Source: an uncultured delta proteobacterium (GTDB lineage Bacteria; Desulfobacterota; Binatia; UBA9968). Taken from it: DNA of 64,000 nucleotides. The notes beneath the pieces were generated by a model that did no database searches, was not told where the DNA came from, and was given only the letters and a program-made list of their open reading frames with translations. The stretch covers positions 96,001 through 160,000 of the forward strand of contig CAVSLC010000025.1 in assembly GCA_963728565.1 (NCBI GenBank). Reading direction: 5' to 3'. Shown piece after piece: positions 1-64,000 of this stretch. A program made the translations under genes and the position numbers. The stretch's first letter is position 1, and each line of letters starts with the position of its first letter.

Positions 1-1560
1 CAAACGTCTGGGATGTAGTAGTGCAGGCTGGGGGACCAAACGGTCAGGGAATCGTGGACGTTTGCGGAGACAATGGTCATCTTCGTTCTTTGGACGGTGG
101 AATCACCTGGAGCGGAGGAAACGGAGGCCTACCGGGTGGCCGTTGCTCTATTGCAGTTTCGCCAGACGAGTCCTACGTGTTGTTCGTAGTAGTCGGAACG
201 AGAATATTCGAATCAGACGATGCCGGTATGAGTTGGAATGAGCATACGAACTCTTCGCCGCAAGGTAGGATTCCGTTCGTTGCTACAAATAAGCGGGTGA
301 ATGTTGGTGCCATCGGTCGCTTTGATCTGTGGTTTGGCGACATTAGACTTTGGCGAGCGGTTGTAGCACTCCGAGTCCGCTGGCCGTAGGTGGACCTTCT
401 CGATGTCCGGCTTCATCGGCATGGGCGGGGCCGTTCACACGGACGGCAGGCGCTCACGATGACGCCGGAGATCTCGTATTCGATACTGAAGTCGCCATTG
501 ATGCCTGCCCGCTGATTTTTTCTTCCGATGGAGGCGTTTACCGTAACACGGATTCAGCATTGATTGTCATAATCCGAATTGGGAGCAGCCGGACATTACA
601 CCACATGCGTTGTGGTTGTTTGCGATGCAGGTGTTAAATAGATAGGTGATTTAGATGAGGAATATATTTAGGTACTAAAGATAATGGTTATTTTGATACT
701 ATTAATGAAGGTGGGGAAAGATAGGTTTGGGAAAACAGAGATTGCTGTGATGTACTAGATATAGATGTTGATTATAATAGGGTATTGTACACTGAGTGTT
801 GTTTTTAAGGAGAAAAGAAAATAGATTATTATTGAGTAAAAGAGGTATGAAAGGTGGTGGTGAAATAAACAAGTATATTATTGGTATTTTGATGGGATTA
901 AGGTTAATAGATGTAATAGATAGGTTAGATGACAGATAATAAGTTATGCTAAATAAAAGAGCTGTATTTGTAAATAATGATATAACTGATTCAATGATTG
1001 TATGGAATTAACTTGTAGGTAGATATGGCGCTGATTGTGGAGTTAAGGTATAAGTTGTTATAGCTACTGGTACAATTAATTTCTAAGTGTAGGTTGGATA
1101 GTGTGAAGCTAGGAGAGGAGATTAGCTGTGGAGTTACGATGGCACAGCTATTGGAGGTATATGGCAGAGACTCGATAACAATGACGGGCTGACAGGCGGC
1201 TTCGGGATCTTCGCAGTATATAAGAACGACTCTGGTAGGTTATAAGAGTATAATTTGGCGAAGAGTGGTACACAGATGGTGTTATATAAAGATGGAGGAA
1301 TTAAATGGAAAAATGATGAAGAACTAGAAAATATGATGAAGGGAGGTGGTGTGTTAAAGTAAGCAATAAGGAGGGGAAGACAAACTTCACTGGTTTATTG
1401 GGATAAAAACAGCTAAGTTTGGTAGTATTAGATTAAGAAGATATAAACATTATAGTAGATGGGGGAATAGATTAAGGAGTATTACTAAATAAGAAAAAAG
1501 GTAAGAGTTGGAAATTGCTGAAGGATATTTTAGACTATGGCAGCTATGGTGTGAAGCAAT
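1..1560 (+). CDS. Partial BNR/Asp-box beta-propeller protein (VPS10/glycosyl hydrolase-like); frameshifted, corrupted after ~640, end approximate
   Basis: Asp-box motifs RSLDGGITW and [10 protein letters not shown], plus SSDGGVY. In the corrupted part, GGT ACT AAA GAT AAT GGT (671-688) reads GT[Q]DNG, followed by WENRDCCD (728-751) and [19 protein letters not shown] (1162-1218). Confidence 0.65.
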
Positions 1561-2549
1561 TGATAAGGTTATGGTTTGCACACTTTGACTAAGAAAGGGA
1601 TGGAGTATTGAAATATTAATAGGTAATAAAGGTAGTGGTGTTTGAAATATGAGTTCTATGTTTTGACTATAGTTAATGATGAGCTTTTTGTAAAGTTAGA
1701 TAAGAGTAGTATTGTATTAGATAGACTATATTTATAGGAGCAATGGTAGGAGCTGTTTATTTTAAAGCTAAATTATGTAACATAGGTAGAAAGAGATTGA
1801 ATACACTAAAAAGTGTGACTAATAATATTAGAGAAGGTGATATTCTACTAAATAGGAACAGAGCTAAGATACTAGCAGTAGGATAAGAACTGAATTTCTC
1901 TAAGAAAGGAGGTTACAAGGACTTGATACTGGATGGGGGAGAATGTGAGAACTTTTAAAGAGTGGGTTTTTAGGTGTTTAAACAATTAGAGTTTACTGTT
2001 GAAGTGTTGGGGAGAATAGATGTTTAAGAAGAGAGGATGATTGCTAGTTTCTCGAAAGAAAAGGTAAAAGGTATGAGAAAAAAAGAAGAGGGTAACTTTT
2101 AAATAAAGATTGAAGAGATATAAATTAAGGAGGGAAGAAAAAAGAAAGAAAGAGATAGAATAGTATAAGTTAGTATGGGGGGTTAGGGATTGGAAGAAAA
2201 GTGGTTGCTATATAGGGAGATGAAGGTAATGGTAGGGAAGTATAATAATAAAATGAATAGATTAGGTAAATAGATATTAGAAAGTATGTTGGTTGAATGG
2301 AAGTTAAATAAGGTAAAAGATGCTGAGAAATAAGTAACAGATAAAAGTAAATAGGTGGGAACATTAAGGTAAAAGATAGATAAGGGTATATTTCTATGGA
2401 AGATACGAGGCAAGCTGGTGCAAATTTAAAGAGATAGGAAAACAAGAGAAGATCACTAGAAAGCAACATCGGGATGAAGAAAAAATACGATGTGGAACGC
2501 GTACTCTGAAAACAGCAACAGGAACTTGCTGGGATAAAATGCTGTTTCG

Positions 2550-4150
<1,601 letters not shown>

Positions 4151-4209
4151 AATAGTTTGAGTTAAATGATGGGAATGATATTTATAAAAAGAGAGAAAAG
4201 TTGAGTGAT

Positions 4210-5200
4210 ATGATAAAAGAAGAAAGAGGAGAAGAAAGTTGAAGAGTATAGTAATAGAGATGAATAATAGATGAAAAATGAGATGAGGAAACTGTTTAGA
4301 TGAGAGATATGAGGTAAAAGGAGATATTATTATAAGAATAATGGAAAAAGTGATGAGAGAGGGGAAAGGATGAGGTATAGAGAAGGTGAGATTTAAAGGA
4401 GGAGAGAAGAATATATATAGAAGGTTAAGAGAAATAATAGAGAGTGAAGCAGAGGTTGGATATAAGTTAAGCTTTGTGAGTAAAGGAGAGAGTTTAAAGA
4501 GATAGTATAAGTTGATGCTAAAACAAAGGCTATAGTTTGAAGGTGTCACTTTTAGCTAGGATAAGAGAGAGAGAACAGAAATATGAAAAGCTAAGAGGTA
4601 AAGGATAGTTTTGGTAGGTGATGAGGGAGGAGAGTATATGAATGTTTAAGGAGATGATTTTAAGATTGAACATGGTGATAAAAGCTAAGAATAGGAATGA
4701 GATAGGAGAGATGGTAGTGATAGAGGAAAGGTTTGGCAGAGATGGAGTGAGTTTAGGATATTTGATGAATACTATAGAGATAGATTTGAGAAAGATAGAT
4801 GTATAGAAGAAAGAGAGGAGTGAGATAGAATAAGAAATATGGGGATTAAAGAAGAGAGCTTATATTATTGTTGGAATGGAGATAGGTTATTTAAGTGAGG
4901 TTTTTTTTTTTATTTGTGGTAAGATGGAGATAGAAGAATATAAATTAGACTATAAAGGGAACTTAACTATTTGCTGAGAGATATAAGGAAACTAAGGAAA
5001 AAAAGACAGTACAGAAGTTATAGATAACATAAAGAGGTAAGTATGAAAGAGGTATGTGAGAGCTTTAAAATGAGAGTGGATACTTATATAGCAGATAAGA
5101 GGGAAAAGATAAAAAAGGGAAAGTTTAGCAAGATGGAATATTTTATCTGTTGGTATAGATTAAAATATATAGGTAAGAACTATTGGCTAAGTAGTTTTAT
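4210..5200 (+). CDS. Radical SAM protein with C-terminal Cys cluster (SPASM/twitch-like); corrupted, ends approximate
   Basis: AAT AGA TGA AAA ATG AGA TGA GGA AAC TGT TTA GAT GAG (4266-4304) reverts to NR-C-NLR-C-GH-C-FDE (CxxxCxxC). Same frame: F[T]GGE[P] at 4392-4409, SFVS[N]G and GVTFS.D. C-terminal EEY[N]LDYKGNLTIC[C] at 4933-4977 and CWY[C] at 5148-5159. Confidence 0.7.
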
Positions 5201-5254
5201 AAAAGATATATGGAGAGAATAGAAAGAGATATAGAGGAAGGAGACTAACAAATA

Positions 5255-5542
5255 ATGATAGAAGAGAAGGTTAGATCTAATACACAGGTAGTAGATAAAG
5301 TACTAGATGATGGAGAGGTTGTTCTATTTGAAGTAGAGAGAAAAAATTATTACAGATTAAATAAGAAAGGAGAGAGAATATGGGGAGGACTAAAAGAAGG
5401 ATAGAGATTAAATGAGATAAGAAGATGGCTAAAGGAGGAGTTTGATGTGAATGAAGAAGAAGCTGACAGGAGAGTTAGAGATCTAATTAAGGAGCTTAGA
5501 GAACAGAATATAGAGCTGTATAAGAATAAGGAGAGTTATTAG
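5255..5542 (+). CDS. PqqD-family protein / RiPP recognition element (one corrupted in-frame stop at 5402)
   Basis: AGGAGA RBS-like sequence at ~5239. Reads VVD.VLDDGEVVLF....NYY.LN..G.RIW.GLKEG..L.EI...L.EEFDV.EEEADR.V.DLI.EL.EQ, the typical ~90-aa PqqD pattern. Confidence 0.75.
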
Positions 5543-5592
5543 AAGAGAGTAGGAGAGAAGTTTGTTCTAAAGAGAGAGAGAAGTAAACTGAC

Positions 5593-6300
5593 ATGAACAG
5601 TTTTAGGACTGAAATATATTTGCTTCTAGACTGAGATAGAAAGTGATTGGAAGATAAAGAAGTGAGAGGGATTAGAAAGACTGATCTAGAAAGATATAGA
5701 TTGGAAGTAACTTTATAGCATAGCTAGAGGGCACAGGGTGATGAAGCTATTCTATAGAACTTTGAATTAGAAGTGCTAAGACGAAGTGAGTACAGAGATT
5801 TTACAGGAACTAAGAGAACACTTTTACGAGAACGATGGAAGCAACTTATTTTTAACAAAGGAACTGATCAAGATAGTGGAGTTCTTAGAGGCGCACGGAA
5901 TTTTGTTATTTGTATAAAGGATTTGTTTTGATTCTTAGATCTATGAGAATTTAGTGTTTAGGGAGTTTGTTGATTTGTATATTTTAGTAAGTGAGTGAGA
6001 CTATTTGAGAGCACAATGTCTGCTAGTTGATTTGTTTTTTGGCTCAAGATTGAATATGAATGAGAGAATGAATTTGTAGATGAAAGTGTAAAGATAGTTG
6101 TGTATTTTCACTAGTGTATAGCGCTGCAATATTTTCTTTCGCTGCTCACTTTTGATTATCTGTGCGAGCGCTTTCAGCTTGTCGCTTTGCTTGGTGAAAC
6201 AGCAACTACTTTATGCTAGGAAGATACACTGCTCATGCTCAGCATCTAAGTCACGAAAGATGAGCATCTTCAGCTCTCTAAGATCTGTGACATTGCTAAG
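5593..6300 (+). CDS. Nucleotidyltransferase family protein (NTP_transf_5-like); corrupted, end unknown
   Basis: MNSFR.EI.LLLD[C].., DIDW..L..IARGHRVM.LFY, NLFLTKELIKIVEFLEAHGI (5843-5901), Y.NL..REF.DL[D]ILV (5942-5989). Confidence 0.6.
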
Positions 6301-6803
6301 CCTCTGTGTGTATCACTGCTTGAACTGAGCACAGTTGCTAAAAAAAACTTATAATTTAAGAGAGCAGCGAATGCTGTTATATGCTCTATGTCTCGCGAGA
6401 GATCTCTTAAATACGACACTCTCGCAAACATTCATGTAGATGTTATTTCACTGATCTCTCAAAGATCTTGTAAACTATGCTCGATAACAATTGTTCCTTT
6501 AGATGACTCTGTTTACGAGCTACGTCCTGCTAATTGTTTGCGTTAATTTCTGCAAAAACGCCTACGCGACAAATTAAGAGCTTACCACGATTTTTTACAT
6601 GACGTAATAATACCTTGCGAACCAAATCGAAAATCCTTTCCTATGCAAAAATAATTATCCTTTCTCTACTATTTCATTCAATAAATGCAATTATTAAATA
6701 AAAGCAAATTACGTCAAATAAAAAGAATCATGACACATCCAAAAAATCAAAAATAAAAAAATAATAAAAAAAAAATTATAAAAAAAAAATTAAAAAAAAA
6801 AAA

Positions 6804-6857
<54 letters not shown>

Positions 6858-6867
6858 AAAAAAGAAA

Positions 6868-7988
6868 AGCCGATAAAATTCGGCGCAGTTGTCCCAAAGA
6901 ATTTTTCGCTTGTCGTTATCGGTGATCGGCAGTCCGAGGAAAGTTTCGACTGCATCTGGGAACTTCGAATCGCCATGCGGGTAATCTGTCGAGAATACCA
7001 GCCGATCGGTGCCGATGTAATCGATTACGTACTTGACGCCATCCTCGTCGGGCTCCACCGATACGAAGCATTGTCTCTTGAAGTACTCGCTCGGTTTCAT
7101 GGTCAAGTCTTGCGCCCAGATATCGCCTTCCCGCTCCCAGCCTTCGTCCAGGCGCCATAGCAGCCAGGGCAGCCAGGTGCAATTCGCTTCCAGAAATGCG
7201 GCCCGCAGCTTGGGATGGCGCGCCAAGACTCCGCCGGAGCATAGGCTGACTAACCCGAGCATCTGCTCCATCGGTTGAGCGACGGCGCGCCGCAGCATGA
7301 AATTCGGTTCGAAAAAATCACCGGTTTGTCGTGCCGCGGACGAGGACGACTCGTGAAAGCCAACCGGCAGTTCATACTCTTCTAACGTCGCCCACAGCGG
7401 TTCGAAGTATTCGTCGTACCAATTTCGTCCTTCCATGATGCTCGACCGCATGAAAACGGCGCGAAAACCGAGCTCGGTGGCGCACCGCTTCGCCTCGGAG
7501 ACCGCTTCATCGATGCCGAAAGGCGATATCATGCCGGCGCCGAGAAGCCGGGATGGGTTGGTTTTACAGAAATCGTAAAGCCAATCGTTATAGGCGCGCG
7601 CGAGAGCGGCCGCGAACCTCGCTTCCATTCTCGGTTCGCTCAAGACTTGCAGGCCTCGGGTGGGGTAGAGCACCGCGACATCGATGCCTTCGATGTCCAT
7701 CGCCTCGAGTTGGACGCCGGCACTCCAGCCGCGCTCGGCGTGCGATCTATAGATCGTCTGGTTTTTGCTGAAGTTGTGGCCTCGATGGTGCGATGAGTTG
7801 CGATTGTGGCTTGCCGGTAATCCCCAGTAGCGGCCGTCCGGATGCGCCATGCGCAAATCGCGAACGTTGTCGCTGGTCAGGCCGCGCGGCGCATCGGCCT
7901 TGAACTCCGCATCGATATAGCGCTCCCATAGATCCACGGGCTCCATCAAATGCATATCGCTGTCGAGAATCTTGAAACCATTTTTCAT
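6868..7988 (-). CDS. Amidohydrolase_2 family protein (stop codon lost in the artefact)
   Basis: ILDSDMH, AYNDW, GFHE, STDYPHGD, KILWDN motifs. Confidence 0.9.
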
Positions 7989-8131
7989 GAACCACCTCTT
8001 TCAGCAGAATCGCTACGTCATCGGTACCGCAATCCCAGCTTCAGTGTCAACGCGAGTCACGCATATTCCGCTTGCCGCATCCACGCTATCTGGTAATTTG
8101 AGGCATCACGTCTATAGGTCAGGAGAAGATA

Positions 8132-8611
8132 ATGCCTTTAAGGAACTCGTTTTGCTGGCGGTATGCCGGTATCTTCCTCTTCCTGTTCATGAGCGGCGCG
8201 GCTAGCTATGCGCAACCGAAATCCGCGGCAACATCGATCACGGTCTATCAGGATCCCGGCTGAGGATGCTGTTCAGCGTGGGTCGGGCACCTGCAATCGA
8301 ATGGGTTTAGAATCGAAAAGAAGAACGTCACCGGCAAGCAACTCGTAGACGTCAAAATAAAATACAACGTACCCGAGAAACTTTATTCGTGTCATACCGC
8401 GCTGGTTCAAAGCTATGTGATTGAAGGCCATGTGCCGGCGGATCTTATTCATCGCCTGCTCAAAGAAAGGCCGGCCATGGCGGGTCTGGCGGTGCCGGGC
8501 ATGCCGGTTGGCTCACCGGGGATGGAAGGAGCCAATCCGCAGTCCTACGAGGTAATCATTTTTGACAAGCAGGCCGTACTTCAGTATACGCGAGAAGATA
8601 AACGTGCTTAG
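8132..8611 (+). CDS. DUF411 / CopG-like exported metal-binding protein, probable selenoprotein (in-frame TGA 8261-8263 = U44)
   Basis: AGGAG at 8121, ATG at 8132, signal peptide, then TVYQDPG-TGA-GCCSAWVGHL...SCHTA...YVIEGHVPA...GLAVPGMPVGSPGME, all in one frame. A probable indel near 8569 would give a true stop at ~8601. Confidence 0.85.
8274..8293 (+). promoter_or_regulatory. Candidate bacterial SECIS hairpin
   Basis: CAG-C-GTG / GGTCGGG loop / CAC-CTG: 6-bp stem with a bulged C, starting 10 nt after the UGA. Confidence 0.45.
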
Positions 8612-8679
8612 GTGTTCAAAATTCAAGTCTTCAATAGTTCAGCTGGTGCCATAGCGGCGCTCGGAAGGAAGGCGCCTGA

Positions 8680-9699
8680 ATGAAGCTTCCAACTCTGTCC
8701 CACGATGTCGGTCCGCTTTGCTTAACAGTGCTTGTTTTCTTTATGCTGGCACAGCCCTTGGCGGCTCGCGCGCAAGAAAAGAAGAACGTACGCATGGTTT
8801 TCGTCAGCCTGGCGTGGAACAGCGAGATTCCGTTTCGGACAGCGCTCGCGCGCGGGTTCTTCAAGCAGCAAGGCCTCCAAGTCGAACCTATTCTCATCCG
8901 TGGCGGTCCGGCGGCGATCGCCGCTCTGGTTTCCGGTGAAGTTGATTTTGCGGCCATCGGCGGCGCTCAGGCCGTTTTTCGCAGTAAAGCGCGCGGTTTG
9001 GACCTGGCGATAATCGGATGCACTTCGAGCACGACCAATTATATCCTTCTCGGTAACAAGCAGACGCGTAGCGTGGAAGATCTCAGAGGCAAGATCATTG
9101 GTGTAACCGGCGCCGGAACCTATTCCGAGTTCGCTATGAAAGCTTTCCTCAAAAAGAACAACCTCAATCCCGACAAAGACGTGGTGCTGCGCGCGGTTGG
9201 CGGCACGGTTTTGCGGGCGGCCGCAATCGAAAAGGGGATCATCGCCGCGGCGCCGTTTTCCACAGAAGACGGCGTTCGGCTTATCAAGGCGGGCTATTCT
9301 GTGATCAGCAACATGAGCGAGTCATTAGGTATTCCGCAGAACATCCTGGTAACCCGCAATGAAATGCTCGAGAAGTTTCCCGACACCAGCAGGCGTATGC
9401 TCAAGGCCTATATACAAGGAATCAATCTCGCCAAGTTCAACAAGCAGGAAGCGATCAAGGCGGGATACGAGGCAGGCTTGCAGGGCGAGTCGGACATCGT
9501 CAGCGCCGCCTGGGATCTCTATGCGCCCGGCCTGACTTCGGACCTGTCCATTGCCAGAGCCGGCCTCCAGCAAATGCTCGATGAGGACATTCGCGCCGGC
9601 TTGGTGGACAAGAATTTCACTTTGGACCGCGTGGTCAACGATCGAATTCTCAAGCTAGCGCAGCAGGAGCTCCGGGCTGAAGGGAAACTGAAGCAGTAA
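8680..9699 (+). CDS. ABC substrate-binding protein, SsuA/THI5/NMT1-like
   Basis: Signal peptide; GFFKQQGLQVE, AALVSGEVDF, EDLRGKIIGV. Confidence 0.9.
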   Translation: MKLPTLSHDVGPLCLTVLVFFMLAQPLAARAQEKKNVRMVFVSLAWNSEIPFRTALARGFFKQQGLQVEPILIRGGPAAIAALVSGEVDFAAIGGAQAVFRSKARGLDLAIIGCTSSTTNYILLGNKQTRSVEDLRGKIIGVTGAGTYSEFAMKAFLKKNNLNPDKDVVLRAVGGTVLRAAAIEKGIIAAAPFSTEDGVRLIKAGYSVISNMSESLGIPQNILVTRNEMLEKFPDTSRRMLKAYIQGINLAKFNKQEAIKAGYEAGLQGESDIVSAAWDLYAPGLTSDLSIARAGLQQMLDEDIRAGLVDKNFTLDRVVNDRILKLAQQELRAEGKLKQ

Positions 9700-9702
9700 A
9701 AG

Positions 9703-9800
9703 CTGTTCCAGCTGTTCCAGAATTTCCAGCGGTTCCAATGGTCTGGAAGTTCAAAACGTTCAAGCCGTGCAAACACTATGGTTCAAGGGTTCAACGCGTT
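9703..9800 (+). repeat. Degenerate ~9-nt tandem array (GTTCCA/GTTCAA units)
   Basis: ctgttccag ctgttccag aatttccag cggttccaa ... gttcaaaac gttcaagc ... ggttcaag ggttcaac. Confidence 0.6.
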
Positions 9801-9821
9801 AAAGGAGTCGAGTGTGGGAGA

Positions 9822-10229
9822 ATGAGGGGCCGAAGATTGAAATTGAGCAGGCGACGAATTGCGGCGCGAGCGGAGAAACCGGGGCTGTGGTTGTTCAAAT
9901 GGCGTGTGCAAAACGTGACCGAAATGCCGATGAGCCTACTTTCCGTGCGAGTGCCGCATGGAAAATTCAAGGCCGAGGAACGCAGGTTTGGCCCAGCGTT
10001 AAAAGTCGCAGCGCAAGACCATTTCATTCTCGATCTCGCCGTCGCTTGTGAGGAACCGCCGAATACCATAATCGAAAATGCATTCTTGATTCTGCTCGTG
10101 AGCTGGCGGCAAAATCATTGGAGGTTTTTTGTGCGACTGCGGATAATGGTAGATGACGAAGAACAGCCGCAGACGACAATTGAGTCGATTACCGTGCAGC
10201 AAGTTGGGTTCTCCGGTGTTCCGAATTGA
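9822..10229 (+). CDS. Hypothetical protein
   Basis: Open frame with GGAG before ATG 9822; no recognised motif. Confidence 0.55.
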   Translation: MRGRRLKLSRRRIAARAEKPGLWLFKWRVQNVTEMPMSLLSVRVPHGKFKAEERRFGPALKVAAQDHFILDLAVACEEPPNTIIENAFLILLVSWRQNHWRFFVRLRIMVDDEEQPQTTIESITVQQVGFSGVPN

Positions 10230-10240
10230 CGGGTGATGCA

Positions 10241-10463
10241 ATGACAAGAAAAGAAAAGGATCTTTACATTCTCACGCGCATGCGCGGCTGATACAGCAAT
10301 TGAGGCCTCGGCTTCGAAGAGACCACGGGCATGGTCTCCAATTCGCTTAAGTTAGTTCAAGAGGAAATCATTGAGGCCTTGGCTCGCCTGCGGCGCGAGC
10401 AAGCCGACAACCCCGAGTATCAGAAATCTGCGGCGGGAATTGCCTCAGGATTGGCCGGTGTGA
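10241..10463 (+). CDS. Small hypothetical protein (frameshifted)
   Basis: Fragments MTRKEKDLYIL.., GFEETTGMVSNSLKLVQEEIIEALARLRREQADNPEYQK and LRRELPQDWPV in shifting frames. Confidence 0.4.
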
Positions 10464-10586
10464 CGTGCGGAGCGGGTGTTGGGTTTTAGGTTTTCGGTTT
10501 CGGTTATGTCGCCTGGACACAGGTGTAACCGGCGTGACGAGAGACGGATACGGTCGATCCAGAAAGACCATCGAGAACGCGTCTAA

Positions 10587-11342
10587 TTACTTTTGCAGCC
10601 TGACCTGTGGTTGCCGCAATTTTAGATCGGCAACCCCGCCCCAGAATTCTCTTTTGCCGGTCATCGCCTGAACGTGGCCGTCCCATTCCAGAGTGAAAGC
10701 GGTTATGCCTAGCTTCACCGCCGCGCGTACTTTGTCTTGAGTTTCACTATCGTTGGCTAACAAGCGAATCGCATCGATCTGGCGGCTGCCGTGTCCCTCG
10801 TCTTGCGCGGCGTGCAGCCGATAGGTTTCCGCGGCGCGGGGCGAGAAGCCGTAGTGCTCGGTCAGTTCGCGGTAGACCTTCTCGGAGACCTTGCCCGCGC
10901 CTCCGAGTTGGCTTTCGACGAAGGCGAGCATGGCCACTCCTTCCAACGCCGAACGTCTTTGGCAGCAGCCGATGATCATTTCGATCGCCGCCATGGTTCC
11001 CGGCGCGGGCTCGGCGTTGTCCGCTTCCTGCCGCGAGATGCCGCCCTCTTCGAGAAACTGCAACATGATATCCATGTGCGTGCGTTTACCGCCGAGCTCT
11101 TCCATGAAATTTTCCAGAACGGTGTCCATCACCGCATACTCTTTGGCGGATACGGCGTTGACCGCCATATAGCCAAAGAAGATCGGATTGGTGCGGACGC
11201 GCAGATAGTGCTGCACCTCGCCGAGAATGATTTGCTCCCTGGTCCAGCGATGCTTGATGATTCCGTCGAACCACGGATGCTGCTCGGTCGGAACCTCCGC
11301 GGCATAGGTCCAGAGCTCGGCGATGAATTCGTCCTGGTTCAT
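10587..11342 (-). CDS. Heme-oxygenase-like diiron enzyme (TenA/PqqC/CADD superfamily)
   Basis: QHPWF near the N-terminus; candidate metal ligands ENFMEE...TH, FVESQ and LH...DEGH. Confidence 0.8.
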   Translation of the reverse strand: MNQDEFIAELWTYAAEVPTEQHPWFDGIIKHRWTREQIILGEVQHYLRVRTNPIFFGYMAVNAVSAKEYAVMDTVLENFMEELGGKRTHMDIMLQFLEEGGISRQEADNAEPAPGTMAAIEMIIGCCQRRSALEGVAMLAFVESQLGGAGKVSEKVYRELTEHYGFSPRAAETYRLHAAQDEGHGSRQIDAIRLLANDSETQDKVRAAVKLGITAFTLEWDGHVQAMTGKREFWGGVADLKLRQPQVRLQK

Positions 11343-11427
11343 GAACAGTTCTTTATCGAGCCCGGTCTAGCACGTTGCGGACTAAAAACGTGATCATGTA
11401 TCATCGGAATGCCTTATCCGATCTGAA

Positions 11428-12531
11428 TTATGCGCTGGCAGCTTTCTTTGATAACTGAGCATTCTCCACCCGTTCCTTCAACCGCGGGTAGAATCTCAAC
11501 GGATTGTCCCAAAAGATCTTGCGCTTGAGCTCGTCACTGACGTCTTTGCGGTTAATCAAATTCGGAATATCCTGGCTGAAGTCGCGCTGATCGCGTTCGT
11601 GCGGATAATCCGAGGCCCAGATGAGCGCATTGTCGTTGGCGACTTGCGCGGCCAGCGGTAGCGCCGACTCTTCGACTTCCACGGCGAAGAAGATATTTCC
11701 TTTCTTGACGTACTCGCTGGGTTTCATTTTACAGCGCGGCGAATAGTGACCTTTACGCTCCTGTTCCTCGTCCATTCGGTCCATCATGTAAGGCACCCAA
11801 CCGACGCCGCATTCGATGCAGCCGAAGCGAAAGTTTGGGAACAGCTCGAAAACTCCTTCGAACATCAAGGCGGTGAACTGGCGAATCTGGGCGAATGGAT
11901 GTTCCAGGGTGTGTCCGATGGTGAAGTTGTTCACCATATCGAGGCCTAGCGACGGCATGCTTAGCCCGCCATGGGTCGAAACCGGTACGTCCAGCCTCTG
12001 CGCTTCTTCCCAAAGCGGGTAGAATTCAGGACCGCTGTAAAGGCGTCCAGCCGGAGCGACAGCAGGCAGCACGGCGCCGACCATACCGAGATCGTTAACG
12101 CAACGGCGCAGTTCTTTAACCGCTTCGGCGATATCTTGGATCGGCAAAAGCGCGACCCCGACCAGGCGCGGGCTCACTGCCATGAATTTGTGGTAGAGCC
12201 AGTCGTTGTAGGCTCTCGCCATGCAAATGGCCCAGTCCCTATCCTGGATCGCTCCATGAGTGAGCCCCTGAGTCGGGTAGAGCACCGTCAGCTCAATTTT
12301 ATTTTTGTCGAGAAAGTCGAGCCAATGATTCGCCTTGGGGCCGTCGCCGCCGCCGGCCCAGCCACCTTTCTGACGCAACGAACGCAGGTAACCGTCCATG
12401 GTGAGGCCTGGCCAAAAGGAATAGCTCTGATGCCATTCCAGATCTTTGTAAGGCGGGCCGATGAATTCGCGCAGTTCGCTGTCAAGCTCCATGACGTGCC
12501 CGTCCGCATCGATAATTCGATACTCAGTCAT
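11428..12531 (-). CDS. Amidohydrolase_2 family protein
   Basis: IIDADGH, AYNDW, ASDYPH. Confidence 0.9.
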   Translation of the reverse strand: MTEYRIIDADGHVMELDSELREFIGPPYKDLEWHQSYSFWPGLTMDGYLRSLRQKGGWAGGGDGPKANHWLDFLDKNKIELTVLYPTQGLTHGAIQDRDWAICMARAYNDWLYHKFMAVSPRLVGVALLPIQDIAEAVKELRRCVNDLGMVGAVLPAVAPAGRLYSGPEFYPLWEEAQRLDVPVSTHGGLSMPSLGLDMVNNFTIGHTLEHPFAQIRQFTALMFEGVFELFPNFRFGCIECGVGWVPYMMDRMDEEQERKGHYSPRCKMKPSEYVKKGNIFFAVEVEESALPLAAQVANDNALIWASDYPHERDQRDFSQDIPNLINRKDVSDELKRKIFWDNPLRFYPRLKERVENAQLSKKAASA

Positions 12532-12618
12532 CTTAGTCTCCTCTCTCAACCGTGCTATTCACAAATTTAATCCGAAAAGCGAGCGACCGGAATCTTCTTT
12601 TATCACTATGACGAGCCA

Positions 12619-13578
12619 TCATGTGCCGTGGGTGTTCTCAGCAAATAGCTCTTCAACCGTCAGTTGACGGCCGAGCATGCCCTGCTGGCCGGCGAACTTA
12701 ATCAGATTCTGCACGTCGTGATGGTTTTCTCTGAAGCCCTGATAGAAAGGGTCTTTACCGAAAAACTTCCGTTCTTCTTCCAAATACGAGCGTGCCCAGG
12801 CAAAACTGAGCCGGTGCGGTTGCTCCATAAACTCGTTGTACGCTTGACGTGACGCCACAAATGCTTCGTAGAGGCTGGTGGCCACCCAGGGATCGTTGTC
12901 GAGGATTTCCTTCTTGACTACAATCGGGTGCATGATCGGGAAAACTTTGGTCCGCTGGTAGTACTCTTTCTCCTCTTTTTCGAATTCCGGAAACAGCCGC
13001 TCGATGCTTCCTTCGTCGCGAATCCAGCGCTGCGGTAAATCCGGTTCAACCTCCGCATCGACCTTGCCCTCGACCAATAAATCCTCGAGCTTCCGTTGAC
13101 CCTCGACGAATTCCACTTTGATGTTCGGCGGAAGTTTAAAACCAACGTGTTCTTTGTTGACAATTACCCAGGTGACATCGGTGACCGACAGATCGTAGCT
13201 GTTCATCAGCATGCCTTTGGTGACCAGGGCGAGGGTGTTTTCGTAGCTGCGCAAGCCGATGCGGCCGCCTTTTAGATCCGCGGGCTTCTTGATCCCGGAA
13301 CCGGAGCGAATGAAACAGAACTTGTGCCCCCACATGCGGCGCGGAAAGAACGGGATGGCTTGCAGCCAATCCACGTCCCGGCCGCGGGCGACCAGATAGG
13401 AAGACATTGAGAACTCACAGGCATCGTACTCGCCGTATCGGAACATTCGCTCATGACGGATGCCGCTTTCAACCGTGATCAAATTTAGATCGATGCCCGC
13501 GACTTCAACCAGTCCGTCGCGCAAAGGCTGGAGATAGTCGTATTTGTCGCATGCCATCGTCAGCTTTAGTTTCGCCAT
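12619..13578 (-). CDS. 4,5-dihydroxyphthalate decarboxylase-like protein (periplasmic-binding fold, no signal peptide)
   Basis: LTMACDKYD, CEFSMSSY, FPIMHPIV motifs typical of the PhtD/OphC-like family. Confidence 0.8.
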   Translation of the reverse strand: MAKLKLTMACDKYDYLQPLRDGLVEVAGIDLNLITVESGIRHERMFRYGEYDACEFSMSSYLVARGRDVDWLQAIPFFPRRMWGHKFCFIRSGSGIKKPADLKGGRIGLRSYENTLALVTKGMLMNSYDLSVTDVTWVIVNKEHVGFKLPPNIKVEFVEGQRKLEDLLVEGKVDAEVEPDLPQRWIRDEGSIERLFPEFEKEEKEYYQRTKVFPIMHPIVVKKEILDNDPWVATSLYEAFVASRQAYNEFMEQPHRLSFAWARSYLEEERKFFGKDPFYQGFRENHHDVQNLIKFAGQQGMLGRQLTVEELFAENTHGT

Positions 13579-13762
13579 TTCATCTCCCGGCAGATCGCTG
13601 AAAAAAACTCATATGCTTGTCTTGCCCGATCGTTCGGCTCGAACTCGTGTTTGTGTTCGGTGTTCGTGAAATTCTCAATCATCGTCATCGAGACTATCAC
13701 GGCTTTATCTGATTTCGATCATAGGTGCGGCGCCGGCCCAAGTCAATGAAAGGGCAGGTTCG

Positions 13763-13791
13763 TTGACAGGTCGCGGAGGCGGTGTTAAGGC
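13763..13791 (+). promoter_or_regulatory. Putative sigma70 promoter
   Basis: TTGACA (13763-13768), 17-nt spacer, TG-N-TAAGGC extended -10-like element upstream of the SDR pair. Confidence 0.4.
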
Positions 13792-13809
13792 AGGGGCAAC
13801 ATTGTTAGA

Positions 13810-13926
13810 GCTGAATTATGAAAGCTGAAAACGGAAACAAGTCGCATTAGGAAGCAGTGATTCAGCTTTGGCTCTGCATAATCTTCGAGCAAGCATTCGT
13901 TTCAGTTTTCCGCTTTCTCTTTTCAT
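13810..13926 (+). repeat. Hairpin-forming leader element, copy 1
   Basis: gctgaat..atgaaagctgaaaacg...gcattcgtttcagttttccgctttc; similar to 14705-14780. Confidence 0.6.
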
Positions 13927-13950
13927 AGTTTCCCACAGGAGGACTCGATC

Positions 13951-14697
13951 ATGCGTTTCAAAGATAAATCCGTGATCATTACCGGTGGCGGCGGAAAGAT
14001 CGGCAAAGCTTATGCATTGGCGTTCGCCAAAGAAGGCGCCAAAGTTTCGTTGCCGGATATCGCCAGCGCCGATCATGTGGTCAAAGCGATTCAAGACATG
14101 GGTGGCACGGCCATCAGCTCGGCATGCGATGTTTCCGATGAAAAGAGCGTTAAATTGATGGTCGACGAGACCGCCAAGCAGTTTGGCGGGGTCGATATTC
14201 TGGTGAACAATGCCGCGTATTTTATGACAGTATGGAAAGGGCCGTTCTGGGAGATGGCGGTGGATGAATTCGACAAGGCCATGGCCGTGAATGTACGGGG
14301 ATCTTGGCTATGCGCCAAAGCGGCATTTCCATATATGAAGAAGCAAGGGAAGGGCAAAATCATCAATATCTCCTCCGGCACCGCTTTGAACGGCAGTCCG
14401 AATTACATTCACTACGTCACTTCCAAGGGAGCAATCATCGCCATGAGCCGCGCCATGGCGCGGGAGCTGGGCGACTACAATATCTGCGTTAACACGGTGG
14501 CTCCGGGTTTTGTCGAGACCGAAGGGCGCCAGGTCGAGCCCGCGTTTAGCGCCAGCCGCGTGGCAAACCGCTCGCTGAAGCGGGTCCAGGTTGAAAGCGA
14601 CTTGATAGGAACCGTTCTGTTTTTGGCCTCGCCCGAAAGCGACTTTATGACCGGACAATTGCTGAACGTCGATGGCGGCGCGAACTTTACCGGGTAA
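13951..14697 (+). CDS. Short-chain dehydrogenase/reductase (classical SDR)
   Basis: TGGGGKIG, NNAA, NISS, YVTSK; AGGAGG RBS. Confidence 0.93.
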   Translation: MRFKDKSVIITGGGGKIGKAYALAFAKEGAKVSLPDIASADHVVKAIQDMGGTAISSACDVSDEKSVKLMVDETAKQFGGVDILVNNAAYFMTVWKGPFWEMAVDEFDKAMAVNVRGSWLCAKAAFPYMKKQGKGKIINISSGTALNGSPNYIHYVTSKGAIIAMSRAMARELGDYNICVNTVAPGFVETEGRQVEPAFSASRVANRSLKRVQVESDLIGTVLFLASPESDFMTGQLLNVDGGANFTG

Positions 14698-14704
14698 AAA
14701 CAGG

Positions 14705-14780
14705 GCTGAATGAATGAAAGCTAAAAACGCAACAAGTTGCATTCGGAAGCATTCGTTCAGCTTTCCGCTTTCACCTTTCA
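14705..14780 (+). repeat. Hairpin-forming leader element, copy 2
   Basis: gctgaatgaatgaaagctaaaaacg...gcattcgttcagctttccgctttc. Confidence 0.6.
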
Positions 14781-14800
14781 CACTTCGGAAGGACTTTCTA

Positions 14801-15543
14801 ATGCGGTTCAAAGACAATTCCGTGATCATTACCGGCGGCGGTGGAAAGATCGGCAAAGCCTATGCGGTAGCCTTCGCTAAAGAAGGCGCCAAAGTCTCAT
14901 TGCCGGACATCGCCAGCGCCGATCATGTGGTAAAAGCGGTAACCGATATCGGAGGCAGCGCGATCAGCATGGCGTGCGATGTGACGGATGAGAAGAGCGT
15001 CAAGGCGATGGTCGACGAGACCGTCAAACAATTCGGTACGGTGGATGTTCTCATCAATAACGCCGCTTACTTCATGACTGTCTGGAAAGGGCCGTTCTGG
15101 GAGATGACGGTAGATGAATTCGACAAGGCGATGGCAGTCAACGTCCGCGGCTCCTGGTTGTGCGCCAAAGCCGCGGTGCCTTACATGCAGAAGCAAAACA
15201 AGGGCAAGATCATCAATATCTCTTCCAACGTTGCTCTCACCGGCAATCCCAACTACATCCATTACGTCACCTCCAAGGGCGCGATCATCGCCATGACGCG
15301 CGCGATGGCGCGGGAACTTGGCGATTTCAACATCAACGTGAATACGGTCAGTCCGGGCTTCGTCGTCACCGAGGGACGCAAGGTCGATCCCGAATACGAA
15401 AAGATTCGCGCCCAGCAACGCAGCATCAAGCGCTCTCAGATCGAAGACGATCTGGTCGGCACCGTCTTATTCTTGGCATCGCCGACAGCGACTTCATGAC
15501 CGGACAACTATTGAATGTCGACGGCGGATTTCACTTTACTTGA
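14801..15543 (+). CDS. SDR, tandem paralog of 13951..14697 (indel near 15485)
   Basis: Same motifs; the C-terminus SDFMTGQLLNVDGGFHFT lies in a shifted frame. Confidence 0.9.
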
Positions 15544-15938
15544 TGCGCACCACCTTCCTGACTCAGGCTCTCTCAGTGAACTTAAAGCAAAGGAAGGGCA
15601 TCAAGATTGAGGATCTTAGTATCGGCGCCCGTCAAGTCGCAGAGCCTGGAAGCTTTGCCGTCATCAAGACCAGGGTTTTCTAAACCGAGGCGAGAAAATA
15701 GCCGGCTCCGATGATCAACCCGGCGACGAGTATCGATTCGAAGTCGGGCGGCGTGAATCCCACCGCCATGCTTGAAACTAGTGTCATAGGAATGCGCGAA
15801 GGCGGAACCAGGGAGGCGCGCGTGAGTCCGCACCTTGCTTATCGAGAAGGTACGGGCGATGGCCGGATCCCGCCGAATGCGGTAATACGATGGGTCATCG
15901 AGCTGGTTCGGGTGGAGGATGGCCAGATGACAGCGTAG
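15543..15938 (+). CDS. FKBP-type peptidyl-prolyl isomerase-like protein (frameshifted)
   Basis: GIKIEDLSIG, YRFEVG, VIGMREGGTR...SPHLAY...IPPNAVI..IEL. Confidence 0.7.
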
Positions 15939-16025
15939 TATCTTTCACTGTTGTTTACAGACTCTCATCCGCCGCATCATTTCAGCGACACAACAACTGA
16001 CTCTTAGAACCAGGAGGCAATTCCA

Positions 16026-16514
16026 GTGGCAAGAAAAACCGATTTCACTACGGAAGAATGGAAAACGATTGTTGCCGCTGCGCCAATGGTGGGACTAGCG
16101 GTTACATGTGCGAGCCCCAACGGTCCTTGGGGGGTGCTAAAGGAGATGTTATCGATGGGAATGGCTATGGCGGAGATGCTGCAAAAGGGCAGTTCCAATC
16201 CGCTAATTGCCGACTTGGCTGCCGATTTGAAAGAGCGGCAAACCAAACCGGAGCCTCCTCAGGGCATCAAAGATCCGGAGCAGGCAAAGGAGTTGGCGTT
16301 GAATCACATAAGGGCGGTCAATGATATCGTTAGCCGTAAGGCCAAAGCCGATGAAGCCGATGAGTTCAAAAAATGGCTGCTAGCCGTCGGCGAACGCGTT
16401 GCCGAGGCTTCGAATGAAGGCGGTATCTTCGGAATTGGCGGGGAGCGCGTCTCAGAGGCTGAGAAAAATGTGCTCAGGCAAATTGCCTTTGCGTTGGGGC
16501 TGCCGGCGAGTTGA
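16026..16514 (+). CDS. Conserved hypothetical protein
   Basis: AGGAGG RBS; FTTEEW at the N-terminus and VAEAS.EGG.FGIGGERVSEAE at the C-terminus. Confidence 0.8.
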   Translation: MARKTDFTTEEWKTIVAAAPMVGLAVTCASPNGPWGVLKEMLSMGMAMAEMLQKGSSNPLIADLAADLKERQTKPEPPQGIKDPEQAKELALNHIRAVNDIVSRKAKADEADEFKKWLLAVGERVAEASNEGGIFGIGGERVSEAEKNVLRQIAFALGLPAS

Positions 16515-16733
16515 CTCATTTACGATCAACAACTCTCATGAGTCCGGGATAATTGTCATTCTGGATCATCTCGACAGTTAACCATCCAGCGCAACCAGAT
16601 GATAGATTGGCTCCAGCCGCAGCAGTCAGGGCTAGATCGCGTCGGGCGAGATTTGCATCGTGGTAGAAGACCATCGGATTTCGTGTAACAGTATTGCGAA
16701 ACATAATTTTTACATATGGAGCGCGGAGGGAGT

Positions 16734-17324
16734 ATGGCGAGAATCAAAGGCGTGAGCGAAAGCGAAGCGAGTGATGAGGTGCGACAAATTTTTGAAGCGC
16801 AGAAGCAGCGCCAGGGCGTGGTTTCGAATACCGCGAAAGTCTATGCTTTAAGACCGACAATTCAGAGAGGAGTTCAGGCGCTGGCTCAAGGGATTCAGGA
16901 GTCAGGGCTCATTTCACCCGAGTTAAAGCACCTTCTCTGTGTTAAGACCGCCAATATCAACGGCTGCCCATTTTGAATTGACAGTAACGCATCCAGTGCG
17001 ATGCAAAATGGAGCTACTGCGGAAAAAGTCGAAGCAGTGCTGGGAGATTACAAAGAGAATCCGTTGTTTTCTTTACGGGAGCGGTTGGCGCTGGAGTTAG
17101 CCGAGCGGATGACCTACACGGAACGACGGGTTACGGATGATTTCTTCAATCGGCTCAAGGAACACTTCACCGACGAGGAATTGGTGGAATTAGCGGCGGT
17201 CATTGCTTTGGAAAATTTTCGTAGCAAGTTCAATCCGGTGTTCGGTGTTGAGGCGAACAATTTCTGTCCTCTGCCGCAGGTCAAAGAAGCGGCCGCTGTC
17301 GCGACTCGCCGATTCCACGAATGA
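16734..17324 (+). CDS. AhpD/carboxymuconolactone decarboxylase-like protein, probable selenoprotein (TGA 16974-16976 = U81, CxxU)
   Basis: The two track ORFs are in frame across NGCPF-TGA-IDSNASSA. Downstream half FSLRERLALELAERMT...HFTDEELVEL...ENFRSKFN is the AhpD-like C-terminal region. Confidence 0.88.
16989..17004 (+). promoter_or_regulatory. Candidate bacterial SECIS hairpin
   Basis: GCATC-CAGTGC-GATGC perfect 5-bp stem starting 12 nt after the UGA. Confidence 0.5.
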
Positions 17325-17515
17325 AAAGCGGCGGCAGTGATCCGCTGCTGCGCGAAGCGGCCTACAGGCAATCACGCGCAGCTCCAGATCAGCCGGGATG
17401 GAGAACTGTCAAAAACAAATTCTGGCGCGACACCTAGGTCCTGCCAAAGCCAGTTTTCTCACCGCCGTTTAAACCTAACAGATTCGGAACTTCGGCGCGC
17501 GCTCGTCGACGCACC

Positions 17516-20500
17516 TCAGTGTCTCGTTGGACTTTTTTGCGGATCTTGCAGCGAATCAAGCAACTTTTGCAGCGTTTCAAAATCAGCGGGTTTGGTGAGA
17601 TGGAAATCGAACCCCGCGGCTTGCGAGCGCTGGCGATCCTCGGCTTGGCCCCAGCCCGTTAATGCAATCAGCGTGAGATCTCCACAGTCCGGCAGCCGTC
17701 GAACTCTGCGCGCCAACTCGTATCCGTCCATGTCGGGCATGCCTATATCCACTAGCATCACGCCGGGCTGATACGTTGGGAGTAGCTCCAGCGCTGCGAA
17801 GCCATTGTAGACGGCCCGAGCTTCGGCTCCCGCCAAATTGAGCAGCTTGCCGAGACTATTGGCGGCATCACGGTTGTCATCGACCACTAACACCCGCTTG
17901 GAAGATAGCTGCCCGAAGTGACGCATACTGTCACGAACAATTTCGCTTTGGGCGTTCTCACCGAGCGGTAGACGAACAATAAATTCGCTGCCCTTACCCG
18001 GGCCTTCGCTTCGAGCCTCGACCTTGCCACCATGCATTTCCACCAGGCTGCGAACCAGCGTGAGCCCGATACCCAGCCCGCCCTGAGTTCGGCTGGTCGA
18101 ATGCCCGACTTGCGTGAACATTTCAAAGATAAGGGACAACATATCCGGCAAAATGCCGATACCGCTATCTCGCACCGAGATCACTACATGATCGCTCTCG
18201 CGCTGCGCGGCTAGCCAGATGCGCCCTCCAGGATTGGTATACTTGGCGGCATTATTGAGGAGGTTCGAAACGATCTGCTCCAGCCGTACAGGATCGGCTT
18301 CGAAGGTGAGCGGCTCCGGCGGCAATGAGATCGCCAGATGATGGCAGGCGTCCTCGATCAGGGGCATACTGACTTCGACCGCGCTCTGGATCACGCTCGT
18401 CAGTGAAACCCGCTCTTTGCGCAGTTCGATTTGACCGCGAGTGATCCGGGATATTTCCAGCAGATCATCGACCAGGCGCACCATCTGATTGACCTGCCGT
18501 TCCATCATCTCGTAAATCTTCTCGGTGCCTGGCTTGCAATCGCCGCTAAGCTGGAGGATTTGCAGGCTGTTCCGAATAGGGGCGAGCGGATTACGCAGCT
18601 CGTGCGCCAGAGTGTCGCGAGAAATTCGTCCTTGCGCCGGTCGGCCTCGCGCATCGCTTCCTGAGACTTGATGAGCTCTGTGATATCGGCGGAACTTCCG
18701 ACATAGCCGGTTACTTCGCCCGCGGGCCCAAGGCGCGGATTGCCGCGCGATTCAATCCAGCGCCATTGGTTATCATGCCGTTTAACCCGCGCCCGCGCAT
18801 GCAGCGGCTGTCGATCGCGCAGGGCGGCGCTGAATGCTTCGTAAGTATTCTCGGTCGTCGGAATGAACAATCTCCGACCATTCCAGCTGTGCGGCTCTTT
18901 CCCGGGTAATCCCAAAGAAGTCCAGATACGAGCGATTGACGAATTCAATGCGACCGGCGGCATCGGTTACCCAAATCATCATCGGGGAGCTGTCAGCCAT
19001 CGTGCGAAAACGTTCCTCGCTTTCGCGCAGCTTTTCTTCCGCCAATTTGCTCTCGGTGATGTCGATAATAAACTCGACGCCCTCATCTGCTTCGATCCGT
19101 GTGGCAGCGAACAAAGCCCACCAGCGCGATCCGTCCTTGCGGATGTATTCCTTTTCGTAGGGAATCGTCCGGCCCCTCATCTCGAACTCCTCCACCGCCT
19201 CGCAGCGATTGCGGCATCCACTCCGGCGGAGTCAGCCTGTCCCAACGCACCAGCCCGATCTCCAGATCGCCCCGGCTATAGCCGCTCATACGCAGGAAGG
19301 CGTCGTTGGCATCGGTGATGCGGCCATCGGTCTTGAAGAATATCACTCCCACCGTTTCAATCTGTATCGCGCGACTCAGTCGCTCCTGAGACGCTTGTAG
19401 CGCTTGCTCGGCCCGCTTGCGATCCTCGATGTTCTGAACGATGCCGACGAAGCGCGCCGGGTTGCCGTGCGCATCGCGCACCACTGTGCCATTGCAATGG
19501 ACCCAGAGATACCCGCCGCCGGCGGCTCTCAGCGCGGCACTCAGCCGAGAAGGTTCCGGTTTGTTCAAATGCCGGCAGCGAAGCTTGGATGACACCTTGG
19601 CGATCATCCGGGTGAATCACGGCAGTCGCGCCGGCGACCGAAAAGTATTTTTCCGGCAGTGTCTCATAGCCGAATAGTTGCGCCATGTTCTCCGAGTACT
19701 TGATCGTTCCGGTCAATAGATCGACGTCCCACGCGAACACACCGGCAGCTTGCGTCGCCAGTCGCATGCGCTCCTCCGCTTCGTAGAGCTTTTGTTCAGT
19801 TTCCTTGCGCGCCGAGATGTTGCGGAAAATGGCGCTGGCACGCGGCGCCTGGCCGGCGGCGCGCCGCAGCAGGCTGACGTTCAAGTGGTTCCAGAAAGTC
19901 GAGCCGTCTTTGCGCAGCAACTTGGTTTCGATGGAGATCGCCGGGATCTCGCCTCGCGATAGTTGCTGCAGTAAAACCGCGGTGGTCTCGCGATTCTCCG
20001 GATGCGTCAGTTCGCTGACAGTGCGCAGAGTCAGTTCTTCCGCGGAGTAGCCTGTCATCTCGCACATTTTGCGGTTGACCCGAACGAATCGGCCGGTGAG
20101 CGGCTCGACCTGACATTGGCCGACACTCGAGAGCTCAAACATGGCACGGAATTCTTCTTCGCTTTCAGGCAGCTTTTCTTCCGTATGCTTCGAAGCGGCG
20201 GCTTCGACCGTGCCGATCATTCGTAGGCTGCGGATGCGAAACGGGACAGGTCGGTGAGCAGCCGCGCGTCCTCTGCATCGAACTTCCGTTCCGGACTATG
20301 AGTCAGAACCCACAAGGTGCCGACCGGTTCGCCGGCGCTGTGAAATGGCACTGAGAGATTTTCAAAGATCGGCAAGTTCATTTCGCGGAGAGCGACGAAA
20401 TGCCGTTCAGGGCGCTCGAACAGAAGGACAGAGGCGCGCTCGAGCACGGTTGCGCACGGGCACGCCTCGCGCGGCATCGATGTGTTGATGTTTGGCGCGA

Positions 20501-20785
20501 TAACGTCCGGCTACGGCGCGCCAACGGAACACGCTGGCGTCCTCGGGTGATTCCAGGACGCTGATCCCGGCGGAATCGGCATGGCACAGCTCGAGCGCCA
20601 TGTCCGCCAACTTTTGCAAGAAAGCCCGCGGCGCTTCGTTCATGGCCTGCGTCAATGCGATCAGAGCTCGGTTCTCGGCCGCATATTCGGGGGTACGCGA
20701 GACACGCCGGAACAGCTCAGAGGTGTTAAGAACCTGATCGAGAGACAACCGCTCTCGTTTAACTCTGCACTTCGATGATCCCCAT
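17516..20785 (-). CDS. Hybrid sensor histidine kinase (GAF + several PAS + HisKA/HATPase + receiver), broken by several indels; start approximate
   Basis: GAF ([16 protein letters not shown]), PAS repeats (THPE, IHPDD, RKDGS), H-box near [24 protein letters not shown], receiver VVDDN/DIGMP/KP. Confidence 0.85.
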
Positions 20786-21150
20786 CGTTGTCGCCTTACG
20801 GGATTTTGCCGACTGCAAGTGATTCTTAGATGATCGTGCAGTCCAGTGTAAGGAATTTGTCTGACGGTCAGAAGCATTTCCTCTGTCGACAACGAAGCCC
20901 CATGTCGTCGGCAGTATCAGGAAAGTTGCTCTGTCCCCTGGTTGGTTGTCCGGTCGATATCTTCGTCGACACCACCGCAGGATGATTAACTGAGTTGGCA
21001 GGTGGGAGATTATTCTCTACAACGTGCCGGATGGGTTGTAAAGATGTAATCTCGACCGAATGGAGATGCGTCGGGTCCAGACATTGGCCGTTAGTTGCGG
21101 TTAATGTCGCTACGCGACTCGTACTGACGGATCTATCTCGAACCCGCCAA

Positions 21151-22164
21151 CTAGCGCTTTTTATACAGCCCGTCGATAAAACCGTTGTCATCGAACTCTT
21201 TGATCAGACTCATATCGACGAAATCTTCCGGGCGCGCGGCGCGCGCTTTGGCGTCTTTCTCGCCGAGCTCGGCCAGCGCTTCTTTGACGGAATCGAGTGA
21301 TGGATACGGTTTCTCCGGCACCAGGCGAGAGAAGAATTGATAGCTGTCCTCCAAGGCGTCGTTATCGTTGGTCTTGACATATTTTCCGATCACTTTTTTG
21401 CTGAATTCCTTGTCGGTCTTATAGAGGTGGATGCCTTCGAGCAGGGCTCGGGTGAATTTACGCGCGGTGTCGCGCTTTTCACGAATGTAGGAGATCCGCG
21501 ATGCGACAGGGGTGGTCGGATAGGCGCCGCCGAAATCCTCAGGTTGGGCGATGATGTTCATATTGAATTTACGAGCCATATTGGTCACCGGCGGTTGCGC
21601 GACCATGCCGTGCACCTGTTTGGTTTGAATTGCCGCGAGCCGAGTGGGTTGCCCGCCGGGGATCTGCAAAATCGCCACGTCGACGTCGGGCTTCAAACCC
21701 CATTTGAGCAGTATCTTTCTGGTGGCATAGTCCGAATTGGAACCGAAACGGCTGACCGTGAGCTTTTTGCCTCTCAGATCTTCCGGCCGTTTGATCTCCG
21801 GCGAAACCACCATGCTGTAGGCGAGAACGTTAAGCAGCCCGCTGATCAGGGTTACGTCAGCTCCTCGAAGCTTGGCGACAACGGGGGCGTTGCCGCCGAC
21901 CTGGGCGATGGGCAGATCGCCGGACATCATCGCCTGGGTCGCTCTCGAGCCGCCGTCGAGGTAGATCATGACCACGTCAAGGCCGTTTTTCTCGAACAGT
22001 CCGGCCTCCTTGGTGATCCAAAATGGCGCTTGCGAGCCGGCGACCGCGCTCCAGCCAATCGTAAGGTTTTCTAAAGGTGCGGACGCCGCTATAGAAATTT
22101 TCAATTGCGACAGCAACGAAAGCAGCATCGTCAAACTGGCCGCAATGATTCTTGTGCGTTTCAT
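21151..22164 (-). CDS. ABC substrate-binding protein, SsuA/THI5/NMT1-like
   Basis: Signal peptide; GLFEKNGLDV, EDLRGKKLTVSRFGS. Confidence 0.9.
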   Translation of the reverse strand: MKRTRIIAASLTMLLSLLSQLKISIAASAPLENLTIGWSAVAGSQAPFWITKEAGLFEKNGLDVVMIYLDGGSRATQAMMSGDLPIAQVGGNAPVVAKLRGADVTLISGLLNVLAYSMVVSPEIKRPEDLRGKKLTVSRFGSNSDYATRKILLKWGLKPDVDVAILQIPGGQPTRLAAIQTKQVHGMVAQPPVTNMARKFNMNIIAQPEDFGGAYPTTPVASRISYIREKRDTARKFTRALLEGIHLYKTDKEFSKKVIGKYVKTNDNDALEDSYQFFSRLVPEKPYPSLDSVKEALAELGEKDAKARAARPEDFVDMSLIKEFDDNGFIDGLYKKR

Positions 22165-22337
22165 GTTGTCTCCTGCTTTTTCAGTGCGAGAGTGCGTGGA
22201 GTCACGATGATCGTATCTGGGCTGTCCGATGGAGTTGAATAACCCGAGTCGCAGATCTGCGCGCTCAACATACCACAATGCTACTGCCGGCGATCTTCTT
22301 GAACGTTGAACGGTTAAACTTTGCACGTTGATGAGCG

Positions 22338-23132
22338 CTAGGCCGCACTGACCCATTTGTTCACATCCACCTCCCAGCCTTTGGTCTGCGACAAATCCAG
22401 CGCGTTGCCTTCCGGATCGCGGAATCGGACTTCGGCGTAGGGTCGGGTCGATGGGCGAGGCGCGATGTTCAACACTTTGCGCAATTCGGCTAAGGTCGCC
22501 TCCATCGTATTGGTGAGAAACCCGATATGATTGATGCCGAATTTCGCCTCATGGCCTTCGATGGGGTTGTAGAACGGGTGTATCGCCAGATTGGTCTGGC
22601 CGTCGCCGCAAAACCGATTTCCCCGGCCTTGCTGCCGCCGCTGGTAGCTGGACGGCACCTCGCGCATGCCGAACACTTGAGTGTAGAAGCGCAGCATCAT
22701 CTCCGGATCCAAAGCGTTGTAGGCGATATGACGGACCCGGGGGAACTGCTTTTCTTTTTCAGCCGGCACGCCGAATTGCCGGGTCGACAAGCTAACCGGA
22801 AAACATTCGGGGTCGTGAATTCTGATCTCGCCGTGATGAATATCGTCGGGCTCCTGGAGGATCATGCCGCGCGGATTCAGAGCTAGAAACCGTCCTTTAC
22901 TTTCTTCCAGATCATCGACTGCCAAACCGATATGATGCAGGCCGCACTCCATTTTCATTTCGTTTAATTGAGCGCGCCTTTTGAAAAACGTCAGATTGTA
23001 GAATCCATCGGTGATCGAGATGTCGCCTTCGCCTGAGCGGCCCAGTTCTTCGGTGCCGAGAAAGCGACGATAGAAGTCGCTTGTCTTTTCCGGATCATCG
23101 CTGAGAAAAGCGATGTAGCGAAGAACCGCCAT
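22338..23132 (-). CDS. VOC/glyoxalase family protein (two domains)
   Basis: AGGAGG RBS; GLHHIGL..DPE and GINHIGF..RDPEGN repeats. Confidence 0.85.
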   Translation of the reverse strand: MAVLRYIAFLSDDPEKTSDFYRRFLGTEELGRSGEGDISITDGFYNLTFFKRRAQLNEMKMECGLHHIGLAVDDLEESKGRFLALNPRGMILQEPDDIHHGEIRIHDPECFPVSLSTRQFGVPAEKEKQFPRVRHIAYNALDPEMMLRFYTQVFGMREVPSSYQRRQQGRGNRFCGDGQTNLAIHPFYNPIEGHEAKFGINHIGFLTNTMEATLAELRKVLNIAPRPSTRPYAEVRFRDPEGNALDLSQTKGWEVDVNKWVSAA

Positions 23133-23244
23133 AAATGAATCCTCCTGGAAGATGAAATAGCGAGTCAGGGAGAAATGCCGGGAATCAGAAAATAGATTCG
23201 AGCGTTTTTGCCATAACTCCAGCTCTCCATCACTGCAACTTTCT

Positions 23245-24342
23245 CTAATCCCGTATATTCTGCGTGAACCATTCCAGCGGCAGCGGATGTCCAAGACCTT
23301 TAGCGCGCGCCAGATTGTAAGCCGTGCCGCCGACGGCGGCGAACTGCAGGCCTTGCGTGCCCTGATTGTTTAGAAACGTGATCTGTTGATCATTGGCGCG
23401 GCCGATCCAACGGCCGGCCATGACATCGGGCACGGTGCCGATCCCCGGGTTGTCGATTTCGTAATGCGGCGCCGAGGGAATCTTCTTTTTCTCCTCGGCG
23501 TTGCCGGCGATGTAACCGAACATGCCGTCGCTGCCGGTGGTTACTTCCGGAGCGTTGCGGTCGGCGAACAGAGTGGATGTGCCGAGGCGGGCGATCACGT
23601 CGGCCCGCTTTAGAACGTCAGGACCGGCTTCGTTATTGCGCACATTATTGATATGCATTCCGGGCTCGAGCCAGTCGGCCTTGATCACCGGAACCAGCGA
23701 GTCGGTGGTCAGCGCAACCACGTCGGCGCCTTTAAGCGCTTTTTCCGGCGAGTCAACGGCGATCACTTCCATGTCCAGCTTCTCGGTCATCTCAGCGGCA
23801 TAAGCTTCGCGGTTGGCTTTGGTCGGGCTGAATACGCGCATGACTTCGATGGGTTTGACGTGTTTGATCGCTTCGGCATAGGTGCGCGCCATGCCGCCGG
23901 AGCCGATCATCGCCAAGACTTTCGAGTTCTGCCGCGCCAGGTATTTGGTTCCCAGCCCGGCGCAGGCGCCGACCCGCATATGCTGCAGGTAACCGTCGTT
24001 GATGATCGCCAGGGGCTCGCCGTTGCGTGTGCTGGTGAGAAATATCAGGCCGCAATAGGTTCCGCGCTCGATGCAGTATTTGTCCTCGACGATGAAGCCG
24101 TCTTTGTTTTCCCACGCCAGCATGTCCGATTTCATGCGGATGGCGAAGACGCCAAGCTTGCGCGATGCGCCTTCCATGGTTCCCCAACGATAGTAGTGAG
24201 GTTCTTGCGGAACATAGAAATCGATCCGCGGCCGGTAACCGGCGCGCAATTGATTAAGCTCGTGGTATGCCTCCTCCATCGCTTGAATGCAGGTGGGCAT
24301 GTCGAGAACCTGCTCAACGTGAGCATTGGTAAGAAAAATCAT
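23245..24342 (-). CDS. Ornithine cyclodeaminase / mu-crystallin family protein
   Basis: QHMRVGAC, MIGSGGMA, VFSPT, WLEPGMHI, GLQFAAV. Confidence 0.88.
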   Translation of the reverse strand: MIFLTNAHVEQVLDMPTCIQAMEEAYHELNQLRAGYRPRIDFYVPQEPHYYRWGTMEGASRKLGVFAIRMKSDMLAWENKDGFIVEDKYCIERGTYCGLIFLTSTRNGEPLAIINDGYLQHMRVGACAGLGTKYLARQNSKVLAMIGSGGMARTYAEAIKHVKPIEVMRVFSPTKANREAYAAEMTEKLDMEVIAVDSPEKALKGADVVALTTDSLVPVIKADWLEPGMHINNVRNNEAGPDVLKRADVIARLGTSTLFADRNAPEVTTGSDGMFGYIAGNAEEKKKIPSAPHYEIDNPGIGTVPDVMAGRWIGRANDQQITFLNNQGTQGLQFAAVGGTAYNLARAKGLGHPLPLEWFTQNIRD

Positions 24343-24355
24343 CGTTCGCTCCTGG

Positions 24356-24478
24356 CAGGCTGCTGAAAAAGCCTCATATGCTTCGTTGCGCTTGCCCACT
24401 TGCTTCAACGTACTGAAGCGTACGCCTCAGCTCATCGAACTTCGCGCGCCTTGCCTCTGAGGCTTTTTGACCAGCCTG
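24356..24478 (+). mobile_element. MITE-like repeat, copy 1
   Basis: CAGGCTGCTGAAAAAG...CTTTTTGACCAGCCTG terminal inverted repeats; internal CGTAC-TGAAGC-GTACG. Confidence 0.75.
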
Positions 24479-24592
24479 GATACAGACTATTAAGCAAACT
24501 GCTAGTGATCGAAACCACATGATCGGTGGTAGTCTCGTGTGGACTTTGGTATAGCCTGTCAAAGAGTCACTGTAAAGCCGATCGGGGGGGGC

Positions 24593-25588
24593 ATGAAGGC
24601 AATTGCAAAAGCGTTGATCGTTTTGATGTGCGTGATCGGATTCGTTGCCAACGCGGCCGCCCAGGAAAAATTCCGCGCCGCCAGCGGCGGTTTTTCGACT
24701 GCGATCCATTCGCTGCTGTGGCTCGCTTACGAGAAGAAAATTTTTCAGAAATATGGCCTCGACGGCGAGTACCTGGCGTTGGAGAGCGGCACGCCGGCGA
24801 TGCAGGCGTTGTTAGCTAACGAACTGCAAATCGTTTTTACCACCGGAGCTCTGGCGATCACCGCCAATCTGCAGGGAGCCGATGCGACGATTATCGCCGG
24901 CGGCATCAACTTCATTCCCAACAAGCTGCTAGTTCGTCCAGACATAAAAACGCCGGAAGGTTTGAAAGGCAAACGAATTGCCATCAGCCGCTTCGGTTCG
25001 GCATCGGATTACGCAACTCAAGTGGCGTTGGAAAAACTCGGCATCAATCCCAAGGACGTGACCATCGTCCAGACCGGCGGCAATATGACGCGGCTGGCGG
25101 CTTTGAGCCAGGGGACCGTGCACGCGACCTTGTTAAGCGAACCGCACACCACAGTCGGGATGAGAGAATTCAAGCTAAATTCGCTGATCGATCTGGCCGA
25201 GAGCGGTGTGGCATTCCCGCAGAATTGCTTTATCGTAAAGCGCAGCTACTTCGAGGCCAACCGTCCGAAGATCGTCAACGCCATGAAAGCGATCATCGAG
25301 AGTTACTTCGTTTTGCGCAAGGACAAAGCGCTGGCCGTGTCCTTGATGAAGAAATACAACCGCGTCAGCGATGAGGATGCCAGTCTCGGCTACGACTACT
25401 ACCTGGCCAAATACGGTGATGGCGTGATGGTGTTGCCCGACCGCAAGGGCCTGGAATTTATCATTTCCCAGGTGGCCGCCACCAACCCCAAAGCCAAGGG
25501 GCAGACGCCGGAGAGCCTGAGGCTCCTGGACGGCAGTGTCTTGGAAGAAATCAAGAAAAGCGGATTCATCGACAAATTTAAAAAATAG
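24593..25588 (+). CDS. ABC substrate-binding protein, SsuA/THI5/NMT1-like
   Basis: Signal peptide; FQKYGLD, LKGKRIAISRFGSAS. Confidence 0.9.
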   Translation: MKAIAKALIVLMCVIGFVANAAAQEKFRAASGGFSTAIHSLLWLAYEKKIFQKYGLDGEYLALESGTPAMQALLANELQIVFTTGALAITANLQGADATIIAGGINFIPNKLLVRPDIKTPEGLKGKRIAISRFGSASDYATQVALEKLGINPKDVTIVQTGGNMTRLAALSQGTVHATLLSEPHTTVGMREFKLNSLIDLAESGVAFPQNCFIVKRSYFEANRPKIVNAMKAIIESYFVLRKDKALAVSLMKKYNRVSDEDASLGYDYYLAKYGDGVMVLPDRKGLEFIISQVAATNPKAKGQTPESLRLLDGSVLEEIKKSGFIDKFKK

Positions 25589-25709
25589 CCCAGTAGCTCG
25601 GATAATCTGCCGAAGATGTTGATGTCCAAGCCGCGCGATCGTTCTTGCGATTTGAACGGCTTGAACTACTTGGAACGATTTGAAACAAATTATTCAGGGG
25701 AGTGAAATC

Positions 25710-26800
25710 ATGGCTGGTGTGATCGACGCAGATACCCATATCGCCGAGTCGGAAGCGATGTGGGAATTTATCGATCGAGAGATGTATCCGCGCAGGCCGA
25801 TCTGGCAAAGATTCCCGATGACACCTGGTACAAAGATCGAAATGCGTTTTGGCTGATTGATGGCGAGATCTTTCCCAAGCCGGCGGGCAAGGGCAGCTTT
25901 AGTTTGATCACGCCTTCGGCGGCCAAGAGAGAAGCCGGAAGGGGAGACATTCACCTGGCCGTCCGAGAATTGACCGATCCCATCGCGCGCCTGAAGGATA
26001 TGGACAGAATCGCTGTGGAAGTACAGGTGATCTATCCGACACTTTTTCTGGTGTATCTCACTGACGATCCGCAGTTGGAGATAGCTCTGTGCCGCGCCTA
26101 CAATCGCTTTGTCGCCGATGCTTGCGCTAAAGCCCCGGAACGGCTCAAGTGGGTGTCGATTCTGCCGTTACGCGCGGTCGATTCGGCGTTGAAAGAAATG
26201 ACTTGGGCGAAGGAGCATGGCGCGGTCGGTATATTCTTTCGTGGCATGGAAGGCGATCTCACGCTCGATAACCCTTATTTCTTTTCTATCTACGCCCAGG
26301 CGGAGCAGCTCGATCTGCCGATCTGTATTCACACCGGTTCAGGCAGCCGCTACTTGATGCAGCTCTTCGATATCGAACGCAATCACACCTTCGCGCATAA
26401 TCGCGTGCTGCCGGTTTTTGCCTTCCGTGATCTGGTGCACAATCGGATTCCGGAAAAGTTTCCGAGCTTGCGTTTCGGTTTCATCGAAGCTGCCGCCAGT
26501 TGGGTGCCCTACATCTGGCATGTGTTGCGGCGGCAGCAAAGCAATTGGAGATTCAGCGATCCGCAGGAGCTCTTTCGTGAGTATCGCTTCTGGGTAGCCT
26601 GCGAGGCCGATGAAGAGTTGCCGCACCTGGTGCGGTTTCTCGGCGAGGATAAGTTGATTATTGGGTCCGATTACGGCCATAACGATCCTTCCAAGGAGCC
26701 GCAGTTTGTCGCCAATCTGCGCGGTCGCGAGGATGTGCCGAGCGCTTTAGTCGAGAAGATCCTGTGCCAGAATCCCCGAACCTTCTATGGCTTAGGATGA
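25710..26800 (+). CDS. Amidohydrolase_2 family protein (indel near 25802)
   Basis: MAGVIDADTH, then IYPT, AYNRF, CIHTG and GSDYGH in the shifted frame. Confidence 0.88.
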
Positions 26801-26975
26801 GATCGAAATTGCTCGGAGGCGCGCGCTTACAATGTATCCCGCCACGTAGATGCGTTCGGCTCGAGGAGCATGACCATAAATCGGACGGTTTTTGCGAATA
26901 TACTTGCTGATCAGGAGGAAATTCTGTATTTGAAAGCGCATCAATGACTGGCACATGACGTTGGGCCAAAACTAA

Positions 26976-28538
26976 ATGACAAATCCTAGCCAAGAGTACA
27001 CGATTCTGAATGTCGACGATCACGACGCAGGCCGGTACGCCAAGAGCCGCATACTTCAGTTGGCCGGGTACCGGGTTGTTGAGGCTGCTACCGGGGCGGA
27101 TGCCTTGCGGCTGATCCGAGAAGCAAAGCCACAGCTGATTTTACTCGATGTCAAGTTGCCGGACGTAGATGGCACCCAACTGTGCCGCACGATCAAGAGC
27201 GATCCACTGAGCGCGCATGTCATGGTACTGCAAATCTCGGCAGTGCACACGACGCGGGCTGACCGAATTCACGGCTTGGAATGCGGCGCAGACACTTATC
27301 TCATTGAGCCGGTTCAGGCGGACGAGCTCTTGGCTACGGTCAACGCGCTATTGCGTCTCTATGATCGAGAGCGGGAAAATCGTCAGCTGGTGGCACAGTT
27401 GCGCAATGCAGATCGTCAGAAGGATGATTTTCTAGCTGCGCTAGCGCACGAACTGCGAAATCCTCTTGGGGTTGTCAGTAATGCGTTTGATATTCTCCCC
27501 GAAACGCAAACGCCGGAGCCGGTGTCTCAGGAACTTCGCGACATCATCGGCCGGCAGATCGGCCTCATGAGCCGTTTGGTTGATGACTTGCTCGATGTCT
27601 CACGTATTGCTCGCGGCCAGATCGGACTTGCCCGCGAGCCCTGCGACTTCGCTGCTATCGCGCGGCAAACGGTGGACGACTATCGAGCGATTTTGGAGTC
27701 AAACGGTTTGGAGCTAACACTGGAGATGCCGAGCCACCCTGTGTGGGTCGTAGGTGATTGCACCCGACTGGCGCAATCGATCAGCAATCTCCTGCAAAAC
27801 GCCGGCAAGTTTACCAGCGCCGGGGATACGGTGACGGTAAAGCTAGTCGACAATCCAGACGAGCATTGCGCGGTTCTGAGCGTCCGTGACACCGGCATCG
27901 GTATGGAATCGGATTTCCTGGCGCGTATTTTCGAGCCGTTCAGTCAGTTTGATCCAGGTGTGGGACGCAAAGGCGGGCTTGGAATCGGTTTGTCGCTGGT
28001 CAAAGGATTGATCGAACTGCATGGTGGAGAAGTGCATGCCAGAAGTGAAGGTCCCGGGCACGGTTCAGAAATTACTATCCGCCTGCCAACCCAGAAGTTT
28101 GCCGATAGCCGCGACCCAGCTCCCAAATCGACTATAGCCGATGCTGATGCGCTGGCCTGTTACCGTATTCTGGTGATCGACGATAATTCGTTGGCAGCTC
28201 GTACGTTGCAGATCTTTTTGGCAGACAAAGGACATCAGGTTGAGCTCGCGGTCACAGGCCCGCAAGGCTTAGAAAAGGCACGGCAGTGTTTGCCGCAGGT
28301 AGTCCTCTGTGACATCGGCCTGCCCGGACTCGATGGCTACTCAGTAGCCCGGCGGCTACGGCAGGAACTGGGTTCGAATAAAATGTTCTTGATCGCGGTC
28401 TCGGGTTATGGGCAAGAGGAAGATCAGGAACGCGCCAAGAGCGCCGGCTTCGACGCCTATCTGGTAAAGCCGATTAGTTTGAAAGACCTGGAAAAACTAC
28501 TCGCGGAGCTCAATGGACGTTATAAACCGGAGCCATGA
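26976..28538 (+). CDS. Hybrid histidine kinase (REC-HisKA-HATPase-REC)
   Basis: NVDD/LLDV receiver, [26 protein letters not shown]-terminal receiver CDIGLP/KP. Confidence 0.93.
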   Translation: MTNPSQEYTILNVDDHDAGRYAKSRILQLAGYRVVEAATGADALRLIREAKPQLILLDVKLPDVDGTQLCRTIKSDPLSAHVMVLQISAVHTTRADRIHGLECGADTYLIEPVQADELLATVNALLRLYDRERENRQLVAQLRNADRQKDDFLAALAHELRNPLGVVSNAFDILPETQTPEPVSQELRDIIGRQIGLMSRLVDDLLDVSRIARGQIGLAREPCDFAAIARQTVDDYRAILESNGLELTLEMPSHPVWVVGDCTRLAQSISNLLQNAGKFTSAGDTVTVKLVDNPDEHCAVLSVRDTGIGMESDFLARIFEPFSQFDPGVGRKGGLGIGLSLVKGLIELHGGEVHARSEGPGHGSEITIRLPTQKFADSRDPAPKSTIADADALACYRILVIDDNSLAARTLQIFLADKGHQVELAVTGPQGLEKARQCLPQVVLCDIGLPGLDGYSVARRLRQELGSNKMFLIAVSGYGQEEDQERAKSAGFDAYLVKPISLKDLEKLLAELNGRYKPEP

Positions 28539-28577
28539 TTACGTGTTTACAGCGGCTTTCCTATAGAGATTTGGGCA

Positions 28578-30201
28578 TTATTGTTTTGTAGAGGCAAGCC
28601 TGCGAGCCAGCCTTCCCAGCCTTTTCTGTTTGCGTGTGGTTGTGTTTTCTATGGCTTCACCCCAGCGAAAAAGAAATGCGGTTACGAAGGCGTGTTCGCT
28701 GGTTGACTCTACAGCCAGCGGCGCTAGGGCCATCGCCACCGCCAGCGCGATGTGATAGCCGACCGAACGCGAGGCCAATGCTCGACGATAAGCCGGGTGA
28801 GCGCGGTTAACCCAAACCGTCGATTCCATCAAGTGGGCAAGCTCCAGCGCCTCCGGTTGGTCTTCAAACTGAATATCAAGCCCGTAATGTCCGGCCCGCC
28901 GGACAGCGGCTTGCGCCGGCAGCAGCAAGCCATAACCCGGGGCCGCAACGGAATCAGTCGCCGAAGTATCGCTACGACTTTTGTCGCCGTGTTGGCCTTG
29001 CGGCGATGACGTCGGCTCACGTTGATCGGCAAAAGCTTCCGACTGTTCGGCTATCGATGCTGCCACAAAGGCGCGCGACTCAGTGGCATTGGATGCTTGT
29101 CCAAAAGGCAATCTTTTCTGTCCACCCGAGCGTTGTTCTACCAACGACGCAAGCAGAGGAAAGTCGATGGCAAGGTCTTCGAGCAGGTGGGCCAAGTCGC
29201 GTTGTAGAGGGCGAACTTCTCGTGGTGGCGCCTCATCCATGGATGCGCGGCCATCTCCCCAGGCTGCGAGTTGCCGGGAAACGGCTTCCTGAATCGCCTT
29301 TCGAAAGACAAGATAGCTGGCGCCGCGCGTGCCAGTGCGAATGAAATCGCCTTTGTTCAAGGTCAGGCAAGCTGCCAATGCCGGCACTTCGATAAGTCCG
29401 CCGATCCGCTCCGGAGACATTGGCGTCATGCCCAGCCAATCCCAGCCGCGCCGAATCACTTTGCCATAGGTGCTGATGGCTAAGCCCCGAATCTCCTCCG
29501 GAAGCGAATTCTCGTCGCCGAACTAAATAACCGAGCGCAGAAGGCTTACGCTTGCGTGATAACCGAATCGCCAACGGGGCACACAAGGGAGCAGCCCAGA
29601 CATGCCTTTCTAACTGCTCACCGTTGATAGAGATCGCGACGCCGTTGGGATAATGTCCGGCAAGAAACTGGTCAAAGCTGGGGTCGAGCAAAGGTTGGAA
29701 ATGCCGGCGCAAAGCACCTTCGAGGAAGCCAGGATCGAGTAGAGGAGATAACGTATTCTGAAGTTTCAGGCGAACCGCAGTGCCGCGTTCAGAGACAAGA
29801 CCGGCGGGCGGCACCCATTTCCAAGGCGCCCGATGCCGCGAAGCCATGTGCCAGGAAGTCGCAACGTGGCTTTTCCCGCGGCGGGTCTCGGTAAAAACTT
29901 CGCTGCAAACCAGCAAGCCGAGTTTTATTCCGACTCCGGCAAATCCAATCCCTTGGCCTCGGGTCTTTGTGCTCGCGGCGATATCGTGATAGCGCGCCAG
30001 CTCACGCCGTTGCATACCGCAGCCGTTATCGACGGTGATTAACGTGCTTTGGGTCGGGTCGCATTCAAAAGTTATTCGGGTTGCGCCTGAATCCAGCGCA
30101 TTGGCCATAATCTCGGTGAGAATGGTTTCCTCGATAGAGCCTGGATACGCATCCCGTAAGTCTTCGAGGAGGTGCTGTAGATCGACGCGAGTTTCACCCA
30201 T
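28578..30201 (-). CDS. GHKL (MORC/MutL-like) ATPase; single gene with an indel near 29520
   Basis: TEIMANALD, VDNGCGM, GFAGVGIK. The frame continues as GLAISTYGKVIRRGWDWLG...VWVNRAHPAY. Confidence 0.8.
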
Positions 30202-30534
30202 GAGAGATTTTGTCGTTCTTTATCTTTAGCCTGCCACCGATATGGATCATTTATCGTCATTGAAGGGGGTAAATCAATCGTCGGCACGTTAGGTTGCTGA
30301 ACTCTTCCGGAGTCTTTCGACGGGTTCAGACGACCGGAGCAGGTTTTGAAGTGACTGAAACGATTCCGTTCATGCGGAGGTTCTTGAAGCGCAAGATTTT
30401 TCTTCAGCAGTGTGCTCCAGAGATTGATTCCTGCACACCTGCGAGAGCGAAGCGGTGTTGCAGGATTTTTGAAAAAGATAGATTTATGGATTGCTTGATC
30501 GCAAAACACTCTCTTCGCAGATCCGGAGGTTGTT

Positions 30535-31833
30535 GTGCCTGAACCTGCTATTACGTGCCCGCAGTGCAACATCGAAATTAAGCTGACGGAGTCGCTGGCG
30601 GCGCCGCTGATTGAAGCGACTCGCCGTGAATTTGAGATCCGGCTGGCGCAAAAGGATGCCGGTATTGCCAAAAAAGAAGCGATGCTGCGCGATCGCGAAG
30701 CGGCTATCGCTCGGGCCCGAGAGCAAATCGATCAAGAGCTAGCTGCTAAGTTGCTTCAGGAGCGGGGCAAGATTGCCGCCGAAGAAGCGCGCAAGGCAAA
30801 ACTGTCGTTGGCCACGGATCTGGAGCAAAAAGCCAAAGCGATTGCCGAACTGCAAGAGGTCCTGAAGGAGCGAGAGCTCAAGCTTGCCGAAGCGCAAAAG
30901 TCTCAAGCGGAAGTGCTGAGAAAACAGCGTGAGCTGGATGATCTGAAACGGGAAGCGGAGCTGACTATTGAAAAGCGGGTGCAGGAGTCGCTCGCCGCGA
31001 CCCGGGAGCAGGCTCGCAAAGAGACCGAAGAAGAGCTCAAGTTCAAAGTCCTCGAAAAGGAGCAAACAATCAGCTCTATGCAGCGCCAGATCGAAGAACT
31101 CAAGCGCCGCGCCGAGCAAGGTTCTCAGCAGTTGCAGGGCGAGGTGCAGGAGCTCGAGCTGGAGAACTTGTTAAGAACCAAATTTCCACGAGATTCGATC
31201 CAGCCGGTGCCCAAGGGTGAATTCGGCGGCGACGTGCTCCATCGGGTCAACGGAGATCTCGGCCAGTCATGCGGATTTATTCTCTGGGAATGCAAACGGA
31301 CCAAGAATTGGAGCGATGGGTGGCTTGCTAAGCTGCGCGAAGATCAGCGAGCCGCCAAGGCTGAGATCGCTGTGATTGTCAGCCAGGCATTACCCAAGGA
31401 CGTTGAAACCTTCGAGTTCCTCGAAGGAGTATGGGTGACGCATCCGCGAGCAGCAGTGCCGGTCGCGGTGGTATTGCGCCAGACCCTGCTCGAGGTTGCC
31501 GCGGTTCGCCAGTCATCCGAAGGACAACAAACCAAAATGGAAATGGTCTATCAGTACTTGACCGGGCAGCGGTTTCGCCAGCGGGTGCAAGCCATTGTCG
31601 AAGCTTTTTCATGCATGCGAGAGGATCTCGATCGAGAGAAGAGGGCGATTATTAAGCAATGGGCGAAACGAGAGGAACAAATCGAGCGTGTGATGCAAGC
31701 GACCGTTGGCATGTATGGCGACCTTCAAGCGATTGCGGGTAAGACCTTGCAGGAAATCGAGGGGCTGGAATTCCCGGCGCTGGATCAACCCAATATCGAA
31801 CAGGGCGATCTCTGGGGCCGGGATAAAATCTAA
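30535..31833 (+). CDS. DUF2130 domain protein (Zn ribbon + coiled coil + PD-(D/E)xK-like region)
   Basis: ITCPQC, SQQLQGEVQE, KGEFGGD, ILWECKRTKNWSDGW. Confidence 0.88.
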   Translation: MPEPAITCPQCNIEIKLTESLAAPLIEATRREFEIRLAQKDAGIAKKEAMLRDREAAIARAREQIDQELAAKLLQERGKIAAEEARKAKLSLATDLEQKAKAIAELQEVLKERELKLAEAQKSQAEVLRKQRELDDLKREAELTIEKRVQESLAATREQARKETEEELKFKVLEKEQTISSMQRQIEELKRRAEQGSQQLQGEVQELELENLLRTKFPRDSIQPVPKGEFGGDVLHRVNGDLGQSCGFILWECKRTKNWSDGWLAKLREDQRAAKAEIAVIVSQALPKDVETFEFLEGVWVTHPRAAVPVAVVLRQTLLEVAAVRQSSEGQQTKMEMVYQYLTGQRFRQRVQAIVEAFSCMREDLDREKRAIIKQWAKREEQIERVMQATVGMYGDLQAIAGKTLQEIEGLEFPALDQPNIEQGDLWGRDKI

Positions 31834-32339
31834 CCGGCGGTCTTATTCATCCGTCTGGATAAACGTTTGGTCCGCCGCGGCGCCGGCACGGCAAGAATCG
31901 GGCACGAGGCGCGGCGCAAGACTCTTTCGGTGACGCTTCCGATCAACATGTGGGCAAGCCCCGTGCGCCCGTGAGTGGACATGACGATGATGTCGACACT
32001 TTCGGCTGCAGCCTTGTCGACGATCCGCCTGTAAGGTGTGCCAATTTCCACTTCTTGCCGGACTTTGGTGGTTCCGATTAGATCCGCGAATTCTTTTGCG
32101 ATGAAATCATTCAGCGTCTTTTTCCGTTGATCCAAAGTTTTTTTCAGCTTCGGCAACTCGGTCTGCTTGGCAACCCACTCTTCAGTGCCTTGGGGAAAAG
32201 GAGTCTCCTCGACGGTAAGAACGTTGTAGATCAACACCTCGGATTGCTGCCATTGCGCCAGCTCGAGAGCGAAACGAATTCCCGAAATGCACAGATTGGA
32301 CATATCCGCGGGAGCGAGGATCTTCTTGATCTTGGTCAT
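31830..32339 (-). CDS. Universal stress protein
   Basis: KILAPAD, IVMSTHGRTG, GSVTERVLR..CPIL. Confidence 0.92.
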   Translation of the reverse strand: MTKIKKILAPADMSNLCISGIRFALELAQWQQSEVLIYNVLTVEETPFPQGTEEWVAKQTELPKLKKTLDQRKKTLNDFIAKEFADLIGTTKVRQEVEIGTPYRRIVDKAAAESVDIIVMSTHGRTGLAHMLIGSVTERVLRRASCPILAVPAPRRTKRLSRRMNKTAG

Positions 32340-32577
32340 ATCTACGGCGCCTTTCTGCTAACGGGAGAGGAGGAATCTGGCAAGGTATCATAATCGAATA
32401 CCTGGATTGACTCTTAATGTGACATTTCATGACCGGCTATCTTCGTGAACGATGCGGGTCATCGGAAGCGTCACTTCCCGGCCAGGGGAGCTAGGTCCTA
32501 GTTAGCTTTCTCACAGCTCTTGGACGAAGTGGCGCAATCAACAAGAATTTAGCGAGTTGAACCGGCGAGAGCCGCCG

Positions 32578-33636
32578 TTACTTCTCCGGCTCGCTGTTGA
32601 TCTGCGCCTTGGCTTCTTCGATCAGCGGCTGAACGTTCTTTTTCAAACTCGGATCGAGTTGAAAGGCCTTCTGGAAGTCAGCGTCGGCCTCGGCTTGTTT
32701 TTTTTGATAGATGCGCGCTATGCCGCGATAAACGTGAGCTTCGGCATTGCGCGGTTGCAGGCGAATAACTTCGCTGAAATCTCTTGCCGCGTAATCGTAT
32801 TTCGCCAAGCGCAGAAAGGCGATGCCGCGATTGAATGGCGCTTCCGGATCCTTCGCGTTGAGACGAATCGATTCGCTGTAGTCTTCGACCGCCGCCTGGT
32901 ACTTTCCGGCCTTGGCGGCCGCCAGCCCGCGATTATAATAAGCGTCGCCGAACTTTGGGTTGAGTTTTATCACTTCTGTAAAATCAGCTATGGCGGCGTC
33001 GATTTTGTCCGAATCCGAATATGCAATGCCACGGTTATAAAAAGCATCAACCAGCTTTTCTTCTAATGAGAGTGCTTCGGTATAATCCTTGATCGCCTCG
33101 TCCTTCTTGTTGAGAGCCAGATAACTATTGCCGCGGTTAAAGTAAGAGTCGGCGTCTTCCGGGCTAATGCGGATGGCCGCGGAGAAATCCTCCACCGCGG
33201 CATCATAACGGCGCGCGTCGAAGTGGATGCTGCCGCGGTTGATGTATGCTCTGCCATCTTGCGGGTTCAATTTGATGGCGGCGCTGTAATCGTCGAGCGC
33301 GGCCCGCTCTTGTTTCAGTCGCCGATAGGCATTGCCGCGGTTGAAGTAAGCCTCACTGTCCTTGGGCGACAGACGAATCACTTCGCTGTAGTCGTTTACC
33401 GCGCGCTGATTTTGTCCCAGATCGTAGTATGCGTTGCCGCGATTGAAGTATCCTTCGATCCGTTTCGGATGAGTTTTGATGAACCTGTCATAGAGGACGA
33501 TGGCTTCCTTTATTTTCCCCGTCTCGTGCAACTGCAGCGCCTCTTTGAGCGGTTCAATGACCTGACCGGACCATGTGGCTTCAGAAATGAACCCAGCCAA
33601 CAACAAGACAAGAACTTTGATCCCGGTATGACGCAT
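32578..33636 (-). CDS. Exported tetratricopeptide repeat protein
   Basis: Signal peptide; repeated AY.NRG 34-aa units. Confidence 0.92.
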   Translation of the reverse strand: MRHTGIKVLVLLLAGFISEATWSGQVIEPLKEALQLHETGKIKEAIVLYDRFIKTHPKRIEGYFNRGNAYYDLGQNQRAVNDYSEVIRLSPKDSEAYFNRGNAYRRLKQERAALDDYSAAIKLNPQDGRAYINRGSIHFDARRYDAAVEDFSAAIRISPEDADSYFNRGNSYLALNKKDEAIKDYTEALSLEEKLVDAFYNRGIAYSDSDKIDAAIADFTEVIKLNPKFGDAYYNRGLAAAKAGKYQAAVEDYSESIRLNAKDPEAPFNRGIAFLRLAKYDYAARDFSEVIRLQPRNAEAHVYRGIARIYQKKQAEADADFQKAFQLDPSLKKNVQPLIEEAKAQINSEPEK

Positions 33637-33641
33637 GGCCG

Positions 33642-34508
33642 TTACGGTTTCCTGACTGCTGGAGCGCCTTTCTGATCGCTGGTAATCGATTGGATTTGTT
33701 CTTTCAGATCCGGTTGCAGCTCCATCGCCTTATTGAAGTCGACTTGGGCATCCTCGCCTTTGCCCTGGCGCAGCTTGATCATGCCGCGGTTCGCATAAAT
33801 CCGCGCGTTTTTAGGATCGAGTTTGATGGCTTGATCGTAGTCTCTGAGCGCATGATTGAACTGGCCGAGCAGAGAATAGGCATTGGCGCGATTATTATAG
33901 GCCTCGGCATTCTTCGGTTCCAGTTTGATTGCTTCGGAATAATCCTGCACCGCCAGATCATGCTTGCCGAGCCGCCGGTAGGCGAGCCCACGGCTATAAT
34001 AGATGTCGGGGTCTTTAGGATCGAGTTTCTGCGATTGATTGAAGTCCTTGATGGCGTTGTCGTATTGTCCCAGGCCTGAATAGGCTTGTCCTCTCTGATC
34101 ATAGGCTTTCGGCATCTTTGGATTCTGCTTGATGACTTGGTCGAAGTCCTTTATAGCGCCCTCGTAATATTTCTGCGCTAAAAGGGCGTTGCCGCGGTTG
34201 TACAATGCGTCGGTGAAGTTAGGATTGAGTTTAATCGCCTGGTCGTAATCCTTAAGGGCGTTGCCGATCTGTCCGAGCTTATGGTAGGCCAGGCCCCGGT
34301 TATTGTAGGCCTCGCTGGCGTCAGGGGATATTTTGATGGCGCGATCGTAAGCCGCGATCGCTTCTTTGAATCTGCCGGCATGGTGGTGTTTAACGCCTTC
34401 GTTAAATGCATTCTGTGCTTCGCCGGCCCAGCCTACTAAAGGCGTTGCCAGCGCGACAAACAACAGTAAAGTCTTACGTAATGCCAGCATCAAGGGCGAA
34501 TTTAGCAC
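33642..34508 (-). CDS. Exported tetratricopeptide repeat protein
   Basis: Signal peptide; repeated AYNNRG units. Confidence 0.92.
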   Translation of the reverse strand: MLNSPLMLALRKTLLLFVALATPLVGWAGEAQNAFNEGVKHHHAGRFKEAIAAYDRAIKISPDASEAYNNRGLAYHKLGQIGNALKDYDQAIKLNPNFTDALYNRGNALLAQKYYEGAIKDFDQVIKQNPKMPKAYDQRGQAYSGLGQYDNAIKDFNQSQKLDPKDPDIYYSRGLAYRRLGKHDLAVQDYSEAIKLEPKNAEAYNNRANAYSLLGQFNHALRDYDQAIKLDPKNARIYANRGMIKLRQGKGEDAQVDFNKAMELQPDLKEQIQSITSDQKGAPAVRKP

Positions 34509-34670
34509 CGAACCTGGAATTGGACAATTTCACGCCCAATCTTTTTATTCATCGACGAACTCACCCAGAATCACTTGTTCGCGGCTGGGCGTGCGAATTT
34601 AGGTGAGCTGGACAAACCAGGTTAGATGAAATAAAAGTAATCAATAAACAAAAAAGCGAGGGCAAACCTT

Positions 34671-35731
34671 ATGAGCACAGCCGCCGCGGCGCGAACAGCC
34701 CAGTCGGTACTTGCAGATGAACGTATCGTTTCGGCAGATTCACACATCATGGAGCCTGAAGATCTCTGGGAAAAAAATCTGCCCCCTTCCCTAAAAGCCA
34801 AATTCCCCAAATTTCCTCCTCGCAACACTGCGGGCGAGAAACCCGGCGGATGGAATCCCAAAGTCCGGCTCGACGAGATGGCCGTCGACGGCGTCAGCGC
34901 CGAAGTTCTCTACCCGACTCACGGGCTTCGGCTGTTCGCGTTGGAAGACGCGGAACTGCAAGAGGCCTGCTTTAAGATCGCCAATGACTGGCTGATCGAT
35001 TACTGCGCCGCGGCGCCAGGCCGCCTGGTCGGCATTCCGATGATCTCGCTCTACAATATTCCAAACGCGATCAAGGAATTGGAGCGTTGCAAGAAGGCCG
35101 GGCTGGTCGGCAGCTTGATCTGGCAGGTGCCACCCGAAGCATCTGCCTTTCACCAGCGACTATTACGATCCTTTTTGGGAAGCATCCGAGGCCCTGGAGA
35201 TGCCGCCCAACGTTCACATTCTCACCGGGTTCAATTACAGCCGCTTTCGATCGCAAGGGCTTGGATATTTACAAAGCCACCGTCAATACCAAGCTATATG
35301 ACGCTGCGAATACTTTGTTCGACATCGTTTTCAGCGGAGTTTTTGCACGCTTTCCCAAACTGAAAATCGTTTACGTCGAAAATGAAGTCGGCTGGATCCC
35401 GTTCTTCGTTCATGAATGGGACAAGTATTTCGTGCGCCATAGCCCAAAGATGCCGTTGCCTTACATGAAAAAGTTGCCCGGCGAGTATGTTGCGGAACAG
35501 GTTTATGCGACGTTCTTTAGCGATCCGGCGGGCGGCCGTTTGATGGAAGATTTTGGCCAGGATACCTTCATGTGGTCGAATGATTATCCGCATGCTGCTT
35601 CGACATGGCCGCATTCGCGCGACGTCATCGCCAGGGAGTTGGGACATCTGCCGAAGGACATTTTACGCAAAGTTGTCCGCGACAACGTGATCAAATTGTA
35701 TAATCTGAAAATCGACGGCATCAATAATTAA
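34671..35731 (+). CDS. Amidohydrolase_2 family protein (indels ~35140-35250)
   Basis: VSADSH, LYPT, ENEVGW, WSNDYPH. Confidence 0.88.
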
Positions 35732-35760
35732 TTCGAATATCAACGAAAAGGAGAATCACT

Positions 35761-36252
35761 ATGCAAGCAAGCGCAACCGCGGCACGATACGATAAAGAGG
35801 AAAAGCCGCAAACCAAACTGTTTTCCCTGAGAACTCCGTACATGAAGCAGGGACGCATCACCCAGTTGGTGGCGGAGACCGAGAATATGTGGATTCACAC
35901 CAAGATCAATTACGAAGGCGGTGAAAATGAGATCCACACCCATCTCGACGAGGACCATTCTTTCATCGTTCTCGAGGGGCAGATGAGCGTCTTCGATGAA
36001 AAGGGCAATGAGCTAAAAGTCGGCAAGTATCAAGGGGTCATGATTCCCAAAGGCGCTTACTACCGTTATCACAACACCGGTCCGGAAAATTTGGTCGTCA
36101 TCCGTGTTGGCGCCGGTATCAAAGGAAAGCCACAAGGCGGCGAGGATATGCGGGTGCGCCCGGATGGCAAACCATTACCGGCATACTCGGCCGAGAACAA
36201 AACCATCGAGCCCATCGAGGATACCCGATTTTTCGCGGATTTTGCGGGATAG
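35761..36252 (+). CDS. Cupin domain protein
   Basis: ENEIHTHLDEDH, IPKGAYY...NTG. Confidence 0.85.
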   Translation: MQASATAARYDKEEKPQTKLFSLRTPYMKQGRITQLVAETENMWIHTKINYEGGENEIHTHLDEDHSFIVLEGQMSVFDEKGNELKVGKYQGVMIPKGAYYRYHNTGPENLVVIRVGAGIKGKPQGGEDMRVRPDGKPLPAYSAENKTIEPIEDTRFFADFAG

Positions 36253-36333
36253 ACCCAACGGCAACGCATTTACAGATTAAAAACGATGCGAACGATGGCC
36301 ACTGATACCAATCAGTGGCCATTGTCATTTTGG

Positions 36334-36456
36334 CAGGCTGTTGAAAAAGACTCATATGCTTCGTTGCGATTGCCCGACTCGCTTCAACGTACTGAAGCGT
36401 ACGCTTCAGCTCATCGGACTTCGCGCGCCTTGCCTTGAGCCTTTTTGAACAGCCTG
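36334..36456 (+). mobile_element. MITE-like repeat, copy 2
   Basis: CAGGCTGTTGAAAAA...TTTTTGAACAGCCTG (14/15 inverted match); highly similar to 24356-24478. Confidence 0.78.
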
Positions 36457-36500
36457 CAAAACGGAGTTATCAGCAATTGATAACTATTTAGGGGTACTTT

Positions 36501-37052
36501 ATGTCGCGAAGAGAAACGGCATTTACGTGGGAGACGCCACCGGAACTATGGCGCGGCTTAAAGCCCAGCGCTGCTTGGAAGGGAAGCGTGGTTACCCTGT
36601 ACATCGCTCCAGAGCCCGCCGGTCCGATGATTTCGGTGGCGCAGGTGCGGGCCTTCGCCGATCGCGGCTTGGAAGGCGATCGTTTCTTTCGCGATTCTTG
36701 GGCAGCAGCAAAGCGGCCCGACAAAGCTGTCAGTCTGATCGAACAGGAAGTTCTCGAGATGGCGGCGTCGGAACATCACGTAACAATTGCTGGCGATAAG
36801 ACTAGGCGCAACATTATCACCCGCGGTGTGCCGTTGATCGAACTGCTCGATCGAGACTTCATGGTCGGCAACGTGGTGATGCGCGGCATTCGCCTGTTCG
36901 AGCCCTGCGGCCATTTGGAGAAGGTTTCACATATCTCCGGCATTTTTCGCGCGCTGGAAAACCGCAGCGGTCTGAAGGCGGCGATTCTCAGCGATGGTGT
37001 CATTCACGCCGGAGATCCGATTGCGCTGCAGGCCGCTGAAAAAGACCCATAG
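36501..37052 (+). CDS. MOSC domain protein
   Basis: GLEGDRF, RRNIITRGV, EPCGHLE, GLKAAIL.DG.I..GD. Confidence 0.88.
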   Translation: MSRRETAFTWETPPELWRGLKPSAAWKGSVVTLYIAPEPAGPMISVAQVRAFADRGLEGDRFFRDSWAAAKRPDKAVSLIEQEVLEMAASEHHVTIAGDKTRRNIITRGVPLIELLDRDFMVGNVVMRGIRLFEPCGHLEKVSHISGIFRALENRSGLKAAILSDGVIHAGDPIALQAAEKDP

Positions 37053-37153
37053 GCTTCGTTGCGCTCAATCGCCTCGCTTCAACGTACTGGTAAGTACGTC
37101 TCCGCTCGTCGATTTCTCGCGCGCCTCGCCTCCGGATCTTTTTGAGCAGCCTG
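37029..37153 (+). mobile_element. MITE-like repeat, copy 3 (overlaps the MOSC 3' end)
   Basis: CAGGCCGCTGAAAAAG...gcttcgttgcg...cgcttcaacgtact...TTTTTGAGCAGCCTG. Confidence 0.72.
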
Positions 37154-37212
37154 CAAAGCAAGCGTTTTCCAGCAATAGCTAGAGGCTCAAATATTCAAAG
37201 CGGAGAAGCGCT

Positions 37213-38162
37213 ATGCAGTTTGGACTCCATCTACCGGCTTCGACCGACACCGTGACGTCACAAGACCTGGTAAGGTTTGCCCGGCGCGCCGAGGAGCTGG
37301 GGTTTTACTGTATTACGGTTGCCGATCACATCATCGTGCCCAAGAATATCTCAGTCCCTTATCCTTACACAGCCGACGGCAAATACCCGGGCGCCGGCTA
37401 TCATCTCGAGACATTGACCACCATCGGCTTTCTCGCCGGGGCAACCACCCGCATACGTTTCGTTACCAGCGTTATGATCGCGCCGTATCGCAATCCGGTG
37501 ATTACCGCTAAGATGCTCGCTTCGCTCGATGTTCTATCCGACGGCAGGATCATTGTCGGACTAGGGGTCGGCTGGATGAAGGAGGAATTTGAAAATTTGA
37601 AGGCGCCGCTATACCCGGAGCGAGGGCGGGTGACCGATGAATATATCCGCGCGTTTCGAGAGCTATGGACCCAGGATAATCCCTCTTTTCAAGGAGAATA
37701 TTGCAGCTTTTCCGATATCATTTTTTTGCCCAAACCGGTGCAGAAGCCGGCCATACCGATATGGATAGGCGGGCACAGCAGGCAAGCTTTGAGACGCGCA
37801 GGACAACTCGGCGACGGCTGGCATCCCATCGGCGGGGTTCCCACCATTCCGCTCGAACCCGAAGATCTAAAGCAGGATGTAGAGACTCTGCGCGGCTTTG
37901 CTCAAGCCGCCGGTCGAAATCCGGATGCCATTCTCGTCGCGTTCAAAGGTTCGTTGTACGATCGCGAAAAACAAACCGTTCCCGGCAAGAGACGAAGGTT
38001 CGTCGGCTGCCGACGATGAGATCATCGGCGACATCCAAGACTATCGTGATGCCGGTGTCGATACCTTGATCTTTGACGTGCGCCGTCCCAGCGCCGCCGA
38101 GACCCTCGAGCGGATGGAATGGCTGGCGCAAGGAAGTGATCGGCAAGATAGAGAAGGCGTGA
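37213..38162 (+). CDS. LLM-class F420-dependent oxidoreductase (indels near the 3' end)
   Basis: VADHII, YRNPVITAK, GLGVGWMKEEF, PKPVQKP.IPIWIGG, GDGWHP. Confidence 0.88.
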
Positions 38163-38168
38163 TCATTT

Positions 38169-38245
38169 CCGCTGGAAAGTGACAGATTAGCTTCGTTGCT
38201 CCGCAGCGCGACTCGCTCTCAAAGTCTGAAGCGTAGCCCGAGCTC
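38169..38245 (+). repeat. Degenerate fourth copy of the MITE-like repeat
   Basis: gcttcgttgc...cgactcgct...ctgaagcgta...agctc resembles the internal segment of copy 2. Confidence 0.45.
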
Positions 38246-38379
38246 CCGGATCGTGTGGTGCAACGTGATTGAGGAATTCCGAATGATTACGAACACGCGG
38301 GCACGAAATGGGCCAGTCGGAACGTTGCCGGCACTGAGTCAAGTCGAAGTGTCGAACGACGAGACTTCTAATCAGCCGG

Positions 38380-38671
38380 CTAACTGACCGGCTGCTTGGG
38401 TGCCAGCGGCTTCGGCTTACGCCGCGGATCTTCGTCGTCGCTCAAGCAAATATAGGTCATGGTGGTGTTGTTGTCCGTGAATGTAACGGTATTGTCGCTG
38501 ATCACGGCATCTTTGAACTGCTGCCACACAGCCAACTTTTCTTTGATATTAACGGCGCACAGTTCGCGGCTTTCAAAACCCGGTAAGGCATTCCAACTAT
38601 CACCGTGGGGCTCTGAGTGCGTATCCATAACACCCAGGCGATCAGATACCCCAATAACAGTATTTCTTCAT
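38380..38671 (-). CDS. Small exported hypothetical protein (frameshifted)
   Basis: AAGGAG RBS, MKK + hydrophobic ..IAWVLW.., joining DSWNALPGFESRELC...YICL. Confidence 0.5.
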
Positions 38672-38753
38672 AGGCTCTTCTGCTCCTTTAAACCGCCGGC
38701 GCACGCGGGAAGCCACAGAATAGCCTGAATCGTTTATTGGGTACACCGTTCTC

Positions 38754-38783
38754 TTGACACAGAAGTCCGTTGAGGCGTAGACG
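38754..38783 (+). promoter_or_regulatory. Putative sigma70 promoter
   Basis: TTGACA, 18-nt spacer, TAGACG, upstream of 38821. Confidence 0.35.
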
Positions 38784-38820
38784 GTTTGAGAGGAATCCGA
38801 AAAGAAAGGGATCAGTCATT

Positions 38821-39843
38821 ATGGCGCACAATTTTGAAGTCATTGATGCTGACGGTCACATCACTGAAGAGGATAACCAGCTCAAACAGTATATGGACGC
38901 GCGTTATCGCGATCGGGCCGCTACACTGACGCCGCGCGATAGCTGGGACCGTTCCATCGGCGGAACATTAGGGACTCGCGCGAGAGATGCCAGAAGCTGG
39001 CTCGATGCGATGGATCGGGGCGGTGTTTCGACCGCGGTGCTTTATCCCACCAATGGTCTCAGCGTCGGTTGGATCCGCGAGCCCGATGTCGCGGTGGCTT
39101 ATTCCAAGGCATGGAACGACTTTGTCTCGGAAGAGTTTCAGAAGGTAAGCCCAAGGCTCAAGGCGGTTGCGCTGGTCCCTTTTCAGGACGTTCCCGAAGC
39201 GGTCAAAGAGCTGCGGCGCGCCGTAACGGAACTCAAGCTGCCGGGTGTGATGCTGCCGGCAGTGGGCCTAAGACTGCCGCTGGGGCACGAGAGTTTCTGG
39301 CCCATTTACGAAGAAGCGGAGAGGCTCGATTGCATGGTCGGGATTCACGCTACCGTGCGCGGTCCGCATTATTTTGCCGCCGACATGTTCGATCAGTTTA
39401 TCGAAGTTCATACACTGTCTCATTCCTTCGCCCAAATGATGCAGTGCACGAGCATGATGTTCCGCGGCGTTTTTGATCAATTCCCCAAACTCCGGGTTGC
39501 TTTTATGGAGGCGGGTTGTAGCTGGGCGCCCTACTGGTTCGGGCGAATGAACGAGGAGTGGGAAAAGCGGGGTCCGGTGGAAGCTCCCAAATGCAAGAAG
39601 AAGCCAACGGAATACTTCAAGGATGGGCGGATCTACTTCCATGCCGAGGACTACGAGCCTTTGATTGGCGCTACCACTGAGGTGATTTCGCACAACGTCA
39701 TTTATTATGCTTCGGATTACCCGCATTGGGACACTGAATTTCCTGAAAACATCGATCACCTCGCCAGACGAAAAGATCTCAATGACGAGGCCAAGAAATG
39801 GCTGCTCGCTGAAACTGCGAAGAACCTTTATAACCTCAGCTGA
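38821..39843 (+). CDS. Amidohydrolase_2 family protein
   Basis: IDADGH, LYPT, GIHA, EAGCSW, ASDYPHWD. Confidence 0.9.
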   Translation: MAHNFEVIDADGHITEEDNQLKQYMDARYRDRAATLTPRDSWDRSIGGTLGTRARDARSWLDAMDRGGVSTAVLYPTNGLSVGWIREPDVAVAYSKAWNDFVSEEFQKVSPRLKAVALVPFQDVPEAVKELRRAVTELKLPGVMLPAVGLRLPLGHESFWPIYEEAERLDCMVGIHATVRGPHYFAADMFDQFIEVHTLSHSFAQMMQCTSMMFRGVFDQFPKLRVAFMEAGCSWAPYWFGRMNEEWEKRGPVEAPKCKKKPTEYFKDGRIYFHAEDYEPLIGATTEVISHNVIYYASDYPHWDTEFPENIDHLARRKDLNDEAKKWLLAETAKNLYNLS

Positions 39844-39853
39844 GACCCGACCT

Positions 39854-40879
39854 ATGGCAACAGGACGCAAAGTTTGCTTTACCGGTCCGACACGGCTCAA
39901 AGTGGCCGAAGAAATCCTGCGCGGCGCCGGTTGTGAACTGGTGATGGGGAAAAACCAGGACGACTTCCGCGAGTACAAATACCCCCGGCGCGAGCTGGTC
40001 GAATTGATTGGCGACTCCGCGGTGGTATTTCCCTCGGGCCGCGATATCATCGGCGGCGAAATTCTCGATTCCTGCGCCAACCTCCAAGCCGTGGTAAAGT
40101 CGAGCATCGGCATAGAAACCGTTGATGTCGATGCGGCCACCGACCTCGGCATTCTCTGCTGCAACAGCCCGACGCCGGAAAATTACCTGGGGGTTGCCGA
40201 AGCTACCGTCGGATTGATGGTGATGCTTTTCAAGCGCCTGAAGTTCAACGAAGCTTTGCTGCGCCAGGGCGGTTGGAAGGAGCCGCAGAACCGCGGCATG
40301 CTGATGATGGGCCGAACCATCGGTATCATCGGGGTCGGCCGCATCGGCCGTAACGTCGTTAAACGGCTGAGCGGCTGGGATCTGAAGTTTCTCGGTTACG
40401 ATCCGTATGTCGATCAGGAAACTGTGGCGCCTCTCGGCATCAAGATGGTCTCGCTGGAAGAGTTGCTCGGACAATCGGATCTGGTGACGATTCACGTGGT
40501 TCTCACTCGGGAAACGCGCAAGATGATCCAGTTAGCGCAGCTCAAGATGATGAAGAAGACCGCGTACATCGTCAACACTTCCCGTGGTCAAGTGTTCAAT
40601 GAGGCGGATCTGGCGCAAGCCCTTAACGAAGGCATCATCGCGGGAGCGGCGTTGGATGTTTTTGATGAAGAACCGACGCCGATGGACAATCCCCTGCGCC
40701 AGGTCGACCCCACCAAGTTGACGATGACGCCGCACATCATCGGCAACAATCCGGGCTCGCTGGAAGCGGGTCAGCGGCTTGCCGCGCGCAGTATTCTTTC
40801 GATTCTCGACGGCAAGGCGCCTGACACGGTAGTGAATCCCAAAGCGATTCCGCTCTGGAAAGAGCGCTTTTGGTCGTGA
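39854..40879 (+). CDS. D-isomer-specific 2-hydroxyacid dehydrogenase
   Basis: GVGRIG, VNTSRG, LDVFDEEP, TPHI. Confidence 0.9.
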   Translation: MATGRKVCFTGPTRLKVAEEILRGAGCELVMGKNQDDFREYKYPRRELVELIGDSAVVFPSGRDIIGGEILDSCANLQAVVKSSIGIETVDVDAATDLGILCCNSPTPENYLGVAEATVGLMVMLFKRLKFNEALLRQGGWKEPQNRGMLMMGRTIGIIGVGRIGRNVVKRLSGWDLKFLGYDPYVDQETVAPLGIKMVSLEELLGQSDLVTIHVVLTRETRKMIQLAQLKMMKKTAYIVNTSRGQVFNEADLAQALNEGIIAGAALDVFDEEPTPMDNPLRQVDPTKLTMTPHIIGNNPGSLEAGQRLAARSILSILDGKAPDTVVNPKAIPLWKERFWS

Positions 40880-40913
40880 ACCTCGAGCCGAACGATTTCT
40901 GAAGCCAATGTTT

Positions 40914-40943
40914 TTGACAACCGGTTCCTTGAAGCGATAGAAG
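40914..40943 (+). promoter_or_regulatory. Putative sigma70 promoter
   Basis: TTGACA, 18-nt spacer, TAGAAG, upstream of 41014. Confidence 0.3.
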
Positions 40944-41013
40944 GCTAGATATTGAGCAGAATCACCGAAATCGAAAACTGGTAGCCGCCGTTCTTAGCAG
41001 GAGAGAATACCTG

Positions 41014-42033
41014 ATGAGAGAAAGCAAACTAGCGATCCGCGCATTAGTTCTTGTAGCGCTGCTCGGTCTGGGCGAAATTCCCGCGCGCGGCGCTTCCGCT
41101 CCTGACCAAATGGTCGGTATTCACTCCTCGCGAGTCATGTCGCAGTCGCTCCCCTGGATGGCGCAGGAAGCCGGGCTGTTCAAGAAATACAATCTCGATT
41201 TCAACCTGGTATTTATTTCATCTTCGAGCATTGTCACCGCAGCGCTGCTCGGCGGCGACGCCGAGATGACGGTCACCGGCGGCGTCGGCAATGTCAATGC
41301 TTACGTGCGCGGTTCCACCGATGTGGTCTTCATCGGCGCGATCAAGAACGTTATGACCCAAACCATCGTCGCCGGCGGCAACATCAAGAGACCGGAAGAC
41401 TTGAAGGGCAAGAGAATCGGCGTGAGTCGCATCGGCGGCAATTCCCATTACTTCACCGTCCAAGCGCTGCGCAAATTCAACATGGATCCGAACCGCGATG
41501 TGTCGTTCATGCAAACCGGCGGTGACCCGGAGACCTTTGCGGCACTGATGAGCGGGTCGCTTGAAGTCGCCAATTTGACTCCGCCGACCGATGCGCTTGC
41601 GATCTCGCGCGGCTATCACTACGTGATCTATGGTCCCGATCTGAAGATCCCTTACGCTGCCACGGCTTTCGTCACCAAACGTTCGGTGATCGCCAAGCGG
41701 CCGCAGGTGGTCGGAAATTTCATGCGCGCAATGGCGGAAACGGCGAAGATCATGCACACCGACCGGGAGTTTGTTTACAAAGTACTTGGCAAGTACCTGC
41801 GTATCACCGATAGAAGCGTGCTCGATTCTGCTTACAATGCCGAGATCAAAGCGCTCGAGCCGCGACTTGCGATCAAGACCGAGGCGTTGCAGGCGATTCT
41901 CGACGAAGTGGCTCAAACCGATCCACGGGCAAAGAAAGTCAAACCACAAGAACTCATCGACAGCCGCTACCTGGACGAAATGGACAAAAGCGGATTTATG
42001 GATCAACTTTGGGGGAAGAAGAAGGAGCCATGA
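41014..42033 (+). CDS. ABC substrate-binding protein, SsuA/THI5/NMT1-like
   Basis: Signal peptide; GIHSSRVMSQSLPW, EDLKGKRIGVSRIGG. Confidence 0.9.
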   Translation: MRESKLAIRALVLVALLGLGEIPARGASAPDQMVGIHSSRVMSQSLPWMAQEAGLFKKYNLDFNLVFISSSSIVTAALLGGDAEMTVTGGVGNVNAYVRGSTDVVFIGAIKNVMTQTIVAGGNIKRPEDLKGKRIGVSRIGGNSHYFTVQALRKFNMDPNRDVSFMQTGGDPETFAALMSGSLEVANLTPPTDALAISRGYHYVIYGPDLKIPYAATAFVTKRSVIAKRPQVVGNFMRAMAETAKIMHTDREFVYKVLGKYLRITDRSVLDSAYNAEIKALEPRLAIKTEALQAILDEVAQTDPRAKKVKPQELIDSRYLDEMDKSGFMDQLWGKKKEP

Positions 42034-43026
42034 TGCGAAGTATTTTTCCCGCGATTTACTTTCTGCTTCTCGCGCCGATTTTGACTCACGCCGCTTCGGC
42101 CCCTGACAAGCTAGTGGGTATCCACTCGGCGCGGGTGATGTCGCAGTCCTTGCCCTGGATGGCGGAGGAGGCCGGGCTGTTCAAGAAGTACAATATCGAT
42201 TTCAATTTGGTGTTTATTTCTTCGTCCAGCATCGTCACAGCGGCTTTGCTCGGCGGCGATGCTGAGATGACTCTGACCGGCGGTATTGGCAACGTCATCG
42301 CCTACGTCCGCGGTTCCACAGATGTGGTTTTCGTCGGCGGGGTAAAAAACGTCATGACCCAGAGTCTGGTCGCGGGCGGAGCTCTTAAAAGACCCGAGGA
42401 TCTCAAAGGAAAAAGGATCGCGGTCAGCCGCATCGGCGGCAACACTCATTATTTTACCATCCAGGCTCTCCGGCGGCACGGCCTCGAACCCAATCGGGAT
42501 TTTAGCTTCATGCAAAGCGGCGGCGATCCGGAGTCGCTCGCGGCTTTAATGACCGGCAACGTTGAGGCCGCGGCGCTCACCCCGCCGTCGGACGCCAAAG
42601 CTTTGGCAAATAAATTCCACTACGTGCTCTACGGGCCTGATTTGAAGATCCCATATGCGGCCACGGCGTTCGTGACTAAGCGGTCGGTAATCGCCAAACG
42701 TCCGCAAGTCATCGGTAATTTCATGCGCGCCATGGCCGAACCGCCAAGCTGATGCAAACCGATCGAGAATTCGTTTATAAGGTGCTCGGCAAATATCTAC
42801 GCGTGACGGAAAAATCGATTCTCGATGCCGCCTACAACGCCGAGATCAAGGCGCTCGAGCCGCGCTTGGCGATCAAGACGGAGGCGATTCAAGCGACTCT
42901 CGAGGAAATCGCTCCGAATGAGCCGCGGGCTAAAAAAGTCTCACGCCGCAAGAGCTCATCGATCGCCGTTATCTCGAGGAAATGGAAAAGAGCGGATTTT
43001 TTGATCAGCTATGGGCTAAAAAATAG
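42030..43026 (+). CDS. ABC substrate-binding protein, tandem paralog (indels near 42740 and 42940)
   Basis: ATGA overlap with the previous gene; GIHSARVMSQSLPW; C-terminus found in shifted frames. Confidence 0.88.
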
Positions 43027-43040
43027 TTCGAGGAGGAGCC

Positions 43041-44201
43041 ATGGAACAGACCATCATTTCGTCGGACTCTCATGTGATCGAGGTTCCGGACTTGTGGGAG
43101 AAGGGTGTGCCGTCATCGTTTGCCGAGCGGGCGCCGAAAGCTTTTTTCGATGAAAAGCGCGATGCCTGGATGTTCGGCTCGGCTGAGGTGCCGGTGCAAG
43201 CGGTGGGCGGCTTGTTCATGGCCGGGCAGCGCCCGGACCAGGTGGAGAGTTTCCGCCGCGCCGGATTTTCGCTCGCCCGCCCCGGCGGCTGGGATCCGCT
43301 CGAGCGGATGAAGGACATGGTCACAGACGGCGTCGCGGCCGAAGTGCTCTATCCCAGTCTCGGTCTCGGTTTGTTCTGTCTCGAAGATGCCGCGCTCCAG
43401 GAGGCGCTGTTTAGAACCTATAACGATTGGCTGATCGAATACTGTCAAAAAGTGCCGGACCGGCTCTTTGGCATCGCGCTGATTTCCATGTTCGATATCG
43501 ATCACGCCATCGCCGAAATGAAGCGCTGCAAGGAGCAGGGGATTGTCGGCACGATGATCTGGCAAGTGCCGCATCCCAACCTGCCTTTTACCTCGGAGCA
43601 CTACGAGCGATTTTGGGCGGCGTCCCAGGATCTCGAATTGCCGGTTCATCTGCACATTCTGACCGGCTTCGGCGACAGCATGCATCGCCAGACCAGCCAC
43701 GGCATCAAGCGCTATCGTATCGGCGTGCAACAGACTCGCGAAATCGAGGACGCTCTGTTCGAAATCATTTTTACCGGAGTATTGGAACGCTATCCCCGGC
43801 TTAAAGTAGTGTCGGTCGAGAATGAAATCGGCTGGATGCCATTCTGGCTCGGTCAATGCGACAAAGCGTTCAAGCGGCATCGACATTCGGAGAAGCTGAC
43901 CATCGATAAGCTGCCCAGCGAATATTTTCGCCGCCAAGTTTATGCGACATTCTTTAACGATCCGGTGGGCGCTAAATTGTTCTCATGGTGGGGCTGCGAT
44001 AACTTCATGTGGTCCAACGACTACCCGCATCAAAATTCGACCTGGCCCAACTCGCGGGATGTGATTGCGCGTGATATGGGTCATCTTGATCCTGCCGACC
44101 GGGAGAAGCTGCTCCATAGCAACGTCACCGAGCTGTATCAAATCAAGGTAGCGGCTTCGTTGCCCGAGACCCATGTGGGCGCGGCGGTACTGCACGCCTG
44201 A
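43041..44201 (+). CDS. Amidohydrolase_2 family protein
   Basis: ISSDSH, GGWDP, ENEIGW, WSNDYPH. Confidence 0.9.
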   Translation: MEQTIISSDSHVIEVPDLWEKGVPSSFAERAPKAFFDEKRDAWMFGSAEVPVQAVGGLFMAGQRPDQVESFRRAGFSLARPGGWDPLERMKDMVTDGVAAEVLYPSLGLGLFCLEDAALQEALFRTYNDWLIEYCQKVPDRLFGIALISMFDIDHAIAEMKRCKEQGIVGTMIWQVPHPNLPFTSEHYERFWAASQDLELPVHLHILTGFGDSMHRQTSHGIKRYRIGVQQTREIEDALFEIIFTGVLERYPRLKVVSVENEIGWMPFWLGQCDKAFKRHRHSEKLTIDKLPSEYFRRQVYATFFNDPVGAKLFSWWGCDNFMWSNDYPHQNSTWPNSRDVIARDMGHLDPADREKLLHSNVTELYQIKVAASLPETHVGAAVLHA

Positions 44202-44233
44202 AAGGACACGGTTTTACAAACAGAGGAGCAATT

Positions 44234-45253
44234 ATGGAATTGAGAGAAGCAGTTAAAGTTTTAGATTCGGACGCTCATGCGCGGGATCTCGATGAAAATC
44301 TTCGGCCGTATCTGGACGAACCCTACCGCAGTCAGCGAGCGCCGTTTTTTCTGCGGGAAACCTACGACCGCAATCTAGGCGGGACTTTGGGCTTTTCGGG
44401 GGCGAAACACGAAGAACGGCTGGCAGCCATGGACACGCAGCAAATTGATAGCGCGGTCATGTATCCGACGAGCGGCTTGGGTATCGGCGCCATCCGCGAT
44501 CCGGCGTTTAATGCGGCGCTATGCCGGGCTTATAACGATTACATTTCGGATTACTGCAAGGCGTCGCCCCGGCTGAAGGCAGTGGCCAATCTACCGGTCA
44601 ACAATCCCGCCGAAGCGGCCAAGGAGCTCAAGCGCGCGGTCACAAAACTCGGGCTATGCGGCGGCATGTTGGCGGCGCAGTCCCATATGAAAAATCTTGG
44701 CAGTCCCGAGTTCTACCCGCTCTATGAAGAAGCGCAGCGGCTCAATACGCCGATTGCGATTCATGCCTTCGGCGGCGATGAGCCCGGCACTGAAATTTTC
44801 GATAAGTTCATCTGCCTGCACACCACCGGTCATCCATTTCCGGTGCTACGCCAGCTCACCGCGATCGTCTTCGGCGGTATTCCCGAACTTTTTCCCGACC
44901 TGAAGATCGGCTACCTCGAAGTGGGGTGCGGCTGGATACCCTATTGGGCGGAGCGGATGGATGAAGAATGGGAAAAGCGCGGCAAGGCCGAAGCTCCGCT
45001 GTGCAAGAAAAAACCGAGCGAGTATTTGACCAACGGCAACAGCTATTATGGTTGCGAGCCGGAAGAGAAGATGATGGGCTACGTTGTCAACGAGATCGGC
45101 TCGAAGACTTTGATGTATGCCTCCGATTACCCGCACTGGGATATGAGTTGGCCGGAATCGGCGACCATTGTGTGGAACCGTGAGGACCTGTCGGTGGAAG
45201 CTAAAAAGGATATTCTGCTTAACAACGCCAAGCGGTTTTACAATCTTTCGTAG
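44234..45253 (+). CDS. Amidohydrolase_2 family protein
   Basis: LDSDAH, MYPT, AIHA, ASDYPHWD. Confidence 0.9.
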   Translation: MELREAVKVLDSDAHARDLDENLRPYLDEPYRSQRAPFFLRETYDRNLGGTLGFSGAKHEERLAAMDTQQIDSAVMYPTSGLGIGAIRDPAFNAALCRAYNDYISDYCKASPRLKAVANLPVNNPAEAAKELKRAVTKLGLCGGMLAAQSHMKNLGSPEFYPLYEEAQRLNTPIAIHAFGGDEPGTEIFDKFICLHTTGHPFPVLRQLTAIVFGGIPELFPDLKIGYLEVGCGWIPYWAERMDEEWEKRGKAEAPLCKKKPSEYLTNGNSYYGCEPEEKMMGYVVNEIGSKTLMYASDYPHWDMSWPESATIVWNREDLSVEAKKDILLNNAKRFYNLS

Positions 45254-45265
45254 CGCTTAAAGCGG

Positions 45266-45310
45266 CCGCCGGTCTTGAGCATCTCTGGTGCGGACCGGCG
45301 GCGATTTCTT
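45266..45310 (+). terminator. Possible hairpin terminator/attenuator
   Basis: cgccggtc...gaccggcg stem followed shortly by atttctt. Confidence 0.3.
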
Positions 45311-45330
45311 ATTAACCGAAAGGGAGACGT

Positions 45331-47064
45331 ATGATTCAAACTAAAGGGTTAACCGGGGCGCAATCCATGCTGCGCGTCCTCGCAAGAATGGGCGTGGAAA
45401 AAATCTTTGCGTCGCCGGGATCCGAATGGTCGCCGGTGTGGGAGGCGCTGGCGGAACCGGGCGTCGAAGGCATGCCGCAGTATCTGAGCACGCGCCACGA
45501 AGAAGTAGCCGTCGGCATGGCAAGCGGATACGCGAAGGCCACCGGCAAACTGCCGGCGGTCATGATCCACACCACGGTGGGCTCGCTGCACGCGACCATG
45601 GGCATGCGGGGCGCGATTCGCGAACAGGTGCCAATGGTAGTCTTCAGCGGTGAATCGATCGGCTATGGCGAAGACGAAGGACCGGACCCGGGAGGGCAGT
45701 GGTTGGGGCATCTCTCCAACATTGGCGGCCCGGCGAAGATGGTCGAGCAAACGGTGAAGTGGAGTTTCGGCGTTAACAACAAAGCGATTTTGCCGGCGAC
45801 GATTCAACGCGCCTGCCAGCTTGCGATGGCCGCGCCGAAGGGGCCGACGTTCGTATCTTTGTCGATGGAGCATCTCTTCGACAAGATGATCAAAGACGTT
45901 CCCTCGGTCGGCTTCGCGCCCGGAGCGACCGCCGATCCGAAGGGCATAGAGGAGCTTGCGAAGCTCCTAGCCGGCGCAAAAAACCCGGTCATTGTCACCG
46001 AAGATTCGGGGCGCACGGCAAAGTCCGTGCATTGCCTGGTAGAGATTGCCGAGCTTCTGGGGTGTGTGGTGGTCGAAACCCGCAGCACGGGCGCGCTCAA
46101 TTTTCCCCGCACTCATCCGCTGCACAGCGGCTACGATCCGCGCAAGGCGTTAGCGGGCGCGGACGCGATTCTCTTGCTGGCGGTAATCGCGCCGTGGCAT
46201 CCGGCTTCGGCGACGCCGTCGCCGGGCGCGACCGTGGCGATCCTGGATGAGAATCCGTTGCGGCATGATATGCCCTACTATGGTTATCAGGCCGATCTCT
46301 GTTTGACCGGTGAGATCGAAAGCTCACTCGAGCAGCTCTTGGCCGCGTTGAAGAGTAAAGTCTCCGCCAGCGATTCGTCGCGTAAGCAGCGCGCTGAGGA
46401 GATCGGCAAGAAAAACCATGCCCAAAGGAAAGCCTGGCGCGAGGAGGCGCTGGCCCTTGCCGCTCAGAAACCGATGGACACCCGCTGGGTAGCGCATGAA
46501 ATCAGCCAGGTCTTGCCGGCGGACGCCATGGTCGTGGAAGAGACGATCACGCATCGTTTAGCGATCCATCGCTATTTCGATGGGCTCAAGCCAGGCTCGT
46601 TTTTCGCAGGCTGCGTCGGCGGTTTGGGCACCGGATTGTCGACGGCGCTGGGCGTGAAATCGGCCAATCCCAAACGTCCTGTGGTGTGCGTCATCGGTGA
46701 CGGATCTTTCAACTACGATCCGGCGCCAGCCGTGTACGGGGCTGCCCAAGAGCATAACCTGCCGTTCCTGACGGTGATGTTTAACAATCAGGGTTATTTG
46801 TCGCAGAAATCCGGCATCCCGAAGTACTATCCTGAAGGCTGGGCAGTGAAATCGAAGAATTTCTCCGGCCTGCACATCGCTCCATGTCCGGAGTATGCGC
46901 AGATCATCAAAGCTTTCGACGGCTATGGCGAAAAGGTCGAAGAGCCCGGGGAGGTGCGCAAAGCAGTCGAGCGTGGCCTGCGCGCGGTGGCCGGTGGCCA
47001 GGTCGCCTTGCTCGATATTCGACTCAAGCCGGTAGAGCAGATCGTCGAGCGCGGCGAGGGTTAA
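45331..47064 (+). CDS. Thiamine pyrophosphate-dependent enzyme (benzoylformate decarboxylase/ALS-like)
   Basis: SPGSE, RHEEVAV, GDGSF...NNQGY TPP motif. Confidence 0.92.
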   Translation: MIQTKGLTGAQSMLRVLARMGVEKIFASPGSEWSPVWEALAEPGVEGMPQYLSTRHEEVAVGMASGYAKATGKLPAVMIHTTVGSLHATMGMRGAIREQVPMVVFSGESIGYGEDEGPDPGGQWLGHLSNIGGPAKMVEQTVKWSFGVNNKAILPATIQRACQLAMAAPKGPTFVSLSMEHLFDKMIKDVPSVGFAPGATADPKGIEELAKLLAGAKNPVIVTEDSGRTAKSVHCLVEIAELLGCVVVETRSTGALNFPRTHPLHSGYDPRKALAGADAILLLAVIAPWHPASATPSPGATVAILDENPLRHDMPYYGYQADLCLTGEIESSLEQLLAALKSKVSASDSSRKQRAEEIGKKNHAQRKAWREEALALAAQKPMDTRWVAHEISQVLPADAMVVEETITHRLAIHRYFDGLKPGSFFAGCVGGLGTGLSTALGVKSANPKRPVVCVIGDGSFNYDPAPAVYGAAQEHNLPFLTVMFNNQGYLSQKSGIPKYYPEGWAVKSKNFSGLHIAPCPEYAQIIKAFDGYGEKVEEPGEVRKAVERGLRAVAGGQVALLDIRLKPVEQIVERGEG

Positions 47065-47099
47065 GCTTTTTTAAACCATTGGCTAGGAGAATTCGTTGT

Positions 47100-47125
47100 C
47101 AGGGCAGGCTCCCGTGCCTGCCCTG
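47100..47125. repeat. REP-like palindrome
   Basis: CAGGGCAGG-ctcccgtg-CCTGCCCTG, 9-bp perfect stem. Confidence 0.5.
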
Positions 47126-47194
47126 AGCGATTACAGCGTAAACAGACGGCACGGTTTCAATGCCCGTCACATTTGATCGGCCTACCGGCATATT

Positions 47195-48172
47195 ATGAAA
47201 AGCCGACTTCCGATTTTCATCCTCGCGCTCTGCATGACCATTGCGGCTCGAGCCCAAGCAGCCGATAAACTCGTTGGTATCCATTCGGCAAGAGTTCTTT
47301 CCCAGTCGATGCCTTGGATCGCCCAAGAGGCCGGTCTCTTCAAAAAACACAATCTGGACTTTCCAATGGTTTTCATCCCCGCGTCCTCCGCGGTGACCGC
47401 CGCCATGTTGGGTGGCGACGGTGAGATAGCGCTCACCGGAGGCGAGGGTATGATTCGCGCCAACGTGGCTGGTGGCAGCGACTTCGTTTTTATCGGAGCG
47501 GTAAAAAACATCTTGACTCATAGCATAATGGGCAAGCCGGAGCTCAAGAGGCCCGAGGATCTGAAAGGGAAAAAAGTAGGAGTCACCCGGCTCGGCGGCA
47601 ATCCCCATTATTTCGCGATTCAGGCCCTGCGATTGAAAGGATTGGATCCAAGCAAGGATGTCACTTTCATTCAAACCGGCGGCGCGCCGGAAACGCTGGC
47701 GGCCTTGAAATCGGGAGTGATCGATGCGGCGGCCTTGACCGCGCCCACTGACACCCAAGCGACCGCCATGGGTTACAACTTCGTCATCTTCGGACCCGAT
47801 CTGAAAATCCCCTATGCGGCAACCGTTTTCGTGACTCGGCGCGCTGTCATTGCCAAGCGTTCCGCGGTAATTGGTCAATTCATGCGCGCGATGGCGGAGG
47901 CGTCCAGGATTCTCCACAACGACAGAGAGTTCGTCTATAAGGTTCTTGGCAAACAGCTCCGGCTCACTGACAGAAAAATTTTGGACGCTGCCTATAATGG
48001 CGAGATAAAGGCGCTCGAACCGCGGCTATCTCTTCGCGCCGAGCCGTACCAGGCGATTCTGGACGATATTGCCAAGACGGATGGGCGCGCCAAGAAAGTC
48101 AAAGCTGAGGACATGATGGATAGTCGTTATGTCGATGAGCTAGAAAAAAGCGGTGCTTTCGATAAGTCTTAG
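47195..48172 (+). CDS. ABC substrate-binding protein, third paralog of the GIHSARV type
   Basis: Signal peptide; GIHSARVLSQSMPW, GPDLKIPYAA. Confidence 0.9.
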   Translation: MKSRLPIFILALCMTIAARAQAADKLVGIHSARVLSQSMPWIAQEAGLFKKHNLDFPMVFIPASSAVTAAMLGGDGEIALTGGEGMIRANVAGGSDFVFIGAVKNILTHSIMGKPELKRPEDLKGKKVGVTRLGGNPHYFAIQALRLKGLDPSKDVTFIQTGGAPETLAALKSGVIDAAALTAPTDTQATAMGYNFVIFGPDLKIPYAATVFVTRRAVIAKRSAVIGQFMRAMAEASRILHNDREFVYKVLGKQLRLTDRKILDAAYNGEIKALEPRLSLRAEPYQAILDDIAKTDGRAKKVKAEDMMDSRYVDELEKSGAFDKS

Positions 48173-48197
48173 ACCTGTAAACCGTTGCGAGGATTAT

Positions 48198-48908
48198 ATG
48201 AGCAGCAGCTTTCATGATCGATTGGTCGTCACCCGCGATCGCAAGCACAGCAAAAATCATCCGTTTTTCGAGCTATGGGCGCAGGGGAAGCTGACCCGGG
48301 AGCAAACCGCCTTCTACTGCACGCAGCACTACCATTTTGTCGGCGAGTTTTTGAACTGGCTTGCGTATCAGGGCTCGCAGATTCGTGAGCGCGATGTAAA
48401 AAATTATTTATTCGAAAATCTCGGAGACGAAGAGAATCCCGACGATCGTCATTTGGACATGCTCAAGGATTACGTCGCCGCTAGCGGCGTGAATCGCGAT
48501 AGCGTGGAAGGCTCGATTGTTCTCGCCGCCACGGAGGGGTTGCAGAATTGGGGCTGGCGCATGGTCTATCAAAGGCGTTGGCAGGCCGCGCTGGCCGGGA
48601 TGTTCATCGGCCTTGAGTCCCAGTTTTTAGATATCTGCAAAAAGATCGTTCCCGCTCTGCACAAACATTACGGTTATGCGCCGCATGCGCGGGAAATCCG
48701 ATTTTTCGAAGAACATATCTACGCCGACGAGGTCCATGGCTCCAAAGGATTTGCCATCGTCGAGAAGTATTGCAACACGCCTGAGCTCCAGGATTTGGCA
48801 ATCCAGATGGTGGAAGAGGCGACCATCAGGCGCTGGCGTTATATGAACGGTATTTATTGGTACGCGCTGCACGGTAAACAGGACGACACGCCGAGCCTGC
48901 CAGGCTAA
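48198..48908 (+). CDS. Heme-oxygenase-like diiron enzyme (TenA/PqqC/CADD superfamily)
   Basis: NHPFF; ENLGDEE...RH, GLESQ, EEHIYADEVH. Confidence 0.82.
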   Translation: MSSSFHDRLVVTRDRKHSKNHPFFELWAQGKLTREQTAFYCTQHYHFVGEFLNWLAYQGSQIRERDVKNYLFENLGDEENPDDRHLDMLKDYVAASGVNRDSVEGSIVLAATEGLQNWGWRMVYQRRWQAALAGMFIGLESQFLDICKKIVPALHKHYGYAPHAREIRFFEEHIYADEVHGSKGFAIVEKYCNTPELQDLAIQMVEEATIRRWRYMNGIYWYALHGKQDDTPSLPG

Positions 48909-48945
48909 GGTCTAGCAGCCCCGATTTCGCGGTTCAAAGGGACAG

Positions 48946-49120
48946 CCGGATCAGGGGACGAGCCCTCCGGATCGAAGGCAATGGGTCTGTAGCTCATAGG
49001 TTGTGAAACTTCGTGCTTGATCGGTCGGCCTGTCGAGGATCAACTGTTGGCCGTGAATTGGAACGACATTGGACTGTTCGCGTCCGTGCCTTCGCTCCTC
49101 CGGTCTCGCCCCTTGATCGG
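48946..49120. repeat. Long imperfect inverted repeat (structured element)
   Basis: 48946-48984 pairs with 49084-49120; inner TTGATC...GATCAA hairpin. Confidence 0.55.
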
Positions 49121-49175
49121 AAAACAGCATTGACCTCTCTGTTGCGGAATTCGACTTCGATATGAGGATCGAGTA

Positions 49176-50624
49176 ATGAAAATGCGCATCGATGGCGGCG
49201 TCGTCGTCGGTTGGTCCGGCACCGGCCATGAAATCATTCCGGACGGTTCAGTAGTCATAGAGAACGATACGATTCGCTTCGTGGGGAAGGATAAGTCTCA
49301 AGCCGTCGATAAAGTGATCGACGCCTCGGGAAAGATTGTTTCTCCGGGGTTCGTCAACCTTCACGTTCATTCGCAGTTGAATGTCGGCGATTATTTACTC
49401 GGAGATGTGACCAGGAAGGATTATTTAACCGCCAACTGGTTTGTCTTCGGCGCTCCGTTGAAGGAAAAAATTACTCCGCCGCCGGCGCCGGCAGTGGCAA
49501 TCGGCCGGAAATACGCGCTGTTTAGCGCCTTGAAGAATGGCGCGACCACGGTTCTCGATCCTGGCGGCGGGCCGGGCGCTTTGGACGAGTACGTCGCCAT
49601 CGTCGGCCAGCAGGGAGGACGGGTTTTTTTCAGCCCGCCGTACCGCAGCAGCGATATCTTTACCGATGCGCAAGGCCGTCTTTACTATGAGGAACGAGCA
49701 GATAAGGGGCGTCCCGGCCTCGAAAGAGCCGTTGCTTTTATCAAGCAATACCACGGCGCTCATAACGGCCGAGTTCAAGGAATACTAAATCCCGCGCAAG
49801 CCGAAACTTGCGAGCCTGCGCTGCTCGCAGAAACTGCCGCCGCCGCTAAAGAGCTCGACGTCCCGATTCACCTTCATGCCGGCGGCAACGCGCGCGAGTT
49901 TCTGCACATTCTGAATACCTACCGAAAGCCGGTGGTGGAATATCTCGCCGGGACAGGAATTCTCGGGCCGCGAACGACCCTCGGCCACATGGCGATCACC
50001 GGCGGCCATTCGCGCATCGATTACCCGCGCGGCGACGAATTGAAGCTGATCGCGGAGTCCGGCGCAACCGTCGGCCATTGCCCGCACAAATGCGCCAAAA
50101 TGGCTTTCGCGATGGAATCCTTCGACCAGTATCTCGACGCCGGCGTCAGGATCGGTCTTGGCACCGATACCTATCCGCTCGATATCATCGCCGAGATGCG
50201 TTACGCGTCGTTGATTTCGCGTCTGGTCGACCGCAACGCGTCCGGCGCGCGACCGGCCGATTGTTTCAACGCAGCGACGATTGGCGGCGCCGATGCTCTG
50301 GGCCGGAAAGATCTGGGCCGGCTTGCTGTCGGCGCCAAAGCCGACGTGGTCATTATCAATCTGCGCACCACCCGTTACGGGCCCTGGCGTGATCCGATCA
50401 ACGCGCTAGTCGAGTACGGCAGCGGCGCCGATGTTGAAACGGTAATTGTCGATGGTGAAATCGTCATCGACAACGGCCGGTCGACGCGCATCGACGAAGA
50501 TGAGCTATTTGCTCAAGCAAACGCAGGCGCGCAGCGCGCGTGGGACGGCTGGGCAACTCGTGACTGGAACGGCAGGAGCACTGAAGACATCGTGCCCGCC
50601 GCTTTCCCGATCAGGCGTCAGTGA
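49176..50624 (+). CDS. Amidohydrolase_1 family (chlorohydrolase/deaminase-like)
   Basis: PGFVNLHVH, IHLH, LGTD, ATIGGA.ALG, GAKADVV. Confidence 0.9.
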   Translation: MKMRIDGGVVVGWSGTGHEIIPDGSVVIENDTIRFVGKDKSQAVDKVIDASGKIVSPGFVNLHVHSQLNVGDYLLGDVTRKDYLTANWFVFGAPLKEKITPPPAPAVAIGRKYALFSALKNGATTVLDPGGGPGALDEYVAIVGQQGGRVFFSPPYRSSDIFTDAQGRLYYEERADKGRPGLERAVAFIKQYHGAHNGRVQGILNPAQAETCEPALLAETAAAAKELDVPIHLHAGGNAREFLHILNTYRKPVVEYLAGTGILGPRTTLGHMAITGGHSRIDYPRGDELKLIAESGATVGHCPHKCAKMAFAMESFDQYLDAGVRIGLGTDTYPLDIIAEMRYASLISRLVDRNASGARPADCFNAATIGGADALGRKDLGRLAVGAKADVVIINLRTTRYGPWRDPINALVEYGSGADVETVIVDGEIVIDNGRSTRIDEDELFAQANAGAQRAWDGWATRDWNGRSTEDIVPAAFPIRRQ

Positions 50625-50838
50625 TCGTGCCTCTGGCAGGCTGCTGAATTACGTTGCTGTCGGGGCTATCGAAGTTTTCTCGATGCGTAGTCTATAGATA
50701 GGCAGTCCGGCGGCGTGCCACCGTGTTTAGGAGAACGGTTAGGGATCGCCTCTTGGCAATGCTTTTAATCCGTTGCGCTGGAAAATTCTAAACGCCGATT
50801 TCCTTGATCCGGTGCAGCTGTCGCCTGGTTCCAAGAAC

Positions 50839-51222
50839 TCAGCGACCCGTACCGCCGACAGTGACTGTCATAGCGGCAGCGTCGTTGTGGCCGCCGACCA
50901 TAATGATGACGGTTCTGTTGTCTTTGGCGTAGGTCAGCATGCCCCCTTTGGATACCACGCCGGCGTTGGGCTGCCAACCACGTAACGGCATCTCCTTTTC
51001 ATAAAACTCAATCACCTTCCCGGGTTCCAGTTGACCGCGAAATGAACTTTGACCGCCACCAAAACCGAGCAGGGCAACTTCAACCCCCGCTCCATCGGAT
51101 TTCTTCATCCCGCGCGGAATCGGTATCTCCACACCGCCGATTTTTTCGTCATAGGATTTATTGCAGCCGGCAAAAATCGCAATCATCGCCAGCAGGAAAA
51201 GCATTTGAGAACGAGCTGTCAT
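50839..51222 (-). CDS. Hypothetical lipoprotein
   Basis: Lipobox IFAG-C after a hydrophobic stretch. Confidence 0.7.
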   Translation of the reverse strand: MTARSQMLFLLAMIAIFAGCNKSYDEKIGGVEIPIPRGMKKSDGAGVEVALLGFGGGQSSFRGQLEPGKVIEFYEKEMPLRGWQPNAGVVSKGGMLTYAKDNRTVIIMVGGHNDAAAMTVTVGGTGR

Positions 51223-51349
51223 AGCACGGCGCGGCAGTCTAACTAGCATTTCGCATCCTCCACTATTTATACCAACGGCACTGTCCGGGGCAACGCGGAT
51301 CACAGAGACAGGTAAGCGAGGATCTAAATCGATGAGAGCAACGGCTCTA

Positions 51350-52525
51350 TCAAGAAGCATTCTCCGGGGCGGTGGGTAGGCCGGAGAAATACCACAGGAC
51401 CAAGAGCATCACACCGAGAAATTCCGGCAGCGACGGATAGATATGGATCAGCACCCCGCCGAGCATGCCGCCGAGCGATGAGCCGACGAAGCCAAAGAAG
51501 GTATAAACACCGGTGGCTGTGCCGCGGCCCGCCTGGGGAATTCGCTTGGTCAGAAATGTCGGCAGCAGCGGTTGAAATAAGCTGTAACCGAAAAAGAAAG
51601 CTGCGCCGCCGACATACAACAGCAAATCCGACTGAGCGCCGACCAAATACACGGCATAGCCTGTCATTGCGGTTAGCCAGCCGATCATGATTGGCATGCG
51701 AAAACGGCCCAGTCTTTCGGCGCGGCGCATATAAGGGAACACCAATAATGCGCTCGGTAAAAAGATAATCAGATATACTTTCCAAAGCTCGGCGCGATCG
51801 AGTCCTATGTCCGCCCAGCTCAGCGGATAAGTGAAAAAGAAAAGGTTTAGGGTGAAAGAAAGAACAAAGGCGGCGATAAAAATCGGCCGCAGCTCGCGGT
51901 GCATCAGGATCGGTCTAAAAGCCATCGCTGGCTGTTTGTCGACGGATCGATTTTCTTTAGGAAAGGAGATCGCCGCTAGGACCATTGCCGAAAAAGCGAG
52001 CGCGGCCAAAACATAGAACAAGCCGCTGAGACCGATGCTTGCCGCCAACAGCGGTCCGCCCAATATGCCGATCATGAAGGCCGAGCCAATGGCAATTCCG
52101 GTAACGGTAAATGCCTGCGTGCGAACCGCCGGCCTGGTAAGATCAGCCAGCGCTGCCAGCGCTACCGAGCCGATGGCGCCGGTGCCTTGAATCACTCGCG
52201 CCAGGATGAGCTGGAAAATATTCTGCGCCAAGCCGCAACCGATGCTGCCCACTCCGAACAGCGCCAGGCCGATGAGCAGTATTGGCTTGCGGCCCCAGCG
52301 ATCGCTGGCCCATCCCAGCGGGATTTGCAAGATGCTCTGAGTCAGAGCGTAGGCGCCGAAGGCAACGCCGGCCATGGCAAGGCTGGCTTCGGGGTAATGA
52401 ACAGCATAGACGCTGAAGACGGGGAGAATCAGAAAGATGCCGAGTAAACGCAATGCGGATATCAGACTGACGACAATCACCGGGCCAATTTCAGCGCGGG
52501 TAAAAGAATGGTGATTGTCAGTCAA
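51350..52525 (-). CDS. MFS transporter (YajR-like)
   Basis: LRLLGIFLILPV, ASDRWGRK motif A, many TM segments. Confidence 0.9.
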   Translation of the reverse strand: MTDNHHSFTRAEIGPVIVVSLISALRLLGIFLILPVFSVYAVHYPEASLAMAGVAFGAYALTQSILQIPLGWASDRWGRKPILLIGLALFGVGSIGCGLAQNIFQLILARVIQGTGAIGSVALAALADLTRPAVRTQAFTVTGIAIGSAFMIGILGGPLLAASIGLSGLFYVLAALAFSAMVLAAISFPKENRSVDKQPAMAFRPILMHRELRPIFIAAFVLSFTLNLFFFTYPLSWADIGLDRAELWKVYLIIFLPSALLVFPYMRRAERLGRFRMPIMIGWLTAMTGYAVYLVGAQSDLLLYVGGAAFFFGYSLFQPLLPTFLTKRIPQAGRGTATGVYTFFGFVGSSLGGMLGGVLIHIYPSLPEFLGVMLLVLWYFSGLPTAPENAS

Positions 52526-52642
52526 AGGAATTGCGCGAGCTCCAAGATCCCGGTCTAAAAAAATAATCAGACCAATTTACACGCTTTGCCGAAAATGGGA
52601 AGGCTCGCCAGCATCATCATTGAATCTTGATCTGCCGACCTT

Positions 52643-53560
52643 TTAATTCCCTTCCGACGGTTTGCCGGTCGGGGGCACGGCCGCTTTGGCCTCCCCCACG
52701 AGGAGCGTTCTCTGCGGAAATGGAAATTCGATGTTTTCGGCTTCGAAGGCTTTTTTCAGCCGGCGACGGTACTCGCGACCGACCATCCACTGCCTAATCG
52801 GCAGTGTCTTTAGCCGCGCCTTGATGATGACCGCTGAATCCGTGAACGCATCCACACCGATGATCTCAATCGGCTCGAGCATCGCCGAACCGTATTGCGG
52901 ATCGGACTGCAACTCACCGGCGACTCGACGCATCACTTCGACGACGCGATCGGTATCCTCCCTGTAAGCGACGCCGACATCGATGACATACGCCGACCAG
53001 TCCTTGGTCATGTTGGACAGCGTGTTGATCGAGCCGTTTGGAAAGACGTGAACTACGGCGGCCTGGTCGCGCAGCACAATGGTGCGGAAGGTGATGGCCT
53101 CGACCAGACCGCCGGTGCCATTGATGATCGCGACATCGCCGACGCGGATCTGATTTTCCAGGATCAAAAAGAACCCGCTGACGAAATCCTTCACCAGATT
53201 TTGCGCCCCGAATCCCACCGCAAGTCCGACCACTCCAGCGCTGGCGAGAATCGGCGTGACGTTCACCCCCACTTGTCCGAGGATTGTCAAAACCGCCGTG
53301 AACCAGACGAGACCCGCAACGATCGTCCAGAGCACGCTCATCAAGGTCCGGATGCGCATCGCCGACGCTCCCGGCACCGATTCCGAGGCCTCGCGCGCCC
53401 GCACAAGGATCACTTCCAACCGGTTAAGTCCCAGGCGGAGAAACTTGATCGCGAGCAAAGCCACTACGACGATCAAGAGAACCCGAAATAACGACTGCGC
53501 GAAATTGATGCTGAAGTCGATCAGCTTCGGCAGATAGGCTTCGAACGAGATTCCAAACAT
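52643..53560 (-). CDS. Mechanosensitive ion channel, MscS family
   Basis: GLAVGFGAQNLVKD, IRVGD, FPNG, IEFPFPQ. Confidence 0.92.
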   Translation of the reverse strand: MFGISFEAYLPKLIDFSINFAQSLFRVLLIVVVALLAIKFLRLGLNRLEVILVRAREASESVPGASAMRIRTLMSVLWTIVAGLVWFTAVLTILGQVGVNVTPILASAGVVGLAVGFGAQNLVKDFVSGFFLILENQIRVGDVAIINGTGGLVEAITFRTIVLRDQAAVVHVFPNGSINTLSNMTKDWSAYVIDVGVAYREDTDRVVEVMRRVAGELQSDPQYGSAMLEPIEIIGVDAFTDSAVIIKARLKTLPIRQWMVGREYRRRLKKAFEAENIEFPFPQRTLLVGEAKAAVPPTGKPSEGN

Positions 53561-53613
53561 TCTCTATCCTCCTCGACGCGGGTCTTAAGACCATTTCCGA
53601 CTTTTGAGTATTG

Positions 53614-54393
53614 TTATGGCTGGGAGAGCAAGGTGCGTACTTGCCGTAGCCACGGATCGGCTTCGATCAATTTGAGGAAGTTTGCCTGAATGATCCGGGA
53701 CATTGATTCCGGCGTAGAGGCTCTGATCCGGGCCAGCTGGTCGACCACTTTTTTAATCTCCGACGGCATACCGACTATGCCTTTCAGCCACTTTAAACCG
53801 CCCGGATTATCGGTTTCGGTGAGAAGCAGACGATCGGGAATCTCCCGCGCGATTGCCTGAATCGTCTCTGAATAAAGGACCTCGACGCCGACGGTAAAGT
53901 AAGCGCCGAATTCGACCAGGGCGCGAAGGATATCCAGAGGGCCCGAGTACCAATGAATAATCGGCCGCGCTACGTCGTAACGCTCCAACAGCCCGAGAAT
54001 AGGTTTCTCGCCGCCCTTGGTGTGCAGGTTGACGATTTTTTTCTGTTCGCGGGCGGCAGCGAAAAAATATTCCAGGACTTTCAATTGAGCCGGATACTCG
54101 GAGCTATTCTTGACCCAGTGGAAGTCCAGACCGATTTCGCCGATGGCGGGACTCATCTCGATATACTGGCCGAGCTCGCGCAGCCGATCGACATATTGCG
54201 GAGCGCGTCGAGGATGAATTCCGAAGGTCGGCAGCACCAGCGCTGAGCGCCGCGCGATTTCCTGAAGGTCCTGATAGGACGGAACATCCATCGCCGTGGC
54301 GATGGTAAAAATATTTTCCCGTTCGATTTCTCTCAAGGCATCGCCAAGTAAATCGCCGTATCTGTCCAAATGAACATGAGCATCGATCAACAT
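53614..54393 (-). CDS. TatD family hydrolase
   Basis: IDAHVH, GIHP, IGEIGLD, LLTETD. Confidence 0.9.
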   Translation of the reverse strand: MLIDAHVHLDRYGDLLGDALREIERENIFTIATAMDVPSYQDLQEIARRSALVLPTFGIHPRRAPQYVDRLRELGQYIEMSPAIGEIGLDFHWVKNSSEYPAQLKVLEYFFAAAREQKKIVNLHTKGGEKPILGLLERYDVARPIIHWYSGPLDILRALVEFGAYFTVGVEVLYSETIQAIAREIPDRLLLTETDNPGGLKWLKGIVGMPSEIKKVVDQLARIRASTPESMSRIIQANFLKLIEADPWLRQVRTLLSQP

Positions 54394-54400
54394 AAAAAGA

Positions 54401-55570
54401 TCAACTCCGCTTCCAGTAAATCCATAATCCGATGAGCGCCACCACGGCGGTCGCCGCATACATGAGGGAAAAATTCTGATCGACTAAATCGAGAAACGCT
54501 CCGAGTGTCAACGAGCCTAGGCCAATGCCGAGATCGTAGAAGCACTGATATTGCGCCATGGATTGGCCGCGGCGCTGCGGCGATGTCTGATCCACCGCCA
54601 CCGTCATGAGCGCCGGCTGGGCTGCGCCGGTGCCGAAACCGCCGACCACTGCCGCCGCCATGAGCCATGCAGGTGAAGAGGCCAGCGCCAGAATGCCGAT
54701 CCCGAGCAGGTTTAGAATCAATCCAGGAATAATGACGGCGCGCCGGCTGATCCGGTCTGAAAGCGGTCCGGCCACTGGCCGGCTCAACAGCAGGCAAAGT
54801 GCATAGAGGCCGAACCAAAGTCCGGGATTTTCAAGGCCGAGTTTCAGTGCATGAATAGGTAGAAAGGTGAGGATGCCGCCATGGCCGAACGATAGAAAGG
54901 CGACGGCTACCGCGGGCAGAAGGGTTTCGGGAATCACCAGCAGGTCAATCCATCTTTGACGGTGATCGTTTCGCGGGCCGTGCTCCGGCTCCTTAACGAA
55001 CGCAGCGAGAATCAGGCTGACAAACAACAGCGCGGCCGCACCGAAAAACACTCCGGAGAAGTCGAAGCGCTGCAACAACGCGAACCCCGCCACCGGGCCG
55101 ATGGCTCCGCCCAGACTGCTTGCCATGGCGGCATAACCGATCAACTCGCCGCGCCGCTTCTGCGGCGCGATATCGGCTGCCAATGTCGCCACGGCAGTCG
55201 TGCAGCCGGACCAGCCAACACCGTGAAGCATGCGAAACGGCAGCATCAGAAGAATGCTCGGGGCCCATAGATAGCCGAAGTTGCCAACGGCGAAGAGGAC
55301 GACGCCGGCGATGAGAAACGGCTTCCTGCCGATTCTGTCGATGAACAGTCCCACCGGTATTCGCGTAGCGGTGGCGGTGATGGTGAAAACCGCCATGACA
55401 GCACCGATCACTGTGGAAGAAGCGCCGAAGCTGACAAGATACAGCGGCAGGATCGGGCGAGTGAGATGATGCGCGAGAAAAAAGCTAAATCGGTTTATCC
55501 AGGTGAAGAAGAAATCTCTTATCCAAATTTCCCAAGGTGTTTGCTCCTGCTCTGGCACAGTTGCCGCCAT
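54401..55570 (-). CDS. MFS transporter
   Basis: IDRIGRK, LSDRISRR, ~12 TM segments. Confidence 0.9.
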   Translation of the reverse strand: MAATVPEQEQTPWEIWIRDFFFTWINRFSFFLAHHLTRPILPLYLVSFGASSTVIGAVMAVFTITATATRIPVGLFIDRIGRKPFLIAGVVLFAVGNFGYLWAPSILLMLPFRMLHGVGWSGCTTAVATLAADIAPQKRRGELIGYAAMASSLGGAIGPVAGFALLQRFDFSGVFFGAAALLFVSLILAAFVKEPEHGPRNDHRQRWIDLLVIPETLLPAVAVAFLSFGHGGILTFLPIHALKLGLENPGLWFGLYALCLLLSRPVAGPLSDRISRRAVIIPGLILNLLGIGILALASSPAWLMAAAVVGGFGTGAAQPALMTVAVDQTSPQRRGQSMAQYQCFYDLGIGLGSLTLGAFLDLVDQNFSLMYAATAVVALIGLWIYWKRS

Positions 55571-55836
55571 TCAGTTGAAAAGCTCATCATTGGGCAGGGC
55601 TGAATCAAAGTCAATCTGCTGTTGCAGGATGGGATCATTTCGGATTATGTAATTGCCGTTGGCGAACGGAAACAGTCGTCTCAGGACGAGGATTTGCTCG
55701 CGAAGTCGCTCCAGTTCCGAGTGTTGCTTTCTTGCTTAGCGCCTTTGCGGGGATAATCCGGCATGGAGTTCCGGACTGTGCCACGTGGATTGATCATCGG
55801 TAAACAACGAGTCAAATTTTCTGCCTTTGGAGGACT

Positions 55837-56802
55837 TTGATGTTTATTAGTCGGCGACATTTTCTCAGCAAAATCGTTATCGGCGTGGCGGCAGCGCCTT
55901 GGCTCGGCAATTTCAGCTGGGCGCAGACTAAAGGCAAGCTCGGTTACATGAAAATCGTCGATGTCGCGGCGATGTTCATGGCGATGGAGAAAGGATTTTT
56001 CAAGTCAGAAGGTTTGGAGCTCGAGACGGTGCCCATGGCCGGCGGTGCGGTGATCGTGCAAGGTGTTACCTCCGGCGATTTGCAGATCGGCTGGACCAAC
56101 GTTATTTCGCTTTATCAAGCCTATGTGGAGGGATTCGATTTCAAGCTTGTGGCGCCTGGCGCAAGCAACGGCCGCGGCAAAAATGAGAGTCATGCCATTC
56201 TTGTGACTAAAGCGTCGCCGATTAAAAGCGCCAAAGATCTGGAGGGGAAAACCGTCGCCGTCAATACGCTTAACAATATCGTTCATCTGATGGCAATGGC
56301 TTGGATCGACAAGAACGGCGGCGCTTCGCATAAGGTTAAATTCGTCGAGGTGCCGTTTCCGCAAATGGAAGCGGCATTGATTGGCGGCAAACTCGACGCC
56401 GTCAGCATTCATGAGCCGTTTGCCACCGCCGCCATGGAAAAGGGCACGGCCCGAGTTCTCGCCCATCCCTGGGGCGACGTGCTCGCGCGGTTTCACATTG
56501 CCGGCTGGTTCGCTTCCGAGAAGTGGATACAGAAAAACAAGCCAATGACTCAGTCTTTCATCCGAGCCATCGCTCGCGGGGCCGAGGCCATTGAGGCCGA
56601 TCCCGAAGCCAGCCGCGCTGCGATGATAAAATGGGCCGGATTGAATCCCGGTCTCGCCGACAAGATCGGCTTGCCCATTTTCGATAAATCGTTATCGGAA
56701 AAAGATCTCCAGTCGACCATCGATCTGACCCATAAATATAAATTGATTTCCCGCGCCCTCAAAGCACGGGAAGTCATCAGCGATGTGGCGCCTAAAGGTT
56801 AA
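55837..56802 (+). CDS. ABC substrate-binding protein (SsuA/NMT1-like, Tat-like signal)
   Basis: SRRHFL twin-arginine motif; KDLEGKTVAVN. Confidence 0.9.
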   Translation: MMFISRRHFLSKIVIGVAAAPWLGNFSWAQTKGKLGYMKIVDVAAMFMAMEKGFFKSEGLELETVPMAGGAVIVQGVTSGDLQIGWTNVISLYQAYVEGFDFKLVAPGASNGRGKNESHAILVTKASPIKSAKDLEGKTVAVNTLNNIVHLMAMAWIDKNGGASHKVKFVEVPFPQMEAALIGGKLDAVSIHEPFATAAMEKGTARVLAHPWGDVLARFHIAGWFASEKWIQKNKPMTQSFIRAIARGAEAIEADPEASRAAMIKWAGLNPGLADKIGLPIFDKSLSEKDLQSTIDLTHKYKLISRALKAREVISDVAPKG

Positions 56803-56992
56803 AAGATTCGCAGGAAAACGGCCCGGCCGCCCGTGACACTTTCTCTGCTGCGGGAGGGAACCTGCCATCGCGTCACTAATGAAAATTGACGATTTACCGA
56901 ACACCGAACACGTCGATGCCGTGGTCGGTCTTCCGATGATTGTTGGTTCCGCGTTCTGCTATCAGCTTGATGGTTAGCTGTCACTGGCTTTC

Positions 56993-57772
56993 ATGCCTCT
57001 TGTAGAGATCCAGAACCTTGCCAAGGCCTATCGGCAGATGGGTGGCGAGACCACCGTGGCCATCGGAGAGATCTCATGCGAGATCGAGACCGGCGAATTT
57101 GTCAGCTTCGTCGGGCCCTCGGGTTGCGGCAAAACCACTTTGTTGATGTCGATTGCGGGACTGATCGCTCCCAGCGCCGGACAAGTTGTTATACACGGAA
57201 AAGAGGTGAGTGGGCCACCTCCGAACCTGGTCTTGGTTTTCCAAGATTTCAATAAATCTCTGTTCGCGTGGCGCTCCGTGCTTGGAAACGTTCGCTTCGG
57301 TTTAGAGGCGCGGGGAAATCATTCGCGCCAAGGCGACGGCAAAGCTCGTTCGCTGATCGATCTTGTCGGCCTCAAAGGTTTCGAAAATCATTACCCCTGG
57401 GAGCTTTCGGGCGGAATGCAGCAGCGGGTCGCCATTGCCCGCGCGCTTGCTTACGAGCCCGAAGTTTTGCTTATGGACGAGCCCTTTGGCTCTCTTGACG
57501 CGCTGACCCGGCTGGAGTTGGAGGATACGCTTCTACGGCTTTGGGAGGAGTTGGGCACGACGATCTTGTTTATCACGCATGACATCGAAGAGGCCATCTA
57601 CCTTTCGGACCGAATTTTGTTGCTCAGCCAACGGCCATCGCGGATTATCGAGGAACTGCCGATAGATTTTTCCAGGCCGCGCAATCAAATGTTAACCCGG
57701 GCACAACCGGGCTTTATGGAAATCAGAAATCGTATTTACCAACGTATCCACAACGAAAGCGCGTTGTCGTGA
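56993..57772 (+). CDS. ABC ATP-binding protein (TauB/SsuB-like)
   Basis: GPSGCGKT, LSGGMQQR, LLMDEPF. Confidence 0.95.
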   Translation: MPLVEIQNLAKAYRQMGGETTVAIGEISCEIETGEFVSFVGPSGCGKTTLLMSIAGLIAPSAGQVVIHGKEVSGPPPNLVLVFQDFNKSLFAWRSVLGNVRFGLEARGNHSRQGDGKARSLIDLVGLKGFENHYPWELSGGMQQRVAIARALAYEPEVLLMDEPFGSLDALTRLELEDTLLRLWEELGTTILFITHDIEEAIYLSDRILLLSQRPSRIIEELPIDFSRPRNQMLTRAQPGFMEIRNRIYQRIHNESALS

Positions 57773-58548
57773 ACGGTGGCAGAGCTTTTAATTGGCCGGG
57801 GTGGATCGTTTTTGCGCTTGTTTTGCTCATCTGGGAGTTCGGCTCCCGCCACAATCCGGCGCTGCAACCCTACCTTCCCCCCGTGAGTCGCATTTTCACC
57901 AGCTTGGGCGAGCTAATATTCTCCGGCCGGATTCTCAGTCATCTGATGATCACGCTGAGCCGCTTTCTGCAGAGTTATTTGCTTGCCGCTTCGATAGCGG
58001 TGATCCTGGGAACGGTGCTGGGATATTTCCGTTTGGCGCACAGCCTGTTCGAGGCGGTGATCGAATTCTTGCGCCCCATGCCTTCCGTGGCGATCATTCC
58101 CGTGGCGGTTTTATTGCTCGGCATCAGCGACGCGATGATTATTGCGGTCACGGTTTACGCCAGCCTCTGGCCGGTGCTGATCAATACCATCGATGGGGTC
58201 CGGCACCTTGAGCGGACGTTGATCGATACCGGCAGAACCTTTGGTCTCAATCGGCGAAGAATTCTTTGGCTGGTCGTCCTGCCGGCGGCAGCGCCCTACA
58301 TTATCACCGGTCTGCGCATCAGTCTGTCGATTGCCTTGATCCTGGTCACGACTGCCGAGATGATTGCCGGCAGCAAAGGGCTGGGCTTTTTCATCCTTGA
58401 CGAAGAGCGCTCCATGAACAGCGGCAACATGTACGCTGGTGTGATTCTAGTATCAGCCCTGGGATATCTGCTCAACCGATTGTTTGTCCTTGGCGAAGGC
58501 CGGGCGATGAATTGGCGCCGCGGCATGCTTGCCCGAGAGGCCCTCTGA
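57769..58548 (+). CDS. ABC permease (TauC/SsuC-like)
   Basis: LRPMPSVA, VLPAAAPYI, AEMI..GLG. Confidence 0.92.
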   Translation: MNGGRAFNWPGWIVFALVLLIWEFGSRHNPALQPYLPPVSRIFTSLGELIFSGRILSHLMITLSRFLQSYLLAASIAVILGTVLGYFRLAHSLFEAVIEFLRPMPSVAIIPVAVLLLGISDAMIIAVTVYASLWPVLINTIDGVRHLERTLIDTGRTFGLNRRRILWLVVLPAAAPYIITGLRISLSIALILVTTAEMIAGSKGLGFFILDEERSMNSGNMYAGVILVSALGYLLNRLFVLGEGRAMNWRRGMLAREAL

Positions 58549-58551
58549 CAG

Positions 58552-59325
58552 ATGCGCGAATCCAAACTTAACGGCTTGCTGTTCTTTCTCGGCCTGCTGA
58601 TCGTTTGGGAATTGCTTGCGCAAGGCGGATTGATCAATCCCTTGATCGTGCCGCCGCTGAGCAGGATTTTTCGAGTTTTCTCCGATTTAGTCTGGTCGGG
58701 TCAGATTCCGCTACAAGTCGCGGCCAGCATGAAACGAGCGGCGGCAGGGTATGTTATGGCGGCTCTGGTGTTTATCCCCCTGGGAATTCTGATGGGTCTC
58801 TCGCAGACTGTTTATCGCCTTTTTGAAGTCATCGTCGAGATGCTCCGCCCTGTGCCGCCGCCGGTGATGATTCCGGTGGCGATGCTGTTCTTCGGCTTGG
58901 AAGACGAGATGAAGATTTTTGTCATCTTCTTTTCCTGCGCCTGGCCGATTCTGCTCAATACTCTGGATGGCGCGCGTAATGTCGATCGAGTGCTGTTGAA
59001 CACGGCGCGTACGTTTGGATTATCGCAGTGGAGGATCATCTGGAATGTTATCCTGCCGGCAGCCTCGCCGCAGATTGTTACAGGATTGAAGGTCAGCCTG
59101 CCGATCACCCTCATCCTGGTGGTCATCTCTGAGATGGTCGGGAGCACCGACGGGATCGGCTACTTTATTCTCGATTCACAGCGCCGATTTAGAGTAGCGC
59201 AGATGTATGCCGGTATGCTTACCCTGGCGATTCTCGGTTACACGCTCAATCAACTCTTCAATCTGCTCTACAAGCTAGTCATGCCGTGGCACGTGGGATT
59301 GATGCGGATGAAGGAGGGCGGATGA
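58552..59325 (+). CDS. ABC permease (TauC/SsuC-like)
   Basis: LRPVPPP, ILPAASPQI, SEMV..GIG. Confidence 0.92.
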   Translation: MRESKLNGLLFFLGLLIVWELLAQGGLINPLIVPPLSRIFRVFSDLVWSGQIPLQVAASMKRAAAGYVMAALVFIPLGILMGLSQTVYRLFEVIVEMLRPVPPPVMIPVAMLFFGLEDEMKIFVIFFSCAWPILLNTLDGARNVDRVLLNTARTFGLSQWRIIWNVILPAASPQIVTGLKVSLPITLILVVISEMVGSTDGIGYFILDSQRRFRVAQMYAGMLTLAILGYTLNQLFNLLYKLVMPWHVGLMRMKEGG

Positions 59326-59484
59326 GATCCGGGTACTCGGTGTTGGTTTTGGTTAAGAGAAATCAGCGACGCAATTCTGTCGAGCTTTTGTCCGCGGCGT
59401 TGCGCTGGCAAGCCTGCGGTTTAAAGTGGAGCGTTCGGTATCCGACCCCGACACCCAATCCCCAACACCACCACCCCAGTCCGC

Positions 59485-60396
59485 TCAGACCTTGTGCATG
59501 CCGCCGCCAGGAGGAGGCTGTGGTTGGTTTTTCCCGGGCAGCCAGTCCGCATCCTTGCGCGGGCTGTTGCCTTTGACCTGAAACTTCGCCCGGCCCATGT
59601 TGGCGAATTCGATCTCGATAGTGTCGCCGGAATTCACCGGCTTCAAGCCTTCATGAAAAGTGCCGGTGGCGACGATGTCTCCCGGATTGAGTTTTACGAA
59701 TCGTGAAAGCCAGGCAATCTGATTGGGGATCTTGTGCGCCATCGCGCTGGTATTATAGTTTTGTCGCGGCTCGCCGTTGGTCCACGATTTTACGTTAAGA
59801 TTGTGCGGATCGGGGATCTCGTCCTTGGTGATGATCCACGGCCCGACACATCCATGCGTGTCCTGCCCCTTGGGAACAAACTGCGTCCGACGCACCATGC
59901 CCCGCGTCGAGATATCGAAGAAAGGCACATAGCCGAAAACGTAATCTAATGCTTTGGACTCCGAAACGTTTCTAGCGGACTTGCCGATGACGAACGCGAG
60001 CTCGGCTTCGGGTTGATAAACTACCGCGGCGGGGATGTCGGTTAATTCCACCGCGCCGTCGGGGCCGACGAGGTCGGGCGATTTGTAGAAATACTCGTTG
60101 GGGAAATTATCGGCGGTGCGCTCCGGACGATCGATATAGTTACTGAAAGCCGCGATGCACTTGCTCGGACGTGGGAGGGGCGCGCGGATTTGGACGCTGC
60201 TCAATGGCACGCCTTCCTGCTCGTTCATGATCTTTTCAAAGCGGCGGCGGTATTTGCGCCAGCCTTCGATGATCTCTTCCATCACCCGTTGCGGCCCCTT
60301 GGCCTTGCGCGCGCTGATGGCATCGCTGACGTCGACAACCCTATCGTTGTTCTTGATAACCCCGATCCGATCGTCGTCATATCGTAGAATCTTCAC
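59485..60396 (-). CDS. Fumarylacetoacetate hydrolase family protein
   Basis: EAELAFVIGK, DISTR, GPWI, PGDIVATGT. Confidence 0.9.
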   Translation of the reverse strand: MKILRYDDDRIGVIKNNDRVVDVSDAISARKAKGPQRVMEEIIEGWRKYRRRFEKIMNEQEGVPLSSVQIRAPLPRPSKCIAAFSNYIDRPERTADNFPNEYFYKSPDLVGPDGAVELTDIPAAVVYQPEAELAFVIGKSARNVSESKALDYVFGYVPFFDISTRGMVRRTQFVPKGQDTHGCVGPWIITKDEIPDPHNLNVKSWTNGEPRQNYNTSAMAHKIPNQIAWLSRFVKLNPGDIVATGTFHEGLKPVNSGDTIEIEFANMGRAKFQVKGNSPRKDADWLPGKNQPQPPPGGGMHKV

Positions 60397-60590
60397 GGTG
60401 TGCTCCCTCCAGTGCGAATCTGCGCCTATCTTTGCGATAACCGCAGAATAATGTCAAATCCGCGCCCGATGATTCTAAGCCAGAGCAGAGGGCGCGTTCG
60501 AAGACAACCGTGCGCCGGAGAGAATTCCGGAGCGATACTGTTTTCTCCGAGATAAAGCTCGTAGTAGACTTTCGACAGCGTCCTTGCGCC

Positions 60591-61184
60591 ATGAACCTTG
60601 TATTGAGGAAATACTCTCCGGCTGATGTGGATGACTGCGTGTCGGTCCTTGCCGACGCGTTCGTTTCCAGTCCGTTGCACTTGTCCGCATTCGGCAGCGG
60701 TCGTATCGACCAGAATCGGCGTTTCTTTCGACTCGCCCTGCGCAACATGTTTTTCGGTCGAGCCTTCGTCGCGTTACACGACGGGGCGCTCTGCGGCTAT
60801 ATTCATTTCCGCGCCTGGCCTTACTGTCTGCCGACGCCGGAGGAGATTCCTAATGCGGCCGCAACACTGTTGAAGTCTATGGGCGAGGCGGTGCCGAAAT
60901 TCATTCAGTGGTTTGCCCGATGGTGCCACCTTGATCCGCAGGAACCGCACGTTCATCTCGGGCCCATCGGTGTAGCTCCGGGAAGACAGCGACAGGGAAT
61001 TGGTAGCGCGTTGATGGATCTTTATATCGCGGAACTCGAGCAGGAAAGGTCGATCGGCTATCTTGAAACCGATCGAGTTGAAAACGTCTCGTTCTACAAA
61101 AAATTTGGCTTCGTGGTTAAGCATGAGGAAGTGGTCATCGGTACGACCACCTGGTACATGTCGAGACCTCTAATTGAGCGGTGA
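60591..61184 (+). CDS. GNAT N-acetyltransferase
   Basis: GVAPGRQRQGIG, YLET, FYKKFGF. Confidence 0.88.
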   Translation: MNLVLRKYSPADVDDCVSVLADAFVSSPLHLSAFGSGRIDQNRRFFRLALRNMFFGRAFVALHDGALCGYIHFRAWPYCLPTPEEIPNAAATLLKSMGEAVPKFIQWFARWCHLDPQEPHVHLGPIGVAPGRQRQGIGSALMDLYIAELEQERSIGYLETDRVENVSFYKKFGFVVKHEEVVIGTTTWYMSRPLIER

Positions 61185-61429
61185 TGACGGCGTGAGGATT
61201 CGCTGCAGAAAACAATGAGTGCTTCTGAAAATTCCTGCCGGCTTTGCTAGCGAGGCCCCGATTCTGCGCATTTGTGTTGCACTGCATGTCGGGCTTCGTC
61301 CAGGTCTGCACTATCCATGTCTGTGTCCTTCACCCTATCGGTAGTGTTATTGACAATTTCGAAACTCACAAGTTGGCTCGCTAATTGCTCTCTCCTGCGC
61401 CCTCAGTGATCATCGAGTTCTAAACACCT

Positions 61430-61711
61430 ATGGAAGTCATCATTGGGCTGGCGCGATCCGACTACGAAAAACTCTTGCACGACATCTCCCCTCAGCATTC
61501 CGTCTATAGTGTTCTCCGCCGTTCTCCGGAGCTTGACCGTTGGGCCGATGAAAGGCCCTTCTCGATGTGCGTTGTCATTGAGTGCAGTCAAGAGGAAGCA
61601 TTGGAGCTCTATCAAGCCGCGAAGCAGCACTGCCCGCATGTCCTACGCGACATAGAATACGGCCTTAACTCGGTCCACGGTACGCCATTCATAGAAAGAG
61701 AGTCACGATGA
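61430..61711 (+). CDS. Small hypothetical protein
   Basis: 93-aa open frame with ATGA coupling to the next small ORF. Confidence 0.45.
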   Translation: MEVIIGLARSDYEKLLHDISPQHSVYSVLRRSPELDRWADERPFSMCVVIECSQEEALELYQAAKQHCPHVLRDIEYGLNSVHGTPFIERESR

Positions 61712-62125
61712 AATCTTTACTTTTTTCGGCTGCCATCATCATGGCTGTAGCGCGCTTATGCAGAGATCGAGACCGGGATCCCATAGGTGTTCGAGCTGAG
61801 AGTTTGCCAGTTTATTTTCCCCAGCAGAGGGTTGAAAACCTGAACAAGGATCCGCGCCGTCCTTATGATCTATTCAATTTCTATTATCCCCCCGGCCAAA
61901 CAAGCGTCCGATTTCACTAAAGCCCATCCATCACTTCAGAGACTTCAAGCTCAGCATCTGTTATTTGCTTTTGCTGCGGCAGTTCGGTTGATTCAATCGG
62001 CCTGACACTTTCGGTGTGAAGCTTTCCGACAGACGTGGATCCCAGGAGAGGTTTTGTAGCGAGACGGCTGATGCAATTGTCGGCGATCGCGCGGCGCTGA
62101 CTATTTTCCTGTCTGCGTGTAAGCC

Positions 62126-63043
62126 TCAGGCCGGTGTCAGAAATTCCAGACTTTCAGGCTCTACGGTTATATCGATTACCGTTAACGAGGGCGGATAATT
62201 TGCGCCGCTTTCGGGCCATGCTTGATCGTCAATGTGAATCGGGGTCCCTTCCCATTCGATATGTATTTGCTTTCCTCTTCGAACGGGCAAGCCGGTCGGC
62301 GCTGGGCTGCCTTCCTTGCACTCCTCGAGACAGCGATCAAGTGTATCATGCGCGCCTCGGGTCAGACACACCACATCGAACAAGCCATCGCCGGGATCGG
62401 CATTAGGCGCTAAAAACAAATTCGGACCGATGGATTTTATGTTCATCACCTCGAACAGTATGTATTCGCCCGAGAGATCGCGGCCGTCGACTGTAACGTG
62501 GAGTTCTATCTCTGGACATGTCAGCAGCCGGGCTTGCAACATTTCCAGAACGGAGGTGATTTTTTCCTCAGGTTCTGTCAAATGGGCCAAGTCAACATTG
62601 CCTCTGGCGTCGAGCCGGGTCATCATGTCGGTGAACAAGCCGATGCCGAGGCCCTCGACAAAATGCGCCGAACCCCACGGACCATTGGCCGCGCCGGTAT
62701 CGAATTTCTTACGCCTCGCGGTGCTCCATCCCTCGATCAACTGCGTCAGTGAAACGTCCATGAGGTTGAGTGTCTTGGCGATGTTGTTGGCTGTTCCTAG
62801 CGGTAAAACCGCGATCGGCGTTCCTTTGCCGATCATGAGCTTGGCAACTGCGCCAACGATGCCGTCGCCACCGGCCACCGCGATTAGATCTGCCGGTCGG
62901 TCCAACACGCTTTTCCAATCGCTGTCCTTAGAGGATTTATAAACGAGCTGGTGGCCGGTGCGACGAATCAGATCGACTGGATCTTCGCCGCATTTCAAAT
63001 CGTCGCTGCCGGCATCCGGATTATGTATCAGCGTAACTTTCAT
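62126..63043 (-). CDS. Diacylglycerol kinase family lipid kinase
   Basis: IHNPDAG, AGGDG, PLGTANN, DDQ near the C-terminus. Confidence 0.9.
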   Translation of the reverse strand: MKVTLIHNPDAGSDDLKCGEDPVDLIRRTGHQLVYKSSKDSDWKSVLDRPADLIAVAGGDGIVGAVAKLMIGKGTPIAVLPLGTANNIAKTLNLMDVSLTQLIEGWSTARRKKFDTGAANGPWGSAHFVEGLGIGLFTDMMTRLDARGNVDLAHLTEPEEKITSVLEMLQARLLTCPEIELHVTVDGRDLSGEYILFEVMNIKSIGPNLFLAPNADPGDGLFDVVCLTRGAHDTLDRCLEECKEGSPAPTGLPVRRGKQIHIEWEGTPIHIDDQAWPESGANYPPSLTVIDITVEPESLEFLTPA

Positions 63044-63145
63044 GACCTTCCTTACCTTGCTGAAGCGCGCAGGCAAATGTGAAATACTCATATTAACACT
63101 GCTGAACGAATTTGTAACTTGCAGCTCGGAAAGGAGGCTGGGTTC

Positions 63146-63883
63146 ATGCGTATTTTGGTTGCCAACGACGACGGCATTTACAGCCCGGGTATTGCCGCTC
63201 TAGCGGAGGTGGCAAGCAAGTTTGGCGAAGTGCGGGTAGTGGCGCCGGACGTGGAACGTTCTTCTGCCGGACATTCAATCACCGCCATGCGGCCGCTTTC
63301 GTACAGGCGCACGCCGATCGGCAATTATGAAGCTTATCGGGTCGACGGCACGCCGGCCGATTGTGTCGCGCTGGGTATCTTTAACTGGGAAAAAGTGGAC
63401 GTGGTGCTTTCGGGGATAAATCTCGGCAGCAATTTGGGCAATTCCATATGGCATTCAGGTACTTTGGCTGCAGCCAAACAGGCGACGCTTCTGGGTTTGC
63501 GCGGGATCGCCTTGAGCTCAACTGTCACCATCGATGAGCCGAACTTCGATCTTTTGAAACCTTCCCTTGAAGAGGTTTTGACGCTTCTTCTAACCGAGAA
63601 CAAGGATTACTCCTTGGTCAATGTGAATTTTCCCGATGAAAAACCCAAAGGCCTTCGATGGACGCGCCAGTCGGTGCGCCATTACGATGGCAAGATCGCC
63701 ACAGGCGACGACCCGTTTGGGCGCAAGCACTTCTGGTTCAATGTCGTTCCCGTCGAAGGCACCGAAGAGGGGACTGATCGCTGGGCGGTCGAGCAAGGTT
63801 ACGTCTCCCTGACTCCCTTGCGGCTCGACCTGACTAACGAAAAGGAATTGGCGGCGGCCTTGGCGCGTTATCCGCTGGGGTGA
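63146..63883 (+). CDS. surE: 5'/3'-nucleotidase SurE
   Basis: ILVANDDG, VVAP, GTPADC, SGINLGSN, SGT; AGGAGG RBS. Confidence 0.95.
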   Translation: MRILVANDDGIYSPGIAALAEVASKFGEVRVVAPDVERSSAGHSITAMRPLSYRRTPIGNYEAYRVDGTPADCVALGIFNWEKVDVVLSGINLGSNLGNSIWHSGTLAAAKQATLLGLRGIALSSTVTIDEPNFDLLKPSLEEVLTLLLTENKDYSLVNVNFPDEKPKGLRWTRQSVRHYDGKIATGDDPFGRKHFWFNVVPVEGTEEGTDRWAVEQGYVSLTPLRLDLTNEKELAAALARYPLG

Positions 63884-64000
63884 TCTTCACTCGGCGCAAG
63901 GCGTTGCCCTCCATAGAATACGGACGGTGGAGCGAGCATCTATTTTGTCATCAACCAGGTGTTGCAGTTTCAGATATACATACTCCCGACTGTGACCGCG

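Follow-up and report, generated by a model that had tools for sequence, protein, structure and literature searches.

The closest described relative of the protein studied here is CopG, whose solved structures (6WIS and 6WJE) we take to be those of the Pseudomonas aeruginosa protein. According to a review, CopG is a periplasmic, thioredoxin-like protein holding a tetranuclear copper cluster on a CxCC motif and two Met, a role in copper transfer to CueO has been proposed for it, and copG is linked to RND efflux genes (PMC7558416). The product of 8132–8611 (+) in our window (the whole stretch of DNA that was analyzed, 64 kb) has the Pfam family, the fold, the position of the C-x-C-C motif, the two Met and a C-H pair in common with CopG. 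The exported architecture is alike, with export predicted for the window protein, and some relatives of the window gene are likewise linked to RND efflux genes. In contrast to CopG, however, the window protein has a TGA-encoded putative selenocysteine (Sec) at the first Cys of C-x-C-C, and its gene stands outside a cop, cus or multicopper-oxidase neighborhood. Further, whereas CopG is known from Proteobacteria, the hosts of the TGA forms belong to uncultured soil and sediment phyla.

Several thioredoxin-fold selenoprotein families are exported, namely DsbA-like, DsbG-like and thiol:disulfide-interchange proteins. Thioredoxin-fold selenoproteins of the UxxC type (Trx, Grx, DsbA-like, DsbG-like and thiol:disulfide interchange protein; PMC13188914, Table 1) carry Sec, as is proposed for the window protein, in place of the N-terminal Cys of CxxC at the start of helix 1; their Cys homologs are widespread and their genes are truncated by gene callers, as for the window gene. 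In contrast to these, the window motif is U-x-C-C with an extra Cys, which in CopG is a metal-cluster site and not a simple dithiol/disulfide. An earlier note on this DNA had called the putative selenoprotein unusual in both family and location. Location was overstated, as DsbA-like, DsbG-like and thiol:disulfide-interchange selenoproteins are already listed (PMC13188914), but the statement on the family is correct: the 119 selenoprotein families and subfamilies of a 2026 review do not include DUF411/CopG (PMC13188914, Table 1). A link of DUF411, CopG, COG3019 or PF04214 to selenium was not found by title or abstract among the literature matches listed.

Sec acts as a metal ligand in formate dehydrogenase (Mo/W-Se) and in [NiFeSe] hydrogenase (PMC13188914). 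The putative Sec of the window protein would similarly coordinate a redox-active metal directly, but here copper would be the metal, arranged in a multinuclear cluster, and the protein a small non-enzymatic one or an oxidoreductase. Predicted selenoproteins already catalogued, namely the SO_0444 family Cu/Zn efflux transporter (UxC) and CopZ-family (2Fe-2S)-binding proteins (GxUC, CU), also link selenium with copper or heavy-metal handling (PMC13188914). Unlike the window protein, the former is a membrane transporter and the latter have cytoplasmic-type chaperone folds, and both families are unrelated to it. No natural copper-Sec site is described in the literature examined.

A CopG-family reading frame with an in-frame TGA

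The frame at 8132–8611 (+) combines a ribosome binding site, a signal-peptide-like N-terminus and a DUF411/CopG domain, and its sole break is a TGA at 8261–8263 (codon 44) in the context VYQDPG-U-GCC. Direct reading places a Shine-Dalgarno-like AGGAG at 8121–8125 (+), followed after 6 nt by the ATG at 8132. Residues 1–27 (MPLRNSFCWRYAGIFLFLFMSGAASYA; 8132–8212, +) contain two Arg, a hydrophobic core of 13–14 residues and a cleavage-like site between S-Y-A and Q, after which cleavage is predicted; this signal peptide was called by eye and by a count of hydrophobic runs, not by a dedicated predictor. By the same measure, a signal-peptide-like hydrophobic run is present in 18 of the 20 TGA forms found among relatives (see below). 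The N-termini of two TGA forms are set apart: that of L018 carries, at an earlier position, a lipobox-like LLQGC, and that of L014 is unresolved.

The Pfam profile DUF411 (PF04214) matches residues 84–131 (8381–8524, +; E = 1.7e-26, 92.1 bits, cutoff 27), a stretch which includes C87-H88, H100, M124 and M131. Using phmmer against the PDB, residues 35–144 were aligned to CopG (6WIS/6WJE, E = 2.7e-26), and in this alignment codon 44 falls opposite the first Cys of the CGCC motif, so that the in-frame TGA (8261–8263, +) occupies the first position of a U-G-C-C motif (8261–8272). An AF2 model (pLDDT 79.5, pTM 0.70) shows low confidence for residues 1–29 and a folded domain thereafter, with codon 44 in the loop between a strand (34–40) and a helix (47–56). 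When this model was searched with Foldseek, all five matches at E ≤ 0.001 were CopG chains (E 2e-11 to 2e-10; target-normalized TM 0.74–0.79). Beyond CopG, the nearest folds were thioredoxins, PDI and glutaredoxins, all weak (E ≥ 0.015). We show, therefore, that the window protein belongs to the CopG/DUF411 family and fold. All 82 family genes share seven invariant residues: C46, C47, C87, H88, H100, and the two Met of G-M-P-V-G-S-P-G-M, M124 and M131. C46 and C47 represent positions 3 and 4 of C-x-C-C; position 1 is the TGA, which supplies a chalcogen ligand only if it is read as Sec. From the 6WIS alignment and PMC7558416, M124 and M131 appear to be the two ligand Met of the CopG structure. 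The earlier description of a ribosome binding site, a signal peptide and DUF411 in one frame, broken only by TGA at the first Cys, is thus borne out (AGGAG 8121–8125, PF04214, 6WIS alignment). Judged by these sequence features, 8132–8611 is a genuine gene for a CopG-family protein predicted to be exported.

Requiring at least 35 aa open upstream and at least 50 aa open downstream, 102 in-frame TGA candidates were counted in the window, of which only two (8261 and 16974) had a family match dependent on reading through the TGA, more than a chance occurrence. A gene on the opposite strand was considered and rejected: the minus strand holds only ORFs of 59 and 108 aa, and reading through at 8276–8638 (−) gave no family match. 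A promoter and terminator scan around the CopG-like gene returned nothing informative.

In public protein sets, the family is represented by truncated calls or by code-4 calls with a spurious Trp. Among the best 120 protein matches of the CopG-like gene, 62 are without the motif region and 3 have W at the TGA column, and the C-terminal fragments measure 93–111 residues (approx. 106). The gene was therefore indeed missed by ORF callers, as had been claimed, and, as a consequence of such records, annotations and family statistics of these lineages contain a systematic error at this gene. Taken literally, the same records would speak for TGA44 as a true stop, the product being only an N-terminal peptide of 43 residues or a C-terminal fragment with a start of its own. 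Such fragments of an exported metal-binding protein would, however, be devoid of both the signal peptide and the C-x-C-C motif. A separate downstream protein is further unlikely because the next in-frame start after the TGA lies at 8417, beyond C87-H88, which the fragment would lose. In addition, strand 1 upstream of the TGA shows protein-level conservation in the same frame as the sequence that follows. We regard termination at codon 44 as extremely improbable.

The 3′ end of the gene requires a correction. Comparison of frames with the closest relative, locus L001, revealed a 1-nt frameshift at approx. 8571, where one base is missing from the window, which reads GCAGG against GCAAGG of L001 in the DNA alignment. 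The last 12 residues of the window frame (AVLQYTREDKRA) are consequently out of frame, and the tag at 8609–8611 (+), which ends the frame as it stands and had been taken as the gene end at 8611, is probably not the true stop. Relatives end in ...GRTSVYARR, and this family-consensus C-terminus is found in the next frame of the window (8570–8601, +), closed by taa at 8599–8601. Frameshift and TGA together could be seen as lesions of a pseudogene, or as sequencing errors, especially as L001 shows three other 1-nt indels over the same 480 bp and other window genes look split as well, e.g., a sensor kinase at 17519–20510 (−). Yet the TGA keeps the frame and is common to L001 and 19 more distant loci, and no indel could produce the TGA at 8261–8263. 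The four indels fall at different sites in window and L001, and near-identical proteins (P0008, 96% over the match, and P0006) have an intact C-terminus, therefore indicating assembly errors. Accordingly, the frameshift at approx. 8571 is probably an assembly error. Decay within this lineage is conceivable, but an explanation of the gene as a whole by lesions or errors is highly improbable.

The TGA codon among relatives and its probable decoding as Sec

Relatives which keep the TGA, with conservation on both sides, had been named as a check on the proposal, and they were found in 19 loci and L001. When the best 80 of 596 confirmed matches were examined as genome loci, TGA occupied the codon-44 column in 20 of them, distributed over at least seven phylum-level groups. 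In the corresponding column of 82 genes, TGA occurs 20 times, TGC 56 times and TGT 6 times; L001, whose DNA is approx. 96% identical to the window, also has TGA at the same codon. Nineteen TGA loci read PTUGCC, PTUDCC or PTUSCC. All are MAGs, assigned to "delta proteobacterium"/Binatia, Gemmatimonadota, Acidobacteriota, Chloroflexota, Methylomirabilota/Rokuibacteriota and Tectomicrobia. On either side of the TGA, conservation of the protein continues in one frame; this includes strand 1 on the upstream side (...ITVYQ.P.), in TGA and Cys forms alike. On the tree, the Sec/Cys label changes at least four times, two of the changes being forced by well-supported branches: the Cys form L016 is nested inside a Sec clade, and L041 as well as L039/L080 sit apart. 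By this criterion the distribution is the pattern expected of a true family. Reassignment of the genetic code was also considered and rejected; the code is not reassigned because TGA serves as the stop of the same genes, e.g., in L009 and L012. Hence, the central claim of the earlier note, a CopG/DUF411 protein with Sec for the first Cys of C-x-C-C, is supported by TGA-keeping relatives, and the conserved TGA most likely encodes Sec in the metal-binding motif.

The machinery for Sec was searched for in the sequence at hand. Families of selA, selB and selD and a tRNA-Sec were absent from the 64-kb window (69 ORFs), in which the tRNA scan detected no tRNA of any kind; in the 20 TGA loci no tRNA-Sec was found, and no Sel families were present among 145 neighboring ORFs. 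As these loci are small samples of each genome, this absence is uninformative and not a negative result. It would also fit a UGA44 read through independently of Sec machinery, by near-cognate Trp or Cys, or hosts devoid of Sec which make traces of the full-length protein, and the hairpin evidence given below is not decisive in this respect. On the other hand, the TGA falls exactly on the metal-ligand or redox Cys, the hallmark of Sec/Cys pairs, and inefficient read-through would not have been kept over at least seven phylum-level groups with Sec-to-Cys switches. A further argument against read-through of this kind is an AhpD/CMD-like gene in the window with TGA at the CxxC-equivalent position. 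All in all, we consider such decoding very unlikely.

This second candidate selenoprotein gene lies at 16734–17324 (+) and encodes C-P-F-U, with the TGA at 16974–16976. Its product matches Pfam CMD (PF02627, E = 8.6e-11) and also TIGR01926. The NCBIfam model NF053654, "YciW-related (seleno)protein," was hit with E = 1.4e-49 and 168 bits, which is below the equivalog cutoff of 310; by this score, the product is a relative, but not a member, of that exact model. Its motif corresponds to the C-x-x-U catalogued for AhpD-like, CMD-like and YciW-related selenoproteins (PMC13188914). Annotation is affected in the same manner, with 114 of the best 120 database matches truncated and Trp standing in the U column of 4. 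The presence of this further TGA gene, which belongs to a catalogued kind of selenoprotein, supports, though indirectly, that the organism decodes Sec.

The hairpin downstream of the TGA

A candidate bacterial SECIS element was identified by folding at 8269–8304 (+). It is composed of a lower stem (8269–8274/8299–8304), an upper stem (8278–8283/8289–8294) and the apical loop CGGGC (8284–8288), and is part of the MFE fold (−9.4 kcal/mol) with the loop 20 nt past the UGA. The stem-loop which the earlier note had placed 10 nt downstream does exist, but the distance was wrong: in a 60-nt fold, the lower stem begins 5 nt past the UGA and the upper hairpin GUGGGU-CGGGC-ACCUGC (8278–8294) 14 nt past it. 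Alone, the upper hairpin of the window is weak (6 bp, −4.2 kcal/mol). Folds of the whole region do not exceed shuffles in stability (z +1.4 and +1.1), and in synonymous recoding the window reached z +0.95, while Sec and Cys forms were not separated (mean z −0.69 vs. −0.51, p = 0.19). An Rfam search of 8100–8700 at a permissive threshold returned two chance-level matches and no SECIS family.

More specific is the comparison of TGA and Cys forms by position. Hairpins were counted if perfect, of at least 5 bp, and with a loop which starts 17–32 nt away from the UGA's first base and has G in its first two positions. Considering only the lowest-energy hairpin, 19 of 20 TGA forms have one at the corresponding place, vs. 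17 of 62 Cys forms; counting any qualifying hairpin, the number for Cys forms is 26 of 62. In 12 of 20 TGA forms, the codon at the loop encodes Gly (GGT in 9), compared with 1 of 62 Cys forms. The separately placed L041 forms an 8-bp hairpin whose loop is GGU and whose register is shifted; the hairpins of L039 and L080 are poor. Because there are only two (at most four) phylogenetically independent Sec/Cys pairs, the association of hairpin and TGA is inseparable from shared ancestry.

We further implemented the published bSECIS criteria (PMC13188914): a loop of 3–9 nt with G in its first two positions, a stem of 4–16 bp, spacing of 16–37 nt and MFE ≤ −7.5. The window passes (−8.0 kcal/mol, loop CGGGC, 20 nt spacing), as do 19 of 20 TGA forms, but the criteria are also passed by 45 of 62 Cys forms and by 53–66% of shuffles (107 of 200 and 122 of 186). 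The model, as implemented here, is too permissive to discriminate. The AhpD/CMD-like gene at 16734–17324 has a hairpin GCAUC-CAGUGC-GAUGC (GU at +23/+24), which failed the same model. RNAalifold on the 20 TGA forms kept four pairs, all dictated by the codons for W-V-x-H-L, Cys forms included. In an 8-bp helix, 80.6% of positions are paired, compared to 75.5% in shuffles and 30–54% in slid controls, with three pairs double-changed among rows that are related to each other; this pair counting is suggestive. Overall, the SECIS support for Sec insertion is moderate.

Proposed function and gene neighborhood

In the mechanism that we infer, which extends to Sec insertion, export, copper binding and what selenium adds, 8132–8601 would encode a Sec-exported, thioredoxin-fold protein of the CopG family (DUF411) with approx. 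155 residues. UGA at codon 44 would be decoded as Sec by SelB and tRNA-Sec, presumably directed by the short hairpin within the W-V-G-H-L codons approx. 14–34 nt downstream. Sec would then be the first residue of U-G-C-C at the N-terminus of helix 1, i.e., where the CxxC of a thioredoxin fold classically has its nucleophile. As judged from its homolog, Pseudomonas CopG, the motif together with M124 and M131 would hold a multinuclear copper cluster, and the protein may interconvert periplasmic Cu(I)/Cu(II) or pass it on. A selenolate in place of one thiolate would, as a ligand or nucleophile, be softer and more acidic as well as more active in redox reactions. We consider this explanation as a whole, an exported Sec-containing CopG protein handling periplasmic copper, fairly probable. 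That Sec44 is a bridging selenolate ligand within the multinuclear copper cluster is a more tentative proposal, possible but somewhat doubtful.

If the explanation is true, DUF411/CopG joins the bacterial selenoprotein families, and a connection would emerge between selenium use and the handling of copper in the periplasm of soil phyla that are widespread and uncultured. Should Sec44 indeed bridge copper, selenium would tune periplasmic copper redox handling in Binatia, Acidobacteriota, Gemmatimonadota, Methylomirabilota/Rokuibacteriota, Chloroflexota and Tectomicrobia, which are abundant uncultured lineages of soil and sediment, and sulfur and selenium ligands would have been switched repeatedly within the CopG family. 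A natural S-to-Se swap at a structurally solved Cu4 site would offer paired Cys and Sec forms for probing what selenium contributes to the metal site.

Gene neighborhoods bear on a different role for the same Sec protein, namely that of an oxidoreductase acting on thiols/selenols in the periplasm, or of a copper chaperone serving the maturation of cuproenzymes or cytochromes, reduced via a membrane protein of the DsbD/CcdA type. L075 adjoins genes for DsbD_2, SCO1/SenC and a Rieske protein, and L039 lies between CcmA/B/C-type genes and DsbD_TM. Genes for copper export or oxidation (copA, cusCBA, cueO) were found neither near the window gene nor near its counterparts in the syntenic, Binatia-type loci (L002, L003, L005 and L009), which would also suit such a role, as would the copper transfer to CueO proposed for CopG (PMC7558416). 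The nearest folds after CopG, thioredoxins, PDI and glutaredoxins, point in the same direction, although these matches are the weak ones mentioned above. Against this, the full CopG ligand set (CxCC, two Met and C-H) is invariant in all 82 genes, which argues for the same metal site as in CopG, and L058 and L028 adjoin an RND pump. We regard an oxidoreductase or maturation chaperone as unlikely.

Among the TGA-form loci, metal-related neighbors are confined to L058 and L028 with their RND pump and L075 with SCO1/SenC. In the window itself, the gene is accompanied by Amidohydro_2, an NMT1/SsuA-like binding protein, a small ORF and Haem_oxygenas_2, and the syntenic loci L002, L003, L005 and L009 share this neighborhood. 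Linkage to copper genes is frequent in the CopG family but not defining.

Reading frame, family and fold of the DUF411/CopG gene

The frame at 8132–8611 (+ strand) follows a Shine-Dalgarno-like AGGAG (8121–8125, +), read in the sequence 5′ of the ATG at 8132, and contains a single internal stop, TGA at 8261–8263 (+). Translated with this TGA as U, it yields a protein of 159 residues (P0001) with the motif VYQDPG-U-GCC. Pfam family PF04214 (DUF411) matches residues 84–131 (E = 1.7e-26, 92.1 bits against a cutoff of 27); no NCBIfam model (June 2026) matched P0001 at E ≤ 0.01. Residues 35–144 align to PDB 6WIS/6WJE (E = 2.7e-26), deposited as “DUF411 domain-containing protein” and “Copper resistance protein copG,” and codon 44 corresponds to the first Cys of CGCC in this alignment. 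Sequence, Pfam and PDB alignment thus bear out the earlier note, which had described a ribosome binding site and a DUF411 frame with a lone TGA at the first motif Cys. The signal peptide it claimed would correspond to residues 1–27, which resemble a Sec-type signal peptide by inspection and hydrophobic-run count.

An AlphaFold2 model of P0001 from a 25-row alignment (pLDDT 79.5, pTM 0.70) has a thioredoxin-like strand and helix order, with codon 44 in the loop between strand 34–40 and helix 47–56. Foldseek returned only five matches at E ≤ 0.001, all of them CopG chains (target-normalised TM 0.74–0.79), followed by thioredoxins, PDI and glutaredoxins at E ≥ 0.015.

At its 3′ end, the window's copy departs from the family over the 12 final residues of its frame; GRTSVYARR followed by a stop (end 8601) is found in the next frame, and near-identical database proteins have a normal C-terminus. 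Compared with L001, a related locus approx. 96% DNA-identical to the window and carrying the same TGA, one A is missing at ~8571, which shifts the last ~10 codons; L001 (9970–10510) lacks three other single bases elsewhere in the same gene. Since these indels are scattered and not common to both copies, they look like homopolymer-type assembly errors rather than decay. A sensor kinase at 17519–20510 (−) also appears split, into at least four ORFs (HATPase plus receiver, PAS, PAS, and a GAF fragment ending at TGA), reflecting either assembly frameshifts and stops or a decayed gene. No ORF of ≥90 codons was found on either strand at 638–2169 (1.5 kb) and 4550–6746 (2.2 kb).

TGA at codon 44 and probable Sec decoding

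A pattern scan with one genome per species gave at least 600 matches; 596 of these were confirmed, from which the 80 best loci were retained. The codon 44 column was read directly in 82 family genes, comprising the window and 79 loci (three copies in L036): TGA in 20 (the window and 19 loci), TGC in 56 and TGT in 6. L001 stands outside these counts owing to its indels. Going by their record titles, the TGA loci, all from MAGs, belong to “uncultured delta proteobacterium”/Candidatus Binatia, Gemmatimonadota, Acidobacteriota (including Vicinamibacteria), Chloroflexota/Anaerolineae, Methylomirabilota, Rokuibacteriota and Tectomicrobia. Conservation continues in frame on both sides of the codon (...[IV]TVY[KQ][ST]PT-U-[GDS]CC..W[VI].H[LM]..). 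Orthologs retaining the TGA with conserved flanks, which the earlier note had proposed to look for, therefore exist in 19 loci plus L001, and because the TGA recurs at codon 44 with the protein conserved on both sides, the DNA of the related loci settles it as a feature and not a lesion. Reassignment of the genetic code was rejected, since TGA often terminates the TGA-form genes themselves, which implies the standard code.

At least four changes of the Sec/Cys label are needed on a maximum-likelihood tree built from 82 rows and 121 columns with the motif column masked. Two of them are forced by branches with SH-aLRT ≥95; the count is approximate, because this short tree resolves poorly. Label shuffling raised the mean to 18 changes, and none of 500 shuffles reached a count as low as that observed. 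The Cys form L016 is nested within Rokuibacteriota/Methylomirabilota Sec forms, and the TGA forms L041 and L039/L080 fall elsewhere.

All 102 in-frame TGA sites of the window with ≥35 open codons before and ≥50 after were screened, and besides the DUF411 gene one further gene needs read-through. It encodes a CMD/AhpD-like protein of 196 residues at 16734–17324 (+; PF02627, E = 8.6e-11) with the motif C-P-F-U (TGA at 16974–16976), similar in this CxxU-type motif to the AhpD-like and CMD-like proteins catalogued as selenoprotein families (PMC13188914). Among NCBIfam models, NF053654, “YciW-related (seleno)protein,” ranks first (E = 1.4e-49; 168 bits, short of the 310-bit cutoff), followed by TIGR01926. 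A hairpin, GCAUC-CAGUGC-GAUGC, begins 13 nt after the UGA and fails our own bSECIS implementation. With two independent TGAs at Cys positions in one window, Sec decoding by this organism is the economical reading. No tRNA was found within the 64-kb window, nor were SelA, SelB or SelD families among its 69 ORFs; a lack of Sec machinery within 64 kb is unsurprising.

Database proteins mostly lose or misread the position. Among the best 120 of 7996 matches to P0001, the motif column holds C in 55 and W in 3, and the motif region is absent from 62, of which 49 begin exactly 35 residues ahead of the S-C-H-T motif, mostly with V/M-GHLQA. The best 120 matches of the second gene comprise 114 truncated proteins (mostly 107 residues), 4 with W at the U column and 2 others. 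Trp at the Sec column occurs in P0002, P0003 and P0005 (DUF411, all on ~1 kb contigs) and in P0123–P0126 (second gene), public clusters from ~1–2 kb contigs. The W-bearing entries are code-4 gene calls, since full-length equivalents of the second gene with W at the Sec column (P0123, P0124, P0126) also translate the terminal TGA as Trp. Code-4 calls on short contigs thus mask selenoproteins as seemingly full-length Trp forms. Taken together, codon 44 very probably encodes Sec.

Candidate SECIS hairpin

The candidate upper stem lies at 8278–8283/8289–8294 (+), with 6 bp, loop CGGGC, 20 nt spacing and −8.0 kcal/mol. The published bSECIS constraints are satisfied by this hairpin and by 19/20 TGA forms, but also by 45/62 Cys forms and by 107/200 and 122/186 shuffles. 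The window region downstream of the UGA folds no better than shuffles, Rfam identified no SECIS family, and RNAalifold retained four pairs. The W-V-x-H-L codons, which Cys forms also have, dictate the hairpin core (columns 20–23/29–32, counting on from the U of UGA). Synonymous recoding gave a mean z of −0.69 for Sec (n = 20) vs. −0.51 for Cys forms (n = 62; p = 0.19), and +0.95 for the window alone. Most of these SECIS tests are without evidential weight.

A narrower definition (perfect pairing over ≥5 bp, loop onset 17–32 nt from the U of UGA, G within the first two positions of the loop) picks out a hairpin in 19/20 TGA forms, compared to 17/62 (lowest-energy hairpin only) or 26/62 (any hairpin) Cys forms. 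The outer pairs 18–34 and 17–35, which involve wobble or variable positions, form in 70% vs. 29% and in 40% vs. 10% of TGA and Cys forms, respectively, and the loop codon is Gly in 12/20 TGA forms (GGT in 9) vs. 1/62 Cys forms. In L041, which stands apart on the tree, the hairpin is 8 bp long, has a GGU loop and sits in a shifted register; still another register is seen in L002 and L005. With only two to four phylogenetically independent Sec/Cys contrasts, the association of hairpin and Sec is inseparable from shared ancestry. It is plausible that the hairpin 3′ of the UGA is a SECIS.

Function, neighbourhood and novelty

The review PMC7558416 describes CopG-like proteins as thioredoxin-like proteins of the periplasm that hold a tetranuclear Cu cluster on CxCC and two adjacent Met, contribute to anaerobic copper resistance, and are linked genetically to copA and cusCBA; oxidation of Cu(I) to Cu(II) and copper transfer to cuproproteins such as CueO have been proposed. 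C46, C47, C87, H88, H100, M124 and M131 are invariant in 82/82 genes, hence the TGA forms keep the whole site with one ligand changed.

The neighbourhoods of the 19 TGA loci (145 ORFs) are mixed. The Binatia-type loci L002, L003, L005 and L009 are syntenic with the window (NMT1/SsuA-like binding proteins, a small ORF, a Haem_oxygenas_2 gene), and no copper genes were found among their neighbouring ORFs. L058 and L028 adjoin an AcrB-family RND pump, L075 adjoins DsbD_2, SCO1/SenC and a Rieske protein, and L039 is flanked by Ccm genes and DsbD_TM. Given the invariant ligands and these mixed surroundings, a CopG-like role is preferred, and a thiol-oxidoreductase or chaperone role is the main functional rival. 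We commit to the CopG-like reading, a periplasmic copper/redox role in which Sec would serve as first ligand or nucleophile, and consider it reasonably probable that the protein handles copper as CopG does. TGA conservation, family and fold, and ligand columns support the earlier note's reading of a secreted Sec-containing copper/redox protein of the CopG family.

Sec for the first Cys would place the protein alongside thioredoxin-fold CxxC selenoproteins with Cys homologues. DUF411, PF04214 and CopG are absent from the 119 selenoprotein families and subfamilies in Table 1 of a May 2026 review (PMC13188914), in line with the family having been called unusual, and the body of the BSepDB paper makes no mention of them. 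Among the papers searched, none linked DUF411 to selenoproteins, though supplements, the BSepDB website or subscription journals may hold a mention; the NCBI record of a 103-residue truncated form is named just “DUF411 domain-containing protein.” What would be new is DUF411/CopG as a selenoprotein family, with its likely copper-cluster setting.

Cassettes of NMT1/SsuA-like, Amidohydro_2 and Haem_oxygenas_2/TenA-like genes recur in the window (6747–13578, 21154–26797, 38770–50621), and this trio also flanks the DUF411 gene in L002, L003, L005 and L009. Many Cys forms (L011, L015, L025, L043, L055 and others) have twin-arginine-like N-termini, e.g., SRRxFL, whereas those of most TGA forms are Sec-type or lipobox-like (L023 and L032 are possible exceptions), which may mean different export routes. 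In the Acidobacteriota TGA form L014, a further in-frame TGA precedes beta-strand 1 by a few codons (UPYRVNGF..., L014:10040 region). In L036 (Gemmatimonadaceae), a 7-kb stretch holds three DUF411 paralogues, all Cys forms (10037, 15504, 16700). In a Comamonadaceae Cys form (L053:234), ~85 extra C-terminal residues include Met-rich stretches, an extension that may resemble CusF-type copper-binding domains.
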